Of a stretch of DNA of 64,000 bases, positions 1-64,000 are shown piece after piece. The DNA comes from a bacterium (GTDB taxonomy: Bacteria > Hinthialibacterota > Hinthialibacteria > Hinthialibacterales > Hinthialibacteraceae). The notes beneath the pieces are model-generated. The model was not told where the DNA came from, did no database searches, and saw only the letters and a program-made list of their open reading frames with translations. The number at the start of each line of letters is the position of its first letter. Position 1 is the first letter of the stretch. The translations under genes were made by a program, and so were the position numbers. The stretch spans positions 288,001 through 352,000 of the forward strand of contig CAXXMV010000003.1 of NCBI GenBank assembly GCA_963662285.2, in the 5' to 3' direction.

Positions 1-404
1 ATATTCATGATGTTAGGCGTAGTGACGATTATCTTGCCCCCCGGTTTGACCACGCGGCGCAGTTCACGAATAAATTTGAACTGATCTTCCAGGTGCTCGA
101 TGACTTCAATACTGGTCACGATATCGAACTGATTGTCATCATAGGGCAGGGGATTATGAAAATCCGCTGATTGGCACTCAATCTCATCATACTTGAATCC
201 ATCCGGATTCAGATCGCAGGCGCATATATGGTCTTTGGGATTACGCTGCAATTGTTCTTTAATGTAATTGCCCAAAATAGAAACGAAGTATCCTTCTCCC
301 GCGCCGACATCCAATACTTTTTTGTCTTGCAGGTCTTCTTGCGTAACGAGTGAATATACTTTTTGATTGGTTTGATTGATGGAAAGCGATTTGATTTGGT
401 TCAT
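1..404 (-). CDS. Class I SAM-dependent methyltransferase (Methyltransf_11-like), 3' end truncated by window edge
   Basis: Not in ORF track; manual translation from ATG at 404 gives MNQIKS...KKVLDVGAGEG...LPYDDNQFDIVTSIEVIEHLEDQFKFIRELRRVVKPGGKIIVTTPN, with SAM-binding motif I and typical downstream motifs. Confidence 0.9.
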   Translation of the reverse strand, partial: MNQIKSLSINQTNQKVYSLVTQEDLQDKKVLDVGAGEGYFVSILGNYIKEQLQRNPKDHICACDLNPDGFKYDEIECQSADFHNPLPYDDNQFDIVTSIEVIEHLEDQFKFIRELRRVVKPGGKIIVTTPNIMN

Positions 405-409
405 AGTAG

Positions 410-1183
410 TTAATATTTTTTATTTTTATCAGGAGCAGATATGTTGTGATAATACCATAGTTTGAAATATTTGGTGAATACATAGAATGCTGACAAAACA
501 CAGATCATTAAGCCCGGTAGACCATCCAGGAAACCCAAGCGGATGATATACATGTGGATAAAACGCCAGACCGGGCTAAATACTAATTTGATTATGCTGG
601 ATTTTTTGTTTTTGCTGTAGAGAACCTTGGCGCCTTCAGTGGTGTACATCTGAAATTTTCTGAAATAGTCATCCAATGATCGATAGGTGATGTGGATGAT
701 ATCCCCGGCAATCACGCCTGGCTTTTGATTCAGTATGACGTCGCCATGATGACCGCATTCTTCGATCCGGTTCCGGTCGCGATGAAAGAAGCGCACGATT
801 CTATCATGACCCCAACTACCATGATTAATCTCATGACCAAAAAAATAATTCTTACGGGAAATAATATAGGCTTGGTTATCAGGATTATTATTAAGTAAAG
901 TCTGGATATTTTCTTTTAACTCAGGAGATACTCTCTCATCCGCATCCAGTAGTAAAATCCATTTATTCTCAGCCTGGGGAATCGCCCAGTTGCGTTGGGA
1001 TGCATGGCTGCCGTATTCACGCTGAATGATTCGCGCTCCGAATTGCCGGGCTATGTCCAGCGTATTGTCGGTGGAGAATGAATCCACCACCAGAATTTCA
1101 TCGGCCCATGCGACGCTGGCCAGACAATCGCGCAGGTTATCCTCTTCGTTGAATGTGGGGATTAGAGCAGTTATTTTTTTCAT
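410..1183 (-). CDS. Glycosyltransferase family 2 (WaaE/KdtX/LgtF-like)
   Basis: IPTFNEE, VVDSFSTDNT, QRNWAI, LLLDADERVS and GFLDGLPGL motifs. Confidence 0.9.
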   Translation of the reverse strand: MKKITALIPTFNEEDNLRDCLASVAWADEILVVDSFSTDNTLDIARQFGARIIQREYGSHASQRNWAIPQAENKWILLLDADERVSPELKENIQTLLNNNPDNQAYIISRKNYFFGHEINHGSWGHDRIVRFFHRDRNRIEECGHHGDVILNQKPGVIAGDIIHITYRSLDDYFRKFQMYTTEGAKVLYSKNKKSSIIKLVFSPVWRFIHMYIIRLGFLDGLPGLMICVLSAFYVFTKYFKLWYYHNISAPDKNKKY

Positions 1184-2109
1184 AATGATCGCAACGTTTT
1201 TGATGTTAATCTACGGCGCCAAAAACCTTTCAACCAGAAATAGGGCGCTTTGGGCAACTGAGTGCAATAAGCGCATAGCAGAGGATATATCTGGTTAATC
1301 AGGTCGCAGCGTTTATACCAGTCGAACTCATAGGGCGCGAAATTATTAACAAAGTATTTTAGGCCGAAACTTTTCAAGACGAACCGCAATCGTCCGCGAT
1401 GATATTTATAGTAATATGTAAAACTATTCTTTTTGGTTCCATAGGTTTCAAAATGATAAACTACTGATGAGGGTTGATAGAGTATCTTGTAACCCGCCTG
1501 ACGGGCGCGGTTGCTGAAATCAATATCTTCAAAATAAAGCGGAAAGCCTTCATCCAATAATCCCAGGCGGTCAAACACGCTCCTGCGAATGGCCACCGAG
1601 GCGCCGGTGAGGTATTCAACCTGCTGTGGTTTATCATAATCGCCATTATCAGGTTGGCCATACCCGCGATGCTGCGTTAATCCGTTAGGCTCCATAATAC
1701 CACCCGCAAATTGAATCAGCTCGCTATCGGGGAAAAGCAGCTTTGATCCGGCCAGTCCAACCTGGGGATCATTCAACATCGGTTTGATTAACTCTATGAG
1801 CCAACCCTTGCGGACTTCGGTGTCAACATTCAGCAGAACAATGACGTCGCCGCGGGCGACGCGGATGCCAAGGTTGCAGCCTTTGGGGAAACCGAAATTC
1901 TCTGAATTCTGCACGATGGTGATTCGATCCTGGTAGGAGAATGCCATAGCGACGGAGTTATCGCTGGACGCATTATCAACCAGCAGGATTTCTTTGGGCT
2001 GATAGTCATCGGCCAGAACTGAATCAAGGCAGCGGGAGATGAAACGTTCACCGTTGTAGTTAAGGATGATTACCGAAACCATAGGGCGGTTATTATTAGA
2101 GTCTTGCAT
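1180..2109 (-). CDS. Glycosyltransferase family 2 (rhamnosyltransferase-like)
   Basis: VIILNYNG, VDNASSD, NFGFPKGCNLG, LLNVDT, YFEDIDFS motifs; 4-bp overlap with downstream GT2. Confidence 0.9.
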   Translation of the reverse strand: MQDSNNNRPMVSVIILNYNGERFISRCLDSVLADDYQPKEILLVDNASSDNSVAMAFSYQDRITIVQNSENFGFPKGCNLGIRVARGDVIVLLNVDTEVRKGWLIELIKPMLNDPQVGLAGSKLLFPDSELIQFAGGIMEPNGLTQHRGYGQPDNGDYDKPQQVEYLTGASVAIRRSVFDRLGLLDEGFPLYFEDIDFSNRARQAGYKILYQPSSVVYHFETYGTKKNSFTYYYKYHRGRLRFVLKSFGLKYFVNNFAPYEFDWYKRCDLINQIYPLLCAYCTQLPKAPYFWLKGFWRRRLTSKTLRSL

Positions 2110-2138
2110 TATAGATATAAACCTAAAACAGTAGTTGT

Positions 2139-2283
2139 TATCAACCCTCTCCTGACCTCTCCCAATCTTGGGAGAGGAATGTTCGCCCTGAGTATTTGGT
2201 TTAATTAAGTCTTAACAATACAACTACATACATCACTGAATCCCTCTCCCCCAAGTTGGGGGAGAATTCAAGAGGGGGTTGTT
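2139..2283. repeat. ~145-bp composite palindromic element (MITE/REPIN-like), copy A
   Basis: CAACCCTCTCCTGACCTCTCCCAATCTTGGGAGAGGAATG...ATCCCTCTCCCCCAAGTTGGGGGAGAATTCAAGAGGGGGTTG; aligns over its full length to the reverse complement of 37610-37755. Confidence 0.85.
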
Positions 2284-2352
2284 TTCAAGAACCTTTTCCT
2301 AACCAAACAGCCTTTATTAGGATTAAATAAGGGTAGGGAACTTATAGTTTTC

Positions 2353-3429
2353 TCATGGCGCCGCAATTTTTTTAAGTTCGGAACTTTTATCTTCCAATTC
2401 ATCCATTTTGGTGAAGATCAGACGACCTGCAGAAGTTTGCAGAACCGATGCCACTGTTACATTTATCTTCTCTCCCAGCATGCGCTTGGCGTTTTCTACG
2501 ATGATCATGGTGCCATCTTCGAGGTATCCAACGCCTTGTCCCGGTTCTTTGCCTTCACGGATAACATGAACGTTAAGCACCTCTCCCGGAAGAACCACCG
2601 TTTTTAATGATTGGGCGAGAAGATTGATATTGAGTACGCTGATCTGTTCGATTTCAGCGACTTTATTCAGATTGAAATCTATCGTAAGAAGCGTTCCTGC
2701 GTATTTTTTGGTTAGTGCTAATAATTTTTTATCCACTTCTTGTAGATTAGGAAAATCTTCTTTAAGTATTTCAACTTCACAGTGAGATGCTTTCTGGAGT
2801 CGCTTGGAGATATCCAGGCCACGCCTTCCTTTGGCGCGTTTCATGGGATCATTGGAATCGGAAAGGGCTTGCAGCTCATTAATGACGAATGAAGGTATGA
2901 TTAATAAACCTTCGATGAATCCCGCTTCAGTAATTTCGGTTATTCTACCGTCTATCAATATACTGGTATCCAGAATTTTTGATCCATATAAACGGTCTTC
3001 TGATTGTATCAGGAAACTACTGGCGGAAAAATCGAAGCGATGCGCATTACGCAGAGCAATCGCCACCCCGAAATAGCCAAGAAAAAGATGTAGAAAGATG
3101 CGCGTTAAATCGAGCGATTCATCTGATAACCATCCAGGCAAGCCCATAACGATCAAGCTTGATGTGATTAAACCAAGAACCATACCCAGAACGCCAATAA
3201 GCAATTCCTGGGGAAAAGCTGACCTGATTTGACTTTCAATAATTACCAGGACGCAGGCGGCCAGCATAGCGAAAAAATCAAAATAAATTAAATCACCGTC
3301 TACAACGAATGGATTGATAATTTGCGCGGTTTTATGAGTAATAAGACCCACGAGTATCACGAATATTAATCGCACTACTCCTAAAAAAGGTATATCTCTT
3401 CCAATGTTTTTGGGTTCTTGTTTATTCAT
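2353..3429 (-). CDS. PIN/TRAM domain membrane protein (YacL family)
   Basis: N-terminal TM helices, KILDTSILIDGRI PIN motif, GRRGLD, GVGYLEDGTMIIVE TRAM motif; directly downstream of radA. Confidence 0.92.
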   Translation of the reverse strand: MNKQEPKNIGRDIPFLGVVRLIFVILVGLITHKTAQIINPFVVDGDLIYFDFFAMLAACVLVIIESQIRSAFPQELLIGVLGMVLGLITSSLIVMGLPGWLSDESLDLTRIFLHLFLGYFGVAIALRNAHRFDFSASSFLIQSEDRLYGSKILDTSILIDGRITEITEAGFIEGLLIIPSFVINELQALSDSNDPMKRAKGRRGLDISKRLQKASHCEVEILKEDFPNLQEVDKKLLALTKKYAGTLLTIDFNLNKVAEIEQISVLNINLLAQSLKTVVLPGEVLNVHVIREGKEPGQGVGYLEDGTMIIVENAKRMLGEKINVTVASVLQTSAGRLIFTKMDELEDKSSELKKIAAP

Positions 3430-4805
3430 GATTCAAATAAAACCGTTTTTACCTGGTCTACCGTCTGGGCATAAGACAATCCATCTATAGAATTGCCTTG
3501 CCTTTGAATTTCGCGAGCATTGCCTTCGGGTATCATACCACCATGATAGCCCAGTTGTTTAGCTTCCCGAATACGATGTTCGGCGCCCCGTACAGCTCGG
3601 ATTTCACCTGATAAACCAATCTCTCCAAATAGAATGTACTGCGGTGGAAGCGGAATGTCAAAATAACTCGATAAAATTGCCGCGGAAATACCGAGATCCC
3701 CGGCTGGTTCAGATATAGTGATGCCTCCCGTTACATTGACGAAAATGTCGCGGGAGCCAAGGGGGATTTGCAACCTTTTTTCTAAAACCGCCAGTATCAT
3801 GGCCAGGCGGTTGGAATCGATCCCGGTGCAGGTGCGGCGGGGGAAGCCATGACCGTGAAAGGGCGCCACCAGCGCCTGGACCTCTATCAACATGGGGCGG
3901 TTACCCTCTAAAGTTATGGTTACCACTGATCCCGCCGGATGCCGTCCTGAACCGGCGAAGGTCGAACCGGGATTCTGGACTTCACGCAATCCCTGTTCGG
4001 ACATTTCGAAAAGTCCGATTTCATGGGTTGATCCAAAACGGTTTTTGGCGCCCCGTAATATACGGTAGTGCCGGTGTTGATCTCCTTCAAAATATAGTAC
4101 TACATCCACCAGATGCTCCATCATACGTGGTCCGGCGATATTGCCCTCTTTGGTGACATGGCCGACCAGAATGATAGGCGTAGCGGTTTCTTTGGCCAGT
4201 CTGACCAGAAGCGCAGTGCAATCACGTACCTGTCCGACGCTGCCTGGCGCGGAAGTCAGTTCCGACCATGATGTGGTTTGAATAGAATCAATAATGGCCA
4301 GAAAGGGCTGCATCTCCCGGATATCGGCTATCATGGCTTCAACTTGAGTTTCCGATTTTATGAACAGTTCGGGAGATTGCGCATTCAGGCGTTCGGCGCG
4401 CAATTTTATCTGTCCCGGCGACTCTTCTCCGCTAAGATAAAGTACGCGGCCATAGAGAGAGGCGATTTTGTCTGATGCTTGCAGCAGAAGAGTGGATTTA
4501 CCAATGCCCGGTTCGCCGCCCAACAGAATGGCTGCACCGGGTAGAATGCCGCCTCCTAAAACGCGATCCACCTCCGATATACCGGTTGAGTAGCGTTTTG
4601 ATTCCGATACGGATATTTCATTGATAGATTTTGGTTTTTGAACTTTGAGATTAGAAGATTTCAGAGTTAAGTCCCGATTAGAAACCGGACGTACAGTCTC
4701 TTCTACGGCGGTATTCCATTCTTCACATTGAGGGCAACGGCCAAACCATTTGGGTTGACTGTGTCCACAGGAAGAACATGCAAAAACTGATTTTGGTTTC
4801 GCCAT
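3426..4805 (-). CDS. radA: DNA repair protein RadA/Sms
   Basis: C4 zinc finger CSSCG...CPQC, Walker A GEPGIGKST, KNRFG motif, Lon-like C-terminus. Confidence 0.97.
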   Translation of the reverse strand: MAKPKSVFACSSCGHSQPKWFGRCPQCEEWNTAVEETVRPVSNRDLTLKSSNLKVQKPKSINEISVSESKRYSTGISEVDRVLGGGILPGAAILLGGEPGIGKSTLLLQASDKIASLYGRVLYLSGEESPGQIKLRAERLNAQSPELFIKSETQVEAMIADIREMQPFLAIIDSIQTTSWSELTSAPGSVGQVRDCTALLVRLAKETATPIILVGHVTKEGNIAGPRMMEHLVDVVLYFEGDQHRHYRILRGAKNRFGSTHEIGLFEMSEQGLREVQNPGSTFAGSGRHPAGSVVTITLEGNRPMLIEVQALVAPFHGHGFPRRTCTGIDSNRLAMILAVLEKRLQIPLGSRDIFVNVTGGITISEPAGDLGISAAILSSYFDIPLPPQYILFGEIGLSGEIRAVRGAEHRIREAKQLGYHGGMIPEGNAREIQRQGNSIDGLSYAQTVDQVKTVLFES

Positions 4806-4843
4806 AATTTAACAATAAGAGATTCTATAGAGCGATCATTACA

Positions 4844-6346
4844 TCAAAAACGAAGTCTCAGACCAACATGCGGGAAAACATCATCTGTGATGTTTTGCGC
4901 CCCGCCGTAAAGGTAAAAATGCTTCCAGATAAGAAATTCTGAATAGGCGTCAAGGCGTTCTTCGTCATTATCAGTTAAGCCAACGCCTTCCATACCGATC
5001 ATCCAGCGGTCAAATATCTGCCAATCCACTCCCAGTCCTAATTCGGATTCGATAATTCCTCCGTGAAAAGTTATTGGACCGGTCTGGTAGGCAAGCTGGG
5101 CTTCAAAGTCATTGGATGAACCAAGATTATTTCCGCCGATTTGTAGATACATATCATCGTACATGGCGTAACGCAAAGAGAAATCCACCCGTGCGTTATT
5201 GTCATCATTATTGAAGCGGGGACTATCAGGGAAATAGAGCATATCCAGTTCCCAATTAAACCGGTCGCCAAGACCAGATATTTGTCCAAGAGCATTTGAA
5301 GCCTGAGCAATAGTATGTTTAGCGGACAAAGAGAGTTCTGGATCATAAATCAGATCATGAACCATACCATCACCGCTTTCGATTTGATGGAGGAAAGAAT
5401 TAACGCGGTTGGAAGCGTCCTTGGCGTTTTCGGAAAACTCCATCAGGTTTTCCATAGCTTTTTCAATCTCGGGATTATTGTTATCAACGATATCGTTTAA
5501 CTTAACAATCAAAAGATCGGCATGCTTCATCGACTTGTTTAATTGCTCTGAGAGGGTAGTGATTTCAGATGTGATCTTATTAAGATTTTTAGGCAATTCT
5601 TCACGCAGGGCGCTGGTTAATTCAGAAGAGTTCTTTAAGGTGCTTGTAAGATGAATGCGGTTCTCATTCAACATATTCCGCGCATCAGTAACAAATAATT
5701 CTGAACTGGCGATTAATGAAATCAGATTTGCAGATGCTATTTGAGCGTTTTGCATTATATCTTTTAAGCGGTCTTCTTCTCCACCGAGAAAATCATTGAT
5801 TTCTTCAGATATTTTTTTCAGATTTTCCGTCAATTTAGTAATATTTTGTTGAAATGCAGAGTCACCCAAAACTTTACCTAAAGCCAAGGTTATTTTCCGG
5901 ACTTCTTGTATTAAAAGATTCATCTCTGCTATAAGCTGATCCATCTGTTGAGGGCCACGACCTTTGAGGATGGTATATTCGGGCGCTTTTTCGAGATCGC
6001 CATAAGATAATTCAATATATTGCTCCCCCATCATTCCAAGAGTGTTGACCGAAGCCATTGAATCGTATGAAACGTGGGCATCCTCTTTAACGCTGATATC
6101 TACGACTACAAAGTAAGTCGGGGTGGGCGCCATCACGACTGTAGAAGAGATATTATCGACTTCTCCAATAGGCAATCCAGCTTGTTTGACGGGCGCGCCT
6201 TTTTCAAGAGTGCCGATATGGGTGAAATACACCGGATAATGAACCTTTCTTCCGGCGAATAAACCGCTGCCCATATTAATTGTGAAAATTAGAAATACAG
6301 CAAATACTACAAGAACGAATAATCCCAAAATGGCTTCTTTGCTCAT
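4844..6346 (-). CDS. mlaD: MlaD/MCE family protein with long helical region and C-terminal beta-barrel-like domain
   Basis: N-terminal TM anchor, MCE motifs GTLEKGAPVKQAGLPIGEV and TLGMMGEQYIEL, helical/coiled-coil middle, amphipathic strands ending VGLRLRF. Confidence 0.85.
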   Translation of the reverse strand: MSKEAILGLFVLVVFAVFLIFTINMGSGLFAGRKVHYPVYFTHIGTLEKGAPVKQAGLPIGEVDNISSTVVMAPTPTYFVVVDISVKEDAHVSYDSMASVNTLGMMGEQYIELSYGDLEKAPEYTILKGRGPQQMDQLIAEMNLLIQEVRKITLALGKVLGDSAFQQNITKLTENLKKISEEINDFLGGEEDRLKDIMQNAQIASANLISLIASSELFVTDARNMLNENRIHLTSTLKNSSELTSALREELPKNLNKITSEITTLSEQLNKSMKHADLLIVKLNDIVDNNNPEIEKAMENLMEFSENAKDASNRVNSFLHQIESGDGMVHDLIYDPELSLSAKHTIAQASNALGQISGLGDRFNWELDMLYFPDSPRFNNDDNNARVDFSLRYAMYDDMYLQIGGNNLGSSNDFEAQLAYQTGPITFHGGIIESELGLGVDWQIFDRWMIGMEGVGLTDNDEERLDAYSEFLIWKHFYLYGGAQNITDDVFPHVGLRLRF

Positions 6347-6398
6347 TATTCCGATTTCACTTTCCAGGGTAATAAATAGATCATCCGACTTATAAGTT

Positions 6399-6492
6399 TT
6401 ATTCCTCCCCCAAGCCTGGGGGAGGTTAGGAGGGGGTTGATTAGTCGAAACACAACCCCCCTCTAACTCCCCCCAGGCTTGGGGGGAGAATT
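6399..6492. repeat. REPIN-like inverted doublet of hairpin repeats, copy A
   Basis: TTCCTCCCCCAAGCCTGGGGGAGGTTAGGAGGGGGTTG-spacer-CAACCCCCCTCTAACTCCCCCCAGGCTTGGGGGGAGAA; near-identical arms at 32210-32303. Confidence 0.9.
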
Positions 6493-6547
6493 CTATTATC
6501 TCAAGCGTGGCTATAATCTTATCATTTTATATATCTTAGTTGTAACA

Positions 6548-7387
6548 TTAAATATTATTTAAAGGCCCTTCTGATTTACCTAGAATAAATTGTTGCACAA
6601 TTTCATTATCCGTGTTGCGAATTTCAGTCGGCGATCCAGTGTAGATGACTTCTCCATTGAGCAGCATGGATATTTTATCAGAAATCATAAAAGCGCTATT
6701 CATATCATGGGTAATAACCACCGAAGTTGCATTCAACTCTTTGGCTAATTTCATCATTAATTGGTTGATGGCGTCTGATGTAACCGGATCAAGTCCGGAG
6801 GTCGGTTCGTCATACAAGAGAATTTTGGGTTTATTAATGATTGCTCTGGCTAAACCAACCCGTTTACGCATACCGCCTGATAATTCTGAGGGCATTTTAT
6901 CCAGAATATCACCCAATTGCACCATCCGGAGATTTTCTATGACGATCTCTCTAATCTCTTTTTCGGAAAGCTCGCGTTCTTCAAAAAGAGAGAAACCAAC
7001 ATTCTGTAGTACATTCAATGAGTCGAACAAGGCCGCATATTGGAAAATCAAACCGACTTTTTTTCTGATAGGCAACATTTCTTTTTCATCGTAATCAGAT
7101 ATATCTTCTCCATCAACTAATATTGTTCCCTGATCGGCTTTCATAAGACCGCAAATGTGTTTTATCAGGACGCTTTTGCCTTCGCCGCTGCGTCCGATAA
7201 CCGACCGTGTTTCTCCCGGAGCGACGAACATATCGGCGCCCCGCAGTATTTGTTTTCCGCCAAGCCGCTTATGGATGCCGCTCATACGGATCATGTCGCC
7301 ATTGGAACCATTGGCGGAAGATTGGAAATGTTGGTCTTCGATCGCGTTGCTCATGAAAAAAAAATTATGATCCTTAGCGTTGCTCAT
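6548..7387 (-). CDS. mlaF: ABC transporter ATP-binding protein MlaF/Mkl
   Basis: Walker A GRSGEGKS, LSGGMRKRVGLARA signature, LYDEPTSGLDP; start set at the ATG overlapping the mlaE stop (7354 is an alternative). Confidence 0.92.
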   Translation of the reverse strand: MSNAKDHNFFFMSNAIEDQHFQSSANGSNGDMIRMSGIHKRLGGKQILRGADMFVAPGETRSVIGRSGEGKSVLIKHICGLMKADQGTILVDGEDISDYDEKEMLPIRKKVGLIFQYAALFDSLNVLQNVGFSLFEERELSEKEIREIVIENLRMVQLGDILDKMPSELSGGMRKRVGLARAIINKPKILLYDEPTSGLDPVTSDAINQLMMKLAKELNATSVVITHDMNSAFMISDKISMLLNGEVIYTGSPTEIRNTDNEIVQQFILGKSEGPLNNI

Positions 7388-8199
7388 GGGAAAAGTTGTA
7401 TGGTCCAAGTAGTTAAAAAGAAATTAGCTATCAAAATCAGTATTGATGACTGCACAACGGCTTCAGTGGTTGCTTCGCCGACGCCTTGGGCGCCGAAACC
7501 GGTTTCAAATCCCCGGTAACACCCCACAATCGCGACTATCATTCCGAAAAAGATTGTTTTGAAAATACCGCTGCAATAATCCTCGAAAGTTAACCATGAC
7601 CAAATATTGGCTATGTATAATCCAGGCGTGATATTTAACAAATATACTCCCACAATAAAGCCGCCGCCAATACCAACCGCTATGGCCAGAACGGCGAGAG
7701 CGGGAAACATGCAAGTCGCCGCAATAAAGCGGGGCGCCACCAGATAACTGATGGGATTGGCGCCCAGGCATTTCAGGGCGTCAATCTGTTCGGTCACTTT
7801 CATGGTGCCAATCTCGGCGGCGATGCCGGCGGCGATGCGTCCCGCCAGAACCACTGAAGTTAGAACCGGGCCAATCTCGCGGGCGAAACTGATCGATGCG
7901 ATGCCGCTGGCGTAATTTTTCATGCCCAGCGGCTGCAATTGCGTGCCGGTTTGCAGCACTAAAACCATCCCTGTGAAGGTTGCGGTCAGTAAAGCGATGG
8001 GAAGAGACATAACTCCCATATGAATCATTTGATCAACTATCATGCGGAAGCGCCATGGCCTACGAAAAGAGATGGCAATAGTCTGCAAGAAAAGTTGCGC
8101 AAGACGCCCGACGCTTTCAAAAAACTTATTGGTTCCTTGACCGATACGGGCTAAAAATGTATCTACATTAGTCTCAATATTTGCAAGAGTATGATTCAT
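7384..8199 (-). CDS. mlaE: ABC transporter permease MlaE
   Basis: REIGPVLT, AAEIGTMKVTEQIDAL, GAQGVGEATT motifs. Confidence 0.95.
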   Translation of the reverse strand: MNHTLANIETNVDTFLARIGQGTNKFFESVGRLAQLFLQTIAISFRRPWRFRMIVDQMIHMGVMSLPIALLTATFTGMVLVLQTGTQLQPLGMKNYASGIASISFAREIGPVLTSVVLAGRIAAGIAAEIGTMKVTEQIDALKCLGANPISYLVAPRFIAATCMFPALAVLAIAVGIGGGFIVGVYLLNITPGLYIANIWSWLTFEDYCSGIFKTIFFGMIVAIVGCYRGFETGFGAQGVGEATTEAVVQSSILILIANFFLTTWTIQLFP

Positions 8200-8247
8200 A
8201 AGAGCATGATTCTCCCCGGATAATAATGCATCAAACCTCCCTGGACG

Positions 8248-9180
8248 CTATTCAACATTTAATTCGTCAACATATTTAGTCGCTGATATGGCTGCCGTCA
8301 CGCCATCGCCAACCGAACTGGCCATTTGACGGGCGGCGTCTATCCGGCAGTCTCCGCAGGCGAATATGCCGTGAACGCTGGTATGCATCAGCAAATCAAC
8401 TTTGATAAGTTTATGCTCGTCGATTTCAACCAGATTTTCAACCAATTTAGTATTTGGAATATGCCCCACGAAAACGAATACGCCATCAATTTTGTGTTGC
8501 TTGGTCTCTTTGGTTTTTACATTTTCAAGCATTACTCCGATTACTTTTTGATCACTTATTATCTCTGTGACGACTGAATCCCAGATAATATTTACTTTTT
8601 CATTTTTCAAGACCCGGTCTTGAAGCACGGCGCTGGCGCGTAATTGATCACGCCGGTGTACTATTGTAACGGAGTTGCAGAAACGGGTTAAGAAGAGAGC
8701 CTCTTCTACGGCGGCGTCTCCACCTCCTACCACGACCACGTCTTTGTCTCTAAAGAAAGCGCCATCGCAGGTTGCGCAATAAGAGACGCCGGTTCCAACA
8801 TTCTTATCTTCTCCGGGTACGCCCAATTTTCTGGGATCAGCTCCCATAGCCAGGATTATGGAACGGGCCTTAATCTCATTTTTATCAGCCACAATATTAA
8901 ATACGTCTCCATCCCGGCTGATATTTGTTACTGTAGCGCTTTTGAGTTCCGCGCCGAATTTTTCCGCTTGTTTCTGCATTAGGTCGGCAATCTCAAAACC
9001 GCTAACTGATTCCAGAAAACCAGGGTAATTTTCTACTGCATCCGTTAGGGAAATCTGCCCCCCGGCAGCGCCTTTTTCCAGAATAAGAGTACTGAGATTA
9101 CCCCGCGCCGTATATAATGCCGCCGCTAAACCAGCTGGACCTGCTCCAATTACCACAGAATCATATATAGAAGAAACCAT
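8248..9180 (-). CDS. trxB: Thioredoxin-disulfide reductase
   Basis: GAGPAG FAD motif, CATCDG active site, VGGGDAA, HRRD; GGAG RBS before ATG 9180. Confidence 0.96.
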   Translation of the reverse strand: MVSSIYDSVVIGAGPAGLAAALYTARGNLSTLILEKGAAGGQISLTDAVENYPGFLESVSGFEIADLMQKQAEKFGAELKSATVTNISRDGDVFNIVADKNEIKARSIILAMGADPRKLGVPGEDKNVGTGVSYCATCDGAFFRDKDVVVVGGGDAAVEEALFLTRFCNSVTIVHRRDQLRASAVLQDRVLKNEKVNIIWDSVVTEIISDQKVIGVMLENVKTKETKQHKIDGVFVFVGHIPNTKLVENLVEIDEHKLIKVDLLMHTSVHGIFACGDCRIDAARQMASSVGDGVTAAISATKYVDELNVE

Positions 9181-9486
9181 TAAATTATCTCCAATCAAAA
9201 AAAATATGTTATTGCGTTTGTCTTTGAATTACTTTATTTTATATCCAAGACAAGAGATTGGCTACTCGACTAGCGGTTATACTTTATCTAAGTTAATCTA
9301 GTTTGATGTAAATAGCTGATTTTTAATTAAAATATGCGAAATTATTTGAATAATTATTGATATTAATTGCATTTTGAAATAATTGCATCTTATAAAATAC
9401 ATTATTACTACGTTATGAATCCGGGAAGGTTCTTGATTAGGCAAAATATTTATAAGTATATTCATAACATCAGAGGAGAAAACGCG

Positions 9487-11112
9487 ATGAAAGTTAACTG
9501 GAATATCGAAAAACACGCGTTATGTTTGCTAAAGTCATCTTTTTTGCTGTGCGCTTTACTGTTAATAATCCAAAGCGTCACGGCGGGGGGGGCGTTTGAT
9601 AATTTCCTCAAAGCGGAACGAAATGGCTGGCAGGCTCAAAAAGCCTTTCAAAAATGCATGAATTTTACTTATGGTTGGCTGGGACATCGCGACCCGCGCT
9701 CAGGCTTGATTCCAAGAAATCTTAACAGGGATAATTTTTGGAACGCGCAGGATTCCGCCGCCGATAACTATCCCTTCATGGTGCTCACTGCATCTTTATT
9801 GAACCGGGAGTTGTTCAAGGGAACCATGCTTGACATGCTGGAGAGCGAAATCATCCGAACTAATCGTCTGGATAACCTGCCTGACGATTTCGATTTCGCC
9901 ACTCAAAAATTCCGTCTTGCCGAAATTGATATGAATCACTTAATCTTCGGCGGTTCTGAATATGTAAAAGATGGATTGATACCATTAACCGAATGGATGG
10001 GGCCAAGCCCCTGGTCGAGCCGTATGATCGGCATCCAGGATTCCATCTGGAAACATGCCGCCATCAATACGCCTTATGGTAAGATTCCCTCGATTAATCA
10101 TGAAATTAATGGAGAACAATTGCAGGTCTTATGCCGTTTATACTGGATGACTGGCGATGAACGTTATAAAGAATGGGCTTTCCGCTTAGCGGATTACTAT
10201 CTGTTGGAACATCTACCAACCGATAATGATAACCTGAGCCTTGACGATCATGGCTGTGAAATCATCGGCGGCTTGGCAGGTGGATATTTCCTGGCGGCTC
10301 ATACTGACGCTGAGCGACGCGAAAAATACCGCGCCCCGATTCACCGCCTGCTGGATCGCATATTGGAAATAGCTATCAATGAAGACGGCCTGTTCCACAT
10401 GGTGGTTAATCCCCAAACTGGCGAAGTAAAAAAAGAGGAATTGACCGACAATTGGGGATATGACTATAACGCCGTCCTTAATGTCGCGCAATTGGATGAT
10501 GTAGACCATTATTACGAAGCCATGCGCCATGTATTGGATAATATTAATAAATACGTCTATTACCCCTGGGAAAACGGTGGTTCCGATGGATACGCCGACT
10601 CCATAGAAGGCGGATTGAATCTGCTCAACCGTATTCCCAATCCCAAAGGTTTCCAGTGGGTGGATGACAGTATGGAAATCCTACTGGCCAAACAGCGTGA
10701 AGATGGAGTTATTGAAGGCTGGCATGGCGATGGCAACTTCGCCCGAACCGCTCTGATGTACGCCCTATGGAAAACCCAAGGCGTTCATCTGGTTGATTGG
10801 AGAGCCGATTTGGCCTTTGGCGCTGTTGTGGATCAAGGTTCGCTATATCTATCGATCCAAGGCGATTGGAAATGGTCCGGTCTAGTGAAATTTGATATCG
10901 CCCGGCACAAGGTCTATTTTAAGTTGCCATCCGATTATCCAAGAATTAACCAATTCCCTGAATGGTTTACAGTTGACGCAGGTAAATCTTATAAAGTATG
11001 CATCAATGGCGCGGAGGAAATAACCAAAACTGGCCAGGAACTGATAACAGGTTTGCAAATATCAACCAAAGCGGGCGTTCCCGTAAACATTAAAGTCTCG
11101 CCAGCTGAATAA
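9487..11112 (+). CDS. Secreted hypothetical protein, probable (alpha/alpha)6 glycoside-hydrolase-like fold
   Basis: AGGAG RBS before ATG 9487, signal-peptide-like hydrophobic stretch, RLYWMTGDERYKEWA helical hairpin motif; family not assigned. Confidence 0.6.
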   Translation: MKVNWNIEKHALCLLKSSFLLCALLLIIQSVTAGGAFDNFLKAERNGWQAQKAFQKCMNFTYGWLGHRDPRSGLIPRNLNRDNFWNAQDSAADNYPFMVLTASLLNRELFKGTMLDMLESEIIRTNRLDNLPDDFDFATQKFRLAEIDMNHLIFGGSEYVKDGLIPLTEWMGPSPWSSRMIGIQDSIWKHAAINTPYGKIPSINHEINGEQLQVLCRLYWMTGDERYKEWAFRLADYYLLEHLPTDNDNLSLDDHGCEIIGGLAGGYFLAAHTDAERREKYRAPIHRLLDRILEIAINEDGLFHMVVNPQTGEVKKEELTDNWGYDYNAVLNVAQLDDVDHYYEAMRHVLDNINKYVYYPWENGGSDGYADSIEGGLNLLNRIPNPKGFQWVDDSMEILLAKQREDGVIEGWHGDGNFARTALMYALWKTQGVHLVDWRADLAFGAVVDQGSLYLSIQGDWKWSGLVKFDIARHKVYFKLPSDYPRINQFPEWFTVDAGKSYKVCINGAEEITKTGQELITGLQISTKAGVPVNIKVSPAE

Positions 11113-11165
11113 GTCCGTGTTGATGAGTTATACAAAAAGTATTAGTTCTGAATAAATATTGAACG

Positions 11166-11205
11166 ATATGTACTTGAAAGGTTTGAAAATCTTTCAAGTA
11201 CATAT
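11166..11205 (+). terminator. Hairpin, probable intrinsic terminator
   Basis: ATATGTACTTGAAAG-loop-CTTTCAAGTACATAT perfect 15-bp stem after the stop at 11112. Confidence 0.6.
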
Positions 11206-11211
11206 TTGTTA

Positions 11212-11239
11212 TTGCGCTAATTTCAGTTTAACCTATAAT
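11212..11239 (+). promoter_or_regulatory. Putative sigma-70 promoter for the TPR-secretin operon
   Basis: TTGCGC-16 bp-TATAAT upstream of 11289; AT-rich context makes a chance match possible. Confidence 0.35.
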
Positions 11240-11288
11240 GTAATTGTTTCTATCTTAAATCTTTTTAATTAAATGGGATATAAACTGT

Positions 11289-12299
11289 ATGTTTATTAAG
11301 GCAATCACGATGGTAAAGTTGAATTATTCTTATAAAAGTTTTCTTATAGTAACTGGTGGATTGCTTTTCACCATTATACTGTCTGGTTGCGTGACTACCG
11401 GGGGTTCTATTCAAGCCAATTACTCAAACATCAGCCAGTTGGAAGAAGCCGATAACTTGTTTGATAATGAGAAATACCAGACCGCTTTGCTGAAATATTC
11501 CAGTTACGTATTTTCTCCATTCCCTAATAAAAAGCATGAGGATTACGCTTATTACAAACTCGCCTTGTGTCATTATCTGCTGGGGCAATATTATGACGCC
11601 CAAAAAACAGCAGAGATTCTAGTTCAAACTTATCCCAAATTTGAATATAGCGAGCAAGCCAATGATCTGCTGGCCAAGAGCGATAATAAGATCAATGAAC
11701 GTAAAATTGAGTTCTCCAAACAATGGAATGAGCTATTAAAGGAAATCGAAAAAACAACTCAACTTGCCGCGCAAAATCCTGATAGTGCTGAGCATCAGTT
11801 CAAATTGGGCGATCTTTATTGGGATGCGGGTAAGTACGGTGACGCAGTCCGGCAATATGAAAAAGCGGCTCAGCTGGACAAAGCCTATTTAGAAAAAAAA
11901 AACTTGCGTACCAGGGTTCGCATCGATCAATCTGGTGAATTCCTGATTCGCGATCCCATGTATCAACACATAGAAAAGCCAGCCCCTGTCAGGGTTACGC
12001 AGGTTCGGCGGGATCGCATCACCCGTGAAGACTGGTTGGGTGAGTATGAAGCGTTGAGACTGAGCGGTTATGTTGAGAATGATGGTCTCTATGATGTAAA
12101 TAATGTGCAGGTGGAAATAGCCATCTATGATTTTTTTGATACAATTCAGGAAACTAAACTGGTTAATATTGGCGCTCTGCAAGCTGGCGGACGAAGACCC
12201 TTTACCGTCATGTTCAACCAATACCGTGATATGGCTATCGATATAATGAAATATACTACTGAGATTTTTTTTGATGAATCTGCGGCGGCCCGGCGATGA
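11289..12299 (+). CDS. TPR-repeat lipoprotein with C-terminal FxLYD-like beta-sandwich (candidate pilotin)
   Basis: Lipobox LSGC, TPRs (AYYKLALCHYLLGQY; HQFKLGDLYWDAGKY), C-terminal LSGYVENDG...VQVEIAIYD...LQAGGRRPFTV. Confidence 0.75.
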   Translation: MFIKAITMVKLNYSYKSFLIVTGGLLFTIILSGCVTTGGSIQANYSNISQLEEADNLFDNEKYQTALLKYSSYVFSPFPNKKHEDYAYYKLALCHYLLGQYYDAQKTAEILVQTYPKFEYSEQANDLLAKSDNKINERKIEFSKQWNELLKEIEKTTQLAAQNPDSAEHQFKLGDLYWDAGKYGDAVRQYEKAAQLDKAYLEKKNLRTRVRIDQSGEFLIRDPMYQHIEKPAPVRVTQVRRDRITREDWLGEYEALRLSGYVENDGLYDVNNVQVEIAIYDFFDTIQETKLVNIGALQAGGRRPFTVMFNQYRDMAIDIMKYTTEIFFDESAAARR

Positions 12300-13468
12300 T
12301 TTTGATGGGTTATTTTATGAAACATATTAATGGAAGATATTTTCACGAGCATAATACTATGAGAAATCCCCTTATGTCATGCAAAAGATTTACTGCTTCG
12401 TTTTTGATAATCGGGATTCTACTTGTTTTTTCTTTCTCCTCTGATGCGCAAATAAAAATCGCACGAGATCCAAAGTTTGCCTTGCCAGCCAATGCAATGA
12501 CAGACTTGATTAAACATTATGAAGATAAACCTGATGGACCCTATCAGGTGATGGTTGAAATTATTATCTTCGAAGTCTTCATGCGTAATGAAGATAAAAT
12601 CGGATTTGTTTACAATATTCTGGGGGAAGTCGGCGAATTCCGCGGTAACAACCTTAATGGTCTTGCTTCCACCGAAAGTGATCTTAGCGTTTTAGGCAGC
12701 GGCGGTAGGGATTTATTATTGCCATCAGGTTTGAATATTGTATCCAATATATTTGAAAGTAACGATGAAGACCGGGTTGAAGCGGTTATCCAGGCTCTTG
12801 CAGAAGATCAGACGGTTCAAGTCTATTCTAATCCCAGGCTTTTAACCCTGGATGGCGTACCAGCCCGTTTGGAAACCGGTGAAGAGATCCCCTTTCTTGA
12901 ACGTAAAAATCTTGGTACCAGCGAAACCTTTTCAACTAATTTCAGAAAATCCGGCGTTACTATGCAGATTACGCCCTTTGTGAGATTCACTGAAACTGAC
13001 ATCCAAAGAAAAAAACCTTATATAATCGTGGACTTGGATGTCAGCCTTTCCAGCATTTCCCGTTATCGCGAAGAAGAAGGTTTTACTCAACCTATTGTTG
13101 ATGATAGGAACTTAACAAATCGTGTGACATTAAAGGCCGGACAACGAATTATTGTCGCCAGTCTTTACCGGGATACTCAAGAGAATACCATGCGCGGCAT
13201 TCCCATTTTGAAGGATCTTCCCGTTCTGGGTAGATTATTTAAGGGGACCACTAATATGAATCAGATTTCGCAGTTATTCATTATGGTGAAACCTGATCTT
13301 TTTGATTATTCCGGAGAACTATTACAAAAAACAGGCGTACTGAATCCTGAACAGGAATCCAAGGGATTTAGAAAGATTCTGGAAAAACGCACCCAGGCTC
13401 TTGATGGGCGTTCAGGACCTTTTGAAGAATTTAGATCACTATTTCTTGATCGTAATACTCCGCGATAA
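12296..13468 (+). CDS. Secretin family protein (type II/III secretion secretin domain, no N-domains)
   Basis: QVMVEIIIFEV, SNPRLLTLDGVPARLETGEEIPF, GVTMQITP, GIPILKDLPVLGRLF; true start probably 12359 or 12374. Confidence 0.85.
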   Translation: MILMGYFMKHINGRYFHEHNTMRNPLMSCKRFTASFLIIGILLVFSFSSDAQIKIARDPKFALPANAMTDLIKHYEDKPDGPYQVMVEIIIFEVFMRNEDKIGFVYNILGEVGEFRGNNLNGLASTESDLSVLGSGGRDLLLPSGLNIVSNIFESNDEDRVEAVIQALAEDQTVQVYSNPRLLTLDGVPARLETGEEIPFLERKNLGTSETFSTNFRKSGVTMQITPFVRFTETDIQRKKPYIIVDLDVSLSSISRYREEEGFTQPIVDDRNLTNRVTLKAGQRIIVASLYRDTQENTMRGIPILKDLPVLGRLFKGTTNMNQISQLFIMVKPDLFDYSGELLQKTGVLNPEQESKGFRKILEKRTQALDGRSGPFEEFRSLFLDRNTPR

Positions 13469-14609
13469 ATATAGGATATTCGAATTTAAAATCATGATTG
13501 TAAACCTGGTTAACCTCATAATAAATAATTCAGCTAGAAGAACTCTGGTTAGAAATTTCTATTTAAGCATATTTATATTATGCCTGTTTCCTCTGATCTC
13601 TTCAACTCAGGATATTAGTCCGGTAATTCAGATATCGGCTAATGTTTATGTATATCGATTGGATGGAGAGAAACAACTTGGTTTATTCTATCAATACAAC
13701 AGGACAAGCGGATCAGTTCAAAATAGTGATGTGTTTCTTCATGGAACTGAGAATGTTAATGAACAGGCCATCGGTGCGCTCGATATATCCGGCAGTTTCG
13801 CCACTCTCAAATATGGATCAATTGATTACAACTTAAAGACTGCAATTGAAGAAGGACACGCAACTTTAATAAATCATCAGAGAGCCATTGTCTCTGACGG
13901 GGAACATTTTTCATTCTCTGCTGGTGAAAAGGTTCCTTTAACCAAAGTTGTAATGAAGGGTAATAATATAACCCTAGATACTGAAGAGCGGCCTGTAGGC
14001 ATAAAACTAAATGGAACTCCCCGTATTTTTCGCGGTGATAATATAATCATGGATTTGGAAATTGAATCCAGTGAAATCACCCAAATTAATACTTTCGACC
14101 GTGGTGACGAAAAAAGATATACTCTTCCGGTTATTGCCAAACGAAATATAAAAACTGTGGTAATCGTTCCCTCGGATCGTCCGGTTTATATAGGTGGTTT
14201 ATATACGGATACTACTGGAGATTTAACCAGAAAAGTTCCAATTATTGGTGATCTGCCGATAATTGGCTTCTTCTTAAGAGGATTCAATAAAAGCCGGCGC
14301 CAGTCTGAAACTATTTTTAGAATTACTCCTGTTATTAAAAAGCCCGGTGAAGGTCTGGATATTGGATCATCTATTTTTGAAGAACTTTTGCAACCGGAAG
14401 GCGACTTATCATTAATTCAACAAACCGGCGTCCGTGAAAAAAGTACTGAAGCGAACAGTTCATCAATAATTACGCCTGCAACATCCACCCTTATGGTTCC
14501 TTCACCGCTGATTAAGATGGCTACTGAAGTTGTGAATCAAAAAAAGCCTGAGACAAATAAATCCACCGGGGCAAATAAGAAATCATCTAAAAGGTGGAGT
14601 AATAAATAA
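13401..14609 (+). CDS. Second secretin family protein (no N-domains)
   Basis: VIQISANVY, AGEKVP, GIKLNGTPRI, KVPIIGDLPIIGFFLRG, ETIFRITP; true start probably at or after 13494. Confidence 0.82.
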   Translation: MMGVQDLLKNLDHYFLIVILRDKYRIFEFKIMIVNLVNLIINNSARRTLVRNFYLSIFILCLFPLISSTQDISPVIQISANVYVYRLDGEKQLGLFYQYNRTSGSVQNSDVFLHGTENVNEQAIGALDISGSFATLKYGSIDYNLKTAIEEGHATLINHQRAIVSDGEHFSFSAGEKVPLTKVVMKGNNITLDTEERPVGIKLNGTPRIFRGDNIIMDLEIESSEITQINTFDRGDEKRYTLPVIAKRNIKTVVIVPSDRPVYIGGLYTDTTGDLTRKVPIIGDLPIIGFFLRGFNKSRRQSETIFRITPVIKKPGEGLDIGSSIFEELLQPEGDLSLIQQTGVREKSTEANSSSIITPATSTLMVPSPLIKMATEVVNQKKPETNKSTGANKKSSKRWSNK

Positions 14610-14623
14610 TTCCGGTTAACCAA

Positions 14624-14648
14624 GTAGGGGCGCTCCTTGTGGGCGCCC
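14624..14648 (+). repeat. GTAG-type REP hairpin
   Basis: GTAGGGGCGCTCCTTGTGGGCGCCC; related sequences at 45166-45208 and 47229-47393. Confidence 0.6.
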
Positions 14649-14674
14649 GAAATTTCCTACTCCCTCCATATAAA

Positions 14675-16987
14675 TCATTGCAATGCTGGTGGATCAACTT
14701 TTTCTCCCTTGATCTGCGCCAGTTGTTCATCTTCTGAATAAGTTCCATAAAACGATGCGTTGCCGTCCAGCCATAGATAAAGCCGCTTCATTTCATCATT
14801 ATTCAATTTGACCATATTTCTCTTAATATGATTACTGATAATCCCAGTGAGAGGGCTATTATCAGAAGGCATCTCTTCAGGCAGCGTAACTGTTTGACGA
14901 ATGCTGCTATCGCCCCACTCATACCATTTAACATAAGGTTTAAGAGTATGATACGATACTAAAAAGCCGTCTTTTTCTGCTCCGCAAAGATTGGGGCGCT
15001 TTTCATTCTTTCCTTTGCCGTCATGGCATCCAACGCAGTGCTGGTCGAGAATCGGTTGAACCAGACGCGAATAGTTCCAGGGTAGGGAACCATCAGGTCC
15101 CGGTTTTATCTGAGAAGGTTTTCGTTTAAATGCGATGGGCTGAGTATTCCTGGCAACCGTTCCCGGAGTTTCATGGCACCCGACGCAGCCCCGCTGTTCT
15201 CCCGGTTGAAGATAAATCAGGCTGCGCATCCCCTGAACCGCCTTGCCATTATCATCTATGGCTTGGAATAATATTGGCTTACTGGCGGGAACGCGGAAAA
15301 AGGCTGAACCATCTTTTTCGACCGGAACTGAACCAAGCAGCATTCGGGCTGATTCAGCATTAGCGTAACCCAGTCTCGGTTTGTTAGCTACATGAGTCTC
15401 GCTTTTTGGTAATATCTGAAAGATGTTTAAGGTTTTAATCTTTCGGGCGCCGGATTTTTCATAAAGACTGGTATTGATATCTGAAAGTAATAATTCCCCT
15501 TCATTTTCTAAATTTGAGTCCAAAGCTGAAGGTACAACCGGAGGAACGGTTCTCGGCGCCAGAGGTATGGGGTACATAGAGGAGATGCCTTCTTCTCTAT
15601 AAAGCAGTTCCATATTGCCGAAGCGGTCAAACAGGTATAGACCGGTAGTGGTATCTTCATCAACATGCGGACCCATTCCCGGCAGTGGATCGAAACTGAA
15701 GGAGACCAGATAATAATTCTCTGATAATGGCCAGGGGCTATGGAAATAACTGTTAGGCCATCCATTGGCTTCTGGAAAACAGACTTCAGGGGTCAGTAAT
15801 TCCAATGAGCTGAAATCATCTTCTCCAGTCTTTTTGTGAATCTTAATTTTTGTAGGATCAACCACCACCAACGAACCGCCTACATCTGCATGATGCGCTC
15901 CAGCCACAAAAACGATTTTGTTTGATCCTGGAATCGCTCTGGGCTGGTAACAGGCGTTTAGATTCTTGGTGTAATTTCCAAACAGTATTGATGGATTAGA
16001 ACCATCAGGATTGCTGATCCATAATCCATGGAAATTGGCTGCAGAGCGGTCTATGTAATCCCATCTTGTATAGACGATGCGTCCATCATGGAGCACGCTG
16101 GGGTGCCATTCATTGGTTTCATGGAAGGATAGCGTCTTGATATTTTGACCATCACTCTTCATGCGATGCAACGTATAGCAGGGCAGAGGTTCCCAGGGAT
16201 TATGGCATCTACCGAAGCCGCCGCGCCGCGTCGACATGAATGCAACATCCCCGCCGGGTAATTCGCACGGATCGAAATCATCGTATATTCCGTCAGTTAA
16301 TTGCTTGAGATTGCCGCCATTACAGTCCATGGAGTATATATGGAAACATTTTCGCTGGTCTGAATAATAATCCGGCTTTTGTTCCGCCCGTTCTGCGAAG
16401 GCGAAATAGATAGACTTGGCGTCATAGGATAGTGATAGAGTGGTGAAATTGCCTTTGGGCAAGCGATGCTTAGTCAGATCGCTGGTTTGCATGGAGTAAC
16501 CCGGATTATCCAGTTTATAAACTCCGCCGCCAGAGATGTCTCTGTAATCATAAAAATAACCCAGATATTCATGGAGCATTTGGCAGATAAAACGGCGGCG
16601 TTTGAGGAAAACAATTGGCGATGATTCAATTAGAGGATTCTGGAAGGATATATCACGGATTAACCATCGAATCTGCTTGTACAAAGCAAACCGTTCGGCT
16701 TCATCCATAGATTCAAGATTATTGATCTGTTTTTTATAGATTTTAAATAACTCAAACTCTATTTCCAGATTCAACTCGCTTGATTCCGATAAATCAACCA
16801 GGAGTTTTTCGCATCTTTCCAATGATTCATAAATAGCTATTAAATCCGACGAGGAGCGTCCTTTTCTTTCTTCCTGTAATTGCCAATCATATTCAATGGC
16901 TGATCTGAATTTATCAGAAATGGAATAACAAATCTGGCAAGTTACAAAACAGCAGCAAGCAGTGATGAGTAGACGTGAAAACCGCAT
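14675..16987 (-). CDS. HzsA-related secreted protein (TolB-like propeller plus hydrazine-synthase-alpha middle domain, two CxxCH heme motifs)
   Basis: Signal peptide, DDFDPCELPGGDVAFMSTRRGG, LGSVPVEKDGSAFFRVPA, two CVGCH motifs. Confidence 0.8.
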   Translation of the reverse strand: MRFSRLLITACCCFVTCQICYSISDKFRSAIEYDWQLQEERKGRSSSDLIAIYESLERCEKLLVDLSESSELNLEIEFELFKIYKKQINNLESMDEAERFALYKQIRWLIRDISFQNPLIESSPIVFLKRRRFICQMLHEYLGYFYDYRDISGGGVYKLDNPGYSMQTSDLTKHRLPKGNFTTLSLSYDAKSIYFAFAERAEQKPDYYSDQRKCFHIYSMDCNGGNLKQLTDGIYDDFDPCELPGGDVAFMSTRRGGFGRCHNPWEPLPCYTLHRMKSDGQNIKTLSFHETNEWHPSVLHDGRIVYTRWDYIDRSAANFHGLWISNPDGSNPSILFGNYTKNLNACYQPRAIPGSNKIVFVAGAHHADVGGSLVVVDPTKIKIHKKTGEDDFSSLELLTPEVCFPEANGWPNSYFHSPWPLSENYYLVSFSFDPLPGMGPHVDEDTTTGLYLFDRFGNMELLYREEGISSMYPIPLAPRTVPPVVPSALDSNLENEGELLLSDINTSLYEKSGARKIKTLNIFQILPKSETHVANKPRLGYANAESARMLLGSVPVEKDGSAFFRVPASKPILFQAIDDNGKAVQGMRSLIYLQPGEQRGCVGCHETPGTVARNTQPIAFKRKPSQIKPGPDGSLPWNYSRLVQPILDQHCVGCHDGKGKNEKRPNLCGAEKDGFLVSYHTLKPYVKWYEWGDSSIRQTVTLPEEMPSDNSPLTGIISNHIKRNMVKLNNDEMKRLYLWLDGNASFYGTYSEDEQLAQIKGEKVDPPALQ

Positions 16988-17144
16988 TTCTATCTCCTGA
17001 ATATAAAAGAATCATTGCATCTTTAGAGCAATTCTAACAAAAGAGTGTAAGATTATTTGTGCTTTTATATGTATTTTATTTATAGAATATAGGAAAGAAA
17101 TACTGGAGGATAGTGATAAATCAGGTCATATATCTCAAATTTAC

Positions 17145-17621
17145 TTATGAAATCGTTTCTTCTCGAATATCCTGGGTGAAATTTGATGTATGAGCAGTAG
17201 TACGTATTTTATAAACCGTATCGACAAAATCTTCTTTATCTTCTATAGAGCCTTCACTGCGGATGATCCGGATCATCTCCTGGCTGGCCATATCATCAAA
17301 AATTCTTGTTGAATCAAGGACTTGAAGCGCTTTTTTATATGGATACCTTTTGACCATATACTTTAGCGTTAATTCCTCTTTAGGATCCAATCCCAAAAAC
17401 TGTAATTGATCAATAAATTTTCTATAAATTTTTCTTCTTTGATATATATAAAAACTAAAAGAACAGATAAAGAGCAATAAAATTATGCCTCCAACAGCTG
17501 AAAAGATAGAAGTTGGTTCCAACCACTGAGAACTCATGTTTTCGATGATTGATGCTGTAGGTTGTCCTGAAACAATTAATGGCTCAAAATGACTTCCAAC
17601 TAAAGTTGAAAATATAGACAT
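17145..17621 (-). CDS. Hypothetical single-pass membrane protein
   Basis: 158-aa ORF with one TM helix followed by a basic QRRK stretch. Confidence 0.6.
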   Translation of the reverse strand: MSIFSTLVGSHFEPLIVSGQPTASIIENMSSQWLEPTSIFSAVGGIILLLFICSFSFYIYQRRKIYRKFIDQLQFLGLDPKEELTLKYMVKRYPYKKALQVLDSTRIFDDMASQEMIRIIRSEGSIEDKEDFVDTVYKIRTTAHTSNFTQDIREETIS

Positions 17622-17948
17622 GTATTTATACCTGGATGTATAAGTAAATACTTATCAGTTAGTTTTTAATAGGTTACGTGACATGCGCCCACAATAATAA
17701 AAAATATAGATTGACTATATTACTGTCGTCATCTTATGTAATTTACTTAAACTTTATTTAACTTCAATTTGCTAAATAAATAAACTAGAAAAAACGAAAA
17801 ACAGAAGATAATATCATATTTAAATCGGACAAATATGATATCCGCTTCAAATAACGCATGTTACAGAGTAAAAATTACATTATTAAGAGATTGTCAGTGA
17901 AAATCAGTTTATAAGGTAATTGTATTCTAACTGAAAAATGATAAAAAC

Positions 17949-19662
17949 TCATGCATTCTTTTGAATTTTTTTCCACGAATCGCGTAGAGTTGCGGTTCTG
18001 TTGAAAACCAGATTATCCTGAGTTGAATCCTGATCAACGCAGAAATAACCCAATCTTTCGAATTGACAACTGTATCCCGGTTCTACTGAAGCCAGTGATG
18101 GTTCGAGATAGCATTCAGTTAAGGTCTTCAATGAATCGGGATTAAGGTTATCTTTCCAATCAGCGCCCTCTGCAACAGCAAGAGGATTCTCGTTCGTAAA
18201 GAGATAATCGTATAGATTAACTGTGGCTTTGACGGCATGTTGAGCCGATACCCAGTGGATGGTTCCTTTAACCTTGCGGCCATCGGGAGCATCTCCTCCA
18301 CGGGTGGCGGGATCATAGGTGCAATGAATTTCCACAATCGCACCGTTATCATCTTTCACCACGTCCTGACAGGTCAAGAAGTAGGCGTAGCGGAAACGCA
18401 CTTCACGCCCGATGCCCAGACGGAAGAATTTACGCGGCGGATTCTCCATGAAGTCGTCGCGTTCAATATATAGTTCGCGTGAGAATGGAACTATGCGTGA
18501 ACCGGCTGTTGGGTCTTCGGGATTATTTATAGCGTCAAGTTCATCAACTTGATTTTCCGGGTAGTTTGTTATAACAACTTTAATTGGATCCAACACGGCC
18601 ATAACGCGGGGAGCGATCTTGTTGAGATGTTCGCGCAGGCAATGCTCCAGCTGTTGGATTTCAATAGTGCCATCGCTTTTACTGACTCCAACGCGCCGGC
18701 ATAATTCAAGGATGGCTTCCGGTGTATAGCCGCGACGGCGCATTCCACAGAGGGTTGGCAGTCTGGGATCATCCCAACCGCTGACGCAGCCTTGTTCGAC
18801 CAGTTCCCGCAGATAGCGTTTGCTGAGAACGGTATAAGTAAGATTCAAGCGTCCGAATTCATACTGTTTGGAAGGGAATATGCCCAGCTGTTCGATGAAC
18901 CAATCGTAAAGTGGTCTATGATTGGCGAAACCGATGTCACAGATGGAATGAGTCACCTTCTCGATAGAGTCGGATTGACCATGGGTCCAATCGTACATCG
19001 GATAAATGCACCATTTATCACCCGTGCGGTAATGATCGGTATGAATGATGCGGTACATCACCGGGTCGCGCATGTTGAGGTTGGGATGCGCCATATCTAT
19101 TTTAGCGCGCAGGGTTTTTGATCCATCGGGGAACTCACCATCACGCATACGCTGGAAAAGGTCGAGATTCTCTTCTACAGAACGGCTGCGGTAGGGGCTA
19201 TTTTTACCCGGAGGGGTTTCCCGTTTTGCCATCCTCTCCAAAACCGGCGGTGCCGCGATACTCACGAATCTCGTCTTCGTTGAGGTCGCAGACGTAGGCC
19301 GCGCCCTTTTTAATCAGTTCAACCGCCCAGTCGTAGAGTTGATCGAAATAATCTGATGCGTAATAAAGCCGGTCTTCCCAATCGAAGCCCAGCCACTTTA
19401 TATCTTTCTGGATGGCGTCGACGTATTCGGTCTTCTCTTTAGCCGGATTGGTGTCGTCGAAACGCAGGTTGTATTTTCCATTGAACGCTTCCGCAATTCC
19501 ATAGGTAATGCTTATCGCCTTGGCATGACCGATATGAAGATAACCGTTCGGCTCAGGAGGGAAGCGGGTATGCACGCGACCCTCATGCAGTCCGGCTTCA
19601 ACATCGGCTTGGACGATATCTCGGATAAAATTGGAAGGGGATTTAATTTCGTTATCTGACAT
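17949..19662 (-). CDS. glnS: Glutamine--tRNA ligase, split by a +1 frameshift near 19224-19227
   Basis: [14 protein letters not shown] (HIGH) in the 5' ORF; [29 protein letters not shown] in the 3' ORF; removing one A of GGCAAAACGG joins them. Confidence 0.93.
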
Positions 19663-19708
19663 TCAGTTGCTCCGTATGGTTGTTTTGATTTAATTAGGGT
19701 TACGTAAT

Positions 19709-19786
19709 TCAACCCTCTCCTAACCTCTCCCAATCTTGGGAGAGGAATGCTTGTCCGTAGGGTGGGTCGCGCTTTTTTGACCCACC
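19709..19786. repeat. Single hairpin repeat arm followed by a GTAG-type REP
   Basis: TCAACCCTCTCCTAACCTCTCCCAATCTTGGGAGAGGAATG (matches left arm of 2139-2283), then GTAGGGTGGGTCGCGCTTTTTTGACCCACC (matches 30039-30071). Confidence 0.8.
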
Positions 19787-19799
19787 GATTTTAACCACC

Positions 19800-21236
19800 C
19801 TAATCACGCTCAATAGTCTTCGCAAATTCGATGGCGTCATTAAGTCGTTGCGCCACTTTCTCGTTGCCTAACAGGCCGATTACGTCGAAGATCGGAGGGC
19901 TGACATTCGACCCGGTCAACGCCAATCTGACGGCTTGGGCGAAAAGCCGCATTTTGATATCTCGTTTTTCCATTATTTCTTTAAATGCGTTTTCCCAATC
20001 CTCATGAGAGAGTGTCTCCCCTGAATGATCTGCCGTAAATGATGATAAATCAGCGACCGCAGTCATAACTTCGGGCTTAAAAGCTTTACGGGATTCTTTC
20101 TCAGGGTAAACATATTCGTCTTGATAAACAAAAGCGATTTTCTCATATATTTCATCCAGCGTACGAACCCGTTCACGGGTGCAGCTGGCGATCTGGTTTA
20201 CAAATTCAACATCCTGACATTGATCCCGGGTAAGAATGCCCTTTGCTAAGGCGAATTCTACGAAACGGCGCCCAAGTTCTTCAACAGGAAGCAGTTTGAT
20301 ATGTTCGCCGTTGATCCATTCCAGTTTCTGTGGATCGAAAACGGCGGCTGATTTATTACAGGCGTCAAGCGAAAATAGTTCCACCAGTTCTTGTTTAGAG
20401 AATAATTCCTGATCTCCATGTCCCCATCCCAACCGCGCCAGATAGTTCATTATCGCTTCTGGCAGATAACCTTGCTCGCGGTACTCCATAACGCCAGTAG
20501 CGCCATGCCGTTTTGAAAGACGGGCTTTATCCTGACCTAGAATTTGGGGGAGATGAGCAAAAATTGGTAGATCATATCCAAGTGACTGATAAATCTGTAC
20601 TTGTTTGATGGTATTATTGAGGTGATCGTCGCCGCGTATGACATGGGTGATCTTCATATCATGGTCATCCACCACAACCGCGAAATTATAGATTGGCGTT
20701 CCATCGCTGCGAACCAGGATTATATCGTCAATTTCCCGGTTGGAAATTTCGACGTCACCACGGATTGGATCATTAATTTTGGTGCAGCCATCTTGAGGAG
20801 TCTTGAGCCTTACGCAGTAAGGCGTTCCATCATCCGCATGACCTGCGTCACGGCAGCAACCGTCATACATGGCAGTTTTCCCGGCATCCTGCTGTTCCTG
20901 GCGCAGAGCATCAAGTCTTTCAGGAGTGCAGCGGCAGCGGTAAGCCAAACCGGCATCAAGTAGACGAAGCGCCTCTTCTTTATGGCGTTCGATCCTCTGG
21001 CTTTGATAGACCGGCTCTTCATCCCATTCCATGCCCATCCAGCGCAGACTGTCAAGAATTGCGGTTTCGTACTCTTTTTTAGATCGTTCTTTATCGGTAT
21101 CTTCGATGCGAAGCAGGAATTGTCCGCCATTATGACGCGCTAAAAGATAGTTATAGAGAGCAGTACGGAAATTGCCAACATGAGGATTTCCGGTTGGACT
21201 GGGCGCGAAACGGACGCGAAATGAATCTGATGCCAT
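19800..21236 (-). CDS. gltX: Glutamate--tRNA ligase
   Basis: RFAPSPTGNPHVG, LRIEDTD, IRGDDHL, LSKR. Confidence 0.97.
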   Translation of the reverse strand: MASDSFRVRFAPSPTGNPHVGNFRTALYNYLLARHNGGQFLLRIEDTDKERSKKEYETAILDSLRWMGMEWDEEPVYQSQRIERHKEEALRLLDAGLAYRCRCTPERLDALRQEQQDAGKTAMYDGCCRDAGHADDGTPYCVRLKTPQDGCTKINDPIRGDVEISNREIDDIILVRSDGTPIYNFAVVVDDHDMKITHVIRGDDHLNNTIKQVQIYQSLGYDLPIFAHLPQILGQDKARLSKRHGATGVMEYREQGYLPEAIMNYLARLGWGHGDQELFSKQELVELFSLDACNKSAAVFDPQKLEWINGEHIKLLPVEELGRRFVEFALAKGILTRDQCQDVEFVNQIASCTRERVRTLDEIYEKIAFVYQDEYVYPEKESRKAFKPEVMTAVADLSSFTADHSGETLSHEDWENAFKEIMEKRDIKMRLFAQAVRLALTGSNVSPPIFDVIGLLGNEKVAQRLNDAIEFAKTIERD

Positions 21237-21398
21237 AATATAAAGACCTACTTTCGTATTATCGAATAATCAAATTACCTCTCCCTCAAGGGTTAGAGTG
21301 AGGGCGAAGTGCGTTATTTGAAATGCATATTCTGAAAGTTTATTGCCGGAAGGACGTTTCACAAAGTGGTTTTGGATTAAATAAGGTAAATGAAAGAA

Positions 21399-21433
21399 GA
21401 AATCCCTTCTTCTGTAGTAGAAGAAGGGATTTT
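21399..21433. terminator. Hairpin, possible terminator of the aminotransferase gene
   Basis: AAATCCCTTCTTCT-GTAGT-AGAAGAAGGGATTT inverted repeat. Confidence 0.5.
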
Positions 21434-21490
21434 CAATCATTCGGGTTAATAGTATATCCTGTTGGTTTTGTTAAGCAGTTTTTCTCATTT

Positions 21491-21524
21491 CCCCTCACCC
21501 TAGCCCTCTACCGGCGGGAGAGGG
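21491..21524. repeat. CCCTCACCC-type hairpin repeat
   Basis: CCCCTCACCCTAGCCCTCTACCGGCGGGAGAGGG; related copy at 47189-47222 and degenerate inverse copy near 21278-21304. Confidence 0.6.
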
Positions 21525-21543
21525 AACTGGATTTCCTAAATTA

Positions 21544-22887
21544 CTAAATCAACGATTTAACATTTTTGTGAACTTTGCGCACCGCTTCGGCGATTTGATC
21601 CATGTCGTTGCGCGTTCCCAGCATCATGTTTTGGAAGAACCAGAGCGCTTCTTCTGTGCATAAACGGTCATTGGCGGGACATTGGTTTTCTTGCAAGTAT
21701 TTATCGATTATTTCTTTGCTATAAACCTTAGCAAAGGGTTCTGAACGTAGAGTTTTCTCTACAAAAGGTTCTTTGTTTAATGGAGTATATCCACTGGCGC
21801 ATGGAATGCCTTCAGCTCTTATTGCTTCAATTACTTTGCCACGGGAGGCGCCGCCGAATTTATCTTTATCGTAACGCATCATATAGAGGTGATATGCGTT
21901 GCGGGTGCAGCCCTTGTACATCTTAGCTGGAGTGATACCTGGAATCTCATCCAATTGTTTCGATAGATAATCGGCGTTATCTTCACGGGTTTTGGCGAAT
22001 TCATCTAATCTGCCTAATTGTTTAAGTAAAAGCACTCCCTGAAATTCTGTCATACGCAGATTGGCGCCGTTGTTGGCATATTGAAAACCATAGGTATTGG
22101 TACGTTCGCGGCCATTGGATTGGAATGAGAAGATACGATCCATTAATTTTGTGTTATTGCTGATAATAGCGCCGCCATCTCCAGAACTCAGGTTCTTGGT
22201 AACCTGGAAACTAAAACATCCAACATCGCCGACTGAACCGGACTTCTTGCCTTGCCATTCGCCCATGTGCGCCTGACAAGCGTCTTCAATCACATGTAGG
22301 TTATGTTTCTTGGCGATAGACATGATTTTGTCCATATCGCACATATTGCCGCCCAGGTGTACGGGGATGATAGCGCGGGTTTTATCGGTTATTTTCTCTT
22401 CGATCTTGCTGGCGTCCATCTGAAATGTTGCTGGATCAGTGTCGACGAAAACGGGCAGGGCATGCTGTAAAAATACGACATTAACCGTGGCTACAAAGGT
22501 ATAAGGCGGAACAAGCACTTCGTCTCCAGGTCCAATACTGAGACCGTTTAATGATCCAAACAGGGCGCTGGTTCCACTATTGGTTGCGATGCAATCTGTG
22601 ACGCCCATTAGTTTTGCGTAATCGGCTTCAAAGGTTTTGACCTTGTCACCATTCAAACGGCACCAGCCGCGATCATGCAAGACATCCAACCATACTTTAT
22701 CGTAACTTTCGTCGATTTGAGGCCAGGATAGGAATCCATCGGTACGAACCGGTTTGCCGCCCTGAACCGCCAGTTTACTGGATTGTCCAATTGTTTCTGA
22801 CGCTAAAGCCGGTACAGCAAAGGAAGCTAATCCCGCTGTTGCTGTTGTTTTCAAAAAACTTCTACGTTTCAAACTTGTGTTATTCAT
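21544..22887 (-). CDS. DegT/DnrJ/EryC1/StrS PLP-dependent aminotransferase with Tat-like signal
   Basis: NSGTSAL, IEDACQAH, FSFQVTKNLSSGDGG (catalytic Lys); N-terminal KRRSFLK plus hydrophobic region and ALA. Confidence 0.9.
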   Translation of the reverse strand: MNNTSLKRRSFLKTTATAGLASFAVPALASETIGQSSKLAVQGGKPVRTDGFLSWPQIDESYDKVWLDVLHDRGWCRLNGDKVKTFEADYAKLMGVTDCIATNSGTSALFGSLNGLSIGPGDEVLVPPYTFVATVNVVFLQHALPVFVDTDPATFQMDASKIEEKITDKTRAIIPVHLGGNMCDMDKIMSIAKKHNLHVIEDACQAHMGEWQGKKSGSVGDVGCFSFQVTKNLSSGDGGAIISNNTKLMDRIFSFQSNGRERTNTYGFQYANNGANLRMTEFQGVLLLKQLGRLDEFAKTREDNADYLSKQLDEIPGITPAKMYKGCTRNAYHLYMMRYDKDKFGGASRGKVIEAIRAEGIPCASGYTPLNKEPFVEKTLRSEPFAKVYSKEIIDKYLQENQCPANDRLCTEEALWFFQNMMLGTRNDMDQIAEAVRKVHKNVKSLI

Positions 22888-23116
22888 TATTTATCCCTCC
22901 AAAATTGAACATTTATTTAACCAAATTGTTTTATCGGGCAATGTTATTAAGTTAAGGTATTTCATCCAATCTATGGTGGTTTGATCAAGGGCTGACCGCA
23001 TTGCGGTTTTACCTTTGCCACTCATCGCGCCCAACTTAGCGATGGTATATGGATTAGAATAATATAGAATATCAAAAAAATGTATAATTAGCCAGATGAG
23101 AGTTTCATTTAAAAAA

Positions 23117-23150
23117 AATAACGCCCGGAATAATTATTTCGGGCGTTATT
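23117..23150 (-). terminator. Intrinsic terminator of the flavin reductase gene
   Basis: AATAACGCCCG...CGGGCGTTATT stem with a poly-T tail on the minus strand. Confidence 0.75.
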
Positions 23151-23172
23151 TGATATGCGGCTAAAACTTGAT

Positions 23173-23739
23173 TTAATCTTGTTTTCCTATAGAAAAAGCT
23201 TTACCGAGGCAATCACCGATTTTATAATAGGCCTGGTTGCCTGGAGCATAAAGCAATGGGCGGACTTTTTCTATATCAGTTACGCCAAATTCGTTGACCA
23301 CATCATTTTCAGCTTTAACATCCATGATCTCGCCTACGAATTGAGTATGCAAACCAATTTTTAATATGTGGATGACTTTACATTCCAAAACCATGGGACA
23401 TTGGTCGAAATAGGGTGCATTGACCAATTCGCTCTTTACGGCTGTAAGACCTGACTCTTCATACTTATTTACGTTAGGTCCAGACGCCATGCCGGAAAAA
23501 TCAACTTCTTTAACCAAATCCTCAGAAGGAATATTCACAGTAAATGCCTGGTTCTTTTGAATGCATTCGTAAGTATAAGTCTCTTCTCTGATGGATATGG
23601 CCACGCATGGCGGTTGGCTGCAGCAGATGCCTCCCCATGCTACGGTCATAACATGGGGATTGGCGTTTTTATCGTAAGTTCCAACTAAAAAAACAGGAGT
23701 TGGATACACAACATTTTTGGGTCCAAGCGATTGTTTCAT
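23173..23739 (-). CDS. Flavin reductase family protein (flavoredoxin-like)
   Basis: YPTPVFLVGTYD, MTVAWGG, FTVNIPS, GLHTQFVGEI. Confidence 0.9.
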   Translation of the reverse strand: MKQSLGPKNVVYPTPVFLVGTYDKNANPHVMTVAWGGICCSQPPCVAISIREETYTYECIQKNQAFTVNIPSEDLVKEVDFSGMASGPNVNKYEESGLTAVKSELVNAPYFDQCPMVLECKVIHILKIGLHTQFVGEIMDVKAENDVVNEFGVTDIEKVRPLLYAPGNQAYYKIGDCLGKAFSIGKQD

Positions 23740-23829
23740 TGTTTTGATTACTTTCCAAAGCAGTTATTTTAAGAATAGAGAAATAATCTATTCTTTCTCA
23801 AAGCCATACATCGCCGGACGACATAGAGT

Positions 23830-25593
23830 CTATCCTGTGAAATATAGATAAGCAGCAAGAATTATAACCAATAACAGAACTGAAGCAAATATATCCTTCC
23901 AGTCCCAACTGCTGCGTGATTCGCGCCGGTGTTCGTCGCTGATAGTTGCAAAGGTCAATCCGCTCAGTTTGGCCGGATCAGGCGCTGGAGTCATGTAACT
24001 GACGGCTATCATTATAACCACGCAGAACAGGAATATCATCAAACTATAGTATTGGAAATACATATTATTGATGATCCACAGATATGATCCTTCAGTATAT
24101 CCATTTTCAAAACCGGCTAATTTGAGAGAAACAGGAGTATCGATGGCTAGTCGGGTGATGCCAAGAATAAATCCACCGATCAGAGCGGCTAAACATCCTG
24201 CGCCATTGACTCTCTTCATGAATACGCCCAGGAAGAAGACCACGAAGATTGGAGGGGCTATGTAGCCTTGCACGCCTTGCAGGTAATCATATAAACCCCG
24301 TGCGCCTTGAATAACCGGAACCCAGCACAATCCTACGACAACCATAGCCAAGGTGGCCAGACGACCAATCCAAACTAATTGTTGTTGAGTGGCTTTAGGT
24401 CGGAACTTGGAGTATAAGTCCATGGTAAAGAGCGTCGAGGAAGCGTTGAAGACTCCCGCCAGCGAGCTCATCAAAGCGGCCAACAAACCAGCCACTACCA
24501 GCCCGCGTACGCCTACTGGCAATACATGTTTGACCATTAACGGAAAAGCTGCCTGACATTTGTCTGAATCCAAAACGCCGGAAGTGTATATTTCATTAGC
24601 CAATATAGGCGATTTGCCGCTCTGGGCCAGGGCGAAGCATATCATACCGGGGATGATGAAAATAAAAACTGGCAGCAGTTTCAGGAAAGCAGCGGCAATA
24701 CTGCCGCGCCGCGCTTCTTGTTCGTTAGGGGCGCCCAGGGTTCGCTGAACGATGTACTGGTCGGTGCACCAGTACCATAAACCAATAATGGGAGCGCAAA
24801 ACAACATGCCCAACCAGGGATAATTATTATTAAAGTACCATGCCATGCGGCCAGTCTCTTTGACCGGCTGCCAAGTGCTTTCCATACCTTCTGGAATCAG
24901 GGGTTTCCATAGGTTGAACATCTCTGTACCGCAGAATGAGCGCAGTTCGCCCCATCCTCCCAAAGCTTTCAAGCCAAAATAGGTCACCAGGACGGAACCA
25001 AGCACCAGAACCACAGTCTGCAAGGCTTCGGTGTAAGCCACCGCCCGCATACCACCCAGGATGGTGTAAAGTCCCGTCAGGATGATGACAGCAAATGATC
25101 CGATCCAGAAACTATCCAATACCACAAAGCCTATATCTAACTGGACGTCGGGCAGCAGGGTGCGGAACACGATTCCGCCCGCAAAGATGCCCACTGCTAC
25201 TTTGGTCAGTACATAGGCCACTAGTGATATGATGGATAGAATCCAGCGGGCAGTTTCATTGTATCGTTTCTCCAGAAACTCAGGCATGGTGAAGACCTTG
25301 GAACGGGCGTAAAAAGGCACGAAAACCCATCCCAACACCAGAAGGCACCATGCGTGCAGTTCGTAATGAGCCATAGCCACGCCGTCGGTGCAGCCCGAAC
25401 CAGCCAAGCCGACCAGATGCTCTGAACCGATGTTGGAAGCGAAAATCGACGCTCCAACAATAAACCACCCCAAATTTCTTCCAGCCAGGAAATAATCATC
25501 GGTTGTACTTTTGCTTTTTAGAATAACCCACCAGGCCAAGCCAAAAAGCAGCAGGAAGTATCCCGCTATCATAATCCAATCAAGTAGTTGCAT
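23830..25593 (-). CDS. Sodium:solute symporter (SGLT-like sugar transporter)
   Basis: DYFLAGR, ASNIGSEHLVGLAG, TMPEFLEKRY, WYWCTDQYIVQR, LAALMSSL. Confidence 0.93.
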   Translation of the reverse strand: MQLLDWIMIAGYFLLLFGLAWWVILKSKSTTDDYFLAGRNLGWFIVGASIFASNIGSEHLVGLAGSGCTDGVAMAHYELHAWCLLVLGWVFVPFYARSKVFTMPEFLEKRYNETARWILSIISLVAYVLTKVAVGIFAGGIVFRTLLPDVQLDIGFVVLDSFWIGSFAVIILTGLYTILGGMRAVAYTEALQTVVLVLGSVLVTYFGLKALGGWGELRSFCGTEMFNLWKPLIPEGMESTWQPVKETGRMAWYFNNNYPWLGMLFCAPIIGLWYWCTDQYIVQRTLGAPNEQEARRGSIAAAFLKLLPVFIFIIPGMICFALAQSGKSPILANEIYTSGVLDSDKCQAAFPLMVKHVLPVGVRGLVVAGLLAALMSSLAGVFNASSTLFTMDLYSKFRPKATQQQLVWIGRLATLAMVVVGLCWVPVIQGARGLYDYLQGVQGYIAPPIFVVFFLGVFMKRVNGAGCLAALIGGFILGITRLAIDTPVSLKLAGFENGYTEGSYLWIINNMYFQYYSLMIFLFCVVIMIAVSYMTPAPDPAKLSGLTFATISDEHRRESRSSWDWKDIFASVLLLVIILAAYLYFTG

Positions 25594-25923
25594 TGCTCCC
25601 GCCTTTCGATATCACGATAAGTTAATAAAAATCATGTAATTGCCGCAGTGATATGCGCGTTTATAGATTTGTTTTGTCTAAAATTCGATAATTTCCGCAA
25701 TTTAGGATACCCAAATCAACGCATTTTACATGGACAATCGTTCTAGAATAATCAAATTTGTCTAGTTTCTGCAAGTGCTTTCGGTTCATTATTGTTAGAT
25801 TCAACAGAGAAAAATTTTCTGCTCTTCTTCTATTTATGAGATTTTTTTGACATAATCGTAATCTGTTGCTGTTCTAATATATTTAATCGCTACCAATAGC
25901 ATCGACAGAAATAGGAGAATTGA

Positions 25924-27546
25924 ATGTCTATAACTGGATTGGATTATGCTGTATTTCTTGGATATTTCTTTGTCGTTATATCCATCGCTCTCTGGGTTTC
26001 CCGCAAGCCGAAAGGTGAGGAACGAACCTCAGAGGATTTCTTTCTCGCGGGACGCGCTCTACCCTGGTGGATCATTGGAACCTCGCTAATCGCTTCCAAT
26101 ATCTCCGCTGAACAGATGATCGGTATGACTGGTTCGGCTTTTGCGGGAGGGTTGGCAGTCGTGTCATACGAATGGATGGCCGCTGTAACCCTGTTGATTG
26201 TGGCCAAATGGATGCTGCCCGTCTTCTTGAAAATGAAGATATACAGTATGCCGCAGTATCTGGAAGAACGTTTTGACAAACGGGTCAGTATGAGTTTGGG
26301 GCTATTTTGGCTGTTGGTCTGGGTATTCGTTAACCTTACATCAATTTCCTACCTGGGCGCTTTGACGCTCAATAACCTGATCGGCGCTGATTTCCTGGCG
26401 TTGACTGGAGTACAGTATCAATTATGGCACGGCGTGGTAGGACTCTTCCTGATTTCTTTCATTTATACCTTAACCGGCGGTTTAACGGCGGTAGCCTGGA
26501 CCGACATTATTCAGGTTGCGGTTCTGTTTATCGGTGGTCTGGCTGTGACATACTTTGGCCTGAGCGCCATGAGCGATGGCGGCGGTCTGGTAGCCGGATT
26601 CAACGCTTTATGGCAACAAACGCCTGATCATTTTCATACTGTGATGTCATGGGATCATAAAGAATATCCCTGGATCGGCATCTTTTTCGGCGGCATGTGG
26701 GCGGCTAATTTGGGTTACTGGGGCTGCAATCAGTATATTATCCAGCGCGCCCTGGCAGGTAAGAATATCAAGGAAGCCCAATATGGTCTGGTCTTCGCAG
26801 CTTTCCTGAAAGTTATCGTTCCCATCGTTGTATTGCTGCCGGGCATCGTGGCTTTCGCCATGTTCAAAGACATTATTAGCAAACCCGACGAAGCTTATTC
26901 CATCCTGATTAGTAAGTTAGTTCCTGCCGGATTCATCGGTTTGATCGTAGCCGCTATCGTCGCCGCCATCATCTCTTCACTTAATTCGATGGTCAACAGC
27001 ATCGCCACTGTCTTTACTATGGATATTTACCGAAAGATCAAACCACATTCTTCGGAAAGTATGCTAGTCCGCATTGGTCGCATAACTTCGGTGGTTGTAG
27101 TATGCATCGCCGCTTGCATCGCACCCTATTTTGAGAACCTGGATCAGGTTTTCCAATATATTCAGGAATACACCGGTATGGTCACGCCGGGCGTTGTAGC
27201 GATCTTCTTCTTTGGTCTATTCTGGAAAAGAGCAACTTCGACGGCTGCGTTGTGTATGGCGATTCTGACAATTCCGATTTCGGCTGCATTAAAATTCCTG
27301 CCTCCTTATCTGAATGTTGAATCATTATTATTCCGTTTCTTGAATCCATTCATGAATCAGATGGGCGTAGCCACGGTTATTATATTGATTTTGGGATATA
27401 TCATCTCCATGTCAACCGAACACAAACCTCATGAATCATACGATAAGATGGAGGAGAGCGTCTCCTACAGAACATCTATGCTGTTCAATGTATACGCAAC
27501 TCTCATACTGGGCGTATTAGCCGCCTTGTATATCATATTCTTCTAG
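25924..27546 (+). CDS. Sodium:solute symporter (vSGLT-like sodium/glucose cotransporter)
   Basis: DFFLAGR, ASNISAEQMIG, YWGCNQYIIQRALA, FQYIQEYTG. Confidence 0.93.
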   Translation: MSITGLDYAVFLGYFFVVISIALWVSRKPKGEERTSEDFFLAGRALPWWIIGTSLIASNISAEQMIGMTGSAFAGGLAVVSYEWMAAVTLLIVAKWMLPVFLKMKIYSMPQYLEERFDKRVSMSLGLFWLLVWVFVNLTSISYLGALTLNNLIGADFLALTGVQYQLWHGVVGLFLISFIYTLTGGLTAVAWTDIIQVAVLFIGGLAVTYFGLSAMSDGGGLVAGFNALWQQTPDHFHTVMSWDHKEYPWIGIFFGGMWAANLGYWGCNQYIIQRALAGKNIKEAQYGLVFAAFLKVIVPIVVLLPGIVAFAMFKDIISKPDEAYSILISKLVPAGFIGLIVAAIVAAIISSLNSMVNSIATVFTMDIYRKIKPHSSESMLVRIGRITSVVVVCIAACIAPYFENLDQVFQYIQEYTGMVTPGVVAIFFFGLFWKRATSTAALCMAILTIPISAALKFLPPYLNVESLLFRFLNPFMNQMGVATVIILILGYIISMSTEHKPHESYDKMEESVSYRTSMLFNVYATLILGVLAALYIIFF

Positions 27547-27582
27547 AATGACATAGTAGTTGAGTATTATACGTAGATTAAT

Positions 27583-27617
27583 AAAGCCCCGTGGATGTGT
27601 ATTCACGGGGCTTTTTA
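27583..27617 (+). terminator. Intrinsic terminator
   Basis: AAAGCCCCGTG-loop-CACGGGGCTTTTT. Confidence 0.8.
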
Positions 27618-27664
27618 TATATGGCAGAGCAATTATACGAGCGAGCCGGGCGCTGATTAAAAAA

Positions 27665-27752
27665 TGTCTGAATCTGGATACCCCGGATTAGCAGGATACT
27701 CAGGCTTTTTCATCATGAGCATCGTTTCATCCTGGGTATCATGATTCAGATA
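27665..27752. repeat. Long imperfect inverted repeat (TCTGAATC...GATTCAGA type)
   Basis: TCTGAATCTGGATACCCCGGAT ... ATCCTGGGTATCATGATTCAGA. Confidence 0.55.
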
Positions 27753-28024
27753 AAAATTACTCTAAATACATGTAAATCTAATATATTCAATAAGTAAAAT
27801 GACATAAATCAAGAATATTGTATAATTATTCGCCCGAATCACCCAATGACTTTTATTGAATAATCATGATTGTAATCAATTTTTTCAATGAAACAGGTTG
27901 ACTAAGTACGACTATTTATGGAAGAATCCTTATATAGATTATTTACAAAAAGATTCTGTTGCGTCTTCAGTAATAAATCTCGTACATAATGTTTTATCAA
28001 AGCAATATTTTATGGAGGTATAGA

Positions 28025-29401
28025 ATGGAAAAGCTTGATCAAAAATCCGCATTGAATAGCCGAACCAGCCGCCGGTCGTTTTTACAAACAACCGCTGTTG
28101 TAGGAGCCGCCGTAACTGCTCCAATGTTTATTCCCGCCAAGACATTGGGGAGAGGTAATGCGACAGGACCGAATGACAAAATCATTTTGGGTGGTATAGG
28201 CATAGGTGGTCGTGGATCGTACGATTTAAAAAATTTCATACTTGAAGAAGATGTGCATTTTGTAGCGACTTGCGACCCGCAAAGAGCGAGAGCCCAAAAA
28301 GTCAAAGAATTCGTTGACGAACGTTACGGTAATAATGACGTAAAAGTTTACCATAACATGTTCGAATTTTTAGAACAACGCACGGATGTCGATGTAGTTC
28401 TCAGTACAACGGGCGACCGTTGGCATGCGACCGCCGCCGTTCATGCTATGCGCGCCGGAAAAGATATCTATTCTGAAAAGCCATCTTCGATGACTGTTGC
28501 TGAAGGACAAGCAGTTGTAGAAACCGCGAAACAGTATGGCCGAATTTATCAAACGGGAGCGCAACGTTTGAGTGAAGCGCCTTTCACGTTCTGCAACGAA
28601 ATGCTGAGACTGGGCCGCTTGGGAGAAATCAAAGAAGTCCGCGCTCATATCGCACCCTGGAATCCAGCCAAAATGCGTCATGACTGGCTGCCGGAAGAAA
28701 AAATGCCAGCCATAGAAGAATGCGATTGGGATCACTGGTTGGGACCCTGCCCGTGGAGACCCTACAATAGTAGTTATGTAAAAGGTGGTTGGCGTGGATT
28801 CTATGATTATCACACCAGCTGCATTGGTGAATGGGGCGCCCATACTTTCCCTCAATGCCAGGTGGCATTGGGTCTGGGTGAGACGTCAGGTTGTGAATAT
28901 ACCTATGTTGATAATGATTCAGGCGATCAAATGCCTATTAAGTTTGAAAACGGAATGACCATGATCCTGGAACGTGAAAACATCTATCCAGAAGACGCCA
29001 AACTGAAATACTTCCGTAAAGGCGGCTCTTGCGCCGTACATTTCCTGGGTACTGATGGCTGGGTTGCTTGCGGCGATGGCTATGAGCGTCCTGATGTATC
29101 CGATCCAAAAATGTTGGATGACTATGACAAAATAGTTGATGCATATATTGAACGTACAGGTCGGCCGGTTCGCGGCTCAATGCGTCATATACGTAATTTA
29201 TTGGATTGCGTTAAAAACCGGAAGAAAACGGTTGCCAACGAAGTTGTCATGCATCGAACCATGACAACAGTTCACGCTGCGAATATTTGCATGTGGCTAG
29301 GCCGGGATCTGAAATTTGATCCTAAAACTGAACGCTTCGTGAATGATGATGAAGCTAACCGCTATCTCGCCAGAGCGCAAAGAACGCCTTGGGCTATGTA
29401 A
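28025..29401 (+). CDS. Gfo/Idh/MocA family oxidoreductase with Tat signal
   Basis: SRRSFLQ, GIGIGGRG, GKDIYSEKP, YQTGAQR, WDHWLGP; GGAGG RBS before ATG 28025. Confidence 0.92.
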   Translation: MEKLDQKSALNSRTSRRSFLQTTAVVGAAVTAPMFIPAKTLGRGNATGPNDKIILGGIGIGGRGSYDLKNFILEEDVHFVATCDPQRARAQKVKEFVDERYGNNDVKVYHNMFEFLEQRTDVDVVLSTTGDRWHATAAVHAMRAGKDIYSEKPSSMTVAEGQAVVETAKQYGRIYQTGAQRLSEAPFTFCNEMLRLGRLGEIKEVRAHIAPWNPAKMRHDWLPEEKMPAIEECDWDHWLGPCPWRPYNSSYVKGGWRGFYDYHTSCIGEWGAHTFPQCQVALGLGETSGCEYTYVDNDSGDQMPIKFENGMTMILERENIYPEDAKLKYFRKGGSCAVHFLGTDGWVACGDGYERPDVSDPKMLDDYDKIVDAYIERTGRPVRGSMRHIRNLLDCVKNRKKTVANEVVMHRTMTTVHAANICMWLGRDLKFDPKTERFVNDDEANRYLARAQRTPWAM

Positions 29402-29420
29402 GTGAAAGGAGATCAAACGA

Positions 29421-29999
29421 ATGTTAGAAGATAAACTTATAGAAACAATCCAAGACGAGAAGGCTGAGTTTTTTGACCGCATGGACGCCTGTCGTCAATT
29501 GGGAACTATTGGAAGCAAAAAATCCATCAAACCACTGGCCTCTTTATTGCATGGAGACGAAAGATTGGCTCACATGGCGCGTTATGGATTAGAAACTAAT
29601 CCAGATCCATCTGTGGATAAAGTTCTTCGTATAGCAATGGAAGGAGCGGAAGGCAGAAACCTGATGGGAATTATGCTTTCCTTGGGCCAACGCCGCGACA
29701 ATAAATCTGTTGATCTAATCGCTCAACATTTAGGCAGTCAAGATAAAGAGATTTCTGGATTTGCGGCCAAAGCGTTAGGTCAAATTGGAACCAAAGATGC
29801 ATTCAATGCGCTTCGCAGCGTTTTCCGCGACGGTGGAATCGAGGATCGCGCAGGATTATATGAAGGCATCCTTCGTTGCGCAAACCGGTTCGAAAAAACT
29901 GACAAAGAAGCCGCCTTGCAAATTTATGAAAATTTACAAAAAGGCAACGCACCAGATTATGTAAAGTTTGGAGCCAAAGCAGGCGCTAAACGCGTGTAA
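29421..29999 (+). CDS. HEAT-repeat (PBS-lyase-like) protein
   Basis: ACRQLGTIG, MARYGLE, LGQRRD, AAKALGQIG; in operon with the Gfo/Idh/MocA gene. Confidence 0.8.
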   Translation: MLEDKLIETIQDEKAEFFDRMDACRQLGTIGSKKSIKPLASLLHGDERLAHMARYGLETNPDPSVDKVLRIAMEGAEGRNLMGIMLSLGQRRDNKSVDLIAQHLGSQDKEISGFAAKALGQIGTKDAFNALRSVFRDGGIEDRAGLYEGILRCANRFEKTDKEAALQIYENLQKGNAPDYVKFGAKAGAKRV

Positions 30000-30038
30000 T
30001 GACTTAGAGTATCAAGCATAAGTAAGCATAATAATAAC

Positions 30039-30071
30039 ATAGGGTGGGTCGCGTTCTTTGACCCACCCTAT
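30039..30071. terminator. REP-derived hairpin between convergent genes (bidirectional terminator-like)
   Basis: ATAGGGTGGGTC-GCGTTCTTT-GACCCACCCTAT; same family as 19757-19786. Confidence 0.65.
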
Positions 30072-30084
30072 TATTTTCATCTCT

Positions 30085-32091
30085 CTATTCAGTTATCGGC
30101 TCTCCCAAGGCATCCACCGGATTTTCAATGCTCAGTTTCTCTTCAGGAATCAGCGCAGCCAGATCGGGCAGATCGTAATATTTCAAGGCGCCGTGAACCG
30201 TGTTGATTAGTTGGTTTCGGTTCATGGTGTTATGAATTACGTTGGACCATGAGATAAGTGAATTTTTGATTTTGACTGATGCAAACATGTCATGCTCCAG
30301 CGCGGCGGCATGTAATGCTGACGGCCCGGTTTCTCCATAGGAGACCAGATGAAGTTTTAATGGTTTATCTTCTACAGATAGCAGCTGAATATATTGCGCG
30401 CAGTCCAGGATATCCCCGGTTCTCATGCCGACGTAAGTTTTATCGAGCATGTAGGCCGAGAAATAATCTTGCCATCCCATTCCAAAATGCAGGTTGAAAC
30501 CTTTGCCGTCAGACGGGCGAACTGTTTCGCCGACGCCGCGCAGGTCAACCGCGAAAACCTTTTTACCTTCTCTGAGATATCCCTCAATCTCTTCTAATGC
30601 AGCATCCTTGCCCTTATCGTTGAGGTATAGAATTACCTCATTACTTGCGTTATCTGATCCGGTTGTGAAGAAGAGAGCGGGGAGCGCAATTCCCGGTTCA
30701 GGTTTTAATATTATCTTGTTGACATAGAAATCATTCCATTTCTGGCGTTCATCAATTTCAATGTCGGCGTTAAATTCTTCTAGCGCCTTGATTCCAGCCA
30801 GTTCCCGCACTTTATCCAATACTTTGTCCACTGGATTATCAGCCCAGAAACTTTTGCGTTGCTGCGCCAGTTTCTCTTCCAGTTCCAGATTAAGATCATA
30901 CACTGACCGGGCGCCTTGCATTAACATAACCTGACCTTTTTCGGAGCATTGCATCTGTTCGTCTGCAAGTATGGGGAAATCCGGTTCGGTTATGGGCGCA
31001 TCGATGCCGCGCAGCCAGCGCAGCATCCAGCGGGTCATGCCCACGCGCAGTTGAGTGCTGAAGCCATGAGTCATATCAGTCTCGACCAGGTTCATCCGTT
31101 CGGCGAAGCCCAGTCGTGAATAAAAGCGTTTGGCCTGCCGGAAGGCGTACCAGGCGCCTTTGATGTCGAAGAAGTCGCGGGTGGCGGTGCACATCAAGGT
31201 GGGCCAGGGGGCGCGCATCATGATGTAATCGGCGTGATCCATACCAAAGGCGATCTGGCCATGAATATTCTGTTCGGCGTCCTGGGGCGCCTGATTTCTC
31301 AGGGTGGTGATATAACAGCTGGGCGCTGCGCAGGCTACGCGCTCATCCAGCGCCATAATATAACTGGTCAAGGTTCCGCCGCCGGAATTGCCCGTGCAGC
31401 CGATGCGATTGGCATCAATATCATCGCGGCTCACTAGATAATCGATGCTGCGCATTCCATCCCAAACGCGGTACATGGCGGTGTTGCGTCCCACCAGAAT
31501 GCTGCCAACTCCGGCCATAGTGTGTCCAATAGTTCCGCCGATAAGCGGCGTGTTATCCGGTTTTAGCAACTGATACCGCTCTCCCTGGTCTATGGGATCA
31601 TAGCAGAGCACCGCAAAACCGTTCTTAGCCAGCAGGATGCAACTGCGCTGGTAGGCTTCTTCCGCTTTACCATTGTTACTGTGTCCACATGGGAAGAGTA
31701 CTGCTGGATATGGCGCTCTGCCTTCGGGAAGATAGAGCACGGCAGTGACGAAATGATTGGGCTGGCTCTCATATATTATCTTCTCCATACGGTAATCATC
31801 AAAACTGAGTTTTCCGGTTATCTGCGCGTTCAGTGGAGTACGTTCGGGAAAGCCGCCCAGCTGATCGATGAAGAATTGCTTCATCCTGGACTGATGCTCC
31901 AGTAATTGTGCGTCCGTTTTCAATTCTTCATAGGCTGCTTCACGAAGGTCGAATGCTTCATAGGTCAGATTGCGTAAATAGGACGTCATCATCTCCTGAT
32001 GAGCATCACCATTCAGAACTTTTAACCCATCAGAGAAGACGAGAGAGTTTATAAACAGAAGGAATATGGTATAAATAGATAGCCTAAACAT
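30085..32091 (-). CDS. Secreted alpha/beta hydrolase (acetylxylan esterase-like, two domains)
   Basis: Signal peptide, PCGHS, GCTGNSGGG nucleophile elbow, DAEQN, AVDLRGVGET. Confidence 0.8.
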   Translation of the reverse strand: MFRLSIYTIFLLFINSLVFSDGLKVLNGDAHQEMMTSYLRNLTYEAFDLREAAYEELKTDAQLLEHQSRMKQFFIDQLGGFPERTPLNAQITGKLSFDDYRMEKIIYESQPNHFVTAVLYLPEGRAPYPAVLFPCGHSNNGKAEEAYQRSCILLAKNGFAVLCYDPIDQGERYQLLKPDNTPLIGGTIGHTMAGVGSILVGRNTAMYRVWDGMRSIDYLVSRDDIDANRIGCTGNSGGGTLTSYIMALDERVACAAPSCYITTLRNQAPQDAEQNIHGQIAFGMDHADYIMMRAPWPTLMCTATRDFFDIKGAWYAFRQAKRFYSRLGFAERMNLVETDMTHGFSTQLRVGMTRWMLRWLRGIDAPITEPDFPILADEQMQCSEKGQVMLMQGARSVYDLNLELEEKLAQQRKSFWADNPVDKVLDKVRELAGIKALEEFNADIEIDERQKWNDFYVNKIILKPEPGIALPALFFTTGSDNASNEVILYLNDKGKDAALEEIEGYLREGKKVFAVDLRGVGETVRPSDGKGFNLHFGMGWQDYFSAYMLDKTYVGMRTGDILDCAQYIQLLSVEDKPLKLHLVSYGETGPSALHAAALEHDMFASVKIKNSLISWSNVIHNTMNRNQLINTVHGALKYYDLPDLAALIPEEKLSIENPVDALGEPITE

Positions 32092-32209
32092 TGTTGTTCT
32101 CCTTTAACCGATAGTATGTCGAGTCTATATGGTATATGGAATTGAGGATGAGATGTCAAGCGAAACTGAGGAGTGCGGTGGCAATTATTTTTTTCAATAG
32201 GTTATTTTT

Positions 32210-32303
32210 TTATTCCTCTCCCAAGCCTGGGGGAGGTTAGGAGGGGGTTGGTTGATATAGGCTCAACCCCCCTCTAACTCCCCCCAGGCTTGGGGGGAGA
32301 ATT
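32210..32303. repeat. REPIN-like inverted doublet, copy B
   Basis: Arms nearly identical to 6399-6492; only the central spacer differs substantially. Confidence 0.9.
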
Positions 32304-32414
32304 TTATCAACAATGTTTTATGTAAAACATTGCTTTTATCTTATCATTTAATACGGCTAAATTGTTTCATAATCTATTAAACACAGGAAACTCATAAAAA
32401 ATTGGAATCCAACC

Positions 32415-34250
32415 ATGATAAATAATCTACCAACCAAAAGCATTATCCTTCTGCTTACGCTAACATTGAGCGCCATGCAATCTTATAGCGTCCAGAATAT
32501 CACGTACGTCGAAGATGATGCTCTGTCAGCAGCCAAATTGCATATAGTAGTATCGGATGAAAAGGGCGATAGATTGCCGTGCTGCATCGCATTGACAAAT
32601 TCCAAGGGCGAACCCCTATGGGGTCTTGATGCTCATGGCAAGCCGCTGCATTACCGCGCTGAACCGAGGATATGGATATCGGGAGACTCTATACTAAGCA
32701 TCACGCCTGACGTATATCAATATGTCATATCGCGCCCTTATCGCTATAAAACTATTTATGGAACATGCACATTTCAGGCTGGTCAAAGCAAGACGCTGCA
32801 AGCAGAACTGGAATGCGTAGTTGATTTGCCCAAGCATGGATGGTATGGCGGCGACGCTCATCAACATATTGTGCATGGCGAGAAAGAGTTCGCCATCAAT
32901 GTTGAGACGGCGGCGAGGATCGCCCAGTCAGAAGGCGGCGATTGGAGCAGTTTCAATGGTTACTGGTCCAGCGTTGACGGCGATAATCCCACCCTAGGTG
33001 AACTGCGGGCTAGATGCGCAGCGCTCTCAAATGACCGTTTTTTAGCATTACTGGGTGAAGAGTATCCCAAGGATCACATGGGGCACATGGCATTCATGGC
33101 CGGACCTATCAAAGACTGGGTAAAAGAAATTGGTAAGAATGAATATGACTATCCTGCTGGTCAACATGAGAAACTGGCCCATTTTGAGATATTGCGGTCT
33201 GTGTTTCGAGCGGGGGGGCTATCGGTTTATACTCACCCCATCCGGGAATGGGGTGGAACCAAACAGAGCGTGGGCAATATCGCCAGAGAGTTGCCTTTTG
33301 ACCTTATCACCAGTCCTGAACTGATCCCATCCATCGACTGGATGACTGATGATCCCACAAGCCAGCAAATTATGGATGTATGGTCGATGTACTTGAATTG
33401 GGGCTATAAAATCGGTATATGCGCCTTCACTGATTCATGCTATGACCGTAATGACGCCAGACCATTCAATAAAAAGACCTTCGTTTTTTTAGGAGATAAA
33501 GAATTAACTGCGGCTAATATTATTACTGCAATCAATCAAGGCGCCACCTATGGTTCATCCGGCCCATTGCTGCTGATTGATATGGATAACCAGCCGCCGG
33601 GATCAACCTTCAGGCCTGACGGTATGGATCATATCCTTTCCATAGACGCCTATGCGCCAGAGGTGGATTATGATCAACGCATGGAGCAACCTACGCTCGA
33701 CCGTATCGAGATAATCCGTAATGGTGAGATATATAAAACTATTAAGTTACGGAAACAAAACATCAGACGGCATAAAACCAAAGTCGCCATTATTGAAAAA
33801 GAGACTGCGTGGTATATCATCAAAGTATTCGCCACAGGAAAACGTCAGGTTGCCATAACCAGCCCGTTCTATTTCCGCAGTGATGATTATAAGGCGCCAA
33901 CCGCCGAGATAGCGCTTGTTAAGGGAGTCATTAAAGATTCGCAAAGCGGAGAGAAACTGGACGCCGCAATTGAACTTGTTGAATTTAATCAAAACAATGT
34001 CTGCGTTATAGAAACTATCCAGGTAAATGATGGCGCCATTGATATTCAATGTTCTGCGACGTTCCGGCTACGGATTAAAGCGCCAGGTTATAAAGAGCAG
34101 ATAAAGAGCATCTTTTTTGATGATCCAAATCTATATACCGACCTGATCTTACCATTGAAACGCACTGATATGCTTGATGCCGAGTACTATAATCGCATCA
34201 AAACATCTCTGCAAAATATTACTCTGGATTTCGATTTGACGCGTGAATGA
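32415..34250 (+). CDS. Secreted PHP-fold metallohydrolase (CehA/McbA-like)
   Basis: GWYGGDAHQH, GEEY..HMGH, YTHP, FTDS, YGSSGPLL, IEIIRNG, AITSPFYF. Confidence 0.75.
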   Translation: MINNLPTKSIILLLTLTLSAMQSYSVQNITYVEDDALSAAKLHIVVSDEKGDRLPCCIALTNSKGEPLWGLDAHGKPLHYRAEPRIWISGDSILSITPDVYQYVISRPYRYKTIYGTCTFQAGQSKTLQAELECVVDLPKHGWYGGDAHQHIVHGEKEFAINVETAARIAQSEGGDWSSFNGYWSSVDGDNPTLGELRARCAALSNDRFLALLGEEYPKDHMGHMAFMAGPIKDWVKEIGKNEYDYPAGQHEKLAHFEILRSVFRAGGLSVYTHPIREWGGTKQSVGNIARELPFDLITSPELIPSIDWMTDDPTSQQIMDVWSMYLNWGYKIGICAFTDSCYDRNDARPFNKKTFVFLGDKELTAANIITAINQGATYGSSGPLLLIDMDNQPPGSTFRPDGMDHILSIDAYAPEVDYDQRMEQPTLDRIEIIRNGEIYKTIKLRKQNIRRHKTKVAIIEKETAWYIIKVFATGKRQVAITSPFYFRSDDYKAPTAEIALVKGVIKDSQSGEKLDAAIELVEFNQNNVCVIETIQVNDGAIDIQCSATFRLRIKAPGYKEQIKSIFFDDPNLYTDLILPLKRTDMLDAEYYNRIKTSLQNITLDFDLTRE

Positions 34251-34350
34251 TAACCATGTTACTCTCTGATTGATTTAATGTTTTTAGGCAGAATAAAAAT
34301 TCAGCCTTATTCGTCAAATGATAAGTCAACCAACTATACAGGAGGGTAGT

Positions 34351-34767
34351 ATGAAGCGATTTGTTATAGGTTCTATTTGCGCTGCTTTAGTTATTGCCGG
34401 CGTCGTGGGAGTAATTGCGTCGGAACAATTATCGGTCAAGACGGCGCCGCCGGTAGTGATCAAGACATTCCCCAAAGCTGGAGACGATAAAGTTGATCCC
34501 AATATCAAACAGATCAGGGTGACTTACAGCAAAGAGATGATGGATAAAAGCTGGTCACCGACTCAAATCAGTAGTGATTTATTTCCAGAGGTTGGCGGTG
34601 ATCTTTATTATGATAAAGACAAATGCACCTTTGTTATGCCGGTCAAACTAAAACCGGGATCAACCTACGCCGTGATGCTAAATTCCCAGAAGTATAGAAA
34701 TTTCAAAGATAAACAGGGACGTCCAGCAATGCCTTATTTATTAGTATTTGAAACCAGAGTGGATTAA
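34351..34767 (+). CDS. Secreted Ig-like (Big_5/SbsA-like) domain protein
   Basis: GGAGG RBS, signal peptide, PPVVIKTFPKAGDDKVDP...VTYSKEM...LKPGSTY...LVFET. Confidence 0.75.
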   Translation: MKRFVIGSICAALVIAGVVGVIASEQLSVKTAPPVVIKTFPKAGDDKVDPNIKQIRVTYSKEMMDKSWSPTQISSDLFPEVGGDLYYDKDKCTFVMPVKLKPGSTYAVMLNSQKYRNFKDKQGRPAMPYLLVFETRVD

Positions 34768-34789
34768 TCAGAGGATTAGATATTATATT

Positions 34790-34816
34790 CGCCCCGATAT
34801 ATTACCGGGGCGTTTT
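34790..34816 (+). terminator. Intrinsic terminator
   Basis: CGCCCCG-loop-CGGGGCGTTTT. Confidence 0.65.
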
Positions 34817-34847
34817 AATATTTAAAAACGGGGGAAGGGAAGAATAA

Positions 34848-35102
34848 GTGATGTTTTTCTATTATCGGGGGTTAATGGCTCTGTTCGCTTGTTATGCTAT
34901 TTATTTCGTTATAGCGACTATGATTAGAATTCCGCGTGACTTGGCTAGCCTTATAACGTTATATAACCAAAGAAAAATGACGGATTTCTACGTAGATGGA
35001 ACAGTGATGTTGGGATTCTGGTTGGCGTCGGCCATTTTCGCATACCTCTTTATGTACCCGTTAGTTAAGTTTGCTAAAGATATGGTGGAAATATATTCGT
35101 GA
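34848..35102 (+). CDS. Small two-TM membrane protein, paralog 1
   Basis: Shares PRDL...MT(D/E)FYV...M.GFW...Y...YP with the next ORF. Confidence 0.7.
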   Translation: MMFFYYRGLMALFACYAIYFVIATMIRIPRDLASLITLYNQRKMTDFYVDGTVMLGFWLASAIFAYLFMYPLVKFAKDMVEIYS

Positions 35103-35419
35103 TAGGCGCCGTTTTAGGCGGATCAAATATTCCGGGAGAGATTATGTATATCTATTTTTCCAAATTTTTCTTTGTTTTTGCGCTTTTTGCGCTTTTAATT
35201 GTCGGCCAGACCATCAACAAATTACCTCGCGACCTCATAACCCTCAGAGAGTATTATGAGGAACGGAATATGACGGAATTTTACGTCCATTTGGCCATTA
35301 TGGCGGGATTCTGGATGGTGACGATTCTGCTGATCTATTTCTTAATTTATCCTGCGGGAAAGATGGCGCTATTCGGATTAGGGCAATTATTTAAGTTGGT
35401 TTCACCTTTGTTTGGATGA
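35099..35419 (+). CDS. Small two-TM membrane protein, paralog 2
   Basis: Paralog of 34848-35102; GTGA overlap or internal ATG start near 35144. Confidence 0.7.
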   Translation: MIGAVLGGSNIPGEIMYIYFSKFFFVFALFALLIVGQTINKLPRDLITLREYYEERNMTEFYVHLAIMAGFWMVTILLIYFLIYPAGKMALFGLGQLFKLVSPLFG

Positions 35420-36300
35420 AAAAATAGTATACCTTTCTTTATCATCCAGTTTGTTGCGGGAAATATGAGCAACATACCTATCATGGGGATGATACCGTCA
35501 AACAATCGGCTTCCTCCGATCCATAGTTCGCTGACGTCTCCGGTGGTTTGAAACAGGGAACTGCGAAAAGAGAAAAACCATACCCAGCCGCCATGCAATC
35601 CTGCACCGTACCATAATGAACCGCTGCGGTATGCGCCATGACATAGCGCCATACCTACAATGAATAGCGCAACCGCATCGGGAAACAAAGTGAATTTATG
35701 AGCCATGTTAGAAAGCAACATGCCGCATATCTTGAAACCTGCCAGCCATGAATCAGGATTTACTAAATTTTCGTTGCCGCGACCTTCGATGAAATGCAGC
35801 GATGCGAATATCAGACTGGTAACCACCGCCGCTTTCTTCCAGCCCCATGCACTGCATAGTGAATAGAAGATCAATCCACGGAAGATATATTCCTCAATGC
35901 CGCTGACCAAGGCGCCGCGCAGCAGACCTTCAATAAATCGTTTACGCAGTTTCGGCGTGTTAAATGTTTCTGGAATCTCCCAAGCCCCGATCATCATATA
36001 GAACAAGGATAGGGCTGAAAGAAAAATGAATACCGAACCGAGTCCGATGAACAGGTTTTTGAGATTGCCTTTGCAAAAAGAGAAACCGACATTACCCGGC
36101 CTGCGCATGGCTAGAAACTTGCGGAAAACAATCAAACTTATAATGACGGCGATCATCCACACCCGGCGGAATACCCGTGCGGCGGGGTAGGTCATTTGCA
36201 ATCCGTCCACCATATTTTGAATAAACGGATAGGCCAGGCAAGCGGCGATGCTTGAGCCGAGTAGTATGATTAGTATTTTTAAGAATCTTTTCCAAAACAT
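35347..36300 (-). CDS. CPBP family intramembrane glutamic endopeptidase (Abi/CAAX protease-like)
   Basis: EEYIFRG, FASLHF, GSLWYGAGLHGGW motifs, multiple TM helices. Confidence 0.9.
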   Translation of the reverse strand: MFWKRFLKILIILLGSSIAACLAYPFIQNMVDGLQMTYPAARVFRRVWMIAVIISLIVFRKFLAMRRPGNVGFSFCKGNLKNLFIGLGSVFIFLSALSLFYMMIGAWEIPETFNTPKLRKRFIEGLLRGALVSGIEEYIFRGLIFYSLCSAWGWKKAAVVTSLIFASLHFIEGRGNENLVNPDSWLAGFKICGMLLSNMAHKFTLFPDAVALFIVGMALCHGAYRSGSLWYGAGLHGGWVWFFSFRSSLFQTTGDVSELWIGGSRLFDGIIPMIGMLLIFPATNWMIKKGILFFHPNKGETNLNNCPNPNSAIFPAG

Positions 36301-36383
36301 AGAGCATAAGATGACATCAGCCTATCAAAGCGCCAAGGGGAGTAAAGGATGATTTTATAGATTTTAGAAGATTGTGAAATATG

Positions 36384-36413
36384 AAACCGCCAGCGGGGAA
36401 GCGCTGGCGGTTT
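36384..36413 (-). terminator. Hairpin, probable terminator of the sigma factor gene
   Basis: AAACCGCCAGCG-GGGAAG-CGCTGGCGGTTT. Confidence 0.65.
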
Positions 36414-36475
36414 ACAGGGAGAAAGAAAAGAAAAATAAGAGTGTGTGTGCGTGTTTGTTTTAATATAACGATTGA

Positions 36476-37318
36476 TTAAGCAGCGAATAACTCTTCCATT
36501 TTTGCGCGAACGGTCGGGCGGCGAAGTTTTTCCATGGCCTGCTCTTCGATGCGTCGAACGCCTTCAGCGCTTAATCCCAGAATTTGGCCGACTTTGCGCA
36601 GGCTGAGTTTTTTGCCGCCATTTTCCAGGTTGTAGCGATGAGTCAGTACGTCACGTTCACGGGTATTAAGAATTCTCATGGCTGAAGCAAGACGTTTTAA
36701 TGCTTCTTTGTTCCATACTGTATCACGGGCGTCTTCATGATCCTCATCAACCAGAACGCTTTCCCAGCCGTTATGTTCATCAGTACTGGCATGCAGCGTG
36801 TGGAATGAGGGTGAATGATTATCGATTTCTTCCACTTTTTTGGCATCAATGCCGAGTTTTTCAGAAACCTCATTCATGGTAGGTCTGCGTCCGTTAGTTT
36901 TAACAAAATCATCTTGACATATGCGGATTTTGCGTAGTATCTCAGTTTTGTTAATAGGAAGATTTATCTGACGGGTTTTTTGCTCCAGAGCGCGTTGTAG
37001 ATAAAGCCGAATCCACCAGGATGCGTATGTTATTAACCGGCAATTCCGGGCTGGATCGAATTTTTCCAATGCTTCGATCAGTCCCAGGTTGCCTTCCTGA
37101 ATCAGGTCGGCCAAGGAAAGACCCTGGTTGCGGAAATTGAGAGATATTTTAATTACAAATCGTAGATTGCTCTCAATGAGTCGTCTGCGAGCATCCATAT
37201 CGCCTTTATGGTACTTTATAACCATCTCCCGCTCTTCAGTGACGCTTAACGGGGTTGTCGTTGTTTCAGCGTAAATTTGATGATTTATATTTGAAAAGTC
37301 CATTTTCTTAATCTCCAT
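36476..37318 (-). CDS. Alternative sigma-70 factor (RpoD/RpoH/SigB-like, lacking region 1.1)
   Basis: LIESNLRFV, DLIQEGNLGL, TYASWWIR, region 4 LSLRKVGQILGLSAEGVRRIE; start may be 37303. Confidence 0.92.
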   Translation of the reverse strand: MEIKKMDFSNINHQIYAETTTTPLSVTEEREMVIKYHKGDMDARRRLIESNLRFVIKISLNFRNQGLSLADLIQEGNLGLIEALEKFDPARNCRLITYASWWIRLYLQRALEQKTRQINLPINKTEILRKIRICQDDFVKTNGRRPTMNEVSEKLGIDAKKVEEIDNHSPSFHTLHASTDEHNGWESVLVDEDHEDARDTVWNKEALKRLASAMRILNTRERDVLTHRYNLENGGKKLSLRKVGQILGLSAEGVRRIEEQAMEKLRRPTVRAKMEELFAA

Positions 37319-37352
37319 TCAACTAACATTGCATGTTGTTGTAGTTCTTATA

Positions 37353-37370
37353 ACACAAGGATTGTGCCAA
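37353..37370 (-). promoter_or_regulatory. Putative sigma-54 (-24/-12) promoter
   Basis: Minus strand TTGGCACAATCCTTGTGT = TGGCAC-N5-TTG(T), about 35 nt upstream of the sigma gene. Confidence 0.5.
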
Positions 37371-37609
37371 CATCTTTTCTTGTTTAGGTAAAGTATATTT
37401 ACCAGTACAGGAAAGGATATGTAAGTGTAATTAATACAGTATAATAAAAAGTTTTGTAATAAGTTTCATCAAGTAAATAACTTAAAAAATCATTACATTA
37501 TTGGAGTTAAATAAATGTGGTTTGGAAGGATTCTGCACAGAGATATTCTTCACACCTGCGCATTATTCTGCACACTTGGGGGGGGGTATTTATTATGAAG
37601 GTTTGAGCT

Positions 37610-37755
37610 AACAACCCCCTCTTGAATTCTCCCCCAACTTGGGGGAGAGGGATTTTGAGATATAACCAGTTATATTGTTTTGACTTAGTTATACAAAAAT
37701 ACTTTGGTCTAACATTCCTCTCCCAAGATTGGGAGAGGATAGGTGAGGGTTGATA
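37610..37755. repeat. ~145-bp composite palindromic element, copy B (inverted relative to 2139-2283)
   Basis: Full-length alignment with the reverse complement of 2139-2283, conserved arms and diverged middle. Confidence 0.85.
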
Positions 37756-37772
37756 CTGTTTATTATTCAGTT

Positions 37773-38936
37773 TCAATGTTTATACATCTCAATCGCCGCT
37801 GCATAGGCCGATTCGAGTGAATCGACATGGGATTTCCAGTTGTATATCTCTTTAGCTTGTATTTGACCTGCTGATGACATGCTTTTTTGAATATCCTTAT
37901 TATTTAGTATCCATTCGACCTTTTCAGCCATGGCCTGGACATTACCGCATGGCGCGATGGCGCCCGCCTGGCTTGCCATTCTTCTTACATCACCAACGTC
38001 TGATGCGACAATAGGTAATCCCATGGCCATATATTCGGCTATTTTAAGCGGTGATTTTGCGCGGGTTACGTCATTTTCCTCAAATGGCGCCAGGGCAATA
38101 TCAGCTATTGACAGATATTTGGGGATTTCATCGGCAGGAACATAATCGGTAAACAGAATATGTTGAGAAACGCCGATTTCATCAGCCCGTTGGCGAATGG
38201 CCTCTAGCTTCCTGCCTCCTCCAAGCACCAGCAGGTTTGCTTCAATACTCTTATTTATAACCTGTTTCAGGGTTTCAACTGCTTGTTCGGCGTAACTGGC
38301 TACTTCCAACTGCCCGCTATAAACCAGGAGAGGTTTCTTTAGGTTCAATTGTTTAAGCAATGCATCGTCGCATGGCCTGGGGTAGAATCGTTCTAAATCG
38401 GCGCCGACCGGGGCGTCCCATATTTTATGGGGATCAGCGCCCCATTCGATAGCCTTTTGATTAAGAAACTGACTGGCGGTAGTCATGGTATGACAGAGCC
38501 TGGGCAGCAATCTATCCCATTTTCCTGCGATCCAACCGGCGGTTTTTGATCCGGTAAGTTCAGCGGCTATGCCGGTTTCCCAGTCATCCCAATCGTAATG
38601 CAGCGGGATTTTACCCAGTTTAGAAAGAGCGAGGGCGGGTAGGGAAGCGTCGGGATATGATTTCCAAAGATGAATGATGTCCGGTTTAGGATCAATCTGC
38701 AAAAGTCTTTTAATATTATAAGGATAACGATGGACTTTTCTGTCTAAATGAAGCATTTTAACGCCCATTTCAGACAGATTCACAAATGCCGGGATGCTTT
38801 CATGGCGTTGGCTATGCACGAAATCGGCCAGAAAAACTTCGCGTCCCCGGCGTAATAATTCCTCAGCCTGACAGATAACGCGTCTGGCGCAGGAAACTGA
38901 GGATAAATCGAAGCGTTGAATCATCAAAATTCGCAT
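37773..38936 (-). CDS. Glycosyltransferase family 4
   Basis: GADLERF, KSPLKIAEYMAMGLPIVASDVG GT-B signature. Confidence 0.9.
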   Translation of the reverse strand: MRILMIQRFDLSSVSCARRVICQAEELLRRGREVFLADFVHSQRHESIPAFVNLSEMGVKMLHLDRKVHRYPYNIKRLLQIDPKPDIIHLWKSYPDASLPALALSKLGKIPLHYDWDDWETGIAAELTGSKTAGWIAGKWDRLLPRLCHTMTTASQFLNQKAIEWGADPHKIWDAPVGADLERFYPRPCDDALLKQLNLKKPLLVYSGQLEVASYAEQAVETLKQVINKSIEANLLVLGGGRKLEAIRQRADEIGVSQHILFTDYVPADEIPKYLSIADIALAPFEENDVTRAKSPLKIAEYMAMGLPIVASDVGDVRRMASQAGAIAPCGNVQAMAEKVEWILNNKDIQKSMSSAGQIQAKEIYNWKSHVDSLESAYAAAIEMYKH

Positions 38937-39282
38937 AGTTTCACTTTTTTATTGATAAGTCGGTAAAAAGGGGATGAAGGCCGAAATTTACACTGTATCT
39001 TGTATGAATCTCCCTCGTATAACCACATAATATTGTGATTATACTATACTTTTTTAACTTTTTACCGTTTCGTCATAATATGTTTTTTTAATGAACCGTA
39101 AAACCCGTTGGATCAAAAAGAAAGGCGTTGAATTGTAATATTGAATAAAAATATGGAAAATAATGAAAATATAGGTTGAATAATGGTCTGATTTTATATA
39201 TTGTAGATGACGTATATTTATAAGTCGGGAAAACTGTGTTTATCCCGTGGTTTTTTGTACGCCCAAGAATACGGAGGCACCG

Positions 39283-42123
39283 ATGTTGAAATCCATGATG
39301 AAACCCATCGCACTGCTAACCATAATGATGGTTTGCTGTGCGAGTGCATCTTTCGGAGATGCATCGATTACTCTTCAACCTAAAGCCGAATCGGTTAATG
39401 TGGGAGGGGATATTGTATACGATGTTCTCCTTTCCGCTGATCAACCATTCAGCGCTTATATGTTGAAAGTAGAATTCAATTCTGCTGATGGAGCCGCCGT
39501 TTCCGCGCACCAATACAGTATCGATACAGCAGTATGGACTGCCGCCAATCAGGCCCATGAAGCGATTTTGCTTCCGCCTGAAGTGGATGGCAACACCATT
39601 CTTCTGCAATCGTCATTGGTTGGTCCGGATACGGAAGCCGCCTACGCAGACGCAGTCTCTATCGGCCAGTTAAGCGTTAAGGCCGATAACCAGGGGACGC
39701 TGATTGCATCTATCGCCGGCGCTAATTTTTTCACTGACGGGTTGCAACAACCCGAAGGCGCAAATATTGGCGTGCTGATAACTGATGCAGCGCCTGTTTC
39801 AATTCAGCCAGCGGCCCAGATGGTCTTTGGAGACGCCAGCGGAAATGGAACATTGGGAATTGAAGACTCTTTGATGATCAGACAGTATCTGGCTGGCTTC
39901 AGAGATTCAGTACCCGATCCAGTCGCTGCTGATATTAATCCGGGAATCCCCGGCATAGATATCACCGATGCGTTGTTCATTCAGCAGATTCTTGCTCAAT
40001 TACGGCCTGATCCTAACAATCCAGAGGCGGCAACGCCTGCGGGTAAAGTAGCGAAATCAATCGGGATCAGAAATCTAATCGTTTCACCTTTCGCAGTGCC
40101 TGATAATACAATTACTTTTGTTGTTGAAGGCGGACCTTATGGGGTTGGCGATAACGTGACGGCTGCTTTGACCGCAAATGTCGGAGCAAGCGTCTTTGGT
40201 AGTTATAATGTCAGCGTTACTTATGATCCCGCTGTTTTAACTTATCAGAGCATTGCTTCTGGCGCTGCAGAACTTGGATTGCCTGTTGCTAACGCCAACA
40301 CGGCAGGCCTGATTCTGATGAATGGCGTAAACGCGGCTAGTTTTTCTTCTCCAACAGGAGAAGTTGTACTTGCTAACATCACATTCCAGGTTGCTGCTGT
40401 CTCTGGTGGTTCAACTAATTTGAGTGTTGCAGTTACACAAATGACTGATGTGAATTTCACTCCAATTAACGTAGCATCTCAAGCGACTGCCGTTGCTTTA
40501 GCGGGTGCTGAGCCAACGCCTACTGAGACGCCTACAGCGACTCCAGTGCCACCGACTCCGACTAATACGCCGGAGCCGCCAACGCCGACCGCAACCGAGT
40601 CTGCTGTTCCGACGCCAACCGAGTCTGCTGTTCCGACTCCTACTAACACGCCGGAACCACCGACACCGACGGCAACAGAATCTGCGGTTCCAACACCAAC
40701 CGAGTCTGAAGTTCCGACTCCTACTAACACGCCGGTGCCGCCAACTCCGACTCCAACCGAGTCTGTAGTTCCAACACCAACTCCAACCGAGTCTGTAGTT
40801 CCGACACCGACTCCAACAGAGTCAGAGGTTCCAACACCGACGCCTGTACCTCCAACACCGACTCCAACCGAGTCAGAGGTACCGACGCCAACTCCAACAG
40901 AGTCTGAGGTACCAACACCGACGCCTGTACCTCCAACACCGACTCCAACCGAGTCAGAGGTACCGACGCCAACTCCGACAGAGTCTGAGGTTCCAACACC
41001 GACTCCAACCGAGTCAGAAGTACCGACGCCGACGCCTACAGAGTCAGAAGTTCCGACTCCAACTAACACGCCAGTGCCGCCAACACCGACTCCAACTGAG
41101 TCAGAGGTTCCGACACCGACGCCTACAGAGTCAGAAGTTCCGACACCGACGCCAGTGCCACCAACACCGACTATAGAGCCACCGACGCCGACTCCTACAG
41201 TTGAGCCGCCAACACCGACTCCGACTGTGACACCAATACCACCTACACCTACGCCAACTGTTGGTGAGGTTGAGGTAACTATGGATAGCGGCTTGATTGC
41301 CATGTCTCACGAAGGACTATTCCTAAGCCGTGGCATCGATTCCGGTGCTGAAGTTGATACAGGCGAAGTACTTCGCGGACGACCGATAGATATTGAAGTG
41401 ATCAACGGCGAACTGGTCTATGTAACAATGGACGGAACCGTTTATCCTGAATCAATGCGCAAAGACAGCGCAGGCGGAACAGCTCTGAAAGTCAATGACG
41501 TGATTGATCTGGAACCACTGGGCGATGGCGCAGGTTATCTGCTGCTGGATCGCTGGGGTAACGTACATGCTTATGGCACGGCGACGCATCAAGGCGACGC
41601 GGTATATAAGCAAAGCGTTTCTTTTGGCTCCAAACCATTTACTGTTACAGTTCCATTGGCGGTTGATCTCGAAGTTGTTGCTGATCCTGCTAATCCAAAC
41701 ACAAACCTCGGTTACTACATCCTAGGTTCTGACGGAAGCATAACCTCTGTTGGTAATGTTCCCGCTATGCCTGCTGCAATGGATGAACCATCTGACGTTC
41801 TTGGCGCAAGAGCGCTTGAACTCAGTGTGACCGGCGGCATTGTAACCGGATACGAAGTTCTTCTACAGAACGGTACTATTGTGTTCTGGAATGGAACTAT
41901 TAAAGCACTTGGCGCTCCGATCAATCACAGTGTGAATGATCCGGAAATTGTTGACTTCACGAGAGCCGGAGGAGCCATCTTCCTGCTTAACGAGCAAGGC
42001 GTTGTATACGGTCCAGATTATCTGGAACTATCCAACGATCCAGGCGCGTTTGGCGGCCTTATAGGAAAGTATGGATTCTTCGATATCGAAGCTGGATTCT
42101 TAACTCCCGCACCGGGTGAATAA
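39283..42123 (+). CDS. Secreted cohesin-dockerin-cohesin protein with Pro/Thr-rich stalk and C-terminal repeat (propeller-like) domain
   Basis: GGAGG RBS, signal peptide; cohesin-like [13 protein letters not shown] and [14 protein letters not shown]...LANITFQV; dockerin [15 protein letters not shown]...[16 protein letters not shown]; DLE...GY.LLD..G.VH..G repeats. Confidence 0.8.
40510..41262 (+). repeat. Coding tandem repeats encoding a Pro/Thr/Glu linker ([18 protein letters not shown])
   Basis: Degenerate CCx ACx codon repeats over ~250 codons. Confidence 0.95.
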
Positions 42124-42193
42124 CAAAACCAGGTAAAGGATTGGTAGAAGAATGAACAGGAACACAAATAAACTCTTGACCTTTTGGGGGTTC

Positions 42194-43306
42194 ATGAATA
42201 TGAGTCGACTACATACGCTACTTTTGGCTCTTGGCATCATCTCAGCCTTTATGGTGGGACCGTCTCCTGCTGAAGCCCAAAACGATTTCCATGCGTTGTA
42301 TAACCGCTATCGCTTCCACCATGTGGGGTATTCACCCCGCTCGGCGGCGATGGGCGGGGCCTATAGCGCTCTGCAAGACAACGAAAACGGACTGGTTGGA
42401 AACCCGGCCAGCCTTGGTTTCAAGACAGCTCCGTTCATCGTTGGTGGTTATGATTGGGAAAACGTCTCAAGTGACTTAACCCTTCTCAATCCTAACGCGC
42501 CGGTCGAAGGCGAAGCCGATTTGATGACAGTCAACGTCGGTGGAGCTTATCCATTCGAATGGGGCGCTGTTGGTCTCCAATATGCGTACCGTTGGGATGA
42601 ACTAGATTCCGATGACGCTCCTTCCGCCGTTGGTTTTATGAACCAGGACGGCGAACTGGATCGCTCTTATATCGGACTTGGCGTTGGTTACAAGATGATG
42701 GAAGATATTGCGCTTGGTTATCGTTTCGGATACTTTGATTGGGATCTGGAACGGGATATCAACGTAGTTCGTCCAGCGCCTTTCCAACTAGCTCAGATCG
42801 ATGAAGATTTCTCAGGACATCGTCACCAGTTCGGCGTTCAGTATTTAGCGCATGAACAATTGGTGTTGGGTCTTGATGGATACTTCGCATTAGGCGACCG
42901 TGATTCGGGTACGCTTGGTGATGCGGATGCAGATTCTTACGCCGTTCGCGGTGGTCTGGCATGGCAGGTAACTCCTGATCTTCCATTGACCGTTGCAATG
43001 GATTTGAATTATGAAATCCGTGATCTGGATGGCGCCGGTAATGACGCTGAAGAAGATCTCTTCGGAATTCACCTGGGCGTTGAGTATGAGGTTTATGAAA
43101 ATCTCTTCCTGCGCGGTGGATATCAATTCGAAGATATCGATTATGAAGACGTTCCTGCTAACATTGATGAATCGCTATCAATCAGCGGTTTCAGTTTAGG
43201 ACTCGGTTACGAGTACGAAAACATTACCTTTGATTATGCATTCCAATTCATTGATACCGGCAGCGGCGACTTGGCTCATTACTTTGGCATCGGCTATCAG
43301 TTCTAA
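42194..43306 (+). CDS. Outer-membrane beta-barrel, FadL/PorV-PorQ-like
   Basis: Signal peptide, hatch motif SPRSAAMGGAYSAL...GNPASL, amphipathic strands, FLRGGY, terminal GIGYQF. Confidence 0.8.
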   Translation: MNMSRLHTLLLALGIISAFMVGPSPAEAQNDFHALYNRYRFHHVGYSPRSAAMGGAYSALQDNENGLVGNPASLGFKTAPFIVGGYDWENVSSDLTLLNPNAPVEGEADLMTVNVGGAYPFEWGAVGLQYAYRWDELDSDDAPSAVGFMNQDGELDRSYIGLGVGYKMMEDIALGYRFGYFDWDLERDINVVRPAPFQLAQIDEDFSGHRHQFGVQYLAHEQLVLGLDGYFALGDRDSGTLGDADADSYAVRGGLAWQVTPDLPLTVAMDLNYEIRDLDGAGNDAEEDLFGIHLGVEYEVYENLFLRGGYQFEDIDYEDVPANIDESLSISGFSLGLGYEYENITFDYAFQFIDTGSGDLAHYFGIGYQF

Positions 43307-43347
43307 TTGCTGAATGACAAAGTAACTGAGTAGTAAAAGTGATTATC

Positions 43348-43384
43348 AATAGAGGGTCGGATTTTTTCGACCCTCTATTTTTTT
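43348..43384 (+). terminator. Intrinsic terminator of the cohesin protein-barrel operon
   Basis: AATAGAGGGTCG-loop-CGACCCTCTATT followed by a T run. Confidence 0.85.
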
Positions 43385-43461
43385 GTTGCGCCCAGCAACG
43401 CTTCTACGAACAGTATGATATGAATAATTCTAAATGTACAAAATGATGGAGAATTACAATA

Positions 43462-45138
43462 ATGTGGATTTTACTAAACTGTTGTTTGCTATTTCTTATT
43501 GTGGGGTTCTTTTCACCTGCGACATTGGCCAAAGATGTCTACCTACGGGATTTCGGCGCCTTGCCTGATGACAATGAAAGGGATGACCAATCCATTAACC
43601 GTGCGGTAGAAACTTGCCAACCCGGCGACCGTTTGATCTTTGAAAAAGGGACTTACGATTTATGGCGTTCGATTAAAATCAGCGGTAAAGAGAACCTGGA
43701 TGTTGATGGAAACGGCGCTGTTTTAATGCTGCGCGGCTTTGACCGGAACAAAGGCGGGCCGACATTCAGCGCTATACAATTGACTTCATCCAAGCTCGTG
43801 ACCATCCACGGTTTCACCGTTGATATGGATGTCTCCCCTAACTCTGCTGGAGAAATAATCCAAGTTCGAGAAAAATCTTTCGATGTTAAAGTATTTGATG
43901 AGTTTCCTTTGACTGATGACTTGTTCGTCGATCATATCATGACCTTTCATCCCGATGGGCGACCCAATGGAAAAAATCTTGATCTCTATGGGAATTTCAC
44001 TTTAACTAAGACTGCTGATCATATTTTACGTATTGACTTAAAAGCAAAAAAGAATGTGAAACAGGGAGAACTGCTCTGCTTCTATCACAAAGTATACGGC
44101 GGCAGCGCTATCTATTTCGGCGATTCCTCCGATTGCACATTACGGGATGTAACGATTAATGCATTCGCAGGCATGGGATTCGTCGCCTCAGACCGCTCAA
44201 TAAACGTCACCCTGGAGAGGTATCGGGTTGAGCGCCCCAAGAATAGTAAAAGGTTAACTTCCACCAACGCAGATGGATCGAAATTTATTTTCACTGGTGG
44301 ACTCCTCACAGTTAAGGATTGCCAATATGAAGGCATGGGAGATGACGCCATAAATGTTCATAGCTCGTTTGGACAAATTACTGAAATAGATAAAGAACAG
44401 GCATTGCTTGAAATAATACGTCCTCACCGGGATGGACCGCATCAAATTTCTAAAAGATATGTATTGCCGGGCGATAAGATAGAAATCTATGACGGGATAA
44501 CTCTGCTTGCAAAGGGCATAGCTACAGTTTTAAAGAGAGATGATAACAAAATTACACTTGATGCCTTACCGGAAGATGTTGCCGTCAACGACTTGTTCAA
44601 TAATTTGACCATGAGTCCACGAGTACGTATTTCAGATGTATCGGTGCGGCGTAACCGGGCGCGTGGTTTTCTGTTGCAAACCCAGGATGTGATTGTCGAA
44701 AACTGCAAAATTTCCGATCCGACAGGCGTTGGCATATTTGTGACCACCGATATCAACTATTGGTATGAATCAGGTCCGGGAAAAGATATAATTATCCGCA
44801 ATAACATTATCGAAAACGCCAACAACCATCTTATCAGGGAGGGCGCCATAAATGTGAAATGCGGGCATGACTCCGGCGGCGTCGACAATCCTGCGGGAGT
44901 TCACCGCAATATAAAGATTACCGGAAATACTATTATTAATACATCTGGTTCAGGAATATTCGTAAGTGCAACAGATGGTATTGAGATCACTGGTAATGTT
45001 ATCAAGCAGTGCAGTACGTCGCCTAAACAGGATAGCGGTAAATACGCTGTCTTCTTGAAAAACTGCAAAAATACCAATGTAACCGATAATACCCTTTCGA
45101 ATGGAGAATTACTATTTGGAAGCATGGATTGTCAATAG
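43462..45138 (+). CDS. Secreted right-handed beta-helix glycoside hydrolase (GH110 alpha-galactosidase-like)
   Basis: DFGALPDD N-terminus, STNADG, GMGDDAINVH, RNRARGFLL, WYESGP. Confidence 0.75.
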   Translation: MWILLNCCLLFLIVGFFSPATLAKDVYLRDFGALPDDNERDDQSINRAVETCQPGDRLIFEKGTYDLWRSIKISGKENLDVDGNGAVLMLRGFDRNKGGPTFSAIQLTSSKLVTIHGFTVDMDVSPNSAGEIIQVREKSFDVKVFDEFPLTDDLFVDHIMTFHPDGRPNGKNLDLYGNFTLTKTADHILRIDLKAKKNVKQGELLCFYHKVYGGSAIYFGDSSDCTLRDVTINAFAGMGFVASDRSINVTLERYRVERPKNSKRLTSTNADGSKFIFTGGLLTVKDCQYEGMGDDAINVHSSFGQITEIDKEQALLEIIRPHRDGPHQISKRYVLPGDKIEIYDGITLLAKGIATVLKRDDNKITLDALPEDVAVNDLFNNLTMSPRVRISDVSVRRNRARGFLLQTQDVIVENCKISDPTGVGIFVTTDINYWYESGPGKDIIIRNNIIENANNHLIREGAINVKCGHDSGGVDNPAGVHRNIKITGNTIINTSGSGIFVSATDGIEITGNVIKQCSTSPKQDSGKYAVFLKNCKNTNVTDNTLSNGELLFGSMDCQ

Positions 45139-45224
45139 CAGGCAAACGTTAGTATAGAATAACGAATGTGGGCGCCTACGCTAATTAATCGGCGAGGGCG
45201 CCCACAAGAATATCACACTATACA

Positions 45225-47123
45225 TTATGGTTCCAGCGTTAAATATCCATCGCGGCGTTTGACCTTTAATAGTTTATCTACGCGGGCGTCTAGTGGATCG
45301 ATGCCCTTCATGCCCAGGTTTTTTCGGATTTCCCGACGCAGCCACCAGTATCCGGAGTTCCAGGAATAAAGGTGGTGTCCGTGGGGTTTTCCGTTTACAG
45401 TGCTGATTGATTCATGAAAGGCCGGAATCCAGGCCAGTTCTTTCTCAAGCCGCCACAGCAGTTTGTCATCCACCCATTGAGGGTCCATGCCATGAATCAA
45501 GCCGTCCAGGTAATTGGCTGCGTCATTGAGGAACCATGAGCCGCCATAGACGTAGACTCCGCTATGTCCATCCAGCAGGTCGCCATTGGCTTTGGATATC
45601 ACCCTCATTCCATAAGGCGACTGAATGCGCATGGTGGTTTCGAGGTGACGCCGCACCATGTCATCCGGCAGCAGTTTCTTGCCGAACACGGCATAGGTCA
45701 GAACTTCTCCGTAGAGGCTGTCCTGTCCGATATTTTCCTGTTGCTTCAAACTGGTGGCGAAGTAGCCGCCTTTTTCATTGAACATCCTGCGGTAGCCAGC
45801 GATAGCCTTATCTATATCCTCATCAGTTACATCGAAACCCAGTTCGCGGGCCGCCATCAGGGCGCCGCAGTGAAATCCCTGGTTCGATGAGGGTGCGTCG
45901 TCGTCATCATAGGGCAACTGGTCGTGGTAGGTCTTAAAACAAGCCAGTTCCGGTTTTAGACGCGGTGGAATATACAGACCGTCTTTCTCATGCTTGCGGA
46001 TGAAATTATAGGCGCGGGCCACGGTTCGATAATCAGGCGTACCGCCAGCCTGTTTTACAATGTATGACCAGATCAGGAAATACTGCGCGTTGTCCTCATA
46101 ATTTATCCTCTCAAAAAATGTCGCCATATTGGCTTCGGCGTCGTATTTGGGATCATCCAGACCACGCGACATCCAGAATCCGTCGCTGACCCATTGCTTC
46201 CAGCCATAACCAACGCCTGAGATGAAGATGTAATCGCTCTCGGGACGCATGTAGTTGCGCCGTAGCAGTAAGTAGGACGTATTGCGCAGAATGGCTTCAA
46301 CAGAGCCGCTGTTCCAGCCCTTGCCATTGGCCAGAGCCAGGGTGGCAGCTACTTGAACATCGTATAGAGAACTAACCGGCGATGAGAATACCCAGGTAGT
46401 GAATGATTGCTCTTCGCCTGATTCAATATGCTGCCAACCGTCAAACGTAGTGCGGTAGATATTAGTGGCATCTACTTCAAAGGGGATCATGCGAACCTGT
46501 TTGGCCGATCCATCACCATTAGCTATTGAAATCTGATGCTTCTCGCAATCAAATTTCAGAAAACTCCGGTTTTCCCACAATCCAGGACTGTCCCCGATAA
46601 AACCATAAAACTGATCTCCGTCGCGAACGCCAACCATGGGGAAGGTTTGCCCTGAGTTATCAGAAAACCCGGGTCCAGTGCAACCGGGGCTGTATTTGGT
46701 TGATTCCGTTTCCTTCTTAATATAAGAGTAATATTCTCCATTGGGCGAGGTTTTCCATGCCATATCAAGATAATAGCGCCCATCGGCGAGCGCTATTACT
46801 GATATTGTTCGTTCCCAAAGAGAAGGAGTAATACGCTTCCATGTTTCGGATAATTCAAAGCCAGGCGCAACGCCGCCTGTGAAATTGAAGGCGTCGGGTT
46901 GTTTATCGATTTGGGAATAGCGTACCGGGGTTTTGCCCTGTGGTTGAACAATGGACAAAGCGGCATTGGCTTCTGTGGGATTAAATACTGTATTTCCATC
47001 ATCAACAATCTCGATAGATGTTACATCATTATTAGTGACAGATCTGACATCCAAATTAGCGGCTTTCAAATCAACGGCGCATGTTACCAGCATCAATCCT
47101 GCTATTGCAATCCATTTAAGCAT
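45225..47123 (-). CDS. Secreted hypothetical protein, probable six-hairpin glycosidase-like C-terminal domain
   Basis: Signal peptide, SSNQGFHCGAL, PYGMRV, Y.YGGSWFLND, FHES; family not assigned. Confidence 0.6.
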   Translation of the reverse strand: MLKWIAIAGLMLVTCAVDLKAANLDVRSVTNNDVTSIEIVDDGNTVFNPTEANAALSIVQPQGKTPVRYSQIDKQPDAFNFTGGVAPGFELSETWKRITPSLWERTISVIALADGRYYLDMAWKTSPNGEYYSYIKKETESTKYSPGCTGPGFSDNSGQTFPMVGVRDGDQFYGFIGDSPGLWENRSFLKFDCEKHQISIANGDGSAKQVRMIPFEVDATNIYRTTFDGWQHIESGEEQSFTTWVFSSPVSSLYDVQVAATLALANGKGWNSGSVEAILRNTSYLLLRRNYMRPESDYIFISGVGYGWKQWVSDGFWMSRGLDDPKYDAEANMATFFERINYEDNAQYFLIWSYIVKQAGGTPDYRTVARAYNFIRKHEKDGLYIPPRLKPELACFKTYHDQLPYDDDDAPSSNQGFHCGALMAARELGFDVTDEDIDKAIAGYRRMFNEKGGYFATSLKQQENIGQDSLYGEVLTYAVFGKKLLPDDMVRRHLETTMRIQSPYGMRVISKANGDLLDGHSGVYVYGGSWFLNDAANYLDGLIHGMDPQWVDDKLLWRLEKELAWIPAFHESISTVNGKPHGHHLYSWNSGYWWLRREIRKNLGMKGIDPLDARVDKLLKVKRRDGYLTLEP

Positions 47124-47188
47124 TGGTTTTTCCCTTTGGTTATTGTGATTAAATTAACCTTATTATGTGTAATTGGTTATTGGAATAT

Positions 47189-47393
47189 CCCCCTCACCCT
47201 AGCTCTCCCGGCTGGAGAGGGGTTTGCGCAGACGACCATGAGAGGCACGTCCTACGCGTAGGCTTGTTTAATCGCAGGTGGTTTTCAAGGGAAGAAAATA
47301 CACTTCCCTTGGCACCCATGCGCAACCTACTTAGGTGTATTGTATATCCCCCTTACCTTAGCTGTATGGGCGCCGATGAGAGGCGCACCCTAC
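47189..47393. repeat. Cluster of degenerate REP-like hairpins (CCCTCACCC and GTAG/CTAC types)
   Basis: CCCCTCACCCTAGCTCTCCCGGCTGGAGAGGGG; ATGAGAGGCACGTCCTAC; GGCACCCATGCGCAACCTAC; GGGCGCCGATGAGAGGCGCACCCTAC. Confidence 0.6.
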
Positions 47394-47396
47394 ATA

Positions 47397-48653
47397 TCAA
47401 GCAAACTGTGGAACCCATCGGGGGTGATCGGCGCCTTTATCATCTATACCTTTGGTTAGCATACGGGCGTTACGTCCATTGGAGTCGCATACCCAAATGG
47501 CGGGAGATTCACCTGTTTTGGCACGGCAAAAGACTATTTGCTTGCCGTCGGACGACTCGCTCTGTCTGAAATCCCACACTGGAGGGTTGGAATGGGTGAT
47601 TTTGGTTATCGATCCATCGCGGGGATTGATGCGGCATATTTCCGTTCCCCCACGCGCCAGTTCCGGTTTGTAATCCCGGTTAAAATGGTCTTGATCGGGG
47701 CGATTGGTTTGGAATTCCCACGGAACCTTGGAACCGGGCAAGCGGTGGGAGCATAGAATCTCACCGTCACTAGTCCAGACCGGGACATTAGAGCCGCCGC
47801 TACGGTTACCGGGATATCCATAGGTCGCCCCAAACCACAGTGATTGATTTTTGGTCAATAAGCGATTTTCTGAGCCATCCGGGCGGCAGAGATATAAATC
47901 CGACCAGTCGTGTCCCGGATCATTACGGAATTGGCAATCCTGAAAGGCCAGCCATTGACCATCAGGAGACCATTCCGGACAGAAATACAGGTGGTCGGAA
48001 TGTCCAGCGACAAAGGTTCGGTCGCCTCCTTCAATGTTACTAGTCCAGATTTGATAGCCTTTGGGGCTTGCCAGATGATAGGCCACATGTTTGCCATCCG
48101 GGCTGAGGTTCATTCCATAAGGCATTCCTTCACCTGCTTTGGTGAACTCCTTTGCGTCGGATCCGTCCAGATTCATGCTGAATGTCTGGGCTACCTTATT
48201 GCGAACTACCTGCACCAGGAGACGCTCATCTTTAATAAGTACTTGAGGCGAATAAAAAGGCGCCAGGTTATGCTTGTTGGCGATTTCGGTTAATGATCCG
48301 CTGTCCAGGTCATGAATCCAGATATGGGTGGGCGTCTTATGGTAGTACTCGTCGAAAGGCTTTCCGGGGCCGTCCAGCCGTTTTTCCATACTCAAGAACA
48401 TCACCCGGCGTCCATCGGAAAAGAAAGCCGAGGGCTGCCATGTTACCTGCTTGGGAACATCAAACTCGAAATAACGCAAGCCGCCGCCATCGGCGTTCAT
48501 CATCGCCGTCTTGCCCTGGGTTGTGAAAAAGAACCGGCCTGGATGCTTTTTACTGGAGCGGTTTTTGGTTAAAGAACCAGTTGAGGCGCATGCAGCCATT
48601 GATGATAGAGCTGTGGTGGTTATGAATTGGCGGCGGTTGATAATTGTACTCAT
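47397..48653 (-). CDS. TolB-like (PD40) beta-propeller, Tat (lipo)protein
   Basis: NRRQFIT Tat motif, AAC, repeats LSPDGKHVAY, WSPDGQWLAF, SSDGKQIVF, DHPRW. Confidence 0.82.
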   Translation of the reverse strand: MSTIINRRQFITTTALSSMAACASTGSLTKNRSSKKHPGRFFFTTQGKTAMMNADGGGLRYFEFDVPKQVTWQPSAFFSDGRRVMFLSMEKRLDGPGKPFDEYYHKTPTHIWIHDLDSGSLTEIANKHNLAPFYSPQVLIKDERLLVQVVRNKVAQTFSMNLDGSDAKEFTKAGEGMPYGMNLSPDGKHVAYHLASPKGYQIWTSNIEGGDRTFVAGHSDHLYFCPEWSPDGQWLAFQDCQFRNDPGHDWSDLYLCRPDGSENRLLTKNQSLWFGATYGYPGNRSGGSNVPVWTSDGEILCSHRLPGSKVPWEFQTNRPDQDHFNRDYKPELARGGTEICRINPRDGSITKITHSNPPVWDFRQSESSDGKQIVFCRAKTGESPAIWVCDSNGRNARMLTKGIDDKGADHPRWVPQFA

Positions 48654-48830
48654 TAATTTTCTCCCATATCATTGAATTTCAACAACTAATAATACTCTAA
48701 CATATCGGAGTCTAGGTTTTTAGTTCGATATTGCATATTCCCGCATAAAGAATGAGGGTGATGGTAGGCTAAATTAAAATCGTAATGGTCAGTCTTTGAG
48801 CGATTAATATAAATCCAACTTAGCATAAAA

Positions 48831-48870
48831 AAAAAAGTGGCGGGAATCAAAACGAAACCCGCCACTTTTT
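48831..48870 (-). terminator. Intrinsic terminator
   Basis: AAAAAGTGGCGGG-loop-CCCGCCACTTTTT with A/T tails on both sides. Confidence 0.8.
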
Positions 48871-48891
48871 AAAAACATGTCTAATAGAATG

Positions 48892-50034
48892 CTATTTGAT
48901 AGACCAATCATCAACAGCAGTTTGTAATGTGTTTATTACAAAAATGCTGTCGCTGGCATTGTGGGAACTGAAAAAGGCATAGGCCTGATCGTCAGTCACT
49001 TCAAAAGCGCGGCAGTGGCTGCTGAATGCATCGGTTCCAGTTATATCATTGAGGTCGCTATTGGTGATAAACGCTACGGGAACGCTATTGTTTTCAACTT
49101 GCAATCCATCTGATGAAAGTTTATATATTTTTAAACCAGCGATATTACCTAAAATATACAGATACGGTTCGCCAGAGGCTACGCCTGCGATTTTTACGCT
49201 TACTGCATCTGCATCTTCCGCTTCACCAGGCTCAAAGACCAAACTTACCAGTAATGTTTCTACGCCTGTTTCTGGATCAAGTACGTAAGCCGAAGAAGTC
49301 TTGGTCAATGTATCTCCTTCGCAGTAATAGATCAGGTCTTTGCCATCGATATATTTGACCTCGAAATTACGCAACCGGGCGAGTGAGGTAAAGAATGTTC
49401 CGCCATCCTGCCAATCCGTATCCAGTATAAAAGGCATTCCATCTTCGGCTAACGAAGCTGTAACTTTATAGCGGTGAATCTTCATGCGGTTTTCGCCGCC
49501 GGAATAATGATTGGTGTACAGATAGGTTCCATCATGATTGAAATTCAAGGTGTCACAGGCTGGGAGTACATCAGCTTCGAGCCAGCTGTCTGATTCGTTG
49601 CCAATATTGTAATCATCGGGATATCCGGTGAATGTGACTTCTTCTTGACCACCATTGCCGATGACCAGACGGGTTCCAAATTGCGAACTTCCCTTGGGTA
49701 ATCCATACATGTGATTGGTAGCCCAACGGTGCGCAACCTGATCTGCGTTATCGGCGTCTCGCAACTCTTGAACTACATATTGCGAGAAAAATGCATTAGC
49801 GTTGGAGTCTGATGTGTATAAATAAGTCTGGTCAGATGTTGAATCCGTTGTACTGGGTCCGCCGAAACTCCAGTAATGAGGTGAAGGACCATGGGTTTCC
49901 TCATCCATTACTTCCACATATTTCAGGTTTGGAGCATTCCACCAATATGACTTAGCTGCTCCATAGTTACAAATAAATCCAAGAAATAAAACACCCCATA
50001 AGCTGCGAAGAAAAATTGATTTGTTTAATGCCAT
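48892..50034 (-). CDS. Secreted beta-rich (propeller-like) hypothetical protein with C-terminal TAVDDWSIK tag
   Basis: AGGAG RBS, signal peptide, FNHDGTYLY and VTDDQAYAFF blade-like segments. Confidence 0.7.
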   Translation of the reverse strand: MALNKSIFLRSLWGVLFLGFICNYGAAKSYWWNAPNLKYVEVMDEETHGPSPHYWSFGGPSTTDSTSDQTYLYTSDSNANAFFSQYVVQELRDADNADQVAHRWATNHMYGLPKGSSQFGTRLVIGNGGQEEVTFTGYPDDYNIGNESDSWLEADVLPACDTLNFNHDGTYLYTNHYSGGENRMKIHRYKVTASLAEDGMPFILDTDWQDGGTFFTSLARLRNFEVKYIDGKDLIYYCEGDTLTKTSSAYVLDPETGVETLLVSLVFEPGEAEDADAVSVKIAGVASGEPYLYILGNIAGLKIYKLSSDGLQVENNSVPVAFITNSDLNDITGTDAFSSHCRAFEVTDDQAYAFFSSHNASDSIFVINTLQTAVDDWSIK

Positions 50035-50135
50035 TATCTTACTCCTGTTAATGATGTATTTGAATCATACGACAATATTATAATAAGATAACAAGTATTT
50101 TGTTACTAGGATTAGAAGGTCATAATCAGTATTAA

Positions 50136-51521
50136 TTAGTTCTTAATAGCTGTTGCAGCCTTCAATCTATTTACAATCGAAAAAGCGATAAAATTACTCG
50201 CCACACCCACGACCAGCCCATCAATTCCGGTGGAGGCGGAGAATAGTTTGTTCCATAGAATCATTCCAGTTATACCCGCCAGGGTTCCAGTTATAAAACC
50301 AAGTTTTGAAGTCCTGAAGCCAAGCAGCACAGCGGCCAGAGGGATCAATATGATAGGCGCCCAGAAGTTGTATGCATAAAGCAAAATATCAAGTACGCTC
50401 TCGATTGACACTGCGAAAATTATCGCTGATATTCCAACTAACATATTGGTTAGTTTGGCAAGGTTCAGTTCGGCTCTATCTGATAGTGGCTTGCGGCGCA
50501 ATGGTTTTACGATATCGTTGATTAATCCGGAAGACGCTCCATTCAAGAATGAGTCAGCCGAAGACATTACTATAGAGATCACACCTGCTATTACGATACC
50601 GCGTAATCCGATGGGAAGCGCATTTTGGATTAAATAGGGCATAGATAAATTTGGATCGAGTTCAGGATTTAAGGTCAGCGCCACGAGTCCGATCAGGCCG
50701 GTAATGGCGAAAAACGGGATGGAGAAGAGTCCGCTCAGCAGAGTCCCACGGGCGGTTTCGCGCGAATTTTTACCTATAAAGAGCCTTTGTACATATGGCG
50801 GCACTAATGTTTCACCTAAAACAAATGTCAGGAAGAGCGAGATAAGAGCGATCCAGGTCATGCTGTCGCCGGGAATCGATAAATGACCAGCGGGCGCTGA
50901 TTGAATAATCGCTTCGATTCCACCGGCCTGGCTGATTCCAAAGAATAAAGTTAGCGGGATGCCGATTCCCAGCACAAGAAATTGGATAACATCGGTCAAG
51001 ACAACAGCACGCATACCTCCAATGGTCGAGTAGGTAATAACGATGCCGCATCCAATCAGAATGCCCCAGATTTCGCTGATATTTAGAAAAACGTTGAAGA
51101 TTTTCCCCATTGCGCCGACTTGAGCGCCAACGATGCCAGCACAGAGGAAAACTGAAAATATTCCGGTTACGATCTTTCCAAATTTCCCATAGGCCGGTTC
51201 CATTATGTCTCCGGTAGAAATGAAACCGGGGAAATTCTTGGTTCTGGGAGCGATATATTTGGCGACCAGAATTTCCTTCAAACTGAATCCCCAAAGGGCG
51301 ACGATATTGACGATGCCAAAGCGGAAGACTTTTTCAGCATTGCCGATGGAGAAGCCTCCTCCAATAAACGAAGCCGAGAGCGTAGCGAATATTATCCATG
51401 AAGAATAGGATTGATGGGATACGGAGAAATCGCGTAAATTTTTTAAGCCTTTTCCACTATATATTCCAACACTGAGAATGAGAAGTAAATAAACGGCGAC
51501 GATGCCATGATCAATTTGCAT
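50136..51521 (-). CDS. Sodium:solute symporter family protein (PutP/PanF-like subgroup)
   Basis: TLSASFIGGG, YSTIGGMRAVVLTDVIQF, VMSSADSFL, many TM helices. Confidence 0.9.
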   Translation of the reverse strand: MQIDHGIVAVYLLLILSVGIYSGKGLKNLRDFSVSHQSYSSWIIFATLSASFIGGGFSIGNAEKVFRFGIVNIVALWGFSLKEILVAKYIAPRTKNFPGFISTGDIMEPAYGKFGKIVTGIFSVFLCAGIVGAQVGAMGKIFNVFLNISEIWGILIGCGIVITYSTIGGMRAVVLTDVIQFLVLGIGIPLTLFFGISQAGGIEAIIQSAPAGHLSIPGDSMTWIALISLFLTFVLGETLVPPYVQRLFIGKNSRETARGTLLSGLFSIPFFAITGLIGLVALTLNPELDPNLSMPYLIQNALPIGLRGIVIAGVISIVMSSADSFLNGASSGLINDIVKPLRRKPLSDRAELNLAKLTNMLVGISAIIFAVSIESVLDILLYAYNFWAPIILIPLAAVLLGFRTSKLGFITGTLAGITGMILWNKLFSASTGIDGLVVGVASNFIAFSIVNRLKAATAIKN

Positions 51522-52066
51522 AGGTAATATTTCCTTTGGTTAAAGTCTTAAAAGTGTAACTGGAGGTGAATCAAGATCAAGTGTTGTCTTGGTTTGATGA
51601 GATTGTATAAAGTCTGATTGGGGATTTCGGGGGATTTGATATGTCGTGAATTATTATTTTTAATAAATTGATGAAGTTATAGATAAATTAAAATCTAAGC
51701 ATAATAATAAATTATTTTTTATTAAAAAATGTCAAATATTTTAATAAAAGTTTATTTTTAAAATAAATTCATATTATAAAAAAAATCTAATCTATTAAGG
51801 TCTAATATTATAAATTAATGGTTAAAAATGATATTATTTTTGGTAAAATACTTTATAGTCTGATCTATTTTTGTTTCAACTGAAAACGAGTTGTCAATAT
51901 TTAGGAATCAAGATATATTTAGACAAATATAGTTATCGTTAATTAAAATTAAATAAATATCTAAATTTACGTCAAGAACTAAATAATAAGTAGTTCTATA
52001 CATTCATGAGAGGAAATATTTAGTATGATGAAAAACAATAAAATATAGTTGTGGAGGTATTTTATT

Positions 52067-52789
52067 ATGGAGAAGACTGATTCCGTCTTTCACTCTCAAT
52101 CGGATTACAAACTCATCGTGGATATTATTACAAAAATTGTTAACTCACGTCTAAGAGATAATCCAGAACTGGCAAAAGATATTATCTCTGAAAGTTCCTT
52201 ACGAGCATGGTTATCTATTAGTTCTAATCCGAACATAAAAGATCCATTGGCGTATGCAGCAAGAATTACCTTCAACACAATGAGTTCAATGCTGTCGATA
52301 AACACAAAGATCAGAGACGCACATTGCTCATTTGATAATGATAACAATGAAGAATCTTATCAAACCTTCCATAAGATGTTCATCCCGCACGATAATCCAT
52401 TAACTTATTTAGAAACAAGAGAATACATAGCGGGTTTGGCGAGAATCATTGGCATAACTCATTCTTTTGTACATAATCAATGCACTCCTGAAGAAACACT
52501 GATTTATCAGGAAATAATCCGTAGAAAAACAAACATAACTGTATTAGCCGAAATAATGGATTTATCAGAAGATGCATTAAACCAGCGTGTATTCAGGTTT
52601 ATGAGAAAAATTTCCGATCATGTCGAAAATGAAGTTAGAAATAATTCTCATTTATATGAATTACTCACAAGGATATTAAAGAATGAGGCAATACCTTTTT
52701 ACAGATTTGTCACTCTTCTTCTTAGAGTGGTAAAAGAAAATGGTTTAGAGACAATAGGTTTTGCCTTAAAGTCTCTAATAGGAGGATAA
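52067..52789 (+). CDS. Divergent ECF-type sigma-70 factor with C-terminal extension
   Basis: GGAGGT RBS; region-2-like AKDIISESSLRAW...PLAYAARITFN; region-4-like TPEETLIY...ITVLAEIMDLSEDALNQRVFRF. Confidence 0.65.
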   Translation: MEKTDSVFHSQSDYKLIVDIITKIVNSRLRDNPELAKDIISESSLRAWLSISSNPNIKDPLAYAARITFNTMSSMLSINTKIRDAHCSFDNDNNEESYQTFHKMFIPHDNPLTYLETREYIAGLARIIGITHSFVHNQCTPEETLIYQEIIRRKTNITVLAEIMDLSEDALNQRVFRFMRKISDHVENEVRNNSHLYELLTRILKNEAIPFYRFVTLLLRVVKENGLETIGFALKSLIGG

Positions 52790-52818
52790 TTCGTATTAAT
52801 AATTATTGTTGTAAACGC

Positions 52819-53067
52819 TCAGTGATCTATTAATGATCGCTGAGCGTTTTTTTTTGCATCTACAAATGCAGATTGCAGGGAATCTTCTATACCCCATAAC
52901 AAACCAAACATATTGATATTTCTTTTCAAATCATCTCGAACCATTTGATCATCACCGCATTTATCCAAAATTTGGTCAGGAGCAATAGATTCACCTTTAT
53001 TTAATCTGTTTACGTATTCTCCAAAAAGTTTTGCAGCAATTTCTATTTGCTTTTCAGTCAGATTCAT
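52819..53067 (-). CDS. Small helical hypothetical protein (82 aa)
   Basis: GGAGGG RBS; FGEYVNRLNKGESIAPDQILDK...DDLK. Confidence 0.65.
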   Translation of the reverse strand: MNLTEKQIEIAAKLFGEYVNRLNKGESIAPDQILDKCGDDQMVRDDLKRNINMFGLLWGIEDSLQSAFVDAKKNAQRSLIDH

Positions 53068-53261
53068 TATTCCCTCCGCGAATATTTTTATCCAATGGCG
53101 AAAATATTTTCTCTTTTATAGAATATAGAGAAGTGTTTGAACATTTTTTGACAAAAAAAATGAACTTTTTTTATCTTTGCCATTGTAAACGTAAGAATAG
53201 ATAAAGTAATATTCATTGCTTATCAGGAATATTTTTTATCTTTTGTAGATGGAGAATACAC

Positions 53262-53903
53262 ATGAAATTACCTAGACCAAGAGATTTAGGAGAAAAATTA
53301 CGTGTATGGAGAGAAAAAAAAGGACTATCTGTAAAGGATGTGGTTAATAAAAGTAAAAATTCTGATGTTTGCCAAAAACCATTTGCTGCGGGAGATGTTT
53401 CTAAATGGGAGACGAAGAAATCTCTACCTACATATAGAAGGCTAGTTAGAGATATCTTTCCTGCATATGAAATTGATGACATCTCTGAGTTCCTTTTAGA
53501 AATTACTCCAGAATATGATTCAATAAATGATGTCATTCATATTACAAGAGACAAAATTTCGATTAAAAATGATCCCGAACTTTGTACTAGAAGTCTTTAT
53601 ATTGATCCACATTACATCCAGAAATATCCATTGAGAGTTGACTTCTTGTATATCGAATCAAATAAATGCAGTGAATGGAGACAACATAAAGGTTGTGAAT
53701 ATTTGCTGGTCACGAAAGGCCAGTTGAATGTGATGATTTCAGAATCTGAAGATAACATAAATGCTATATCCTATGAATTAAATGAAGGCGACGCAATCGC
53801 ATTCTCAGGTCATTTATTTCACAAACTTCAGGTTACTAAAGGTGAAAGAGCTAAAATTGTAGTAGGAAGGCCTGTGTGGAGTGGACGAGAAGTTGAACCA
53901 TAA
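53262..53903 (+). CDS. XRE-family HTH transcriptional regulator with cupin domain
   Basis: LGEKLRVWREKKGLSVKDV, VSKWETKKSLP; cupin H.G.EYLLVTKG...LNEGDAIAFSGHLFH. Confidence 0.85.
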   Translation: MKLPRPRDLGEKLRVWREKKGLSVKDVVNKSKNSDVCQKPFAAGDVSKWETKKSLPTYRRLVRDIFPAYEIDDISEFLLEITPEYDSINDVIHITRDKISIKNDPELCTRSLYIDPHYIQKYPLRVDFLYIESNKCSEWRQHKGCEYLLVTKGQLNVMISESEDNINAISYELNEGDAIAFSGHLFHKLQVTKGERAKIVVGRPVWSGREVEP

Positions 53904-54259
53904 TAAAAGAAAAGCATTATGTGACAAAGCGAGAGTTGCTCTGAATGAGATTAGAATCATACAATGCGGTAGGTATACACGGCTTTGAGTCCGAATAGAT
54001 ACTCGATGTATTTCTCTCCGTAATAACACCAGCCCAGGATGGTTAAATCGGCGAATAAGACTAATCCTAATAATACTATAAAAACATAGCATTTTATAAA
54101 CATTACGATTATTCGCTTTGTCTTCCATAATACAAGCGCATGGTATATTATCATATACGTAATATAATGAATTGGTTAACATATACTTATTTATATTCGG
54201 AACTCCGAACTTCTCAAATTCTTGATTAACATATCCTCTTGATTTTTCGAGGCAGATGA

Positions 54260-55087
54260 ATGAGCGATATTTCAAATATTGAGCAGTATAAAACAGGTTG
54301 TTTATATCAGGTTCCCCTGGGTGAGATAGAGGCTGATCCCAATCAGCCCAGAAAATTCTTTGATAAAAAAGAATTGAACAAGTTATCTCAATCGATAAAG
54401 AATAAGGGCGTACTGCAGCCAGTTATTATCAGGGTTTGTGATAATCAATTGCTTCTGATTGCTGGAGAGCGGCGCCTGCGGGCCTCAAAAATTGCAAGAC
54501 TTAAATCAATTCCGGCTATTGTAGTCGAGGGCGACTCGGCGGAAATATCACTAATCGAGAATATCCAGCGTGAAGACCTGAATCCTATCGAAGAAGCTGA
54601 AGCCATTGCTAAACTTATTGAAATTAATGGATATAAAGATAAAGACCTCGTTCCAATTCTAGGTAAAGCCAAATCAACCATCAGCGAGATGAAGAAGTTG
54701 AATCTTCTGCCAGCCAGGATTAAAGACCAGTGCCGCAAGAGCAATCAATGGTCGCGCAACGTTCTACTGGAAATCGCCAAACAACCCACCAAAAAGAAAA
54801 TGCTCGAACTCTTTAATGAGGTGAAAAAGAATAATCTCAAGGGAAGAGAAGTGCGCACCATCACCCGTGGCAGAAGCCGGAAACGTAATAAAGCCTCAAT
54901 CATCGTCGATAAACTGCATAACGTTTTCAACTCCTTCACAGAATTGAAATTTGATGAGATTGAAGACGAGCAGAAGAAAAATCTCCGCACTGAACTAAGG
55001 GATATCAGAAAAAAAATCGATTCCATGCTGGATAATTTGAAAACTCAGGACGCTCCTGAAGAGTTGTCTTTATTTGATGATTTGTAG
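54260..55087 (+). CDS. ParB/RepB/Spo0J family protein (orphan, no adjacent parA)
   Basis: DPNQPRK, GVLQPV, LIAGERRLRA CTPase motif, LIENIQREDLNPIEEA, HTH LGKAKSTISE. Confidence 0.92.
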   Translation: MSDISNIEQYKTGCLYQVPLGEIEADPNQPRKFFDKKELNKLSQSIKNKGVLQPVIIRVCDNQLLLIAGERRLRASKIARLKSIPAIVVEGDSAEISLIENIQREDLNPIEEAEAIAKLIEINGYKDKDLVPILGKAKSTISEMKKLNLLPARIKDQCRKSNQWSRNVLLEIAKQPTKKKMLELFNEVKKNNLKGREVRTITRGRSRKRNKASIIVDKLHNVFNSFTELKFDEIEDEQKKNLRTELRDIRKKIDSMLDNLKTQDAPEELSLFDDL

Positions 55088-55193
55088 GAATCAATTAATT
55101 GTGCGCCTGGTTGGATCGAAGGTGATTGCAACAAGGTCTGACAGAATTCCGTGGTCTTGCCCTTGCCACTTGTCAAATCTGGCAAATTTATTA

Positions 55194-55230
55194 AAAAGGG
55201 TGAGCTAAATATCAAATTCAGCCCACCCTT
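55194..55230 (-). terminator. Terminator-like hairpin, homologous to 57859-57897
   Basis: AAAAAGGGTGAGCT...AGCCCACCCTT. Confidence 0.55.
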
Positions 55231-55260
55231 AATAGAAATTTTTGTCTTGGATTCAGGAGA

Positions 55261-57752
55261 TTAGAATAAAGACCATTCCTTAACAACTGTTCCTGTATCC
55301 TCGTAGTTGAACAATGCTTCTCCATTGAATTGATAGGAATATTTAGCGGTCATAGTCCAATACGGTCCGCTTGCTCTATCCACCAGTTTGTAAAAATCGG
55401 TATATCCATATATAGAGTCGCCGGACGAGTTGAATGTGTAGAATTGGTATGGCGCCAGTATGTGATCGACTAAACTGATCAGAATTTCTTTGCTGGTTGA
55501 ATCGGTTTGGGGATAATCTTCTTTTACGGAGATCATAGTGAGAAACCATGCGGCATCGTAGGCCATATAATCATAATCGGTTGGTTTGATGCCGATAAAA
55601 TCTTCCAAGACTTTTCGATAGGCTTTTTCAAACATACTAAATAAGTCCTGTGAAACGGTTCCAGGTGAAAAGGCGGTGAAATTGGTCTCTAGAGCGAAAG
55701 CAAAAGATGCTGGATCGTTGGCGATAGACGAGTTTTTGGCTAATCCATCTCCACCGAACCAACGGACGTCTCGCAATATTGAATCCTCAGGAATAGCGTT
55801 GAATAAGCCAACCGCTTCATCCAAAGATATAGCCAGGACTGCGGTTTTTTCTGTTCCTGAAATTGCTGCGGCGGATGTGATTCCATCTGTAATTAATCCG
55901 ATGGTCCCGGTGAAATCAGTAGTATCAACGCTATATGAAATGCCCTCGGCGCAGGTTCCACCGATTGCTTCGAATTTATCTTTGAAAAGCGAATATAAAT
56001 CGGCGCCATAATTATCATCGCGGTATACGGGTTGAACAAACTCAATCCCTAAATCTTGGAGATATACAGCTAAGGCATTAGCCAGTTTTTCGTTATCTAA
56101 AGCAAGACGGAATATGTTATCATCGACGGCCAGATCGAGCGATGTGCTGCTGGGTGAGATTAGGATTAGATCATTCTCGTTGGCGTAGGTTGCTACGGCG
56201 CTTAGTTCGCTGCTTTTCAATGGGCCGACGAACAATTCAACTCCCTGACTGTGCAATTCCTGGATTTTTTCCAGAGCAATTTGCGGATCAGAGGCCGTAT
56301 CTGCAACAACAATATCGATTGATGAATTCTCGGTGAAATTACGTTTTAGATAATGAGTTAAATCCGAAGACGCCATATCCAGAACTTTTTGAATTTCTAA
56401 ACCCATTGTGGAGTTATCGCCCGTTAAAGGCAGCAACGCTCCAATTTTTACCATGCGGTCGGTATACAATGGAGGATACTCATAATAGTTATACGTTTCG
56501 TATAAGTCCCCCAGTTCTGGTTGTGGCTTTTGATAGGAAGCAATCAGAGTCCATCATAATGGCCATTAGATTCCATGAAACTATGGAATGCTGTAACGCC
56601 ATTTGAACTATCTCCGTTAACATCGAAAACCAAAAAGTTGTTGACGCCAAATACTTCATAGGAGACTTTAATAAATTCTTCTTTGACATCAAAAACATCG
56701 GCCATCAAAGCGACGAAAGAAGCAATTTGGAAGGCATCATAAACAAAAGTAACAATATCTTCCTGTAATATTTCATCGGTCGATTTGTAGATTCGAGTCA
56801 AAAGGTTTTCGCATGTAGGAACGTGCGGATAAAAAGGATGGTATAAATCCTTAACAGAAGCAGCTGCAAAGGTGAAATTGGTTTGCAGCGCGAACGCTTT
56901 AACATCTTCGTCATTGGTGAAAGCAGAAATATGAGCGGCGTCATCATTATTAATCCACCGGGTTTGTTTAAGAGCGTCATGTTGGTAAGATAATTTGACA
57001 ATAGCCCCGATTTCATCATATGAGATGGAGATAACTGCTGTGCGGGATGAACTATCGGCGTTGATGCTCTCTTCAACAACCTGGTTGAGTTGTTGAACCG
57101 TGTCTGCAAAATCAGTTTGTTCGGGTGAATATTTAACTTCTCCGGCAATGGTTCCCCCTGCAGCAACCCATAAAGGCTTAAAAGCATTGGCGTATTCATT
57201 ACCATAGGTATCATCACGGAACAAAAGCGCTACGGATTTATGATCATGCCTTTGCAAGAATTCTGAGACCGCTGTGGCTTTTTCAATATCATTCATGTGC
57301 ATCCGGAAAATCATATCGTCAATGGCCAATGAAGGGGATGTACTGGTTGGCGATATGATCAAAATATGATTTTCATCAGCAAAAGGTTTGATTTTCTCTA
57401 CGCATGAACTTGAGAACGGGCCAATGATGACCTGAATGCCTTGATCATGCAATTGCTGGATCTTCTCCAGTGCCACATCTGGATTGGTCTCTGTATCTTC
57501 AGCGACCAATTGAATATTCATATCAGAAAATAAACGTTCTATGTCTGCTTCAGCAATATCTAAAACAGCCTGCGTTGTTTGGCCCATGACGGATAAACCG
57601 CCGGTAAAGGGCGCCAAAACTCCAATTTTAACAATTTCCTGGGCGAATAAATTCGGGGTGATCGTCACGAGAAGCAACATGATTATGCCAAACAAAAAAA
57701 ACGATTTAATTTTTGTTTGACATTTGTTTGAGTGCAATAGTTTGTTATGCAT
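55261..57752 (-). pseudogene. Double periplasmic-binding-protein (LIVBP/Peripla_BP_6) protein, split by a 1-nt deletion near 56554 (pseudogene or sequencing error)
   Basis: ORFs 56544-57752 and 55261-56469 are collinear with the two halves of 57937-60459; the shifted frame reads WTLIASYQKPQP...YEYPPLYTDRM, matching the paralog linker. Confidence 0.8.
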
Positions 57753-57858
57753 AGGACTTATTTTTTAATCTATCCTTTCATTTTAAAATATATATTAAAT
57801 ATTATGATCTTACTATATAGTTCATATTGCTTATAGCGCATGGGAAGTCTAAAAAGCA

Positions 57859-57897
57859 AAAAAAGGTGAGTTACATATAAAATTCAACCCACCTTTA
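57859..57897 (-). terminator. Terminator-like hairpin, homologous to 55194-55230
   Basis: AAAAAAGGTGAGTT...AACCCACCTTT. Confidence 0.55.
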
Positions 57898-57936
57898 ATA
57901 TTAATTTGCTTATCAGGCGCAAATCCTTACGCAGTA

Positions 57937-60459
57937 TTAATATAAAGACCATTCCGCAACAGCTGTTCCTGGTGCAGGATCGAAATTATATAATTTCTCT
58001 CCATTGAACTGATAGGAATATTTGGCGGTTGTACTCCAATAGGCGCCGTTAGTTCCATCCTTCAACCGATAAAAGTCAGTGTATCCATATTGTGAATCAC
58101 CGAACGAGTTGAATGTATAGAATTGAAACGGACCTTGTGCATGGTTGACCAGGTCAAATAGTAATTCACTTTGGGAAGCGCCAGTTTGGTCGTAATCTTC
58201 TTTGACAGTTAGCATCGTCAGGAACCATGCTGCATCATAAGCCATATAATCATAAGCGGCTGGTTTGCTTCCGATGAAATCACGTAATACATTACGCCAT
58301 GATCTTTCAAACATCCCGAAAATATCGTATGAGGTGTTTCCCGGTGAGAATGCCGTGAAATGTGTTTTGAGCGCGAAACTGTAGGCTGAAGGATCGTTGG
58401 CTATTGATGCATTTTCAGATAGGCCATCACCACCGAACCAGCGTACTTCACGCAATATCGAATCCTCTGGTATTGTGTTGAATAAATTTACCGCTTCATC
58501 TAAAGCAATGACTAATACAGCAGTGTTTGTTGTTTCATGAATTGCTGCTGCCGATGCAATACCATCTTTAAGAAAATCAACGGTTTCACTAAAATCAGAG
58601 GTATCAATGCTGTATGAGACGCCTTCAGCGCAGATTCCGCCGACGGCCTCGAACTTTTCCTTAAATACCGTATAGAAATCAGCGCCGTAAATATCATCGC
58701 GGTAAACCGTCTGGACGAACTCAATGCCGATATCCTTGAGATACGCAGCCAGGGCATTGGCCATTTTTCCATTATCCAAGGCAAGACGGAAGATATTATC
58801 ATCGAGAGCCAGATCAAGAGACGTGCTGCTGGGAGAGAGCAGGGTAAGTCCATTGTCATTGGCATAGGTTGCTACAGAACTTAACTCACTGCTGGTTAGA
58901 GGGCCGATGAAAAGTTCCACTCCCTGACTGTGCAGTTCCTGAATTTTTTCTAATGCAACTTGTGGATCAGAGGCCGTATCAACCGACACTATCTCAATGG
59001 ATGAATTTTCTGTAAATTGTCTTTTCAGATATTTCGTTAAATCTGAACCGGCCATCTCCAAGGTTTTTTGCATCTGCAATCCCATAGAAGCATTATCACC
59101 GGTTATCGACAAGAGCGCGCCGATTTTTACGGAGCGATCTGTAAAGATGGGAGGATATTCGCTATAGTTATAAGGTATATACAATTCATAGGGCGGTTGG
59201 GGCGTTCGGTAGGTTGCGACCAATCCCCATCCTGCTTGACCATCAGAGACCATGAAACGATGGAATCCGGTTGTACCATTACTGCGGTCTCCGTTTTCAT
59301 CAAAAATTAAAAAACTGCTGATTCCAAAAAGTTCTTGAGAAAGTTCAATAAAACTTTCTTTTGTATCAATGAAATCGACCAGCAAAGCGGCAAAGCAACC
59401 TACCTGGAAGGAATCGTAAACATAAAAAATGATATCTTCCTGAAGTTTTTCATTGGTCGATTCATATATTTGCGTCAGGAGGTTTTCACATTTTGGAACA
59501 TGTAGATAATAGGGGTGGTACAGTTCCTGGACGGCAACTGAGGCAAAGGTGAATTCAGTTTGCAGGGCGAAATTTTTCACATCTGCGTCATTCAAGAACG
59601 CATCAATGTGGGAAGCGGATTCATTTTCAATCCATTTCACTTGCGAAAGCGCCTCATGTTGTGAAGCCGCTTTGGCGATGTCGCCGATCTCTTCGTATGA
59701 AATAGACAGGACGACAGTTTGTGATGCGCTATTTGCATCGATGTTATCTTGCACTATTTGGTTGAGTTGTTGGACAGTTTCAGTAAAATCAGTTTGATCC
59801 GTTGAATATTTAACCTCATCAATAACCGTTCCGCCCAATTCAATCCACAAAGGCTTGAAGGTATTAGCGTATTCATTGCCATAAGTATCATCACGGTATA
59901 GCAGCGCAACGGATTGATAATCTTGTTGCTGTATGAATTCAGCAACAGCAGCGGCTTTGTTGTTATCATTCGGGTGCATCCGGAAAATCATATCATCCTC
60001 AGCCAGGGAAGGGGCTGTGCTGGTCGGAGATATGATCAAAATGTGGTTTTCATCAGCAAAAGGTTTAATCTTCTCGACGCATGAACTGGAGAACGGTCCA
60101 ATGATTACCTTTATGCCTTGATCATATAATATTTTAATTTTTTCCAATGCGACATCGGGATTAGTCTCCGTATCTTCGACGACAATTTCGAATTCTATGT
60201 CGTTAAATAATTTCTCTACATTTGATTTAGCAGTTTCAAGCGCAGCCTGGGCAGTTTTCCCCATAATAGATAGACCGCCGCTAAATGGGATCAAGGCGCC
60301 AACTTTAACAATTTCTTGGGCGAACGAATTTGGAGTGAGCGTACCTTGAAGCAAAATAATCATCCCAAACACCAACAGCGATTTCATTCCACGTTGTATG
60401 ATTCGATTTTGTGATAAACCAGAATACAAAAAAATCATCTTCTTATTAATTCCTCTCAT
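57937..60459 (-). CDS. Secreted protein with two tandem LIVBP-like (Venus flytrap) binding domains and C-terminal TAVAEWSLY tag
   Basis: Two K(V/I)GAL...G domains, each with IGP..SS, SP.ST and YRDD.YG; signal peptide ending SFA-QE. Confidence 0.85.
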   Translation of the reverse strand: MRGINKKMIFLYSGLSQNRIIQRGMKSLLVFGMIILLQGTLTPNSFAQEIVKVGALIPFSGGLSIMGKTAQAALETAKSNVEKLFNDIEFEIVVEDTETNPDVALEKIKILYDQGIKVIIGPFSSSCVEKIKPFADENHILIISPTSTAPSLAEDDMIFRMHPNDNNKAAAVAEFIQQQDYQSVALLYRDDTYGNEYANTFKPLWIELGGTVIDEVKYSTDQTDFTETVQQLNQIVQDNIDANSASQTVVLSISYEEIGDIAKAASQHEALSQVKWIENESASHIDAFLNDADVKNFALQTEFTFASVAVQELYHPYYLHVPKCENLLTQIYESTNEKLQEDIIFYVYDSFQVGCFAALLVDFIDTKESFIELSQELFGISSFLIFDENGDRSNGTTGFHRFMVSDGQAGWGLVATYRTPQPPYELYIPYNYSEYPPIFTDRSVKIGALLSITGDNASMGLQMQKTLEMAGSDLTKYLKRQFTENSSIEIVSVDTASDPQVALEKIQELHSQGVELFIGPLTSSELSSVATYANDNGLTLLSPSSTSLDLALDDNIFRLALDNGKMANALAAYLKDIGIEFVQTVYRDDIYGADFYTVFKEKFEAVGGICAEGVSYSIDTSDFSETVDFLKDGIASAAAIHETTNTAVLVIALDEAVNLFNTIPEDSILREVRWFGGDGLSENASIANDPSAYSFALKTHFTAFSPGNTSYDIFGMFERSWRNVLRDFIGSKPAAYDYMAYDAAWFLTMLTVKEDYDQTGASQSELLFDLVNHAQGPFQFYTFNSFGDSQYGYTDFYRLKDGTNGAYWSTTAKYSYQFNGEKLYNFDPAPGTAVAEWSLY

Positions 60460-60642
60460 GTTTGTTTTATAAGACAGTTAATAGTTTACTACTTCCAATT
60501 AATTATCTAATCCTTTGTATCTTTTTTTTAAATTATTTGTGTATTATGTAAAAAATAAATACATAAATACATTCGGATATTCGAATTATGTTTGAGATGA
60601 TATCCAGGGATATTGTTTAAGGAAAAGATTTTCAGGAAAAAA

Positions 60643-60672
60643 AAACAAGGAGCTTGCAATAAGCCCCTTGTT
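60643..60672 (-). terminator. Intrinsic terminator
   Basis: AACAAGGAGCTT-GCAAT-AAGCCCCTTGTT with poly-T on the minus strand. Confidence 0.6.
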
Positions 60673-60704
60673 GTATGCGTATTTCTATTCAATTGAAACA
60701 GGAA

Positions 60705-62897
60705 TTAGAACAAACTCCAATCCTGCACAGCAGTTCCGCCATCGAGTAAATTCAAAATAGTCCAACCCGATTCGTTGTTGTATGGTTCAAAGACATTTCC
60801 GTTTGCTTCGCTGGAGTGCCATCCCCATTTTCCAGTGCGCACGCCGGGATTGTCGGCATCGCTGCTGTTCATCATGATGTCGAATCCGATCTGTGTGCGG
60901 GAAGCCGGATCAAGAATTGCGTCTTTAATCACGCGGTATTCAACTACGAAGCCTGAATTGTCATCTTTGACTTTAGCGCCGACAGCCCAATAGATAATTA
61001 GGTCTTCTCCGTCGCGGCCATTTTCCATATACTTACCACCGCCTGGAGCATCAAGCATTTCCGGGAAATACTTGTTGTTGGATGCGGCAATCCTACCGTC
61101 GCCCACAACCGTCAGCTGGCATCCTAAATTATTGCTTTCGATGGAAGCACTGCGTGATAGATTTCCATCAAAGTATAATTCCGTGCTATCAGCGTTCCAG
61201 AAGCTTGCATCGGGATATTCAAAACTGAGGTTTGGATCGGTAACGTCGAGACTTACGTACAAATAATCCGTATCGTGAAATACGTAGAAGGAGACGTTTT
61301 CTTCATCAGCGGGATACTCAACGCCGGAAATATGAACGCCCGGCGCGGTATTACCATCAGAAGTGTCGTGATTGAATGAATAGACATTGGCGTCTTGGTA
61401 TTCACCATCACTGATGATGCCGTCCAGGGTTACTGTGTTGGAAAGGAATGGAGCTTCCACCATCGTATCTTTGACATATTGGCTGAAATATAGAGGCGTA
61501 TTTACACCAAAAATGGATTCGCCGTCCACTGTTCCAGACCAGACCGGAGCTAGAGTAATCTCGCTAGGAGAAACAGCATTATAGGTCAAGTTTACAGCCG
61601 CATCAGAAGCGACTTCAACTTCCCAGGAAATTACGCCATCAGCAACTGTTCCGCCATTACTGATATCAGATGCCGACCAGCCTTCAGGTAGGGTTTCCAG
61701 TACGGTTACGGTATCGGTTTCACCTTTCATGGTTAATGAAAGTTCAATGCCTAAAGTCGCTGAATCTCCTTGATAAATGGTAGCGTCATCGGAAAAGGAT
61801 CTCACTGCCAGACAGAAAGAAGAGACCAAACCGAAACGGATGTTATCAATCAAAAGATTTTGACCATCCGCGGTATTGGCGTCGCTGCCCTGATCATGAT
61901 GAAAACCAATAGCGAAATCGCCGCCTTCAATGATTGAATTCATGTGCGGCCCCAAATCCAAAGAGAAACCAAGAGGTCTCCAATTGGCTTGGTTGCCGCT
62001 GATGCCTCTAAATTCCACAGGAACGCTTGTTCCTCCTGAGGTGGAGACCAAGTAGGGGCGTATTACGCACCAGGTAGAGAAATCTGAGGTCACGCAGGCA
62101 TCAAAATAGATAGCGCGAACTCTGGACCAATCTACGTCTTCTTTGGTGTTGATAGTCTTGGCGGAGCGCATGTTACCCTGAGTAATTGAAATCAACATGC
62201 AGTTGTCGCCTTCAGACGGCGTGACGAAATCAGCGCCCAATACGGGAGGTAGTGCAGCCTGATCTTTCATCCAACCCAGAGGAGCGTCATCACCGGGATT
62301 GGTTTCGTTTAAGCCGTAAACCGGGATAATTTCCAATTCGATAGGATTAAGTGGACGAACGGCATAGATGTTGTCCAGGTAAAAACGTCCTGTTCCAATC
62401 GTTCCGGCGCTGATGACCATATTGATTCTATTGAAGTCAGCCATCTCGTTTGATGAGCGGTAAGGATCAATAGGCATAACGACTTCATACCATTCACCCG
62501 GGGTAATGTAATCGAAGGACAGGCAATCATCCGGCGGCAAATGTATACGCATGGGAACATGTCCGTTACCATCGGTTGCACTGTCATCCAGAAAATACAT
62601 AGAGAAACGTAGTTCTGTGACGCCAGTCAAATCATGAGACTCAGGCAATGTGATATTGGCCTGTGACCATGAATTGCTGCTGGTGCAATCATACTCTACG
62701 TATACCGCCCAGGGACTATCGATCTCTGGTACATTCTCTGCTGCTACTTCGTCGATCATAGAGAACGTAACTGAACCACCAGCCATCGCTACATCAGATA
62801 ATTCAAAACTGTCAACAAATACGTTTTCGGTCTGGGCAAAGCCCTGACTCACAATCAGTGATACAAATAGTACGCACATCGCAAATCTTTTTGTCAT
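60705..62897 (-). CDS. Secreted multi-domain carbohydrate-binding protein (CBM-like modules plus CBM9/DOMON-like domain) with C-terminal TAVQDWSLF tag
   Basis: GGAGG RBS, signal peptide GFA-Q; TLDGIISDGEY, YLYVSLDVTD, WNADSTELYFD, VEYRV, IGFDIMMNSSD. Confidence 0.75.
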   Translation of the reverse strand: MTKRFAMCVLFVSLIVSQGFAQTENVFVDSFELSDVAMAGGSVTFSMIDEVAAENVPEIDSPWAVYVEYDCTSSNSWSQANITLPESHDLTGVTELRFSMYFLDDSATDGNGHVPMRIHLPPDDCLSFDYITPGEWYEVVMPIDPYRSSNEMADFNRINMVISAGTIGTGRFYLDNIYAVRPLNPIELEIIPVYGLNETNPGDDAPLGWMKDQAALPPVLGADFVTPSEGDNCMLISITQGNMRSAKTINTKEDVDWSRVRAIYFDACVTSDFSTWCVIRPYLVSTSGGTSVPVEFRGISGNQANWRPLGFSLDLGPHMNSIIEGGDFAIGFHHDQGSDANTADGQNLLIDNIRFGLVSSFCLAVRSFSDDATIYQGDSATLGIELSLTMKGETDTVTVLETLPEGWSASDISNGGTVADGVISWEVEVASDAAVNLTYNAVSPSEITLAPVWSGTVDGESIFGVNTPLYFSQYVKDTMVEAPFLSNTVTLDGIISDGEYQDANVYSFNHDTSDGNTAPGVHISGVEYPADEENVSFYVFHDTDYLYVSLDVTDPNLSFEYPDASFWNADSTELYFDGNLSRSASIESNNLGCQLTVVGDGRIAASNNKYFPEMLDAPGGGKYMENGRDGEDLIIYWAVGAKVKDDNSGFVVEYRVIKDAILDPASRTQIGFDIMMNSSDADNPGVRTGKWGWHSSEANGNVFEPYNNESGWTILNLLDGGTAVQDWSLF

Positions 62898-63050
62898 GTA
62901 AAACCTCCAATAGTGGAATTAATTAGCGCCGTTTCAAAAAACGGCCTGCTATTGATTTTACTAGCCGGACAAATGCTATAAAGCCCTGTTTACCTAGAAA
63001 AAAAATTAAAAAAAATATTTTAATCTCATTATCGATTCAATCATGATAAT

Positions 63051-64000
63051 TTATTCTATTTCTTTTAAATCCAGTTCCATGTGGGGTTTGGTGATGTAAT
63101 AGAGGTCGAATTCCCACCAGCTTCTGCCGCCCTCTACATCATTTAGATAAATCGTAACTGTATAATCATTATCTTCACAAGGTTGTTCCAGGATGAAAGG
63201 ATGCATTGGTCGGCTATCAACTGAATGGGCAATTACCGAAACCTCACTGGAGGGAAGTGGATTGACAACAGTCGATTCGGCAACGGTCATACCATCCCAG
63301 CGTAAGTGCTCTAATGCAATTTTACTGCCTCGAATCCGAATTAAGTCACGCCCATCCACTTTACAGAGCCAATGTCCAAGATGGATCAAACTTTCCGCAT
63401 GAGTATCGAAAATACGCTTGTATTTTTCCTGTTCTTCTCCGATGCGCTGCTCAATGGTTTTGATGTCCGGAGCGGATGCAAAAAGCCTTTCAGCTTCTTT
63501 TAGATTACTCAAAACCTGCCTACAGTTTTTGATAAGTTGGTTTACGCCGAATAATTGATAGCGAAATCCGGGAGTTTCCGAAAACATTTTACATGTTGTC
63601 TCTAACTCATCACACAGATTTTGTAAAATGGTTTTGTTTTCACTGGTAGGATTTTCTCTGTAATGGAAAAAAGCGAAACATGTTTTAATATAAAGATTGT
63701 TGGTCAGGACAAGCAGGCGAGTCAGTTCCAATGAGTTTTCCACCTGTCCGGCAAGAGATTGATTGGTGATTAATGACTTGATGTTTTGAAACGAGCGGGA
63801 CATGACAATTGCAGTTTCTAAACCGTGATCCAGGTCTTGCAGGGTTTCAGGAATCCAAGGTTTACAGCGCAGATAAATCTTACGTAAGAACTCAAGATGC
63901 ACTTTCCCGTTATCGATGCTGGGGTAACCATCCGCGATGAACATGCCCACGCGGATATGGGGCAGTGAGTTGAATTCACCATAGGCAACCGGTTCAATAT
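63051..64000 (-). CDS. Hypothetical protein, 5' end beyond window
   Basis: Frame stays open past 63950 (IEPVAYGEFNSLPHIRVGMF); helical region then VDGRD...RW...ILEQP..DNDYTVTIYLND beta domain. Confidence 0.7.
   Translation of the reverse strand, partial: IEPVAYGEFNSLPHIRVGMFIADGYPSIDNGKVHLEFLRKIYLRCKPWIPETLQDLDHGLETAIVMSRSFQNIKSLITNQSLAGQVENSLELTRLLVLTNNLYIKTCFAFFHYRENPTSENKTILQNLCDELETTCKMFSETPGFRYQLFGVNQLIKNCRQVLSNLKEAERLFASAPDIKTIEQRIGEEQEKYKRIFDTHAESLIHLGHWLCKVDGRDLIRIRGSKIALEHLRWDGMTVAESTVVNPLPSSEVSVIAHSVDSRPMHPFILEQPCEDNDYTVTIYLNDVEGGRSWWEFDLYYITKPHMELDLKEIE

Follow-up and report, generated by a model that had tools for sequence, protein, structure and literature searches.

In the current understanding, secretins form homo-oligomeric outer-membrane (OM) ports that are coupled through their N-domains to the motor of a T2SS, T3SS, type IV pilus or phage assembly system, and a filament pushes the gate open. 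Several described systems come close to the locus presented here. In the Tad system of Pseudomonas aeruginosa (PMC10499894; PDB 8odn), the secretin RcpA inserts its last residues into the TPR groove of the lipoprotein TadD, which is needed for assembly, and canonical secretins rely on a lipoprotein for OM targeting (PMC3276575). The mitochondrial GspD of Naegleria and other protists (PMC8134430) lacks N0-N3 and consists of the C-domain only, yet forms oligomeric pores. It co-occurs with another, divergent core paralogue, GspDL, which the authors regard as a sign of an elaborated pore. The same paper, citing earlier work, reports N3 to be required for GspD pore assembly.

The locus that we describe is a unit of three genes, L, A and B, which occupies 3.3 kb (11310-14609, plus strand) of a 64-kb window, the whole stretch of bacterial DNA that was analysed. 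Similar to RcpA and TadD, A and B are short secretins encoded together with a TPR lipoprotein, L. The tad operon, however, also includes an ATPase, a platform and pilins, and RcpA carries N-terminal periplasmic domains, whereas A and B are without either; in addition, two secretin paralogues take the place of one, and L contains an extra FxLYD sandwich. With the mitochondrial proteins A and B share, by description only, the N-domain-free core and the presence of a second core paralogue. That system, in contrast, is eukaryotic and organellar, retains homologues of GspE/F/G together with separate GspDN proteins that contain the N-domains, and is credited with no pilotin-like lipoprotein in that account. 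GspD/PulD/XcpQ and PilQ display the same core fold as A and B and the same conserved motif near the core end, but are homo-oligomers with N0-N3 (and, in PilQ, AMIN as well) that attach to a platform in the inner membrane and have their own pilotins (PulS/AspS, PilF/PilW/Tgl). Finally, the secretin core exists as a separate protein in RhcC1/RhcC2 of the rhizobial-type T3SS (PMC3574062) and in a split T2SS GspD of the genome studied here. In such split secretins, however, the N-terminal half is a separate gene of the same machine, whereas A and B are two cores for which no N-domain partner was found nearby or elsewhere in the genome. In the literature on Hinthialibacter, on orphan, minimal, split or hetero-oligomeric secretins, on pilotins, on FxLYD and on Hydrogenedentota secretins we found no description of the module; Tad pili and flagella are discussed in the paper on the Hinthialibacter genome, but the word 'secretin' does not occur there.

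Layout of the locus and anatomy of the two secretins

The open reading frames of the three genes, all on the plus strand, extend over 11289-12299, 12296-13468 and 13401-14609. The likely true starts, read from the sequence, define L as an OM-type lipoprotein of 329 aa (11310-12299; Pfam TPR and FxLYD matches, lipobox), and A (12359-13468, 369 aa; PF00263, AlphaFold2 model) and B (13494-14609, 371 aa; PF00263, profile alignment) as core-only secretins. All three appear to be exported proteins, L by virtue of its lipobox and A and B through signal peptides, with the cleavage sites judged by eye. A terminator-like hairpin on the plus strand (11165-11206), comprising a 19-pair stem followed by a T-rich tail and identified by consensus match only, sits between an upstream gene for an exported protein, which ends at 11112, and L, suggesting that L-A-B forms its own transcription unit. 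At the other end a GC-rich inverted repeat, GGGCGC ... GCGCCC (14628-14648), read directly from the sequence, is located between the stop codon of B and that of a convergent gene (14675-16987), and may act as a shared transcription stop for the two; as it lacks a following T run, it is missing from the results of the terminator scan. Among public sequencing runs, two from a single study contain this DNA and may represent the source sample, and none with RNA from it is listed.

The first-pass annotation of this DNA had proposed that the two secretins lack N0-N3 and that their cores begin about 30 and 5 aa, respectively, after the signal peptide. Both proposals are borne out. Against the Pfam gathering cut-off of 27.5 for the Secretin family (PF00263), the scores are 111.1 bits for A and 104.7 bits for B, and Pfam detects no other family in either protein; no Secretin_N, N0, STN, AMIN or BON domain, and neither PF21305 nor PF03958, was detected in A or B by Pfam. 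In agreement with these data, A aligns with positions 335-589 and B with positions 394-589 of the 600-position GspD model, while profile alignment with the solved XcpQ secretin starts at residue 310 for A and 318 for B, where N3 ends and the first strand of the core lies, and extends to approximately residues 570-576. The core, including the gate region, is thus whole. In A the signal peptide (residues 1-30, ending SFSSDA and followed by Q) is separated by some 32 residues from the core, which spans residues 62-315 or thereabouts; AlphaFold2 (mean pLDDT 66) models the protein with one helix at 46-56 and strands from residue 63 onward. In B the signal peptide extends to around residue 39 (ending LISSTQ and followed by D) and the core starts at residue 44 (VIQISANVYVYRL), some 5-7 residues beyond. 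On the strength of these alignments, A and B each comprise an entire secretin core and none of the domains N0-N3.

The two proteins share ~24% identity over the core (G000:C3:301788-302336 against A) and differ beyond it. A ends in a conserved helical extension (330-348 and 356-363) with the final motif PFE.FR.LF.DR..P, and B in an 80-residue tail that is rich in Ser, Pro and Lys, poorly conserved and basic at its end. The VP..DIP..G..F motif near the end of the core is retained in both, as in working secretins. At E <= 0.001 the model of A has 40 fold matches, every one of them a solved secretin, and RcpA occurs among the sequence and fold matches to A and B. The curated models of the known classes are nevertheless not reached: TIGR02517 (GspD, cut-off 351.35) returned 113.7 bits for A and 78 bits for B, TIGR02515 (PilQ, cut-off 284.35) returned 99.7 and 81.1 bits, and neither protein contains the PF13629 (T2SS-T3SS_pil_N) or BON domain of the Tad secretin RcpA/CpaC.

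L as a predicted pilotin

The secretins are preceded, as the first-pass annotation had it, by a TPR/FxLYD-like lipoprotein. The lipobox of L (LSG followed by C) places the lipidated residue at Cys27, a position that at least 90% of 23 sequences share. Downstream are a three-TPR module (~31-132), a long helix (114-155), a second TPR pair that extends to approximately residue 202, a linker, and an FxLYD beta-sandwich (227-323). Pfam TPR families match the protein, the AlphaFold2 model (pLDDT 82) contains the TPR helices at 34-202, and the FxLYD domain model NF038353 matches residues 256-311 with 32.6 bits against a cut-off of 23, which is also exceeded by three diverged L-like proteins (32.2, 29.9 and 26.7 bits). 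The fold resembles the peptide-binding TPR proteins SycD, YbgF and BamD, with Z scores of 12.8-14.4, a range that is common for helical repeats. It could be argued that L is the BamD of the cell; this was rejected, as L scores 31.3 bits with the BamD/YfiO model TIGR03302, below the cut-off of 81.4. The genome's best BamD-like match lies at another locus (C2:79249-79623; 40.4 bits) and also falls below that cut-off.

L is, as TPR-type pilotins are, an OM lipoprotein of TPR repeats, and it lies outside their curated models. There was no match to TIGR02521 (PilW) at E <= 1, and NF033762 (Tgl) gave 13.2 bits against a cut-off of 225. Among the best 50 fold matches listed there is no known pilotin, TadD included, the matches being generic TPR proteins, and complex prediction with mature A and mature L gave a score of 0.00, the mark being 0.32; neither outcome speaks for or against a pilotin role. 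The best reading of the sequence data is that L is a predicted assembly lipoprotein (pilotin) of the TadD/PilF style. The earlier suggestion that the lipoprotein acts either as a pilotin or as a replacement for the N-domains therefore divides: a pilotin role fits the lipobox, the TPR module of peptide-binding type and the tight coupling of the genes, but L would be a poor substitute for N-domains because its C-terminal domain is an FxLYD/Ig-like beta-sandwich and does not have the alpha/beta fold of an N-domain.

The trio is inherited as a unit

Among 25 fetched related loci L is present in 24 and two adjacent secretins in all 25, indicating that the arrangement is not due to chance. The stand-alone three-gene block that had been proposed from the window is thus conserved. 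With the L profile the module was found in 26/35 genomes of the window's phylum, where relatives are labelled Candidatus Hinthialibacter or Omnitrophota. It is absent from one family of the phylum (0/7 genomes), and is hence dispensable there. A scan of genome contigs with an alignment of closer relatives returned just the 18 relatives already known. In the secretin tree the A proteins are monophyletic (33 rows, support 99), as are the B proteins (24 rows, support 94), except for the pair of one deep genome, and A and B together are set apart from the Tad, PilQ and GspD references.

Outside the phylum a diverged version of the trio was identified in 4 of 366 sampled genomes and in 25 of 28 metagenome loci, both secretins being visible in 16 of the latter. 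Its secretins contain PF00263 alone (8/8 tested with Pfam), its L-like proteins are 19-24% identical to the L of the window and are linked to Hydrogenedentota by an atlas cluster label, and the genes often follow a Skp-like gene and precede lnt-murJ. In neither the window nor the 25 related loci did tblastn find Skp-like, lnt or murJ genes beside the trio; the lone match in the related loci was a murJ ~3 kb away on the other strand (locus L054). The trees do not settle whether the duplication that gave rise to A and B is also that of the diverged trio, and give no assignment of the diverged secretins to A or to B. The trio has been passed on as a unit in at least two deep lineages.

These data bear on the possibility that the genes are an artefact or a relic, that is one secretin broken up by a frameshift, a duplicate in decay or a gene of the pIV type of filamentous phages. 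Beyond short gene length nothing speaks for such an origin, while each gene encodes an entire core preceded by a separate signal peptide, both are intact in 25/25 related loci and in the diverged lineages, phage genes are absent from the window, and no longer or fused relative is closer than E 4e-37. The 56 hits for A among longer proteins (best E 4e-37) are all canonical secretins with Secretin_N, AMIN, BON or TPR domains, and no L-A or A-B fusion was found among them, although this is weak evidence. A relic is scarcely credible, and the frameshifted gene and phage pIV were rejected, being already refuted by the conservation data. Thus, none of the findings that the first-pass annotation named in advance as fatal to it was made: no N-domains were detected, the two frames are not fragments of one secretin, and the homologues reside outside T2SS/Tad clusters.

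The conservation of the pair also informs how A and B may relate to each other. They could form two separate homo-oligomeric pores with different jobs, in cargo or in gating, that are both piloted by L and are kept together only by this shared assembly factor. The solved secretin rings among our matches all consist of one kind of secretin subunit, A and B are only distantly alike over the core, and their dissimilar C-terminal extensions could recruit different partners. The tight coupling of the genes, however, argues against this view. The median gaps are -2.5 nt between L and A and 2 nt between A and B, gaps of at most 60 nt occur in 20/24 and 22/24 loci, respectively, and overlapping or abutting stop and start codons of this kind are typical of subunits made in a fixed ratio. 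Furthermore, wherever enough DNA was available both secretins were present (25/25 related loci, 16 metagenome loci and 3/4 outside genomes), the exception being locus L107, where 510 nt remained and a second secretin copy was not detected. We consider two separate pores unlikely, if far from negligible.

It could also be argued that A, B or both serve in trans as OM ports for a type IV filament machine of the genome, with N-domains supplied by another protein. Such an arrangement has a precedent in the lineage in the form of the split T2SS secretin, in which a 485-aa protein with N0 and Secretin_N is followed by a 414-aa protein with N3 and the core, and which is kept across the phylum. There is, in addition, an orphan TPR-GspE ATPase on contig C2, without a neighbouring platform or secretin, and in one of the outside genomes (G232) a PilT-like ATPase gene is located ~1.5 kb downstream of the trio. 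It should be emphasized, however, that the genome contains five T2SS/T4P/Tad-type clusters, each with its own secretin (the true Tad secretin, with PF13629, is in the tad cluster on contig C6), and a sixth secretin beside PilM-N. All 14 Secretin_N matches in the genome fall within these other genes, and hence no spare N-domain protein was found. The core protein of the split secretin, moreover, covers GspD model positions 276-595 and so retains N3, which A and B do not. Nor do the surroundings of the trio point to a filament machine. The earlier claim that no ATPase, pilin, platform or phage genes flank the secretins agrees with our scan of 42 ORFs in the window, which revealed no T2SS/T4P ATPase, pilin, platform or phage gene; GspE, GspF, pseudopilin and pilMNOP genes are absent from the 64 kb, and the 11 PF00437 matches in the genome all lie outside the 435-kb contig that carries the window. 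The neighbours vary by lineage and, apart from G232, never include pilins, platforms or ATPases. A role in trans is clearly improbable.

The neighbouring genes are of housekeeping or envelope type, and Mla genes are found in the window itself. This setting, together with the Skp-like, lnt and murJ genes next to the diverged version, would accord with A and B not being channels at all and serving instead as secretin-fold OM proteins that anchor or scaffold the envelope, in which case the long, disordered and basic tail of B could bind other envelope layers. The conservation of the full core, including the segment that aligns with the gate and the VP..DIP..G..F motif, argues against this alternative, which is very improbable.

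A putative secretin channel without a motor

The reading that we favour, and regard as about evenly poised between right and wrong, is that L, A and B constitute a single operon for an OM secretin-type pore without an inner-membrane motor, L acting as pilotin and A and B co-assembling. In this scheme L would be a dedicated assembly and targeting lipoprotein whose TPR groove grips a C-terminal segment of a secretin. By analogy with TadD on the end of RcpA, the best candidate for that segment would be the conserved C-terminal helical extension of A. As old paralogues that are never found apart, A and B would co-assemble, in the simplest form as a mixed ring that constitutes a gated channel; the mixed ring is suggested by the constant co-occurrence and coupling of the two. 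Lacking N0 and N1, the channel could not dock to a platform of the GspC/PilP type and would thus work alone. Since assembly of the GspD pore is reported to need N3, a core without this domain may require a further factor.

The Mla, Skp-like, lnt and murJ neighbourhoods point to a constitutive envelope function as opposed to an accessory virulence or pilus function. That function might be the export of a surface or envelope component, or the passage of large substrates. The genes indicate no cargo, and to call the channel an export or uptake pore is a guess. In known secretins it is a pilus, pseudopilus or needle that pushes the gate open, and our proposal does not explain how an A/B gate would open without such a piston and its motor. 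A wider reading, in which a hetero-oligomeric, N3-less and motor-free secretin ring is a housekeeping OM conduit common to several little-known phyla, is tentative and on balance rather improbable. The phyla concerned are the Hinthialibacter/OLB16-type lineage, the group linked by the atlas to Hydrogenedentota, and others.

L-A-B contradicts the picture of secretins as homo-oligomeric and tied to a motor, in that two core-only secretins occur together, with their own lipoprotein and no motor, in an arrangement that is stable over deep evolutionary distances. If a mixed, motor-free ring is indeed formed, it would represent the first bacterial secretin built from two kinds of subunit and also the first to work independently of a motor. 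The module bears on the minimal unit for secretin assembly, for which N3 is held to be required, on the existence of mixed secretin rings and on gating without a piston. As the trio is small, with three genes in 3.3 kb, questions of assembly and gating are directly testable by expression in E. coli. L-A-B would add a new component to the envelopes of uncultured, polymer-degrading phyla, and may represent a hitherto unstudied type of self-contained channel.

Layout of the three genes and their products

The region at window positions 11289-14609 is occupied by three + strand open reading frames that encode, in order, a lipoprotein (L) and two secretins (A and B). L probably starts at 11310 and displays a lipobox (N-terminus MVKLNYSYKSFLIVTGGLLFTIILSG followed by C), read from the sequence by eye. 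The likely starts of A (12359) and B (13494) are each followed by a signal peptide, the cleavage sites of which, after ...LLVFSFSSDA and before Q in A and after ...LFPLISSTQ and before D in B, were also judged by eye. A terminator-like hairpin (11165-11206) lies between the upstream gene and L, while a GC-rich inverted repeat (14628-14648) is located 3' of B. The upstream gene (9367-11112, +) encodes an exported protein of 581 aa with weak GH88/GH127-like similarity only (E about 0.04). Convergent with B is a gene (14675-16987, -) for a 770-aa exported protein, in which the PF18582 domain (hydrazine-synthase-alpha middle domain) scores 94.4 bits and CxxCH-like motifs of the cytochrome c type are also present.

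The Secretin family PF00263 was the sole Pfam match in both A (111.1 bits) and B (104.7 bits), with no N-domain family matched in either protein. Against the 600-position NCBIfam GspD model A covers 335-589 and B 394-589, and the scores of both proteins against the curated GspD, PilQ, MshL and SctC models were all far under cut-off. An A-type profile (34 sequences) aligns to residues 310-570 of the solved type II secretion system (T2SS) secretin XcpQ, beginning at the final N3 helix and the first strand, QVLVEA; a B-type profile (25 sequences) aligns to XcpQ 318-576 and PulD 336-601. These profile alignments indicate that A and B are whole cores, including the gate region, which start at the end of N3. 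AlphaFold2 models A with a mean pLDDT of 66.4, confidence being low over residues 82-148; a single helix (46-56) is followed by strands from residue 63 and by C-terminal helices at 330-348 and 356-363, and all 40 Foldseek matches to this model at E <= 0.001 were secretins. The C-terminal extension of A is conserved and finishes in the motif PFE.FR.LF.DR..P. In B, by alignment, the first strand lies only 5-7 residues after the start of the mature chain, and the last ~80 residues of the protein form a tail that shows little conservation and is basic at its tip.

L matched TPR families in Pfam and scored above cut-off against the FxLYD domain model; matches to the BamD and YbgF models were below cut-offs. 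In its structural model (pLDDT 82.1) a module of three TPRs is followed by a helix of 40 residues, then by a further pair of TPRs, a linker and a beta-sandwich (227-323). The fold resembles BamD, MamA, SycD-class chaperones, YbgF and other peptide-binding TPR proteins, with Z values of 12-14, a range common for helical repeats. The sandwich matched a DUF1425 protein and Ig-like domains, and is not an N-domain fold. L is an exported lipoprotein, and A and B are exported complete secretin cores. These are parts of known kinds, a TPR lipoprotein and members of the secretin superfamily; they fall outside the GspD, PilQ, RcpA, PilW/Tgl and BamD families.

Two further features of the window were recorded. 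Glutaminyl-tRNA synthetase (17949-19662, -) is present as two overlapping frames, one (19204-19662) encoding the first 152 aa, HIGH region included, and the other (17949-19265) the remaining 438 aa, in which tRNA-synt_1c is matched from profile position 107; this arrangement is suggestive of a frameshift or of misassembly. Positions 50001-56000 display low GC (0.33-0.40 versus about 0.44 elsewhere) and small frames without family matches, together with a ParB-like gene (54260-55087), and may represent a mobile or foreign segment.

Conservation within and beyond the phylum

A search with A returned 30 close proteins of 307-401 aa that contain PF00263 only, before the next match dropped to E 9e-13, and the B profile returned 40 close, short PF00263-only proteins before a drop to E 8e-28. 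Some of these relatives carry the source names Candidatus Hinthialibacter sp. or Candidatus Omnitrophota/Omnitrophica bacterium. All 25 related loci that were retrieved contain an adjacent secretin pair, and 24 of them L as well, the remaining one being cut by a contig end. The median gap is -2.5 nt from L to A (<=60 nt in 20/24 loci) and 2 nt from A to B (<=60 nt in 22/24), figures for which starts were picked by a simple rule and which include one unreliable GC-rich locus. The L profile matched 26 of the 35 genomes sampled from the phylum, with counts by family of 17/19, 4/4, 2/2, 1/1 and 1/1, and 0/7 in family f5. The flanking genes in the window, which encode the exported 581-aa protein, TrxR, MlaE and MlaF, are common only to the same family, and in 8 of 18 same-family loci the gene for the 581-aa protein is directly 5' of L on the same strand, with a terminator-like hairpin between them. 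In distant relatives the neighbours of the trio are triose-phosphate isomerase, leucine-biosynthesis-like genes, DUF58 and a DsbH-like protein.

A tree of 107 secretin cores, built by a quick method and containing long branches, places A and B in one joint group (support 94), outside of which the Tad, PilQ and GspD references fall. Within it A (33 rows, support 99) and B (24 rows, support 94) each form a single group, the exception being one deep genome with its pair.

When 1.84 billion representative proteins were searched with the L profile and the 150 best matches inspected, 118 proved to be long multi-TPR proteins and 32 short proteins with one full-length aligned stretch. The more distant of the short proteins are 19-24% identical to L, yet the lipobox is retained in them, as are both of the TPR parts and the sandwich; the three that were checked all passed the FxLYD cut-off. 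A metagenome scan with five of these diverged proteins yielded 28 loci, 25 of which have a short secretin gene directly 3' of the L-like gene, the other three having no room downstream. Sixteen loci have a further secretin after the first; at one locus (L107) no second copy was detected in the remaining 510 nt, and in the others the contig ends inside or just past the first secretin. Among 401 genomes the L-like gene occurs in 26/35 from the phylum and 4/366 outside it; three of these four contain L and two secretins, and in the fourth the locus is interrupted where the contig stops. PF00263 alone was matched by Pfam in all eight diverged secretins checked. In a second tree each diverged secretin forms one group (support 96 each), with no placement relative to A and B. 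For one diverged L-like protein, the named members of its atlas cluster are mostly Candidatus Hydrogenedentota, which provides a lead to its source.

The diverged trio, at L142 of genome G070, L143 of genome G238, L096, L101, L104 and other metagenome loci, has neighbours of its own. A conserved gene of ~130 aa with weak Skp/OmpH likeness (23.1 bits, below cut-off) precedes the lipoprotein gene in 18 of the 28 metagenome loci and three of the four outside genomes, and in five loci the second secretin is followed by genes for apolipoprotein N-acyltransferase (lnt) and MurJ; neither the Skp-like gene nor lnt-murJ accompanies the version in the window. A divergent upstream gene encodes a conserved protein of ~870 aa with no family match. 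The trio is real and conserved, with a fixed gene order and tight coupling, and is kept deeply as a unit without motor genes.

Other secretins and secretion machines of the genome

The genome contains eight secretin-domain genes and 11 matches to the T2SS-E type ATPase family, none of the latter on the contig of the window. With the question of a port in mind, eight loci were annotated: three T2SS-like clusters, an MSH/T4P-like cluster and a Tad cluster, all of which carry a secretin of their own; a PilM-N gene adjoining a TPR-bearing secretin of 1057 aa; a PilB/PilT/PilB set; and an orphan fusion of TPRs with GspE. The 14 Secretin_N matches all fall inside the secretin genes of these other clusters, and across the annotated loci and Secretin_N matches neither a port-less machine nor a spare N-domain protein was found. 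In the 1057-aa secretin (contig C8, L064:9423-12596, -) Secretin_N and the core come after a long N-terminal stretch of TPRs, part of which weakly resembles PilW, and the adjoining gene encodes a 693-aa PilM-PilN fusion. The orphan fusion (contig C2, L063:9652-12291, -) joins TPRs to a GspE/PilB-type ATPase in 879 aa beside a sigma-54 response regulator, with no platform, pilin or secretin near it.

One T2SS secretin of the same genome is encoded as two adjacent genes (contig C1:564048-566765; L057:13049-14506 and 14521-15765), in a cluster with GspE, F, G, J, K and M-like genes. The first product (485 aa) has N0 and three Secretin_N domains without a core, while the second (414 aa) matches GspD model positions 276-595 and thus retains N3 along with the core. 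A separate N-domain frame of about 483-580 aa is present in 29 of the 35 phylum genomes, adjoining a core frame of ~400 aa in many of them. The split, which is conserved in the phylum, shows that core-type secretins are tolerated in the lineage. A and B differ from the split secretin in that N3 too is missing from both and no N-domain gene adjoins them. Split secretins have been described in rhizobial-type T3SS (PMC3574062) and mitochondria (PMC8134430); a narrow literature search found no published description of one in a bacterial T2SS.

Proposed working of the trio

We propose that L acts as a pilotin, the TPR module of which would bind a C-terminal segment of A and/or B, and that the two secretins would co-assemble into a self-sufficient pore. 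There are precedents. In the Tad system the final residues of the secretin RcpA occupy a groove of TadD and are essential for assembly (PMC10499894), and a mitochondrial T2SS-derived core-only secretin, alongside which a second core paralogue is present, still makes pores (PMC8134430). It should be emphasized, however, that the latter source also states that N3 is needed for the GspD pore to assemble (PMC8134430), which is the main biochemical objection to the proposed pilotin and self-sufficient A/B pore. No description of the trio was found in the literature searched, which leaves out most subscription journals. Compared with all the systems that we found described, the trio is distinguished by keeping two core-only paralogues together, by the TPR-FxLYD architecture of its lipoprotein, and by the lack of both N3 and a motor. 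The gene neighbourhoods suggest that it fulfils a constitutive role in the cell envelope.

Follow-up and report, generated by a model that had tools for sequence, protein, structure and literature searches.

Our analysis uncovered a nine-residue peptide tag with the consensus [PG]-T-x-[VI]-x-[DNE]-W-x-[LIM]-[YFH]-COOH, sometimes followed by one extra D, E, N or Q, that terminates ~150-160 soluble exported proteins, or ~3% of the proteome, in a single bacterial genome (G000). This tag probably serves to sort or target its carriers to the cell envelope or surface, or to anchor them there. Its interpretation as a free-standing post-Sec sorting signal is well supported by its strong enrichment, by the soluble and exported nature of its carriers, by their spread over 77 families, by its retention across the phylum, by the lack of a match to any model in the searches described below, and by the presence in related proteins of T9SS, PEP-CTERM or dockerin equivalents. 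As for the route taken by the tagged proteins, we infer, more tentatively, machinery of the type-4-filament/T2SS-like kind.

An extreme C-terminal motif on exported proteins

In the window, by which we mean the whole 64-kb stretch of DNA that was analysed, the original prediction had four genes ending in the tag. All four C-termini were confirmed, each on the minus strand and with the W fourth from the end (4/4). The first is that of a 380-aa exported protein (48892..50034), which is positive with the position-specific scoring matrix (PSSM) described below and in which a domain scan recovered no significant Pfam or NCBIfam family, so that the propeller-like fold claimed for it is unverified; it ends in TAVDDWSIK (48895-48921), a K-ending variant that is rare in the genome at large (2/141). 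Another belongs to an 840-aa exported protein (57937..60459) with two Peripla_BP_6/ANF_receptor (Venus-flytrap) domains and the tag TAVAEWSLY (57940-57966), and a third to a 730-aa exported protein (60705..62897) with a C-terminal CBM9-like domain (CBM9_1) and the tag TAVQDWSLF (60708-60734), so that two of the folds claimed for the carriers were recovered by the domain scan. The remaining tagged ORF (55261..56469), which ends in TVVKEWSLF (55264-55290), is not an independent gene. Reading its junction in three frames showed that it forms the 3′ half of a paralogue of the 840-aa protein interrupted by a frameshift; it has a Peripla_BP_6/ANF_receptor match but no signal peptide of its own. The 5′ half (56544..57752, minus strand) bears the signal peptide and the first Peripla_BP_6 domain, and is untagged because the frame breaks near 56470-56545. 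Hence, three independent carriers remain in the window, and the claim that all four have Sec signal peptides stands for 3/4 ORFs but not for 55261..56469, the signal peptide of which lies on the separate upstream ORF. Tat substrates were likewise said to lack the tag; this was said of the window, and outside it the genome has one or more tagged proteins of the Tat type.

Beyond the window, the tag extends far past the four ORFs from which it was predicted. We called ORFs mechanically (longest start, greedy de-overlap), without a gene finder, and the regular expression of the original prediction matched the C-terminus of 56/5166 de-overlapped ORFs of at least 100 aa, as against 0.06 predicted from the rate of internal matches (24 in 2,076,330 positions). 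This bears out the claim of a real, strongly enriched, extreme C-terminal motif on signal-peptide proteins, and the genome-wide census raises the number of tagged exported proteins to ~150. The refined consensus stands exactly at the C-terminus of 135 ORFs, while 24 more display it with one extra residue, mostly D, E, N or Q (by count: E11, D4, N3, Q2, K2, R2, Y1); two and six extra residues are seen in one ORF each. Matches located 7-49 residues from the C-terminus were absent, and those at least 50 residues away numbered 15 versus ~20 by chance. An iterated 12-residue PSSM yielded bimodal scores, with 141 ORFs at or above 12 bits and 160 at or above 6 bits against an expectation of 0.05-0.3. 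The conserved positions are -9, -7, -4, -2 and -1, with the aromatic W and Y/F among the conserved residues: W is fixed at -4 in 135/141 tags, and across all ORFs it occupies this position in 246 cases versus 79 expected, other terminal positions giving 60-124. The last nine residues of the carriers have a mean net charge of -0.88, with K or R occurring in 23/149. At the tag, every synonymous codon is in use, as is each of the three stop codons, indicating that it is the peptide and not the DNA that is conserved.

The carriers themselves are predominantly exported, soluble and diverse. A signal-peptide-like N-terminus is found in 139/149 of them, further TM-like segments in 2/149 and a lipobox in 5/149. 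They fall into 77 unrelated full-length clusters, and the 80 residues preceding the tag form 105 clusters, so that the tag does not simply close a domain common to its carriers. As the original prediction held, it contains no TM helix; a short linker rich in Pro, Glu, Gly and Thr joins it to the last folded domain. The cargo families include CBM9, CBM11, Laminin_G_3, LTD+CotH, beta-helix, Peripla_BP_6 and beta-propeller proteins, the largest reaching 2717 aa. They are mostly glycan-binding, lectin-, adhesin- and lyase-like, with binding modules dominating.

Against this background, it is exceedingly improbable that the motif is not a signal at all, that is, that it represents a structural last strand, an outer-membrane-protein (OMP) beta-signal, a DNA-level element, or an artefact of chance or annotation. 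Its terminal aromatic residue does recall the OMP beta-signal, which also places an F or Y at the end of exported proteins, and in many carriers a jelly-roll-like domain ends just before the linker. However, the OMP beta-signal forms the final strand of a barrel, in which hydrophobic residues alternate, whereas the conserved positions of the tag do not alternate and its carriers are soluble multi-domain proteins rather than barrels; a real barrel in the window ends in a different pattern (...GIGYQF). Moreover, the 105 pre-tag contexts are unrelated, codons and stop codons vary freely, and the chance expectation is at most 0.3.

Conservation of the tag and its equivalents in other lineages

Within the phylum, an exact tag ending is present in 21/24 CBM9-type homologues, the 730-aa carrier of the window included, which span 30-100% identity and in which the length and sequence of the linker vary while the tag stays. 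The tag is under purifying selection despite the drift of the linker. Likewise, its Trp is invariant in an alignment of 14 sequences comprising a beta-propeller carrier and 13 homologues. A wider comparison took in 102 representatives with the CBM9-like domain: the tag terminates 36 of them, a T9SS type A sorting domain reaches the cut-off in five, and one has a PEP-CTERM. A homologue of a different carrier shows a PT linker, TSP3 repeats and a dockerin where the tag would be. Thus, the tag holds the position that a T9SS C-terminal domain (CTD), PEP-CTERM or dockerin takes in homologues from other lineages, and because this is the place of secretion or anchoring signals in related proteins, it looks like an address label to the cell surface.

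No rival known system was found in the genome in the searches for a T9SS CTD, SprA or an exosortase. The prediction that no curated sorting model would match was borne out, as scans of the carriers with the Pfam and NCBIfam sorting models gave no match to the tag. The T9SS CTD model (TIGR04183) matched none of 17 carriers scanned whole and nothing in a six-frame search of the genome; this model works on such proteins, since it matches the five homologues from other lineages. The SprA model returned only a 15-bit fragment from the genome. Among the control genomes none matched SprA and only Deinococcus radiodurans matched TIGR04183, below the cut-off, so that the sensitivity of these searches is unvalidated. 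A search of G000, the completeness of which is 92.5%, did not recover the exosortase family Exosortase_EpsH (PF09721).

The comparison with these systems is nevertheless instructive. Like the tag, the T9SS type A CTD of Bacteroidota/FCB is a terminal signal placed after a linker on a large and diverse range of Sec-exported, folded, mostly glycan-active or adhesive proteins, which it earmarks for the cell surface; however, it folds into a beta-sandwich of ~70-80 residues that PorU cleaves off, whereas the tag has 9-10 residues and follows unrelated sequences over the preceding 80. The PEP-CTERM/exosortase, LPXTG, GlyGly-CTERM and MYXO-CTERM systems resemble it in featuring a short C-terminal motif on many unrelated exported proteins in a lineage-bound manner. 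Those tripartite signals couple their motif to a TM helix and a basic cluster and are handled by a membrane sortase-type enzyme, whereas the tag is acidic, lacks a TM helix and ends the protein.

Distribution, gene neighborhoods and the possible reader

We profiled 401 genomes, 35 of the phylum and 366 outsiders. The tag is kept across the phylum, a poorly known candidate group of polymer degraders, and among the outsiders it is present only in G064 and G383; it also occurs on metagenomic proteins. The remark in the original prediction on similar tags elsewhere is accordingly matched by a phylum-wide presence, one other lineage and these metagenomic proteins. The host genome codes for a T4aP-like cluster and for three full T2SS operons, among the genes of which no GspC with a PDZ domain was seen. 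It further codes for a TPR-fused secretin that forms with PilM/N a module related to the verrucomicrobial Amuc_1098/1101 families. It also encodes a family of ~110 GspG-like pseudopilins with variable heads.

The machinery originally suggested for the tag, namely short secretins or a PorV-like barrel in the window, does not track it. The barrel (42152-43306) resembles PorV/PorQ below the cut-off (60.4 vs 90 bits), no T9SS was found in the genome, and the barrel was not found in the tag-positive outsiders. Nor did these outsiders yield a short-form counterpart of the short secretins, a tandem pair of ~397-aa ORFs matching the short secretin being present in a tag-negative outsider. Next to the short-secretin and TPR genes lies a conserved gene of 581 aa, which occurs in tag-poor and tag-negative genomes and was not found in the tag-positive outsiders.

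The pseudopilins show a closer relationship. Their head family is present in 35/35 phylum genomes and 5/366 outsiders, both tag-positive ones among them; the four best outside matches of the TPR-secretin come from four of these five outsiders, which possess the same PilM/N and secretin module. The tag-bearing genomes are, in other words, nested within the few that hold the expanded pseudopilin family and the PilMN/TPR-secretin module. As G064 and G383 belong to one family, this outside co-occurrence amounts to a single independent event (~5 in 366). The module needs no tag: G337 has the pseudopilin family and the TPR-secretin without it, G232 has the pseudopilins without it, and two phylum genomes are tag-poor, G023 with 166 pilin motifs versus 3 strict tag matches and G028 with 28 pilin motifs and only ~4 variant tags.

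In terms of gene neighborhoods, prepilin-type proteins are the most enriched neighbor family of the carriers (34/111 within three genes on either side), and the pilin partners are GspG-like. In G000, a pilin-like gene lies immediately downstream and co-directional for 13/149 carriers, whereas 2000 permutations averaged 2.2-3.0 such cases and never exceeded 9; most of the 149 have no pilin-like gene nearby. The same arrangement is seen for 4/12 carriers in G021 and 5/21 in G031, which represent other families or orders, and in the outsider G383 pilin-like genes flank 2/13 carriers versus ~0.2 expected. The orthologues of one carrier and its pilin partner also appear to stay together on shared contigs, as suggested by six cases in which the lengths of their longest contigs match. 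The pairing is not specific to the tag, because among the genes upstream of 115 pilin-like genes 11 are tagged, 21 are untagged secreted genes and 26 are others.

These observations are consistent with a mechanism centered on a type-4-filament apparatus, a route for the tagged proteins that we consider plausible, if short of probable. In such a scheme, a tagged protein would cross the inner membrane by Sec (rarely Tat) and fold in the periplasm, where its exposed acidic-aromatic tail and terminal carboxylate would dock on a component of an apparatus made up of the ~110 GspG-like pseudopilins with PilM/N and the TPR-fused secretin and/or the three T2SS operons. As the filament grows, it would carry the cargo, still folded, out through the secretin, after which the protein would be set free or stay on display on the filament at the cell surface, for example, for polymer capture. 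The very large size of some carriers (up to 2717 aa) and the lack of a PDZ-bearing GspC among the T2SS genes seen count against this scheme. In its boldest form, which we advance as a doubtful conjecture, the tag would be the first linear, portable secretion or display signal of a type-4-filament (T2SS/T4P-like) machine, with ~150 cargoes loaded onto ~110 interchangeable GspG-like pseudopilins. The TPR-fused secretin would let them out, or else the filament would display them, acting as a modular "fishing line" that captures polymers.

There are partial precedents. The type IVb pilus secretion signal is a flexible terminal stretch of ~15 residues with key aromatics that hooks TcpF or CofJ onto a minor pilin, the growing pilus filament then carrying the cargo through the secretin (PMC9565799; see also PMC10120004 and PMC6048534); its cargo is encoded beside pilin genes. 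In the tag, W and Y/F are conserved, a Pro/Gly-rich linker precedes the motif, and pilin-like genes are enriched next to the carriers. However, the type IVb signal lies at the N-terminus, each system has a single cargo, and crystal structures show it bound to the minor pilins TcpB/CofB, whereas the tag is C-terminal, not homologous and found on ~150 cargoes, with a pilin as a putative partner suggested by gene order and co-occurrence. For the classical T2SS, no linear signal is known according to PMC7949064, which holds the signals to be structural and composite. Its Sec- or Tat-exported folded enzymes leave via a secretin, pushed by a GspG-type pseudopilus, much as proposed here, but a universal nine-residue tag would be unprecedented in it. 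In peroxisomal import, the TPR domain of PEX5 reads the C-terminal tripeptide PTS1 (SKL). This too is a minimal C-terminal peptide with a free carboxylate that sends folded proteins to a translocon, and a TPR-fused secretin co-occurs with the tag; yet PTS1 is eukaryotic, concerns another compartment and is a tripeptide rather than nine residues, and the TPR-secretin is only a putative reader.

Several alternatives have to be weighed against a filament-based reader. It is conceivable, though unlikely, that the tag instead retains its carriers at the surface as a minimal dockerin-like, non-covalent ligand of a scaffold such as a cohesin-like protein, an outer-membrane barrel, LPS or the S-layer. 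The dominance of binding modules in the cargo would suit this, as would the true dockerin in the place of the tag on one homologue and the fact that the T9SS CTD and PEP-CTERM, its alternatives at that position, also lead to surface attachment. Furthermore, one cohesin-domain protein (39247-42123) adjoins the PorV/PorQ-like barrel and another (L081, 620 aa) the PilMN/TPR-secretin module. However, these cohesin matches are weak (E 7e-6 to 7e-8), the barrel is the one not found in the tag-positive outsiders, and nine residues are far below the size of any known anchoring module. Retention alone also leaves the operon link to pseudopilin genes unexplained, although display on a filament would itself be a form of retention.

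The strictly terminal placement and aromatic or hydrophobic end of the tag could alternatively point to a periplasmic PDZ protein, for instance a processing peptidase acting on C-termini or an HtrA-type protease/chaperone, that reads the tail for maturation, quality control or timed degradation. Indeed, most of the one-residue extensions contribute a carboxylate, which would fit a reader clamping the C-terminal carboxylate, and seven ORFs in the genome have PDZ_2 matches, six over the family cut-off. We regard this as distinctly unlikely: conservation reaches back to -9/-10, further than in typical PDZ ligands, the PDZ inventory is ordinary rather than expanded, and no PDZ gene features among the enriched neighbor families beside the carriers. 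A degron on ~3% of the proteome, phylum-wide and swappable with T9SS, PEP-CTERM or dockerin modules, is also hard to rationalize. The fixation of W at -4 in 135/141 tags brings to mind the CAAX boxes, in which a Cys is modified, and ComX, which is prenylated on a Trp; processing at this residue by an Rce1-like/CPBP protease or another enzyme could in principle yield a lipid or covalent anchor. CPBP proteases serve some known CTERM systems, and a CPBP gene in the window (35347-36300) shows a weak likeness to MrtS of Synerg-CTERM (23.9 bits vs a cut-off of 130). This reading is nonetheless very improbable: that match falls far short of the threshold, genes of the CPBP type are common, and the tag lacks the TM helix that would take it to an intramembrane active site.

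Implications for secretion and surface display

C-terminal sorting signals define secretomes, and they have led repeatedly to sortases, exosortases, rhombosortases and the T9SS. The tag would be the smallest such signal so far, with neither a TM helix nor a folded domain. With a simple PSSM, one can now predict which proteins make up the surface or secreted proteome in these uncultured bacteria, and a nine-residue tag is attractive for engineered secretion or display. If the tag is read by a type-4 filament, T2SS research would at last have a well-defined secretion signal that can be transferred between proteins, after decades without one. It would also assign a role to the pseudopilin paralogues, whose large expansion here and in a few other lineages lacks an explanation: in the boldest form of the scheme, the expanded pseudopilins of this group, and perhaps those of PVC-type bacteria, would be cargo adaptors.

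A C-terminal tail shared by unrelated secreted proteins

The original prediction held that four genes of the window share a nine-residue C-terminal tag, a candidate new protein-sorting signal. All four endings are present exactly as described, each on a minus-strand ORF: TAVDDWSIK in a 380-aa protein (48892–50034), TVVKEWSLF in the ORF at 55261–56469, TAVAEWSLY in an 840-aa protein (57937–60459) and TAVQDWSLF in a 730-aa protein (60705–62897). Family scans recovered two Peripla_BP_6/ANF_receptor domains in the 840-aa protein and a CBM9-like domain in the C-terminal part of the 730-aa protein; no family in Pfam or NCBIfam matched the 380-aa protein. The ORF at 55261–56469 is the 3′ half of a broken copy of the 840-aa double Venus-flytrap gene (55261–57752, minus strand), whose 5′ half, at 56544–57752, includes the signal peptide. 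The split falls in the inter-domain linker, the sequence of which runs on in another frame across 56470–56545. Thus, the window contains three independent carriers and one paralogue whose frameshift either makes it a pseudogene or stems from an assembly error.

The observation extends far beyond the window. With overlaps removed, the genome to which it belongs (7.29 Mb, 8 contigs, 44% G+C) has 5166 ORFs of 100 aa or more; the regular expression originally suggested for the tag matches 56 of their C-termini, against 0.06 expected, and a W is found at position −4 in 246 ORFs, against 79 expected. The scores of an iterated PSSM are bimodal, and 141 ORFs reach at least 12 bits where 0.05 are expected. 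The consensus of these 141 is [PG]-T-x-V/I-x-[DNE]-W-[SME]-[LIMV]-[YFH], with T in 96, V or I in 136, W in 135, one of LIMV in 137, and Y, F and H at the last position in 86, 26 and 20, respectively. The tag is tightly bound to the C-terminus: high-scoring matches fall at the exact end in 135 cases, one residue short of it in 24, and two and six residues from it in one case each, and the remaining matches lie only 50 or more residues away, in numbers close to chance (15 versus about 20). The usual one-residue extension, mostly E, D, N or Q, adds a carboxylate or an amide, which suggests that recognition of the tag involves an aromatic residue adjoining a negative charge at the terminus. Codons at the conserved positions vary freely, as do all three stop codons, indicating that selection acts on the peptide. 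A modest covariation between positions −3 and −1 (of 51 tags with S at −3, 48 have Y or F at −1, and of 20 with H at −1, 18 have M or E at −3) hints at sub-classes. The tag itself is acidic; Pro (2.1-fold), Glu, Gly and Thr are over-represented among the six preceding residues, in which Lys and Arg are scarce.

At a cut-off of 10 bits or more, the genome encodes 149 carriers, which fall into 77 unrelated clusters in full-length BLAST comparisons; the 80 residues preceding the tag alone form 105 clusters, implying that the tag is not the end of a common domain. The N-terminus is signal-peptide-like in 139 of the 149, confirming the predicted association with secreted proteins; among the other ten, several reveal a signal peptide once an over-called start is allowed for, and a Tat-type RRxFF motif occurs in one. 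Further transmembrane-like segments are seen in two carriers and a lipobox in five. The 33 annotated carriers include proteins with CBM9 (five), CBM11, Laminin_G_3, LTD plus CotH, right-handed beta-helix (two) and Peripla_BP_6 (three) domains, beta-propellers, a beta-lactamase-fold hydrolase and an LRR protein with a phosphatase domain, while 14 match no family. The profile of this set is one of surface or extracellular, largely glycan-directed proteins. As a side observation, a small 133-aa gene that appears Hsp20-like by eye (contig C6, 1386610–1387011) and its four paralogues all lie within three genes of a carrier; the example checked adjoins an 1862-aa carrier, and we assume that these genes belong to paralogous operons.

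Phyletic range and relationship to known sorting signals

A degenerate DNA pattern, V-x-[DENK]-W-x-[LIMFV]-[YF]-stop, finds 56 matches in the window's genome and none with the reversed control. It recurs in all 19 genomes of the same family (13–46 matches), in two other families of the order (7–20 and 3–15) and in one genus of another order (15–25), with controls of 0–4 throughout. Even the tag-poor members of the phylum hold a few tag-like variant endings (about four in G028 and about eight in G026); hence, the phylum offers no clean negatives for phylogenetic profiling. Among 366 genomes from outside the phylum, the tag is at background except in G064 (12 matches versus 0) and G383 (8 versus 0), both of one family. 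In G383 we verified 13 carriers whose exact end is the tag; of these, nine are signal-peptide-like by the same heuristic, and others show a signal peptide past an over-called start. The CBM9-like domain, sought for a comparison of outside genomes with and without the tag, was not found in G064, G383 or G337. Conservation is also evident within families. In one CBM9-type family, which includes the window's protein and spans 30–100% identity, the tag is the exact end of 21 of 24 members and the other three have one to three extra residues, with the linker varying in both length and sequence. Likewise, the tag Trp is invariant in an alignment of a beta-propeller carrier with its 13 homologues.

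No Pfam or NCBIfam sorting model matches the tag in the 17 carriers compared, in agreement with its original separation from the described CTERM signals. Neither the T9SS sorting domain and SprA (searched for without a positive control) nor an exosortase was found in this genome, which is 92.5% complete. In the literature, taken largely at the level of titles and the beginnings of abstracts, we found no description of such a tag or of a linear T2SS signal, and the published main text on Ca. Hinthialibacter has no occurrence of "C-terminal", "secretion system", "secretin" or "prepilin".

The strongest argument for the role of the tag is its positional equivalence to post-Sec sorting and anchoring modules. 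When the C-terminal 265 residues of the 730-aa carrier were searched exhaustively, 102 representatives of the CBM9-like domain were recovered; the tag ends 36 of them, and in another it is followed by a single extra residue. Five others instead bear a sorting domain of T9SS type A that reaches or exceeds the cut-off (23.2–46.5 bits) and one a PEP-CTERM (20.1 bits, cut-off 16); by eye, still others display a second PEP-CTERM-like tail, a transmembrane anchor or a recurrent …[FY]YR[VI] ending. Similarly, where the beta-propeller carrier has its tag, one of its homologues carries a PT linker together with TSP3 repeats and a dockerin. Thus, the tag occupies the site at which different lineages attach modules of their own for sorting or anchoring after Sec export. 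The …[FY]YR[VI]x(x) ending, found in P0160, P0174, P0175, P0179, P0184, P0185, P0199, P0203 and P0210 and matched by no NCBIfam family, may be another undescribed C-terminal module in other lineages, and the AR[HK]WxxY[RKD] ending of four metagenomic homologues (P0186, P0187, P0201 and P0207) may be a sister to the W-x-x-Y tag.

Pseudopilins, secretins and other candidate machinery

The most enriched neighbors of the carriers are members of a family of about 110–115 prepilin-type proteins of about 200 aa (e.g., L004:215-856 and L005:203-799), none of which is tagged. Their N-terminal helices are near-identical, and their heads, variable and about 165 residues long, carry a GspG-like signature; the helix recurs almost letter for letter in the unrelated outsider G383. 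A pilin-like gene lies directly downstream of, and co-directional with, 13 carriers (permutation mean 2.2–3.0, maximum 9), ten of these pairs being separated by −1 to 141 bp. This order recurs in 4 of 12 carriers in G021 and 5 of 21 in G031, pilin-like genes flank 2 of the 13 carriers of G383, and orthologues of one carrier–pilin pair appear to share contigs in six cases, in which the lengths of their longest contigs agree.

The window's genome holds three complete GspE-to-GspD operons, one PilMNOPQ-BC cluster and one Tad locus, along with a 1057-aa secretin with N-terminal TPR repeats that adjoins a PilM/N fusion; this last module is related, below threshold, to the Amuc_1098 and Amuc_1101 families. 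In one T2SS operon (L076, C1:552000–572000) the secretin is in two ORFs, of 485 aa (N0 and N domains) and 414 aa (core), with genes for a histidine kinase and a sigma-54 response regulator coming next. We profiled three candidate families across 401 genomes. The pseudopilin head family is present in all 35 genomes of the phylum and in only five of the 366 outsiders, both tag-positive ones among them. The four best outside matches to the TPR–STN region of the secretin come from four of those five genomes, and are TPR-secretins of 1228–1576 aa, each preceded by a PilM/N fusion. Hence, tag-bearing genomes are nested within those with the filament module; the reverse nesting fails, as G337 and G232 are without the tag.

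The machinery originally suggested, a core-only secretin pair or a PorV-like barrel, is not supported: the occurrence of the short secretins, of the 581-aa protein encoded beside them and of the barrel does not track the tag across genomes. The first locus (9367–14609, plus strand) encodes the conserved 581-aa protein, which has no family and is found phylum-wide as well as in five unrelated outside genomes, a TPR protein with a weak BamD/FxLYD likeness and two overlapping secretins of 390 and 402 aa. The second (39247–43306, plus strand) encodes a protein of 958 aa, weakly matching a cohesin domain, and then the 384-aa barrel, which scores 60.4 bits against the PorV/PorQ family (cut-off 90) in a genome with no detectable T9SS. 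Another cohesin-domain protein (L081:17706-19568) adjoins the PilMN/TPR-secretin module. Elsewhere in the window, on the minus strand, are an Rce1-like/CPBP intramembrane protease (35347–36300) with a weak likeness to MrtS, the Synerg-CTERM protease (23.9 bits, cut-off 130), and a seemingly split class I Glu/Gln-type tRNA synthetase gene (17949–19662), made up of a 438-aa ORF, which matches the catalytic-domain model from position 107 onward, and a 152-aa ORF that overlaps its start; the split may reflect a frameshift or sequencing error.

A proposed filament route and its rivals

Taken together, these results support the original reading of the tag as a new sorting signal: we consider it probably a post-Sec sorting, targeting or anchoring signal, and it adds a new type to the C-terminal sorting signals, a class already known. 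A different and testable candidate emerges for the machinery. The analogy we draw is with the type IVb pilus secretion signal, a flexible terminal peptide whose aromatic pair hooks TcpF onto the minor pilin (PMC9565799): we propose that the C-terminal tail would dock folded cargo in the periplasm, either on a pseudopilin or on the periplasmic domain of the secretin, and that a type-4-filament machine would then export or display it. Display on a filament would fit a cargo of binding modules, as well as the reported need for PVC-type pili genes in mucin uptake by Akkermansia (PMC12418764).

We hold this route tentatively, at somewhat below even chances. Its weak points are that the majority of carriers are without a pilin neighbor, that untagged secreted genes are also followed by pilin-like genes, that the module is found also without the tag, that the co-occurrence outside the phylum amounts to one independent event, and that substrates of classical T2SS are not known to carry a linear signal (PMC7949064). 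Its main rivals are that the tag is a ligand for retention at the surface, which we regard as unlikely, and that it is a processing tag read by a PDZ domain, which appears less likely still. If the link of the tag to the filament machinery is true, it would be categorically new for T2SS and T4P biology.
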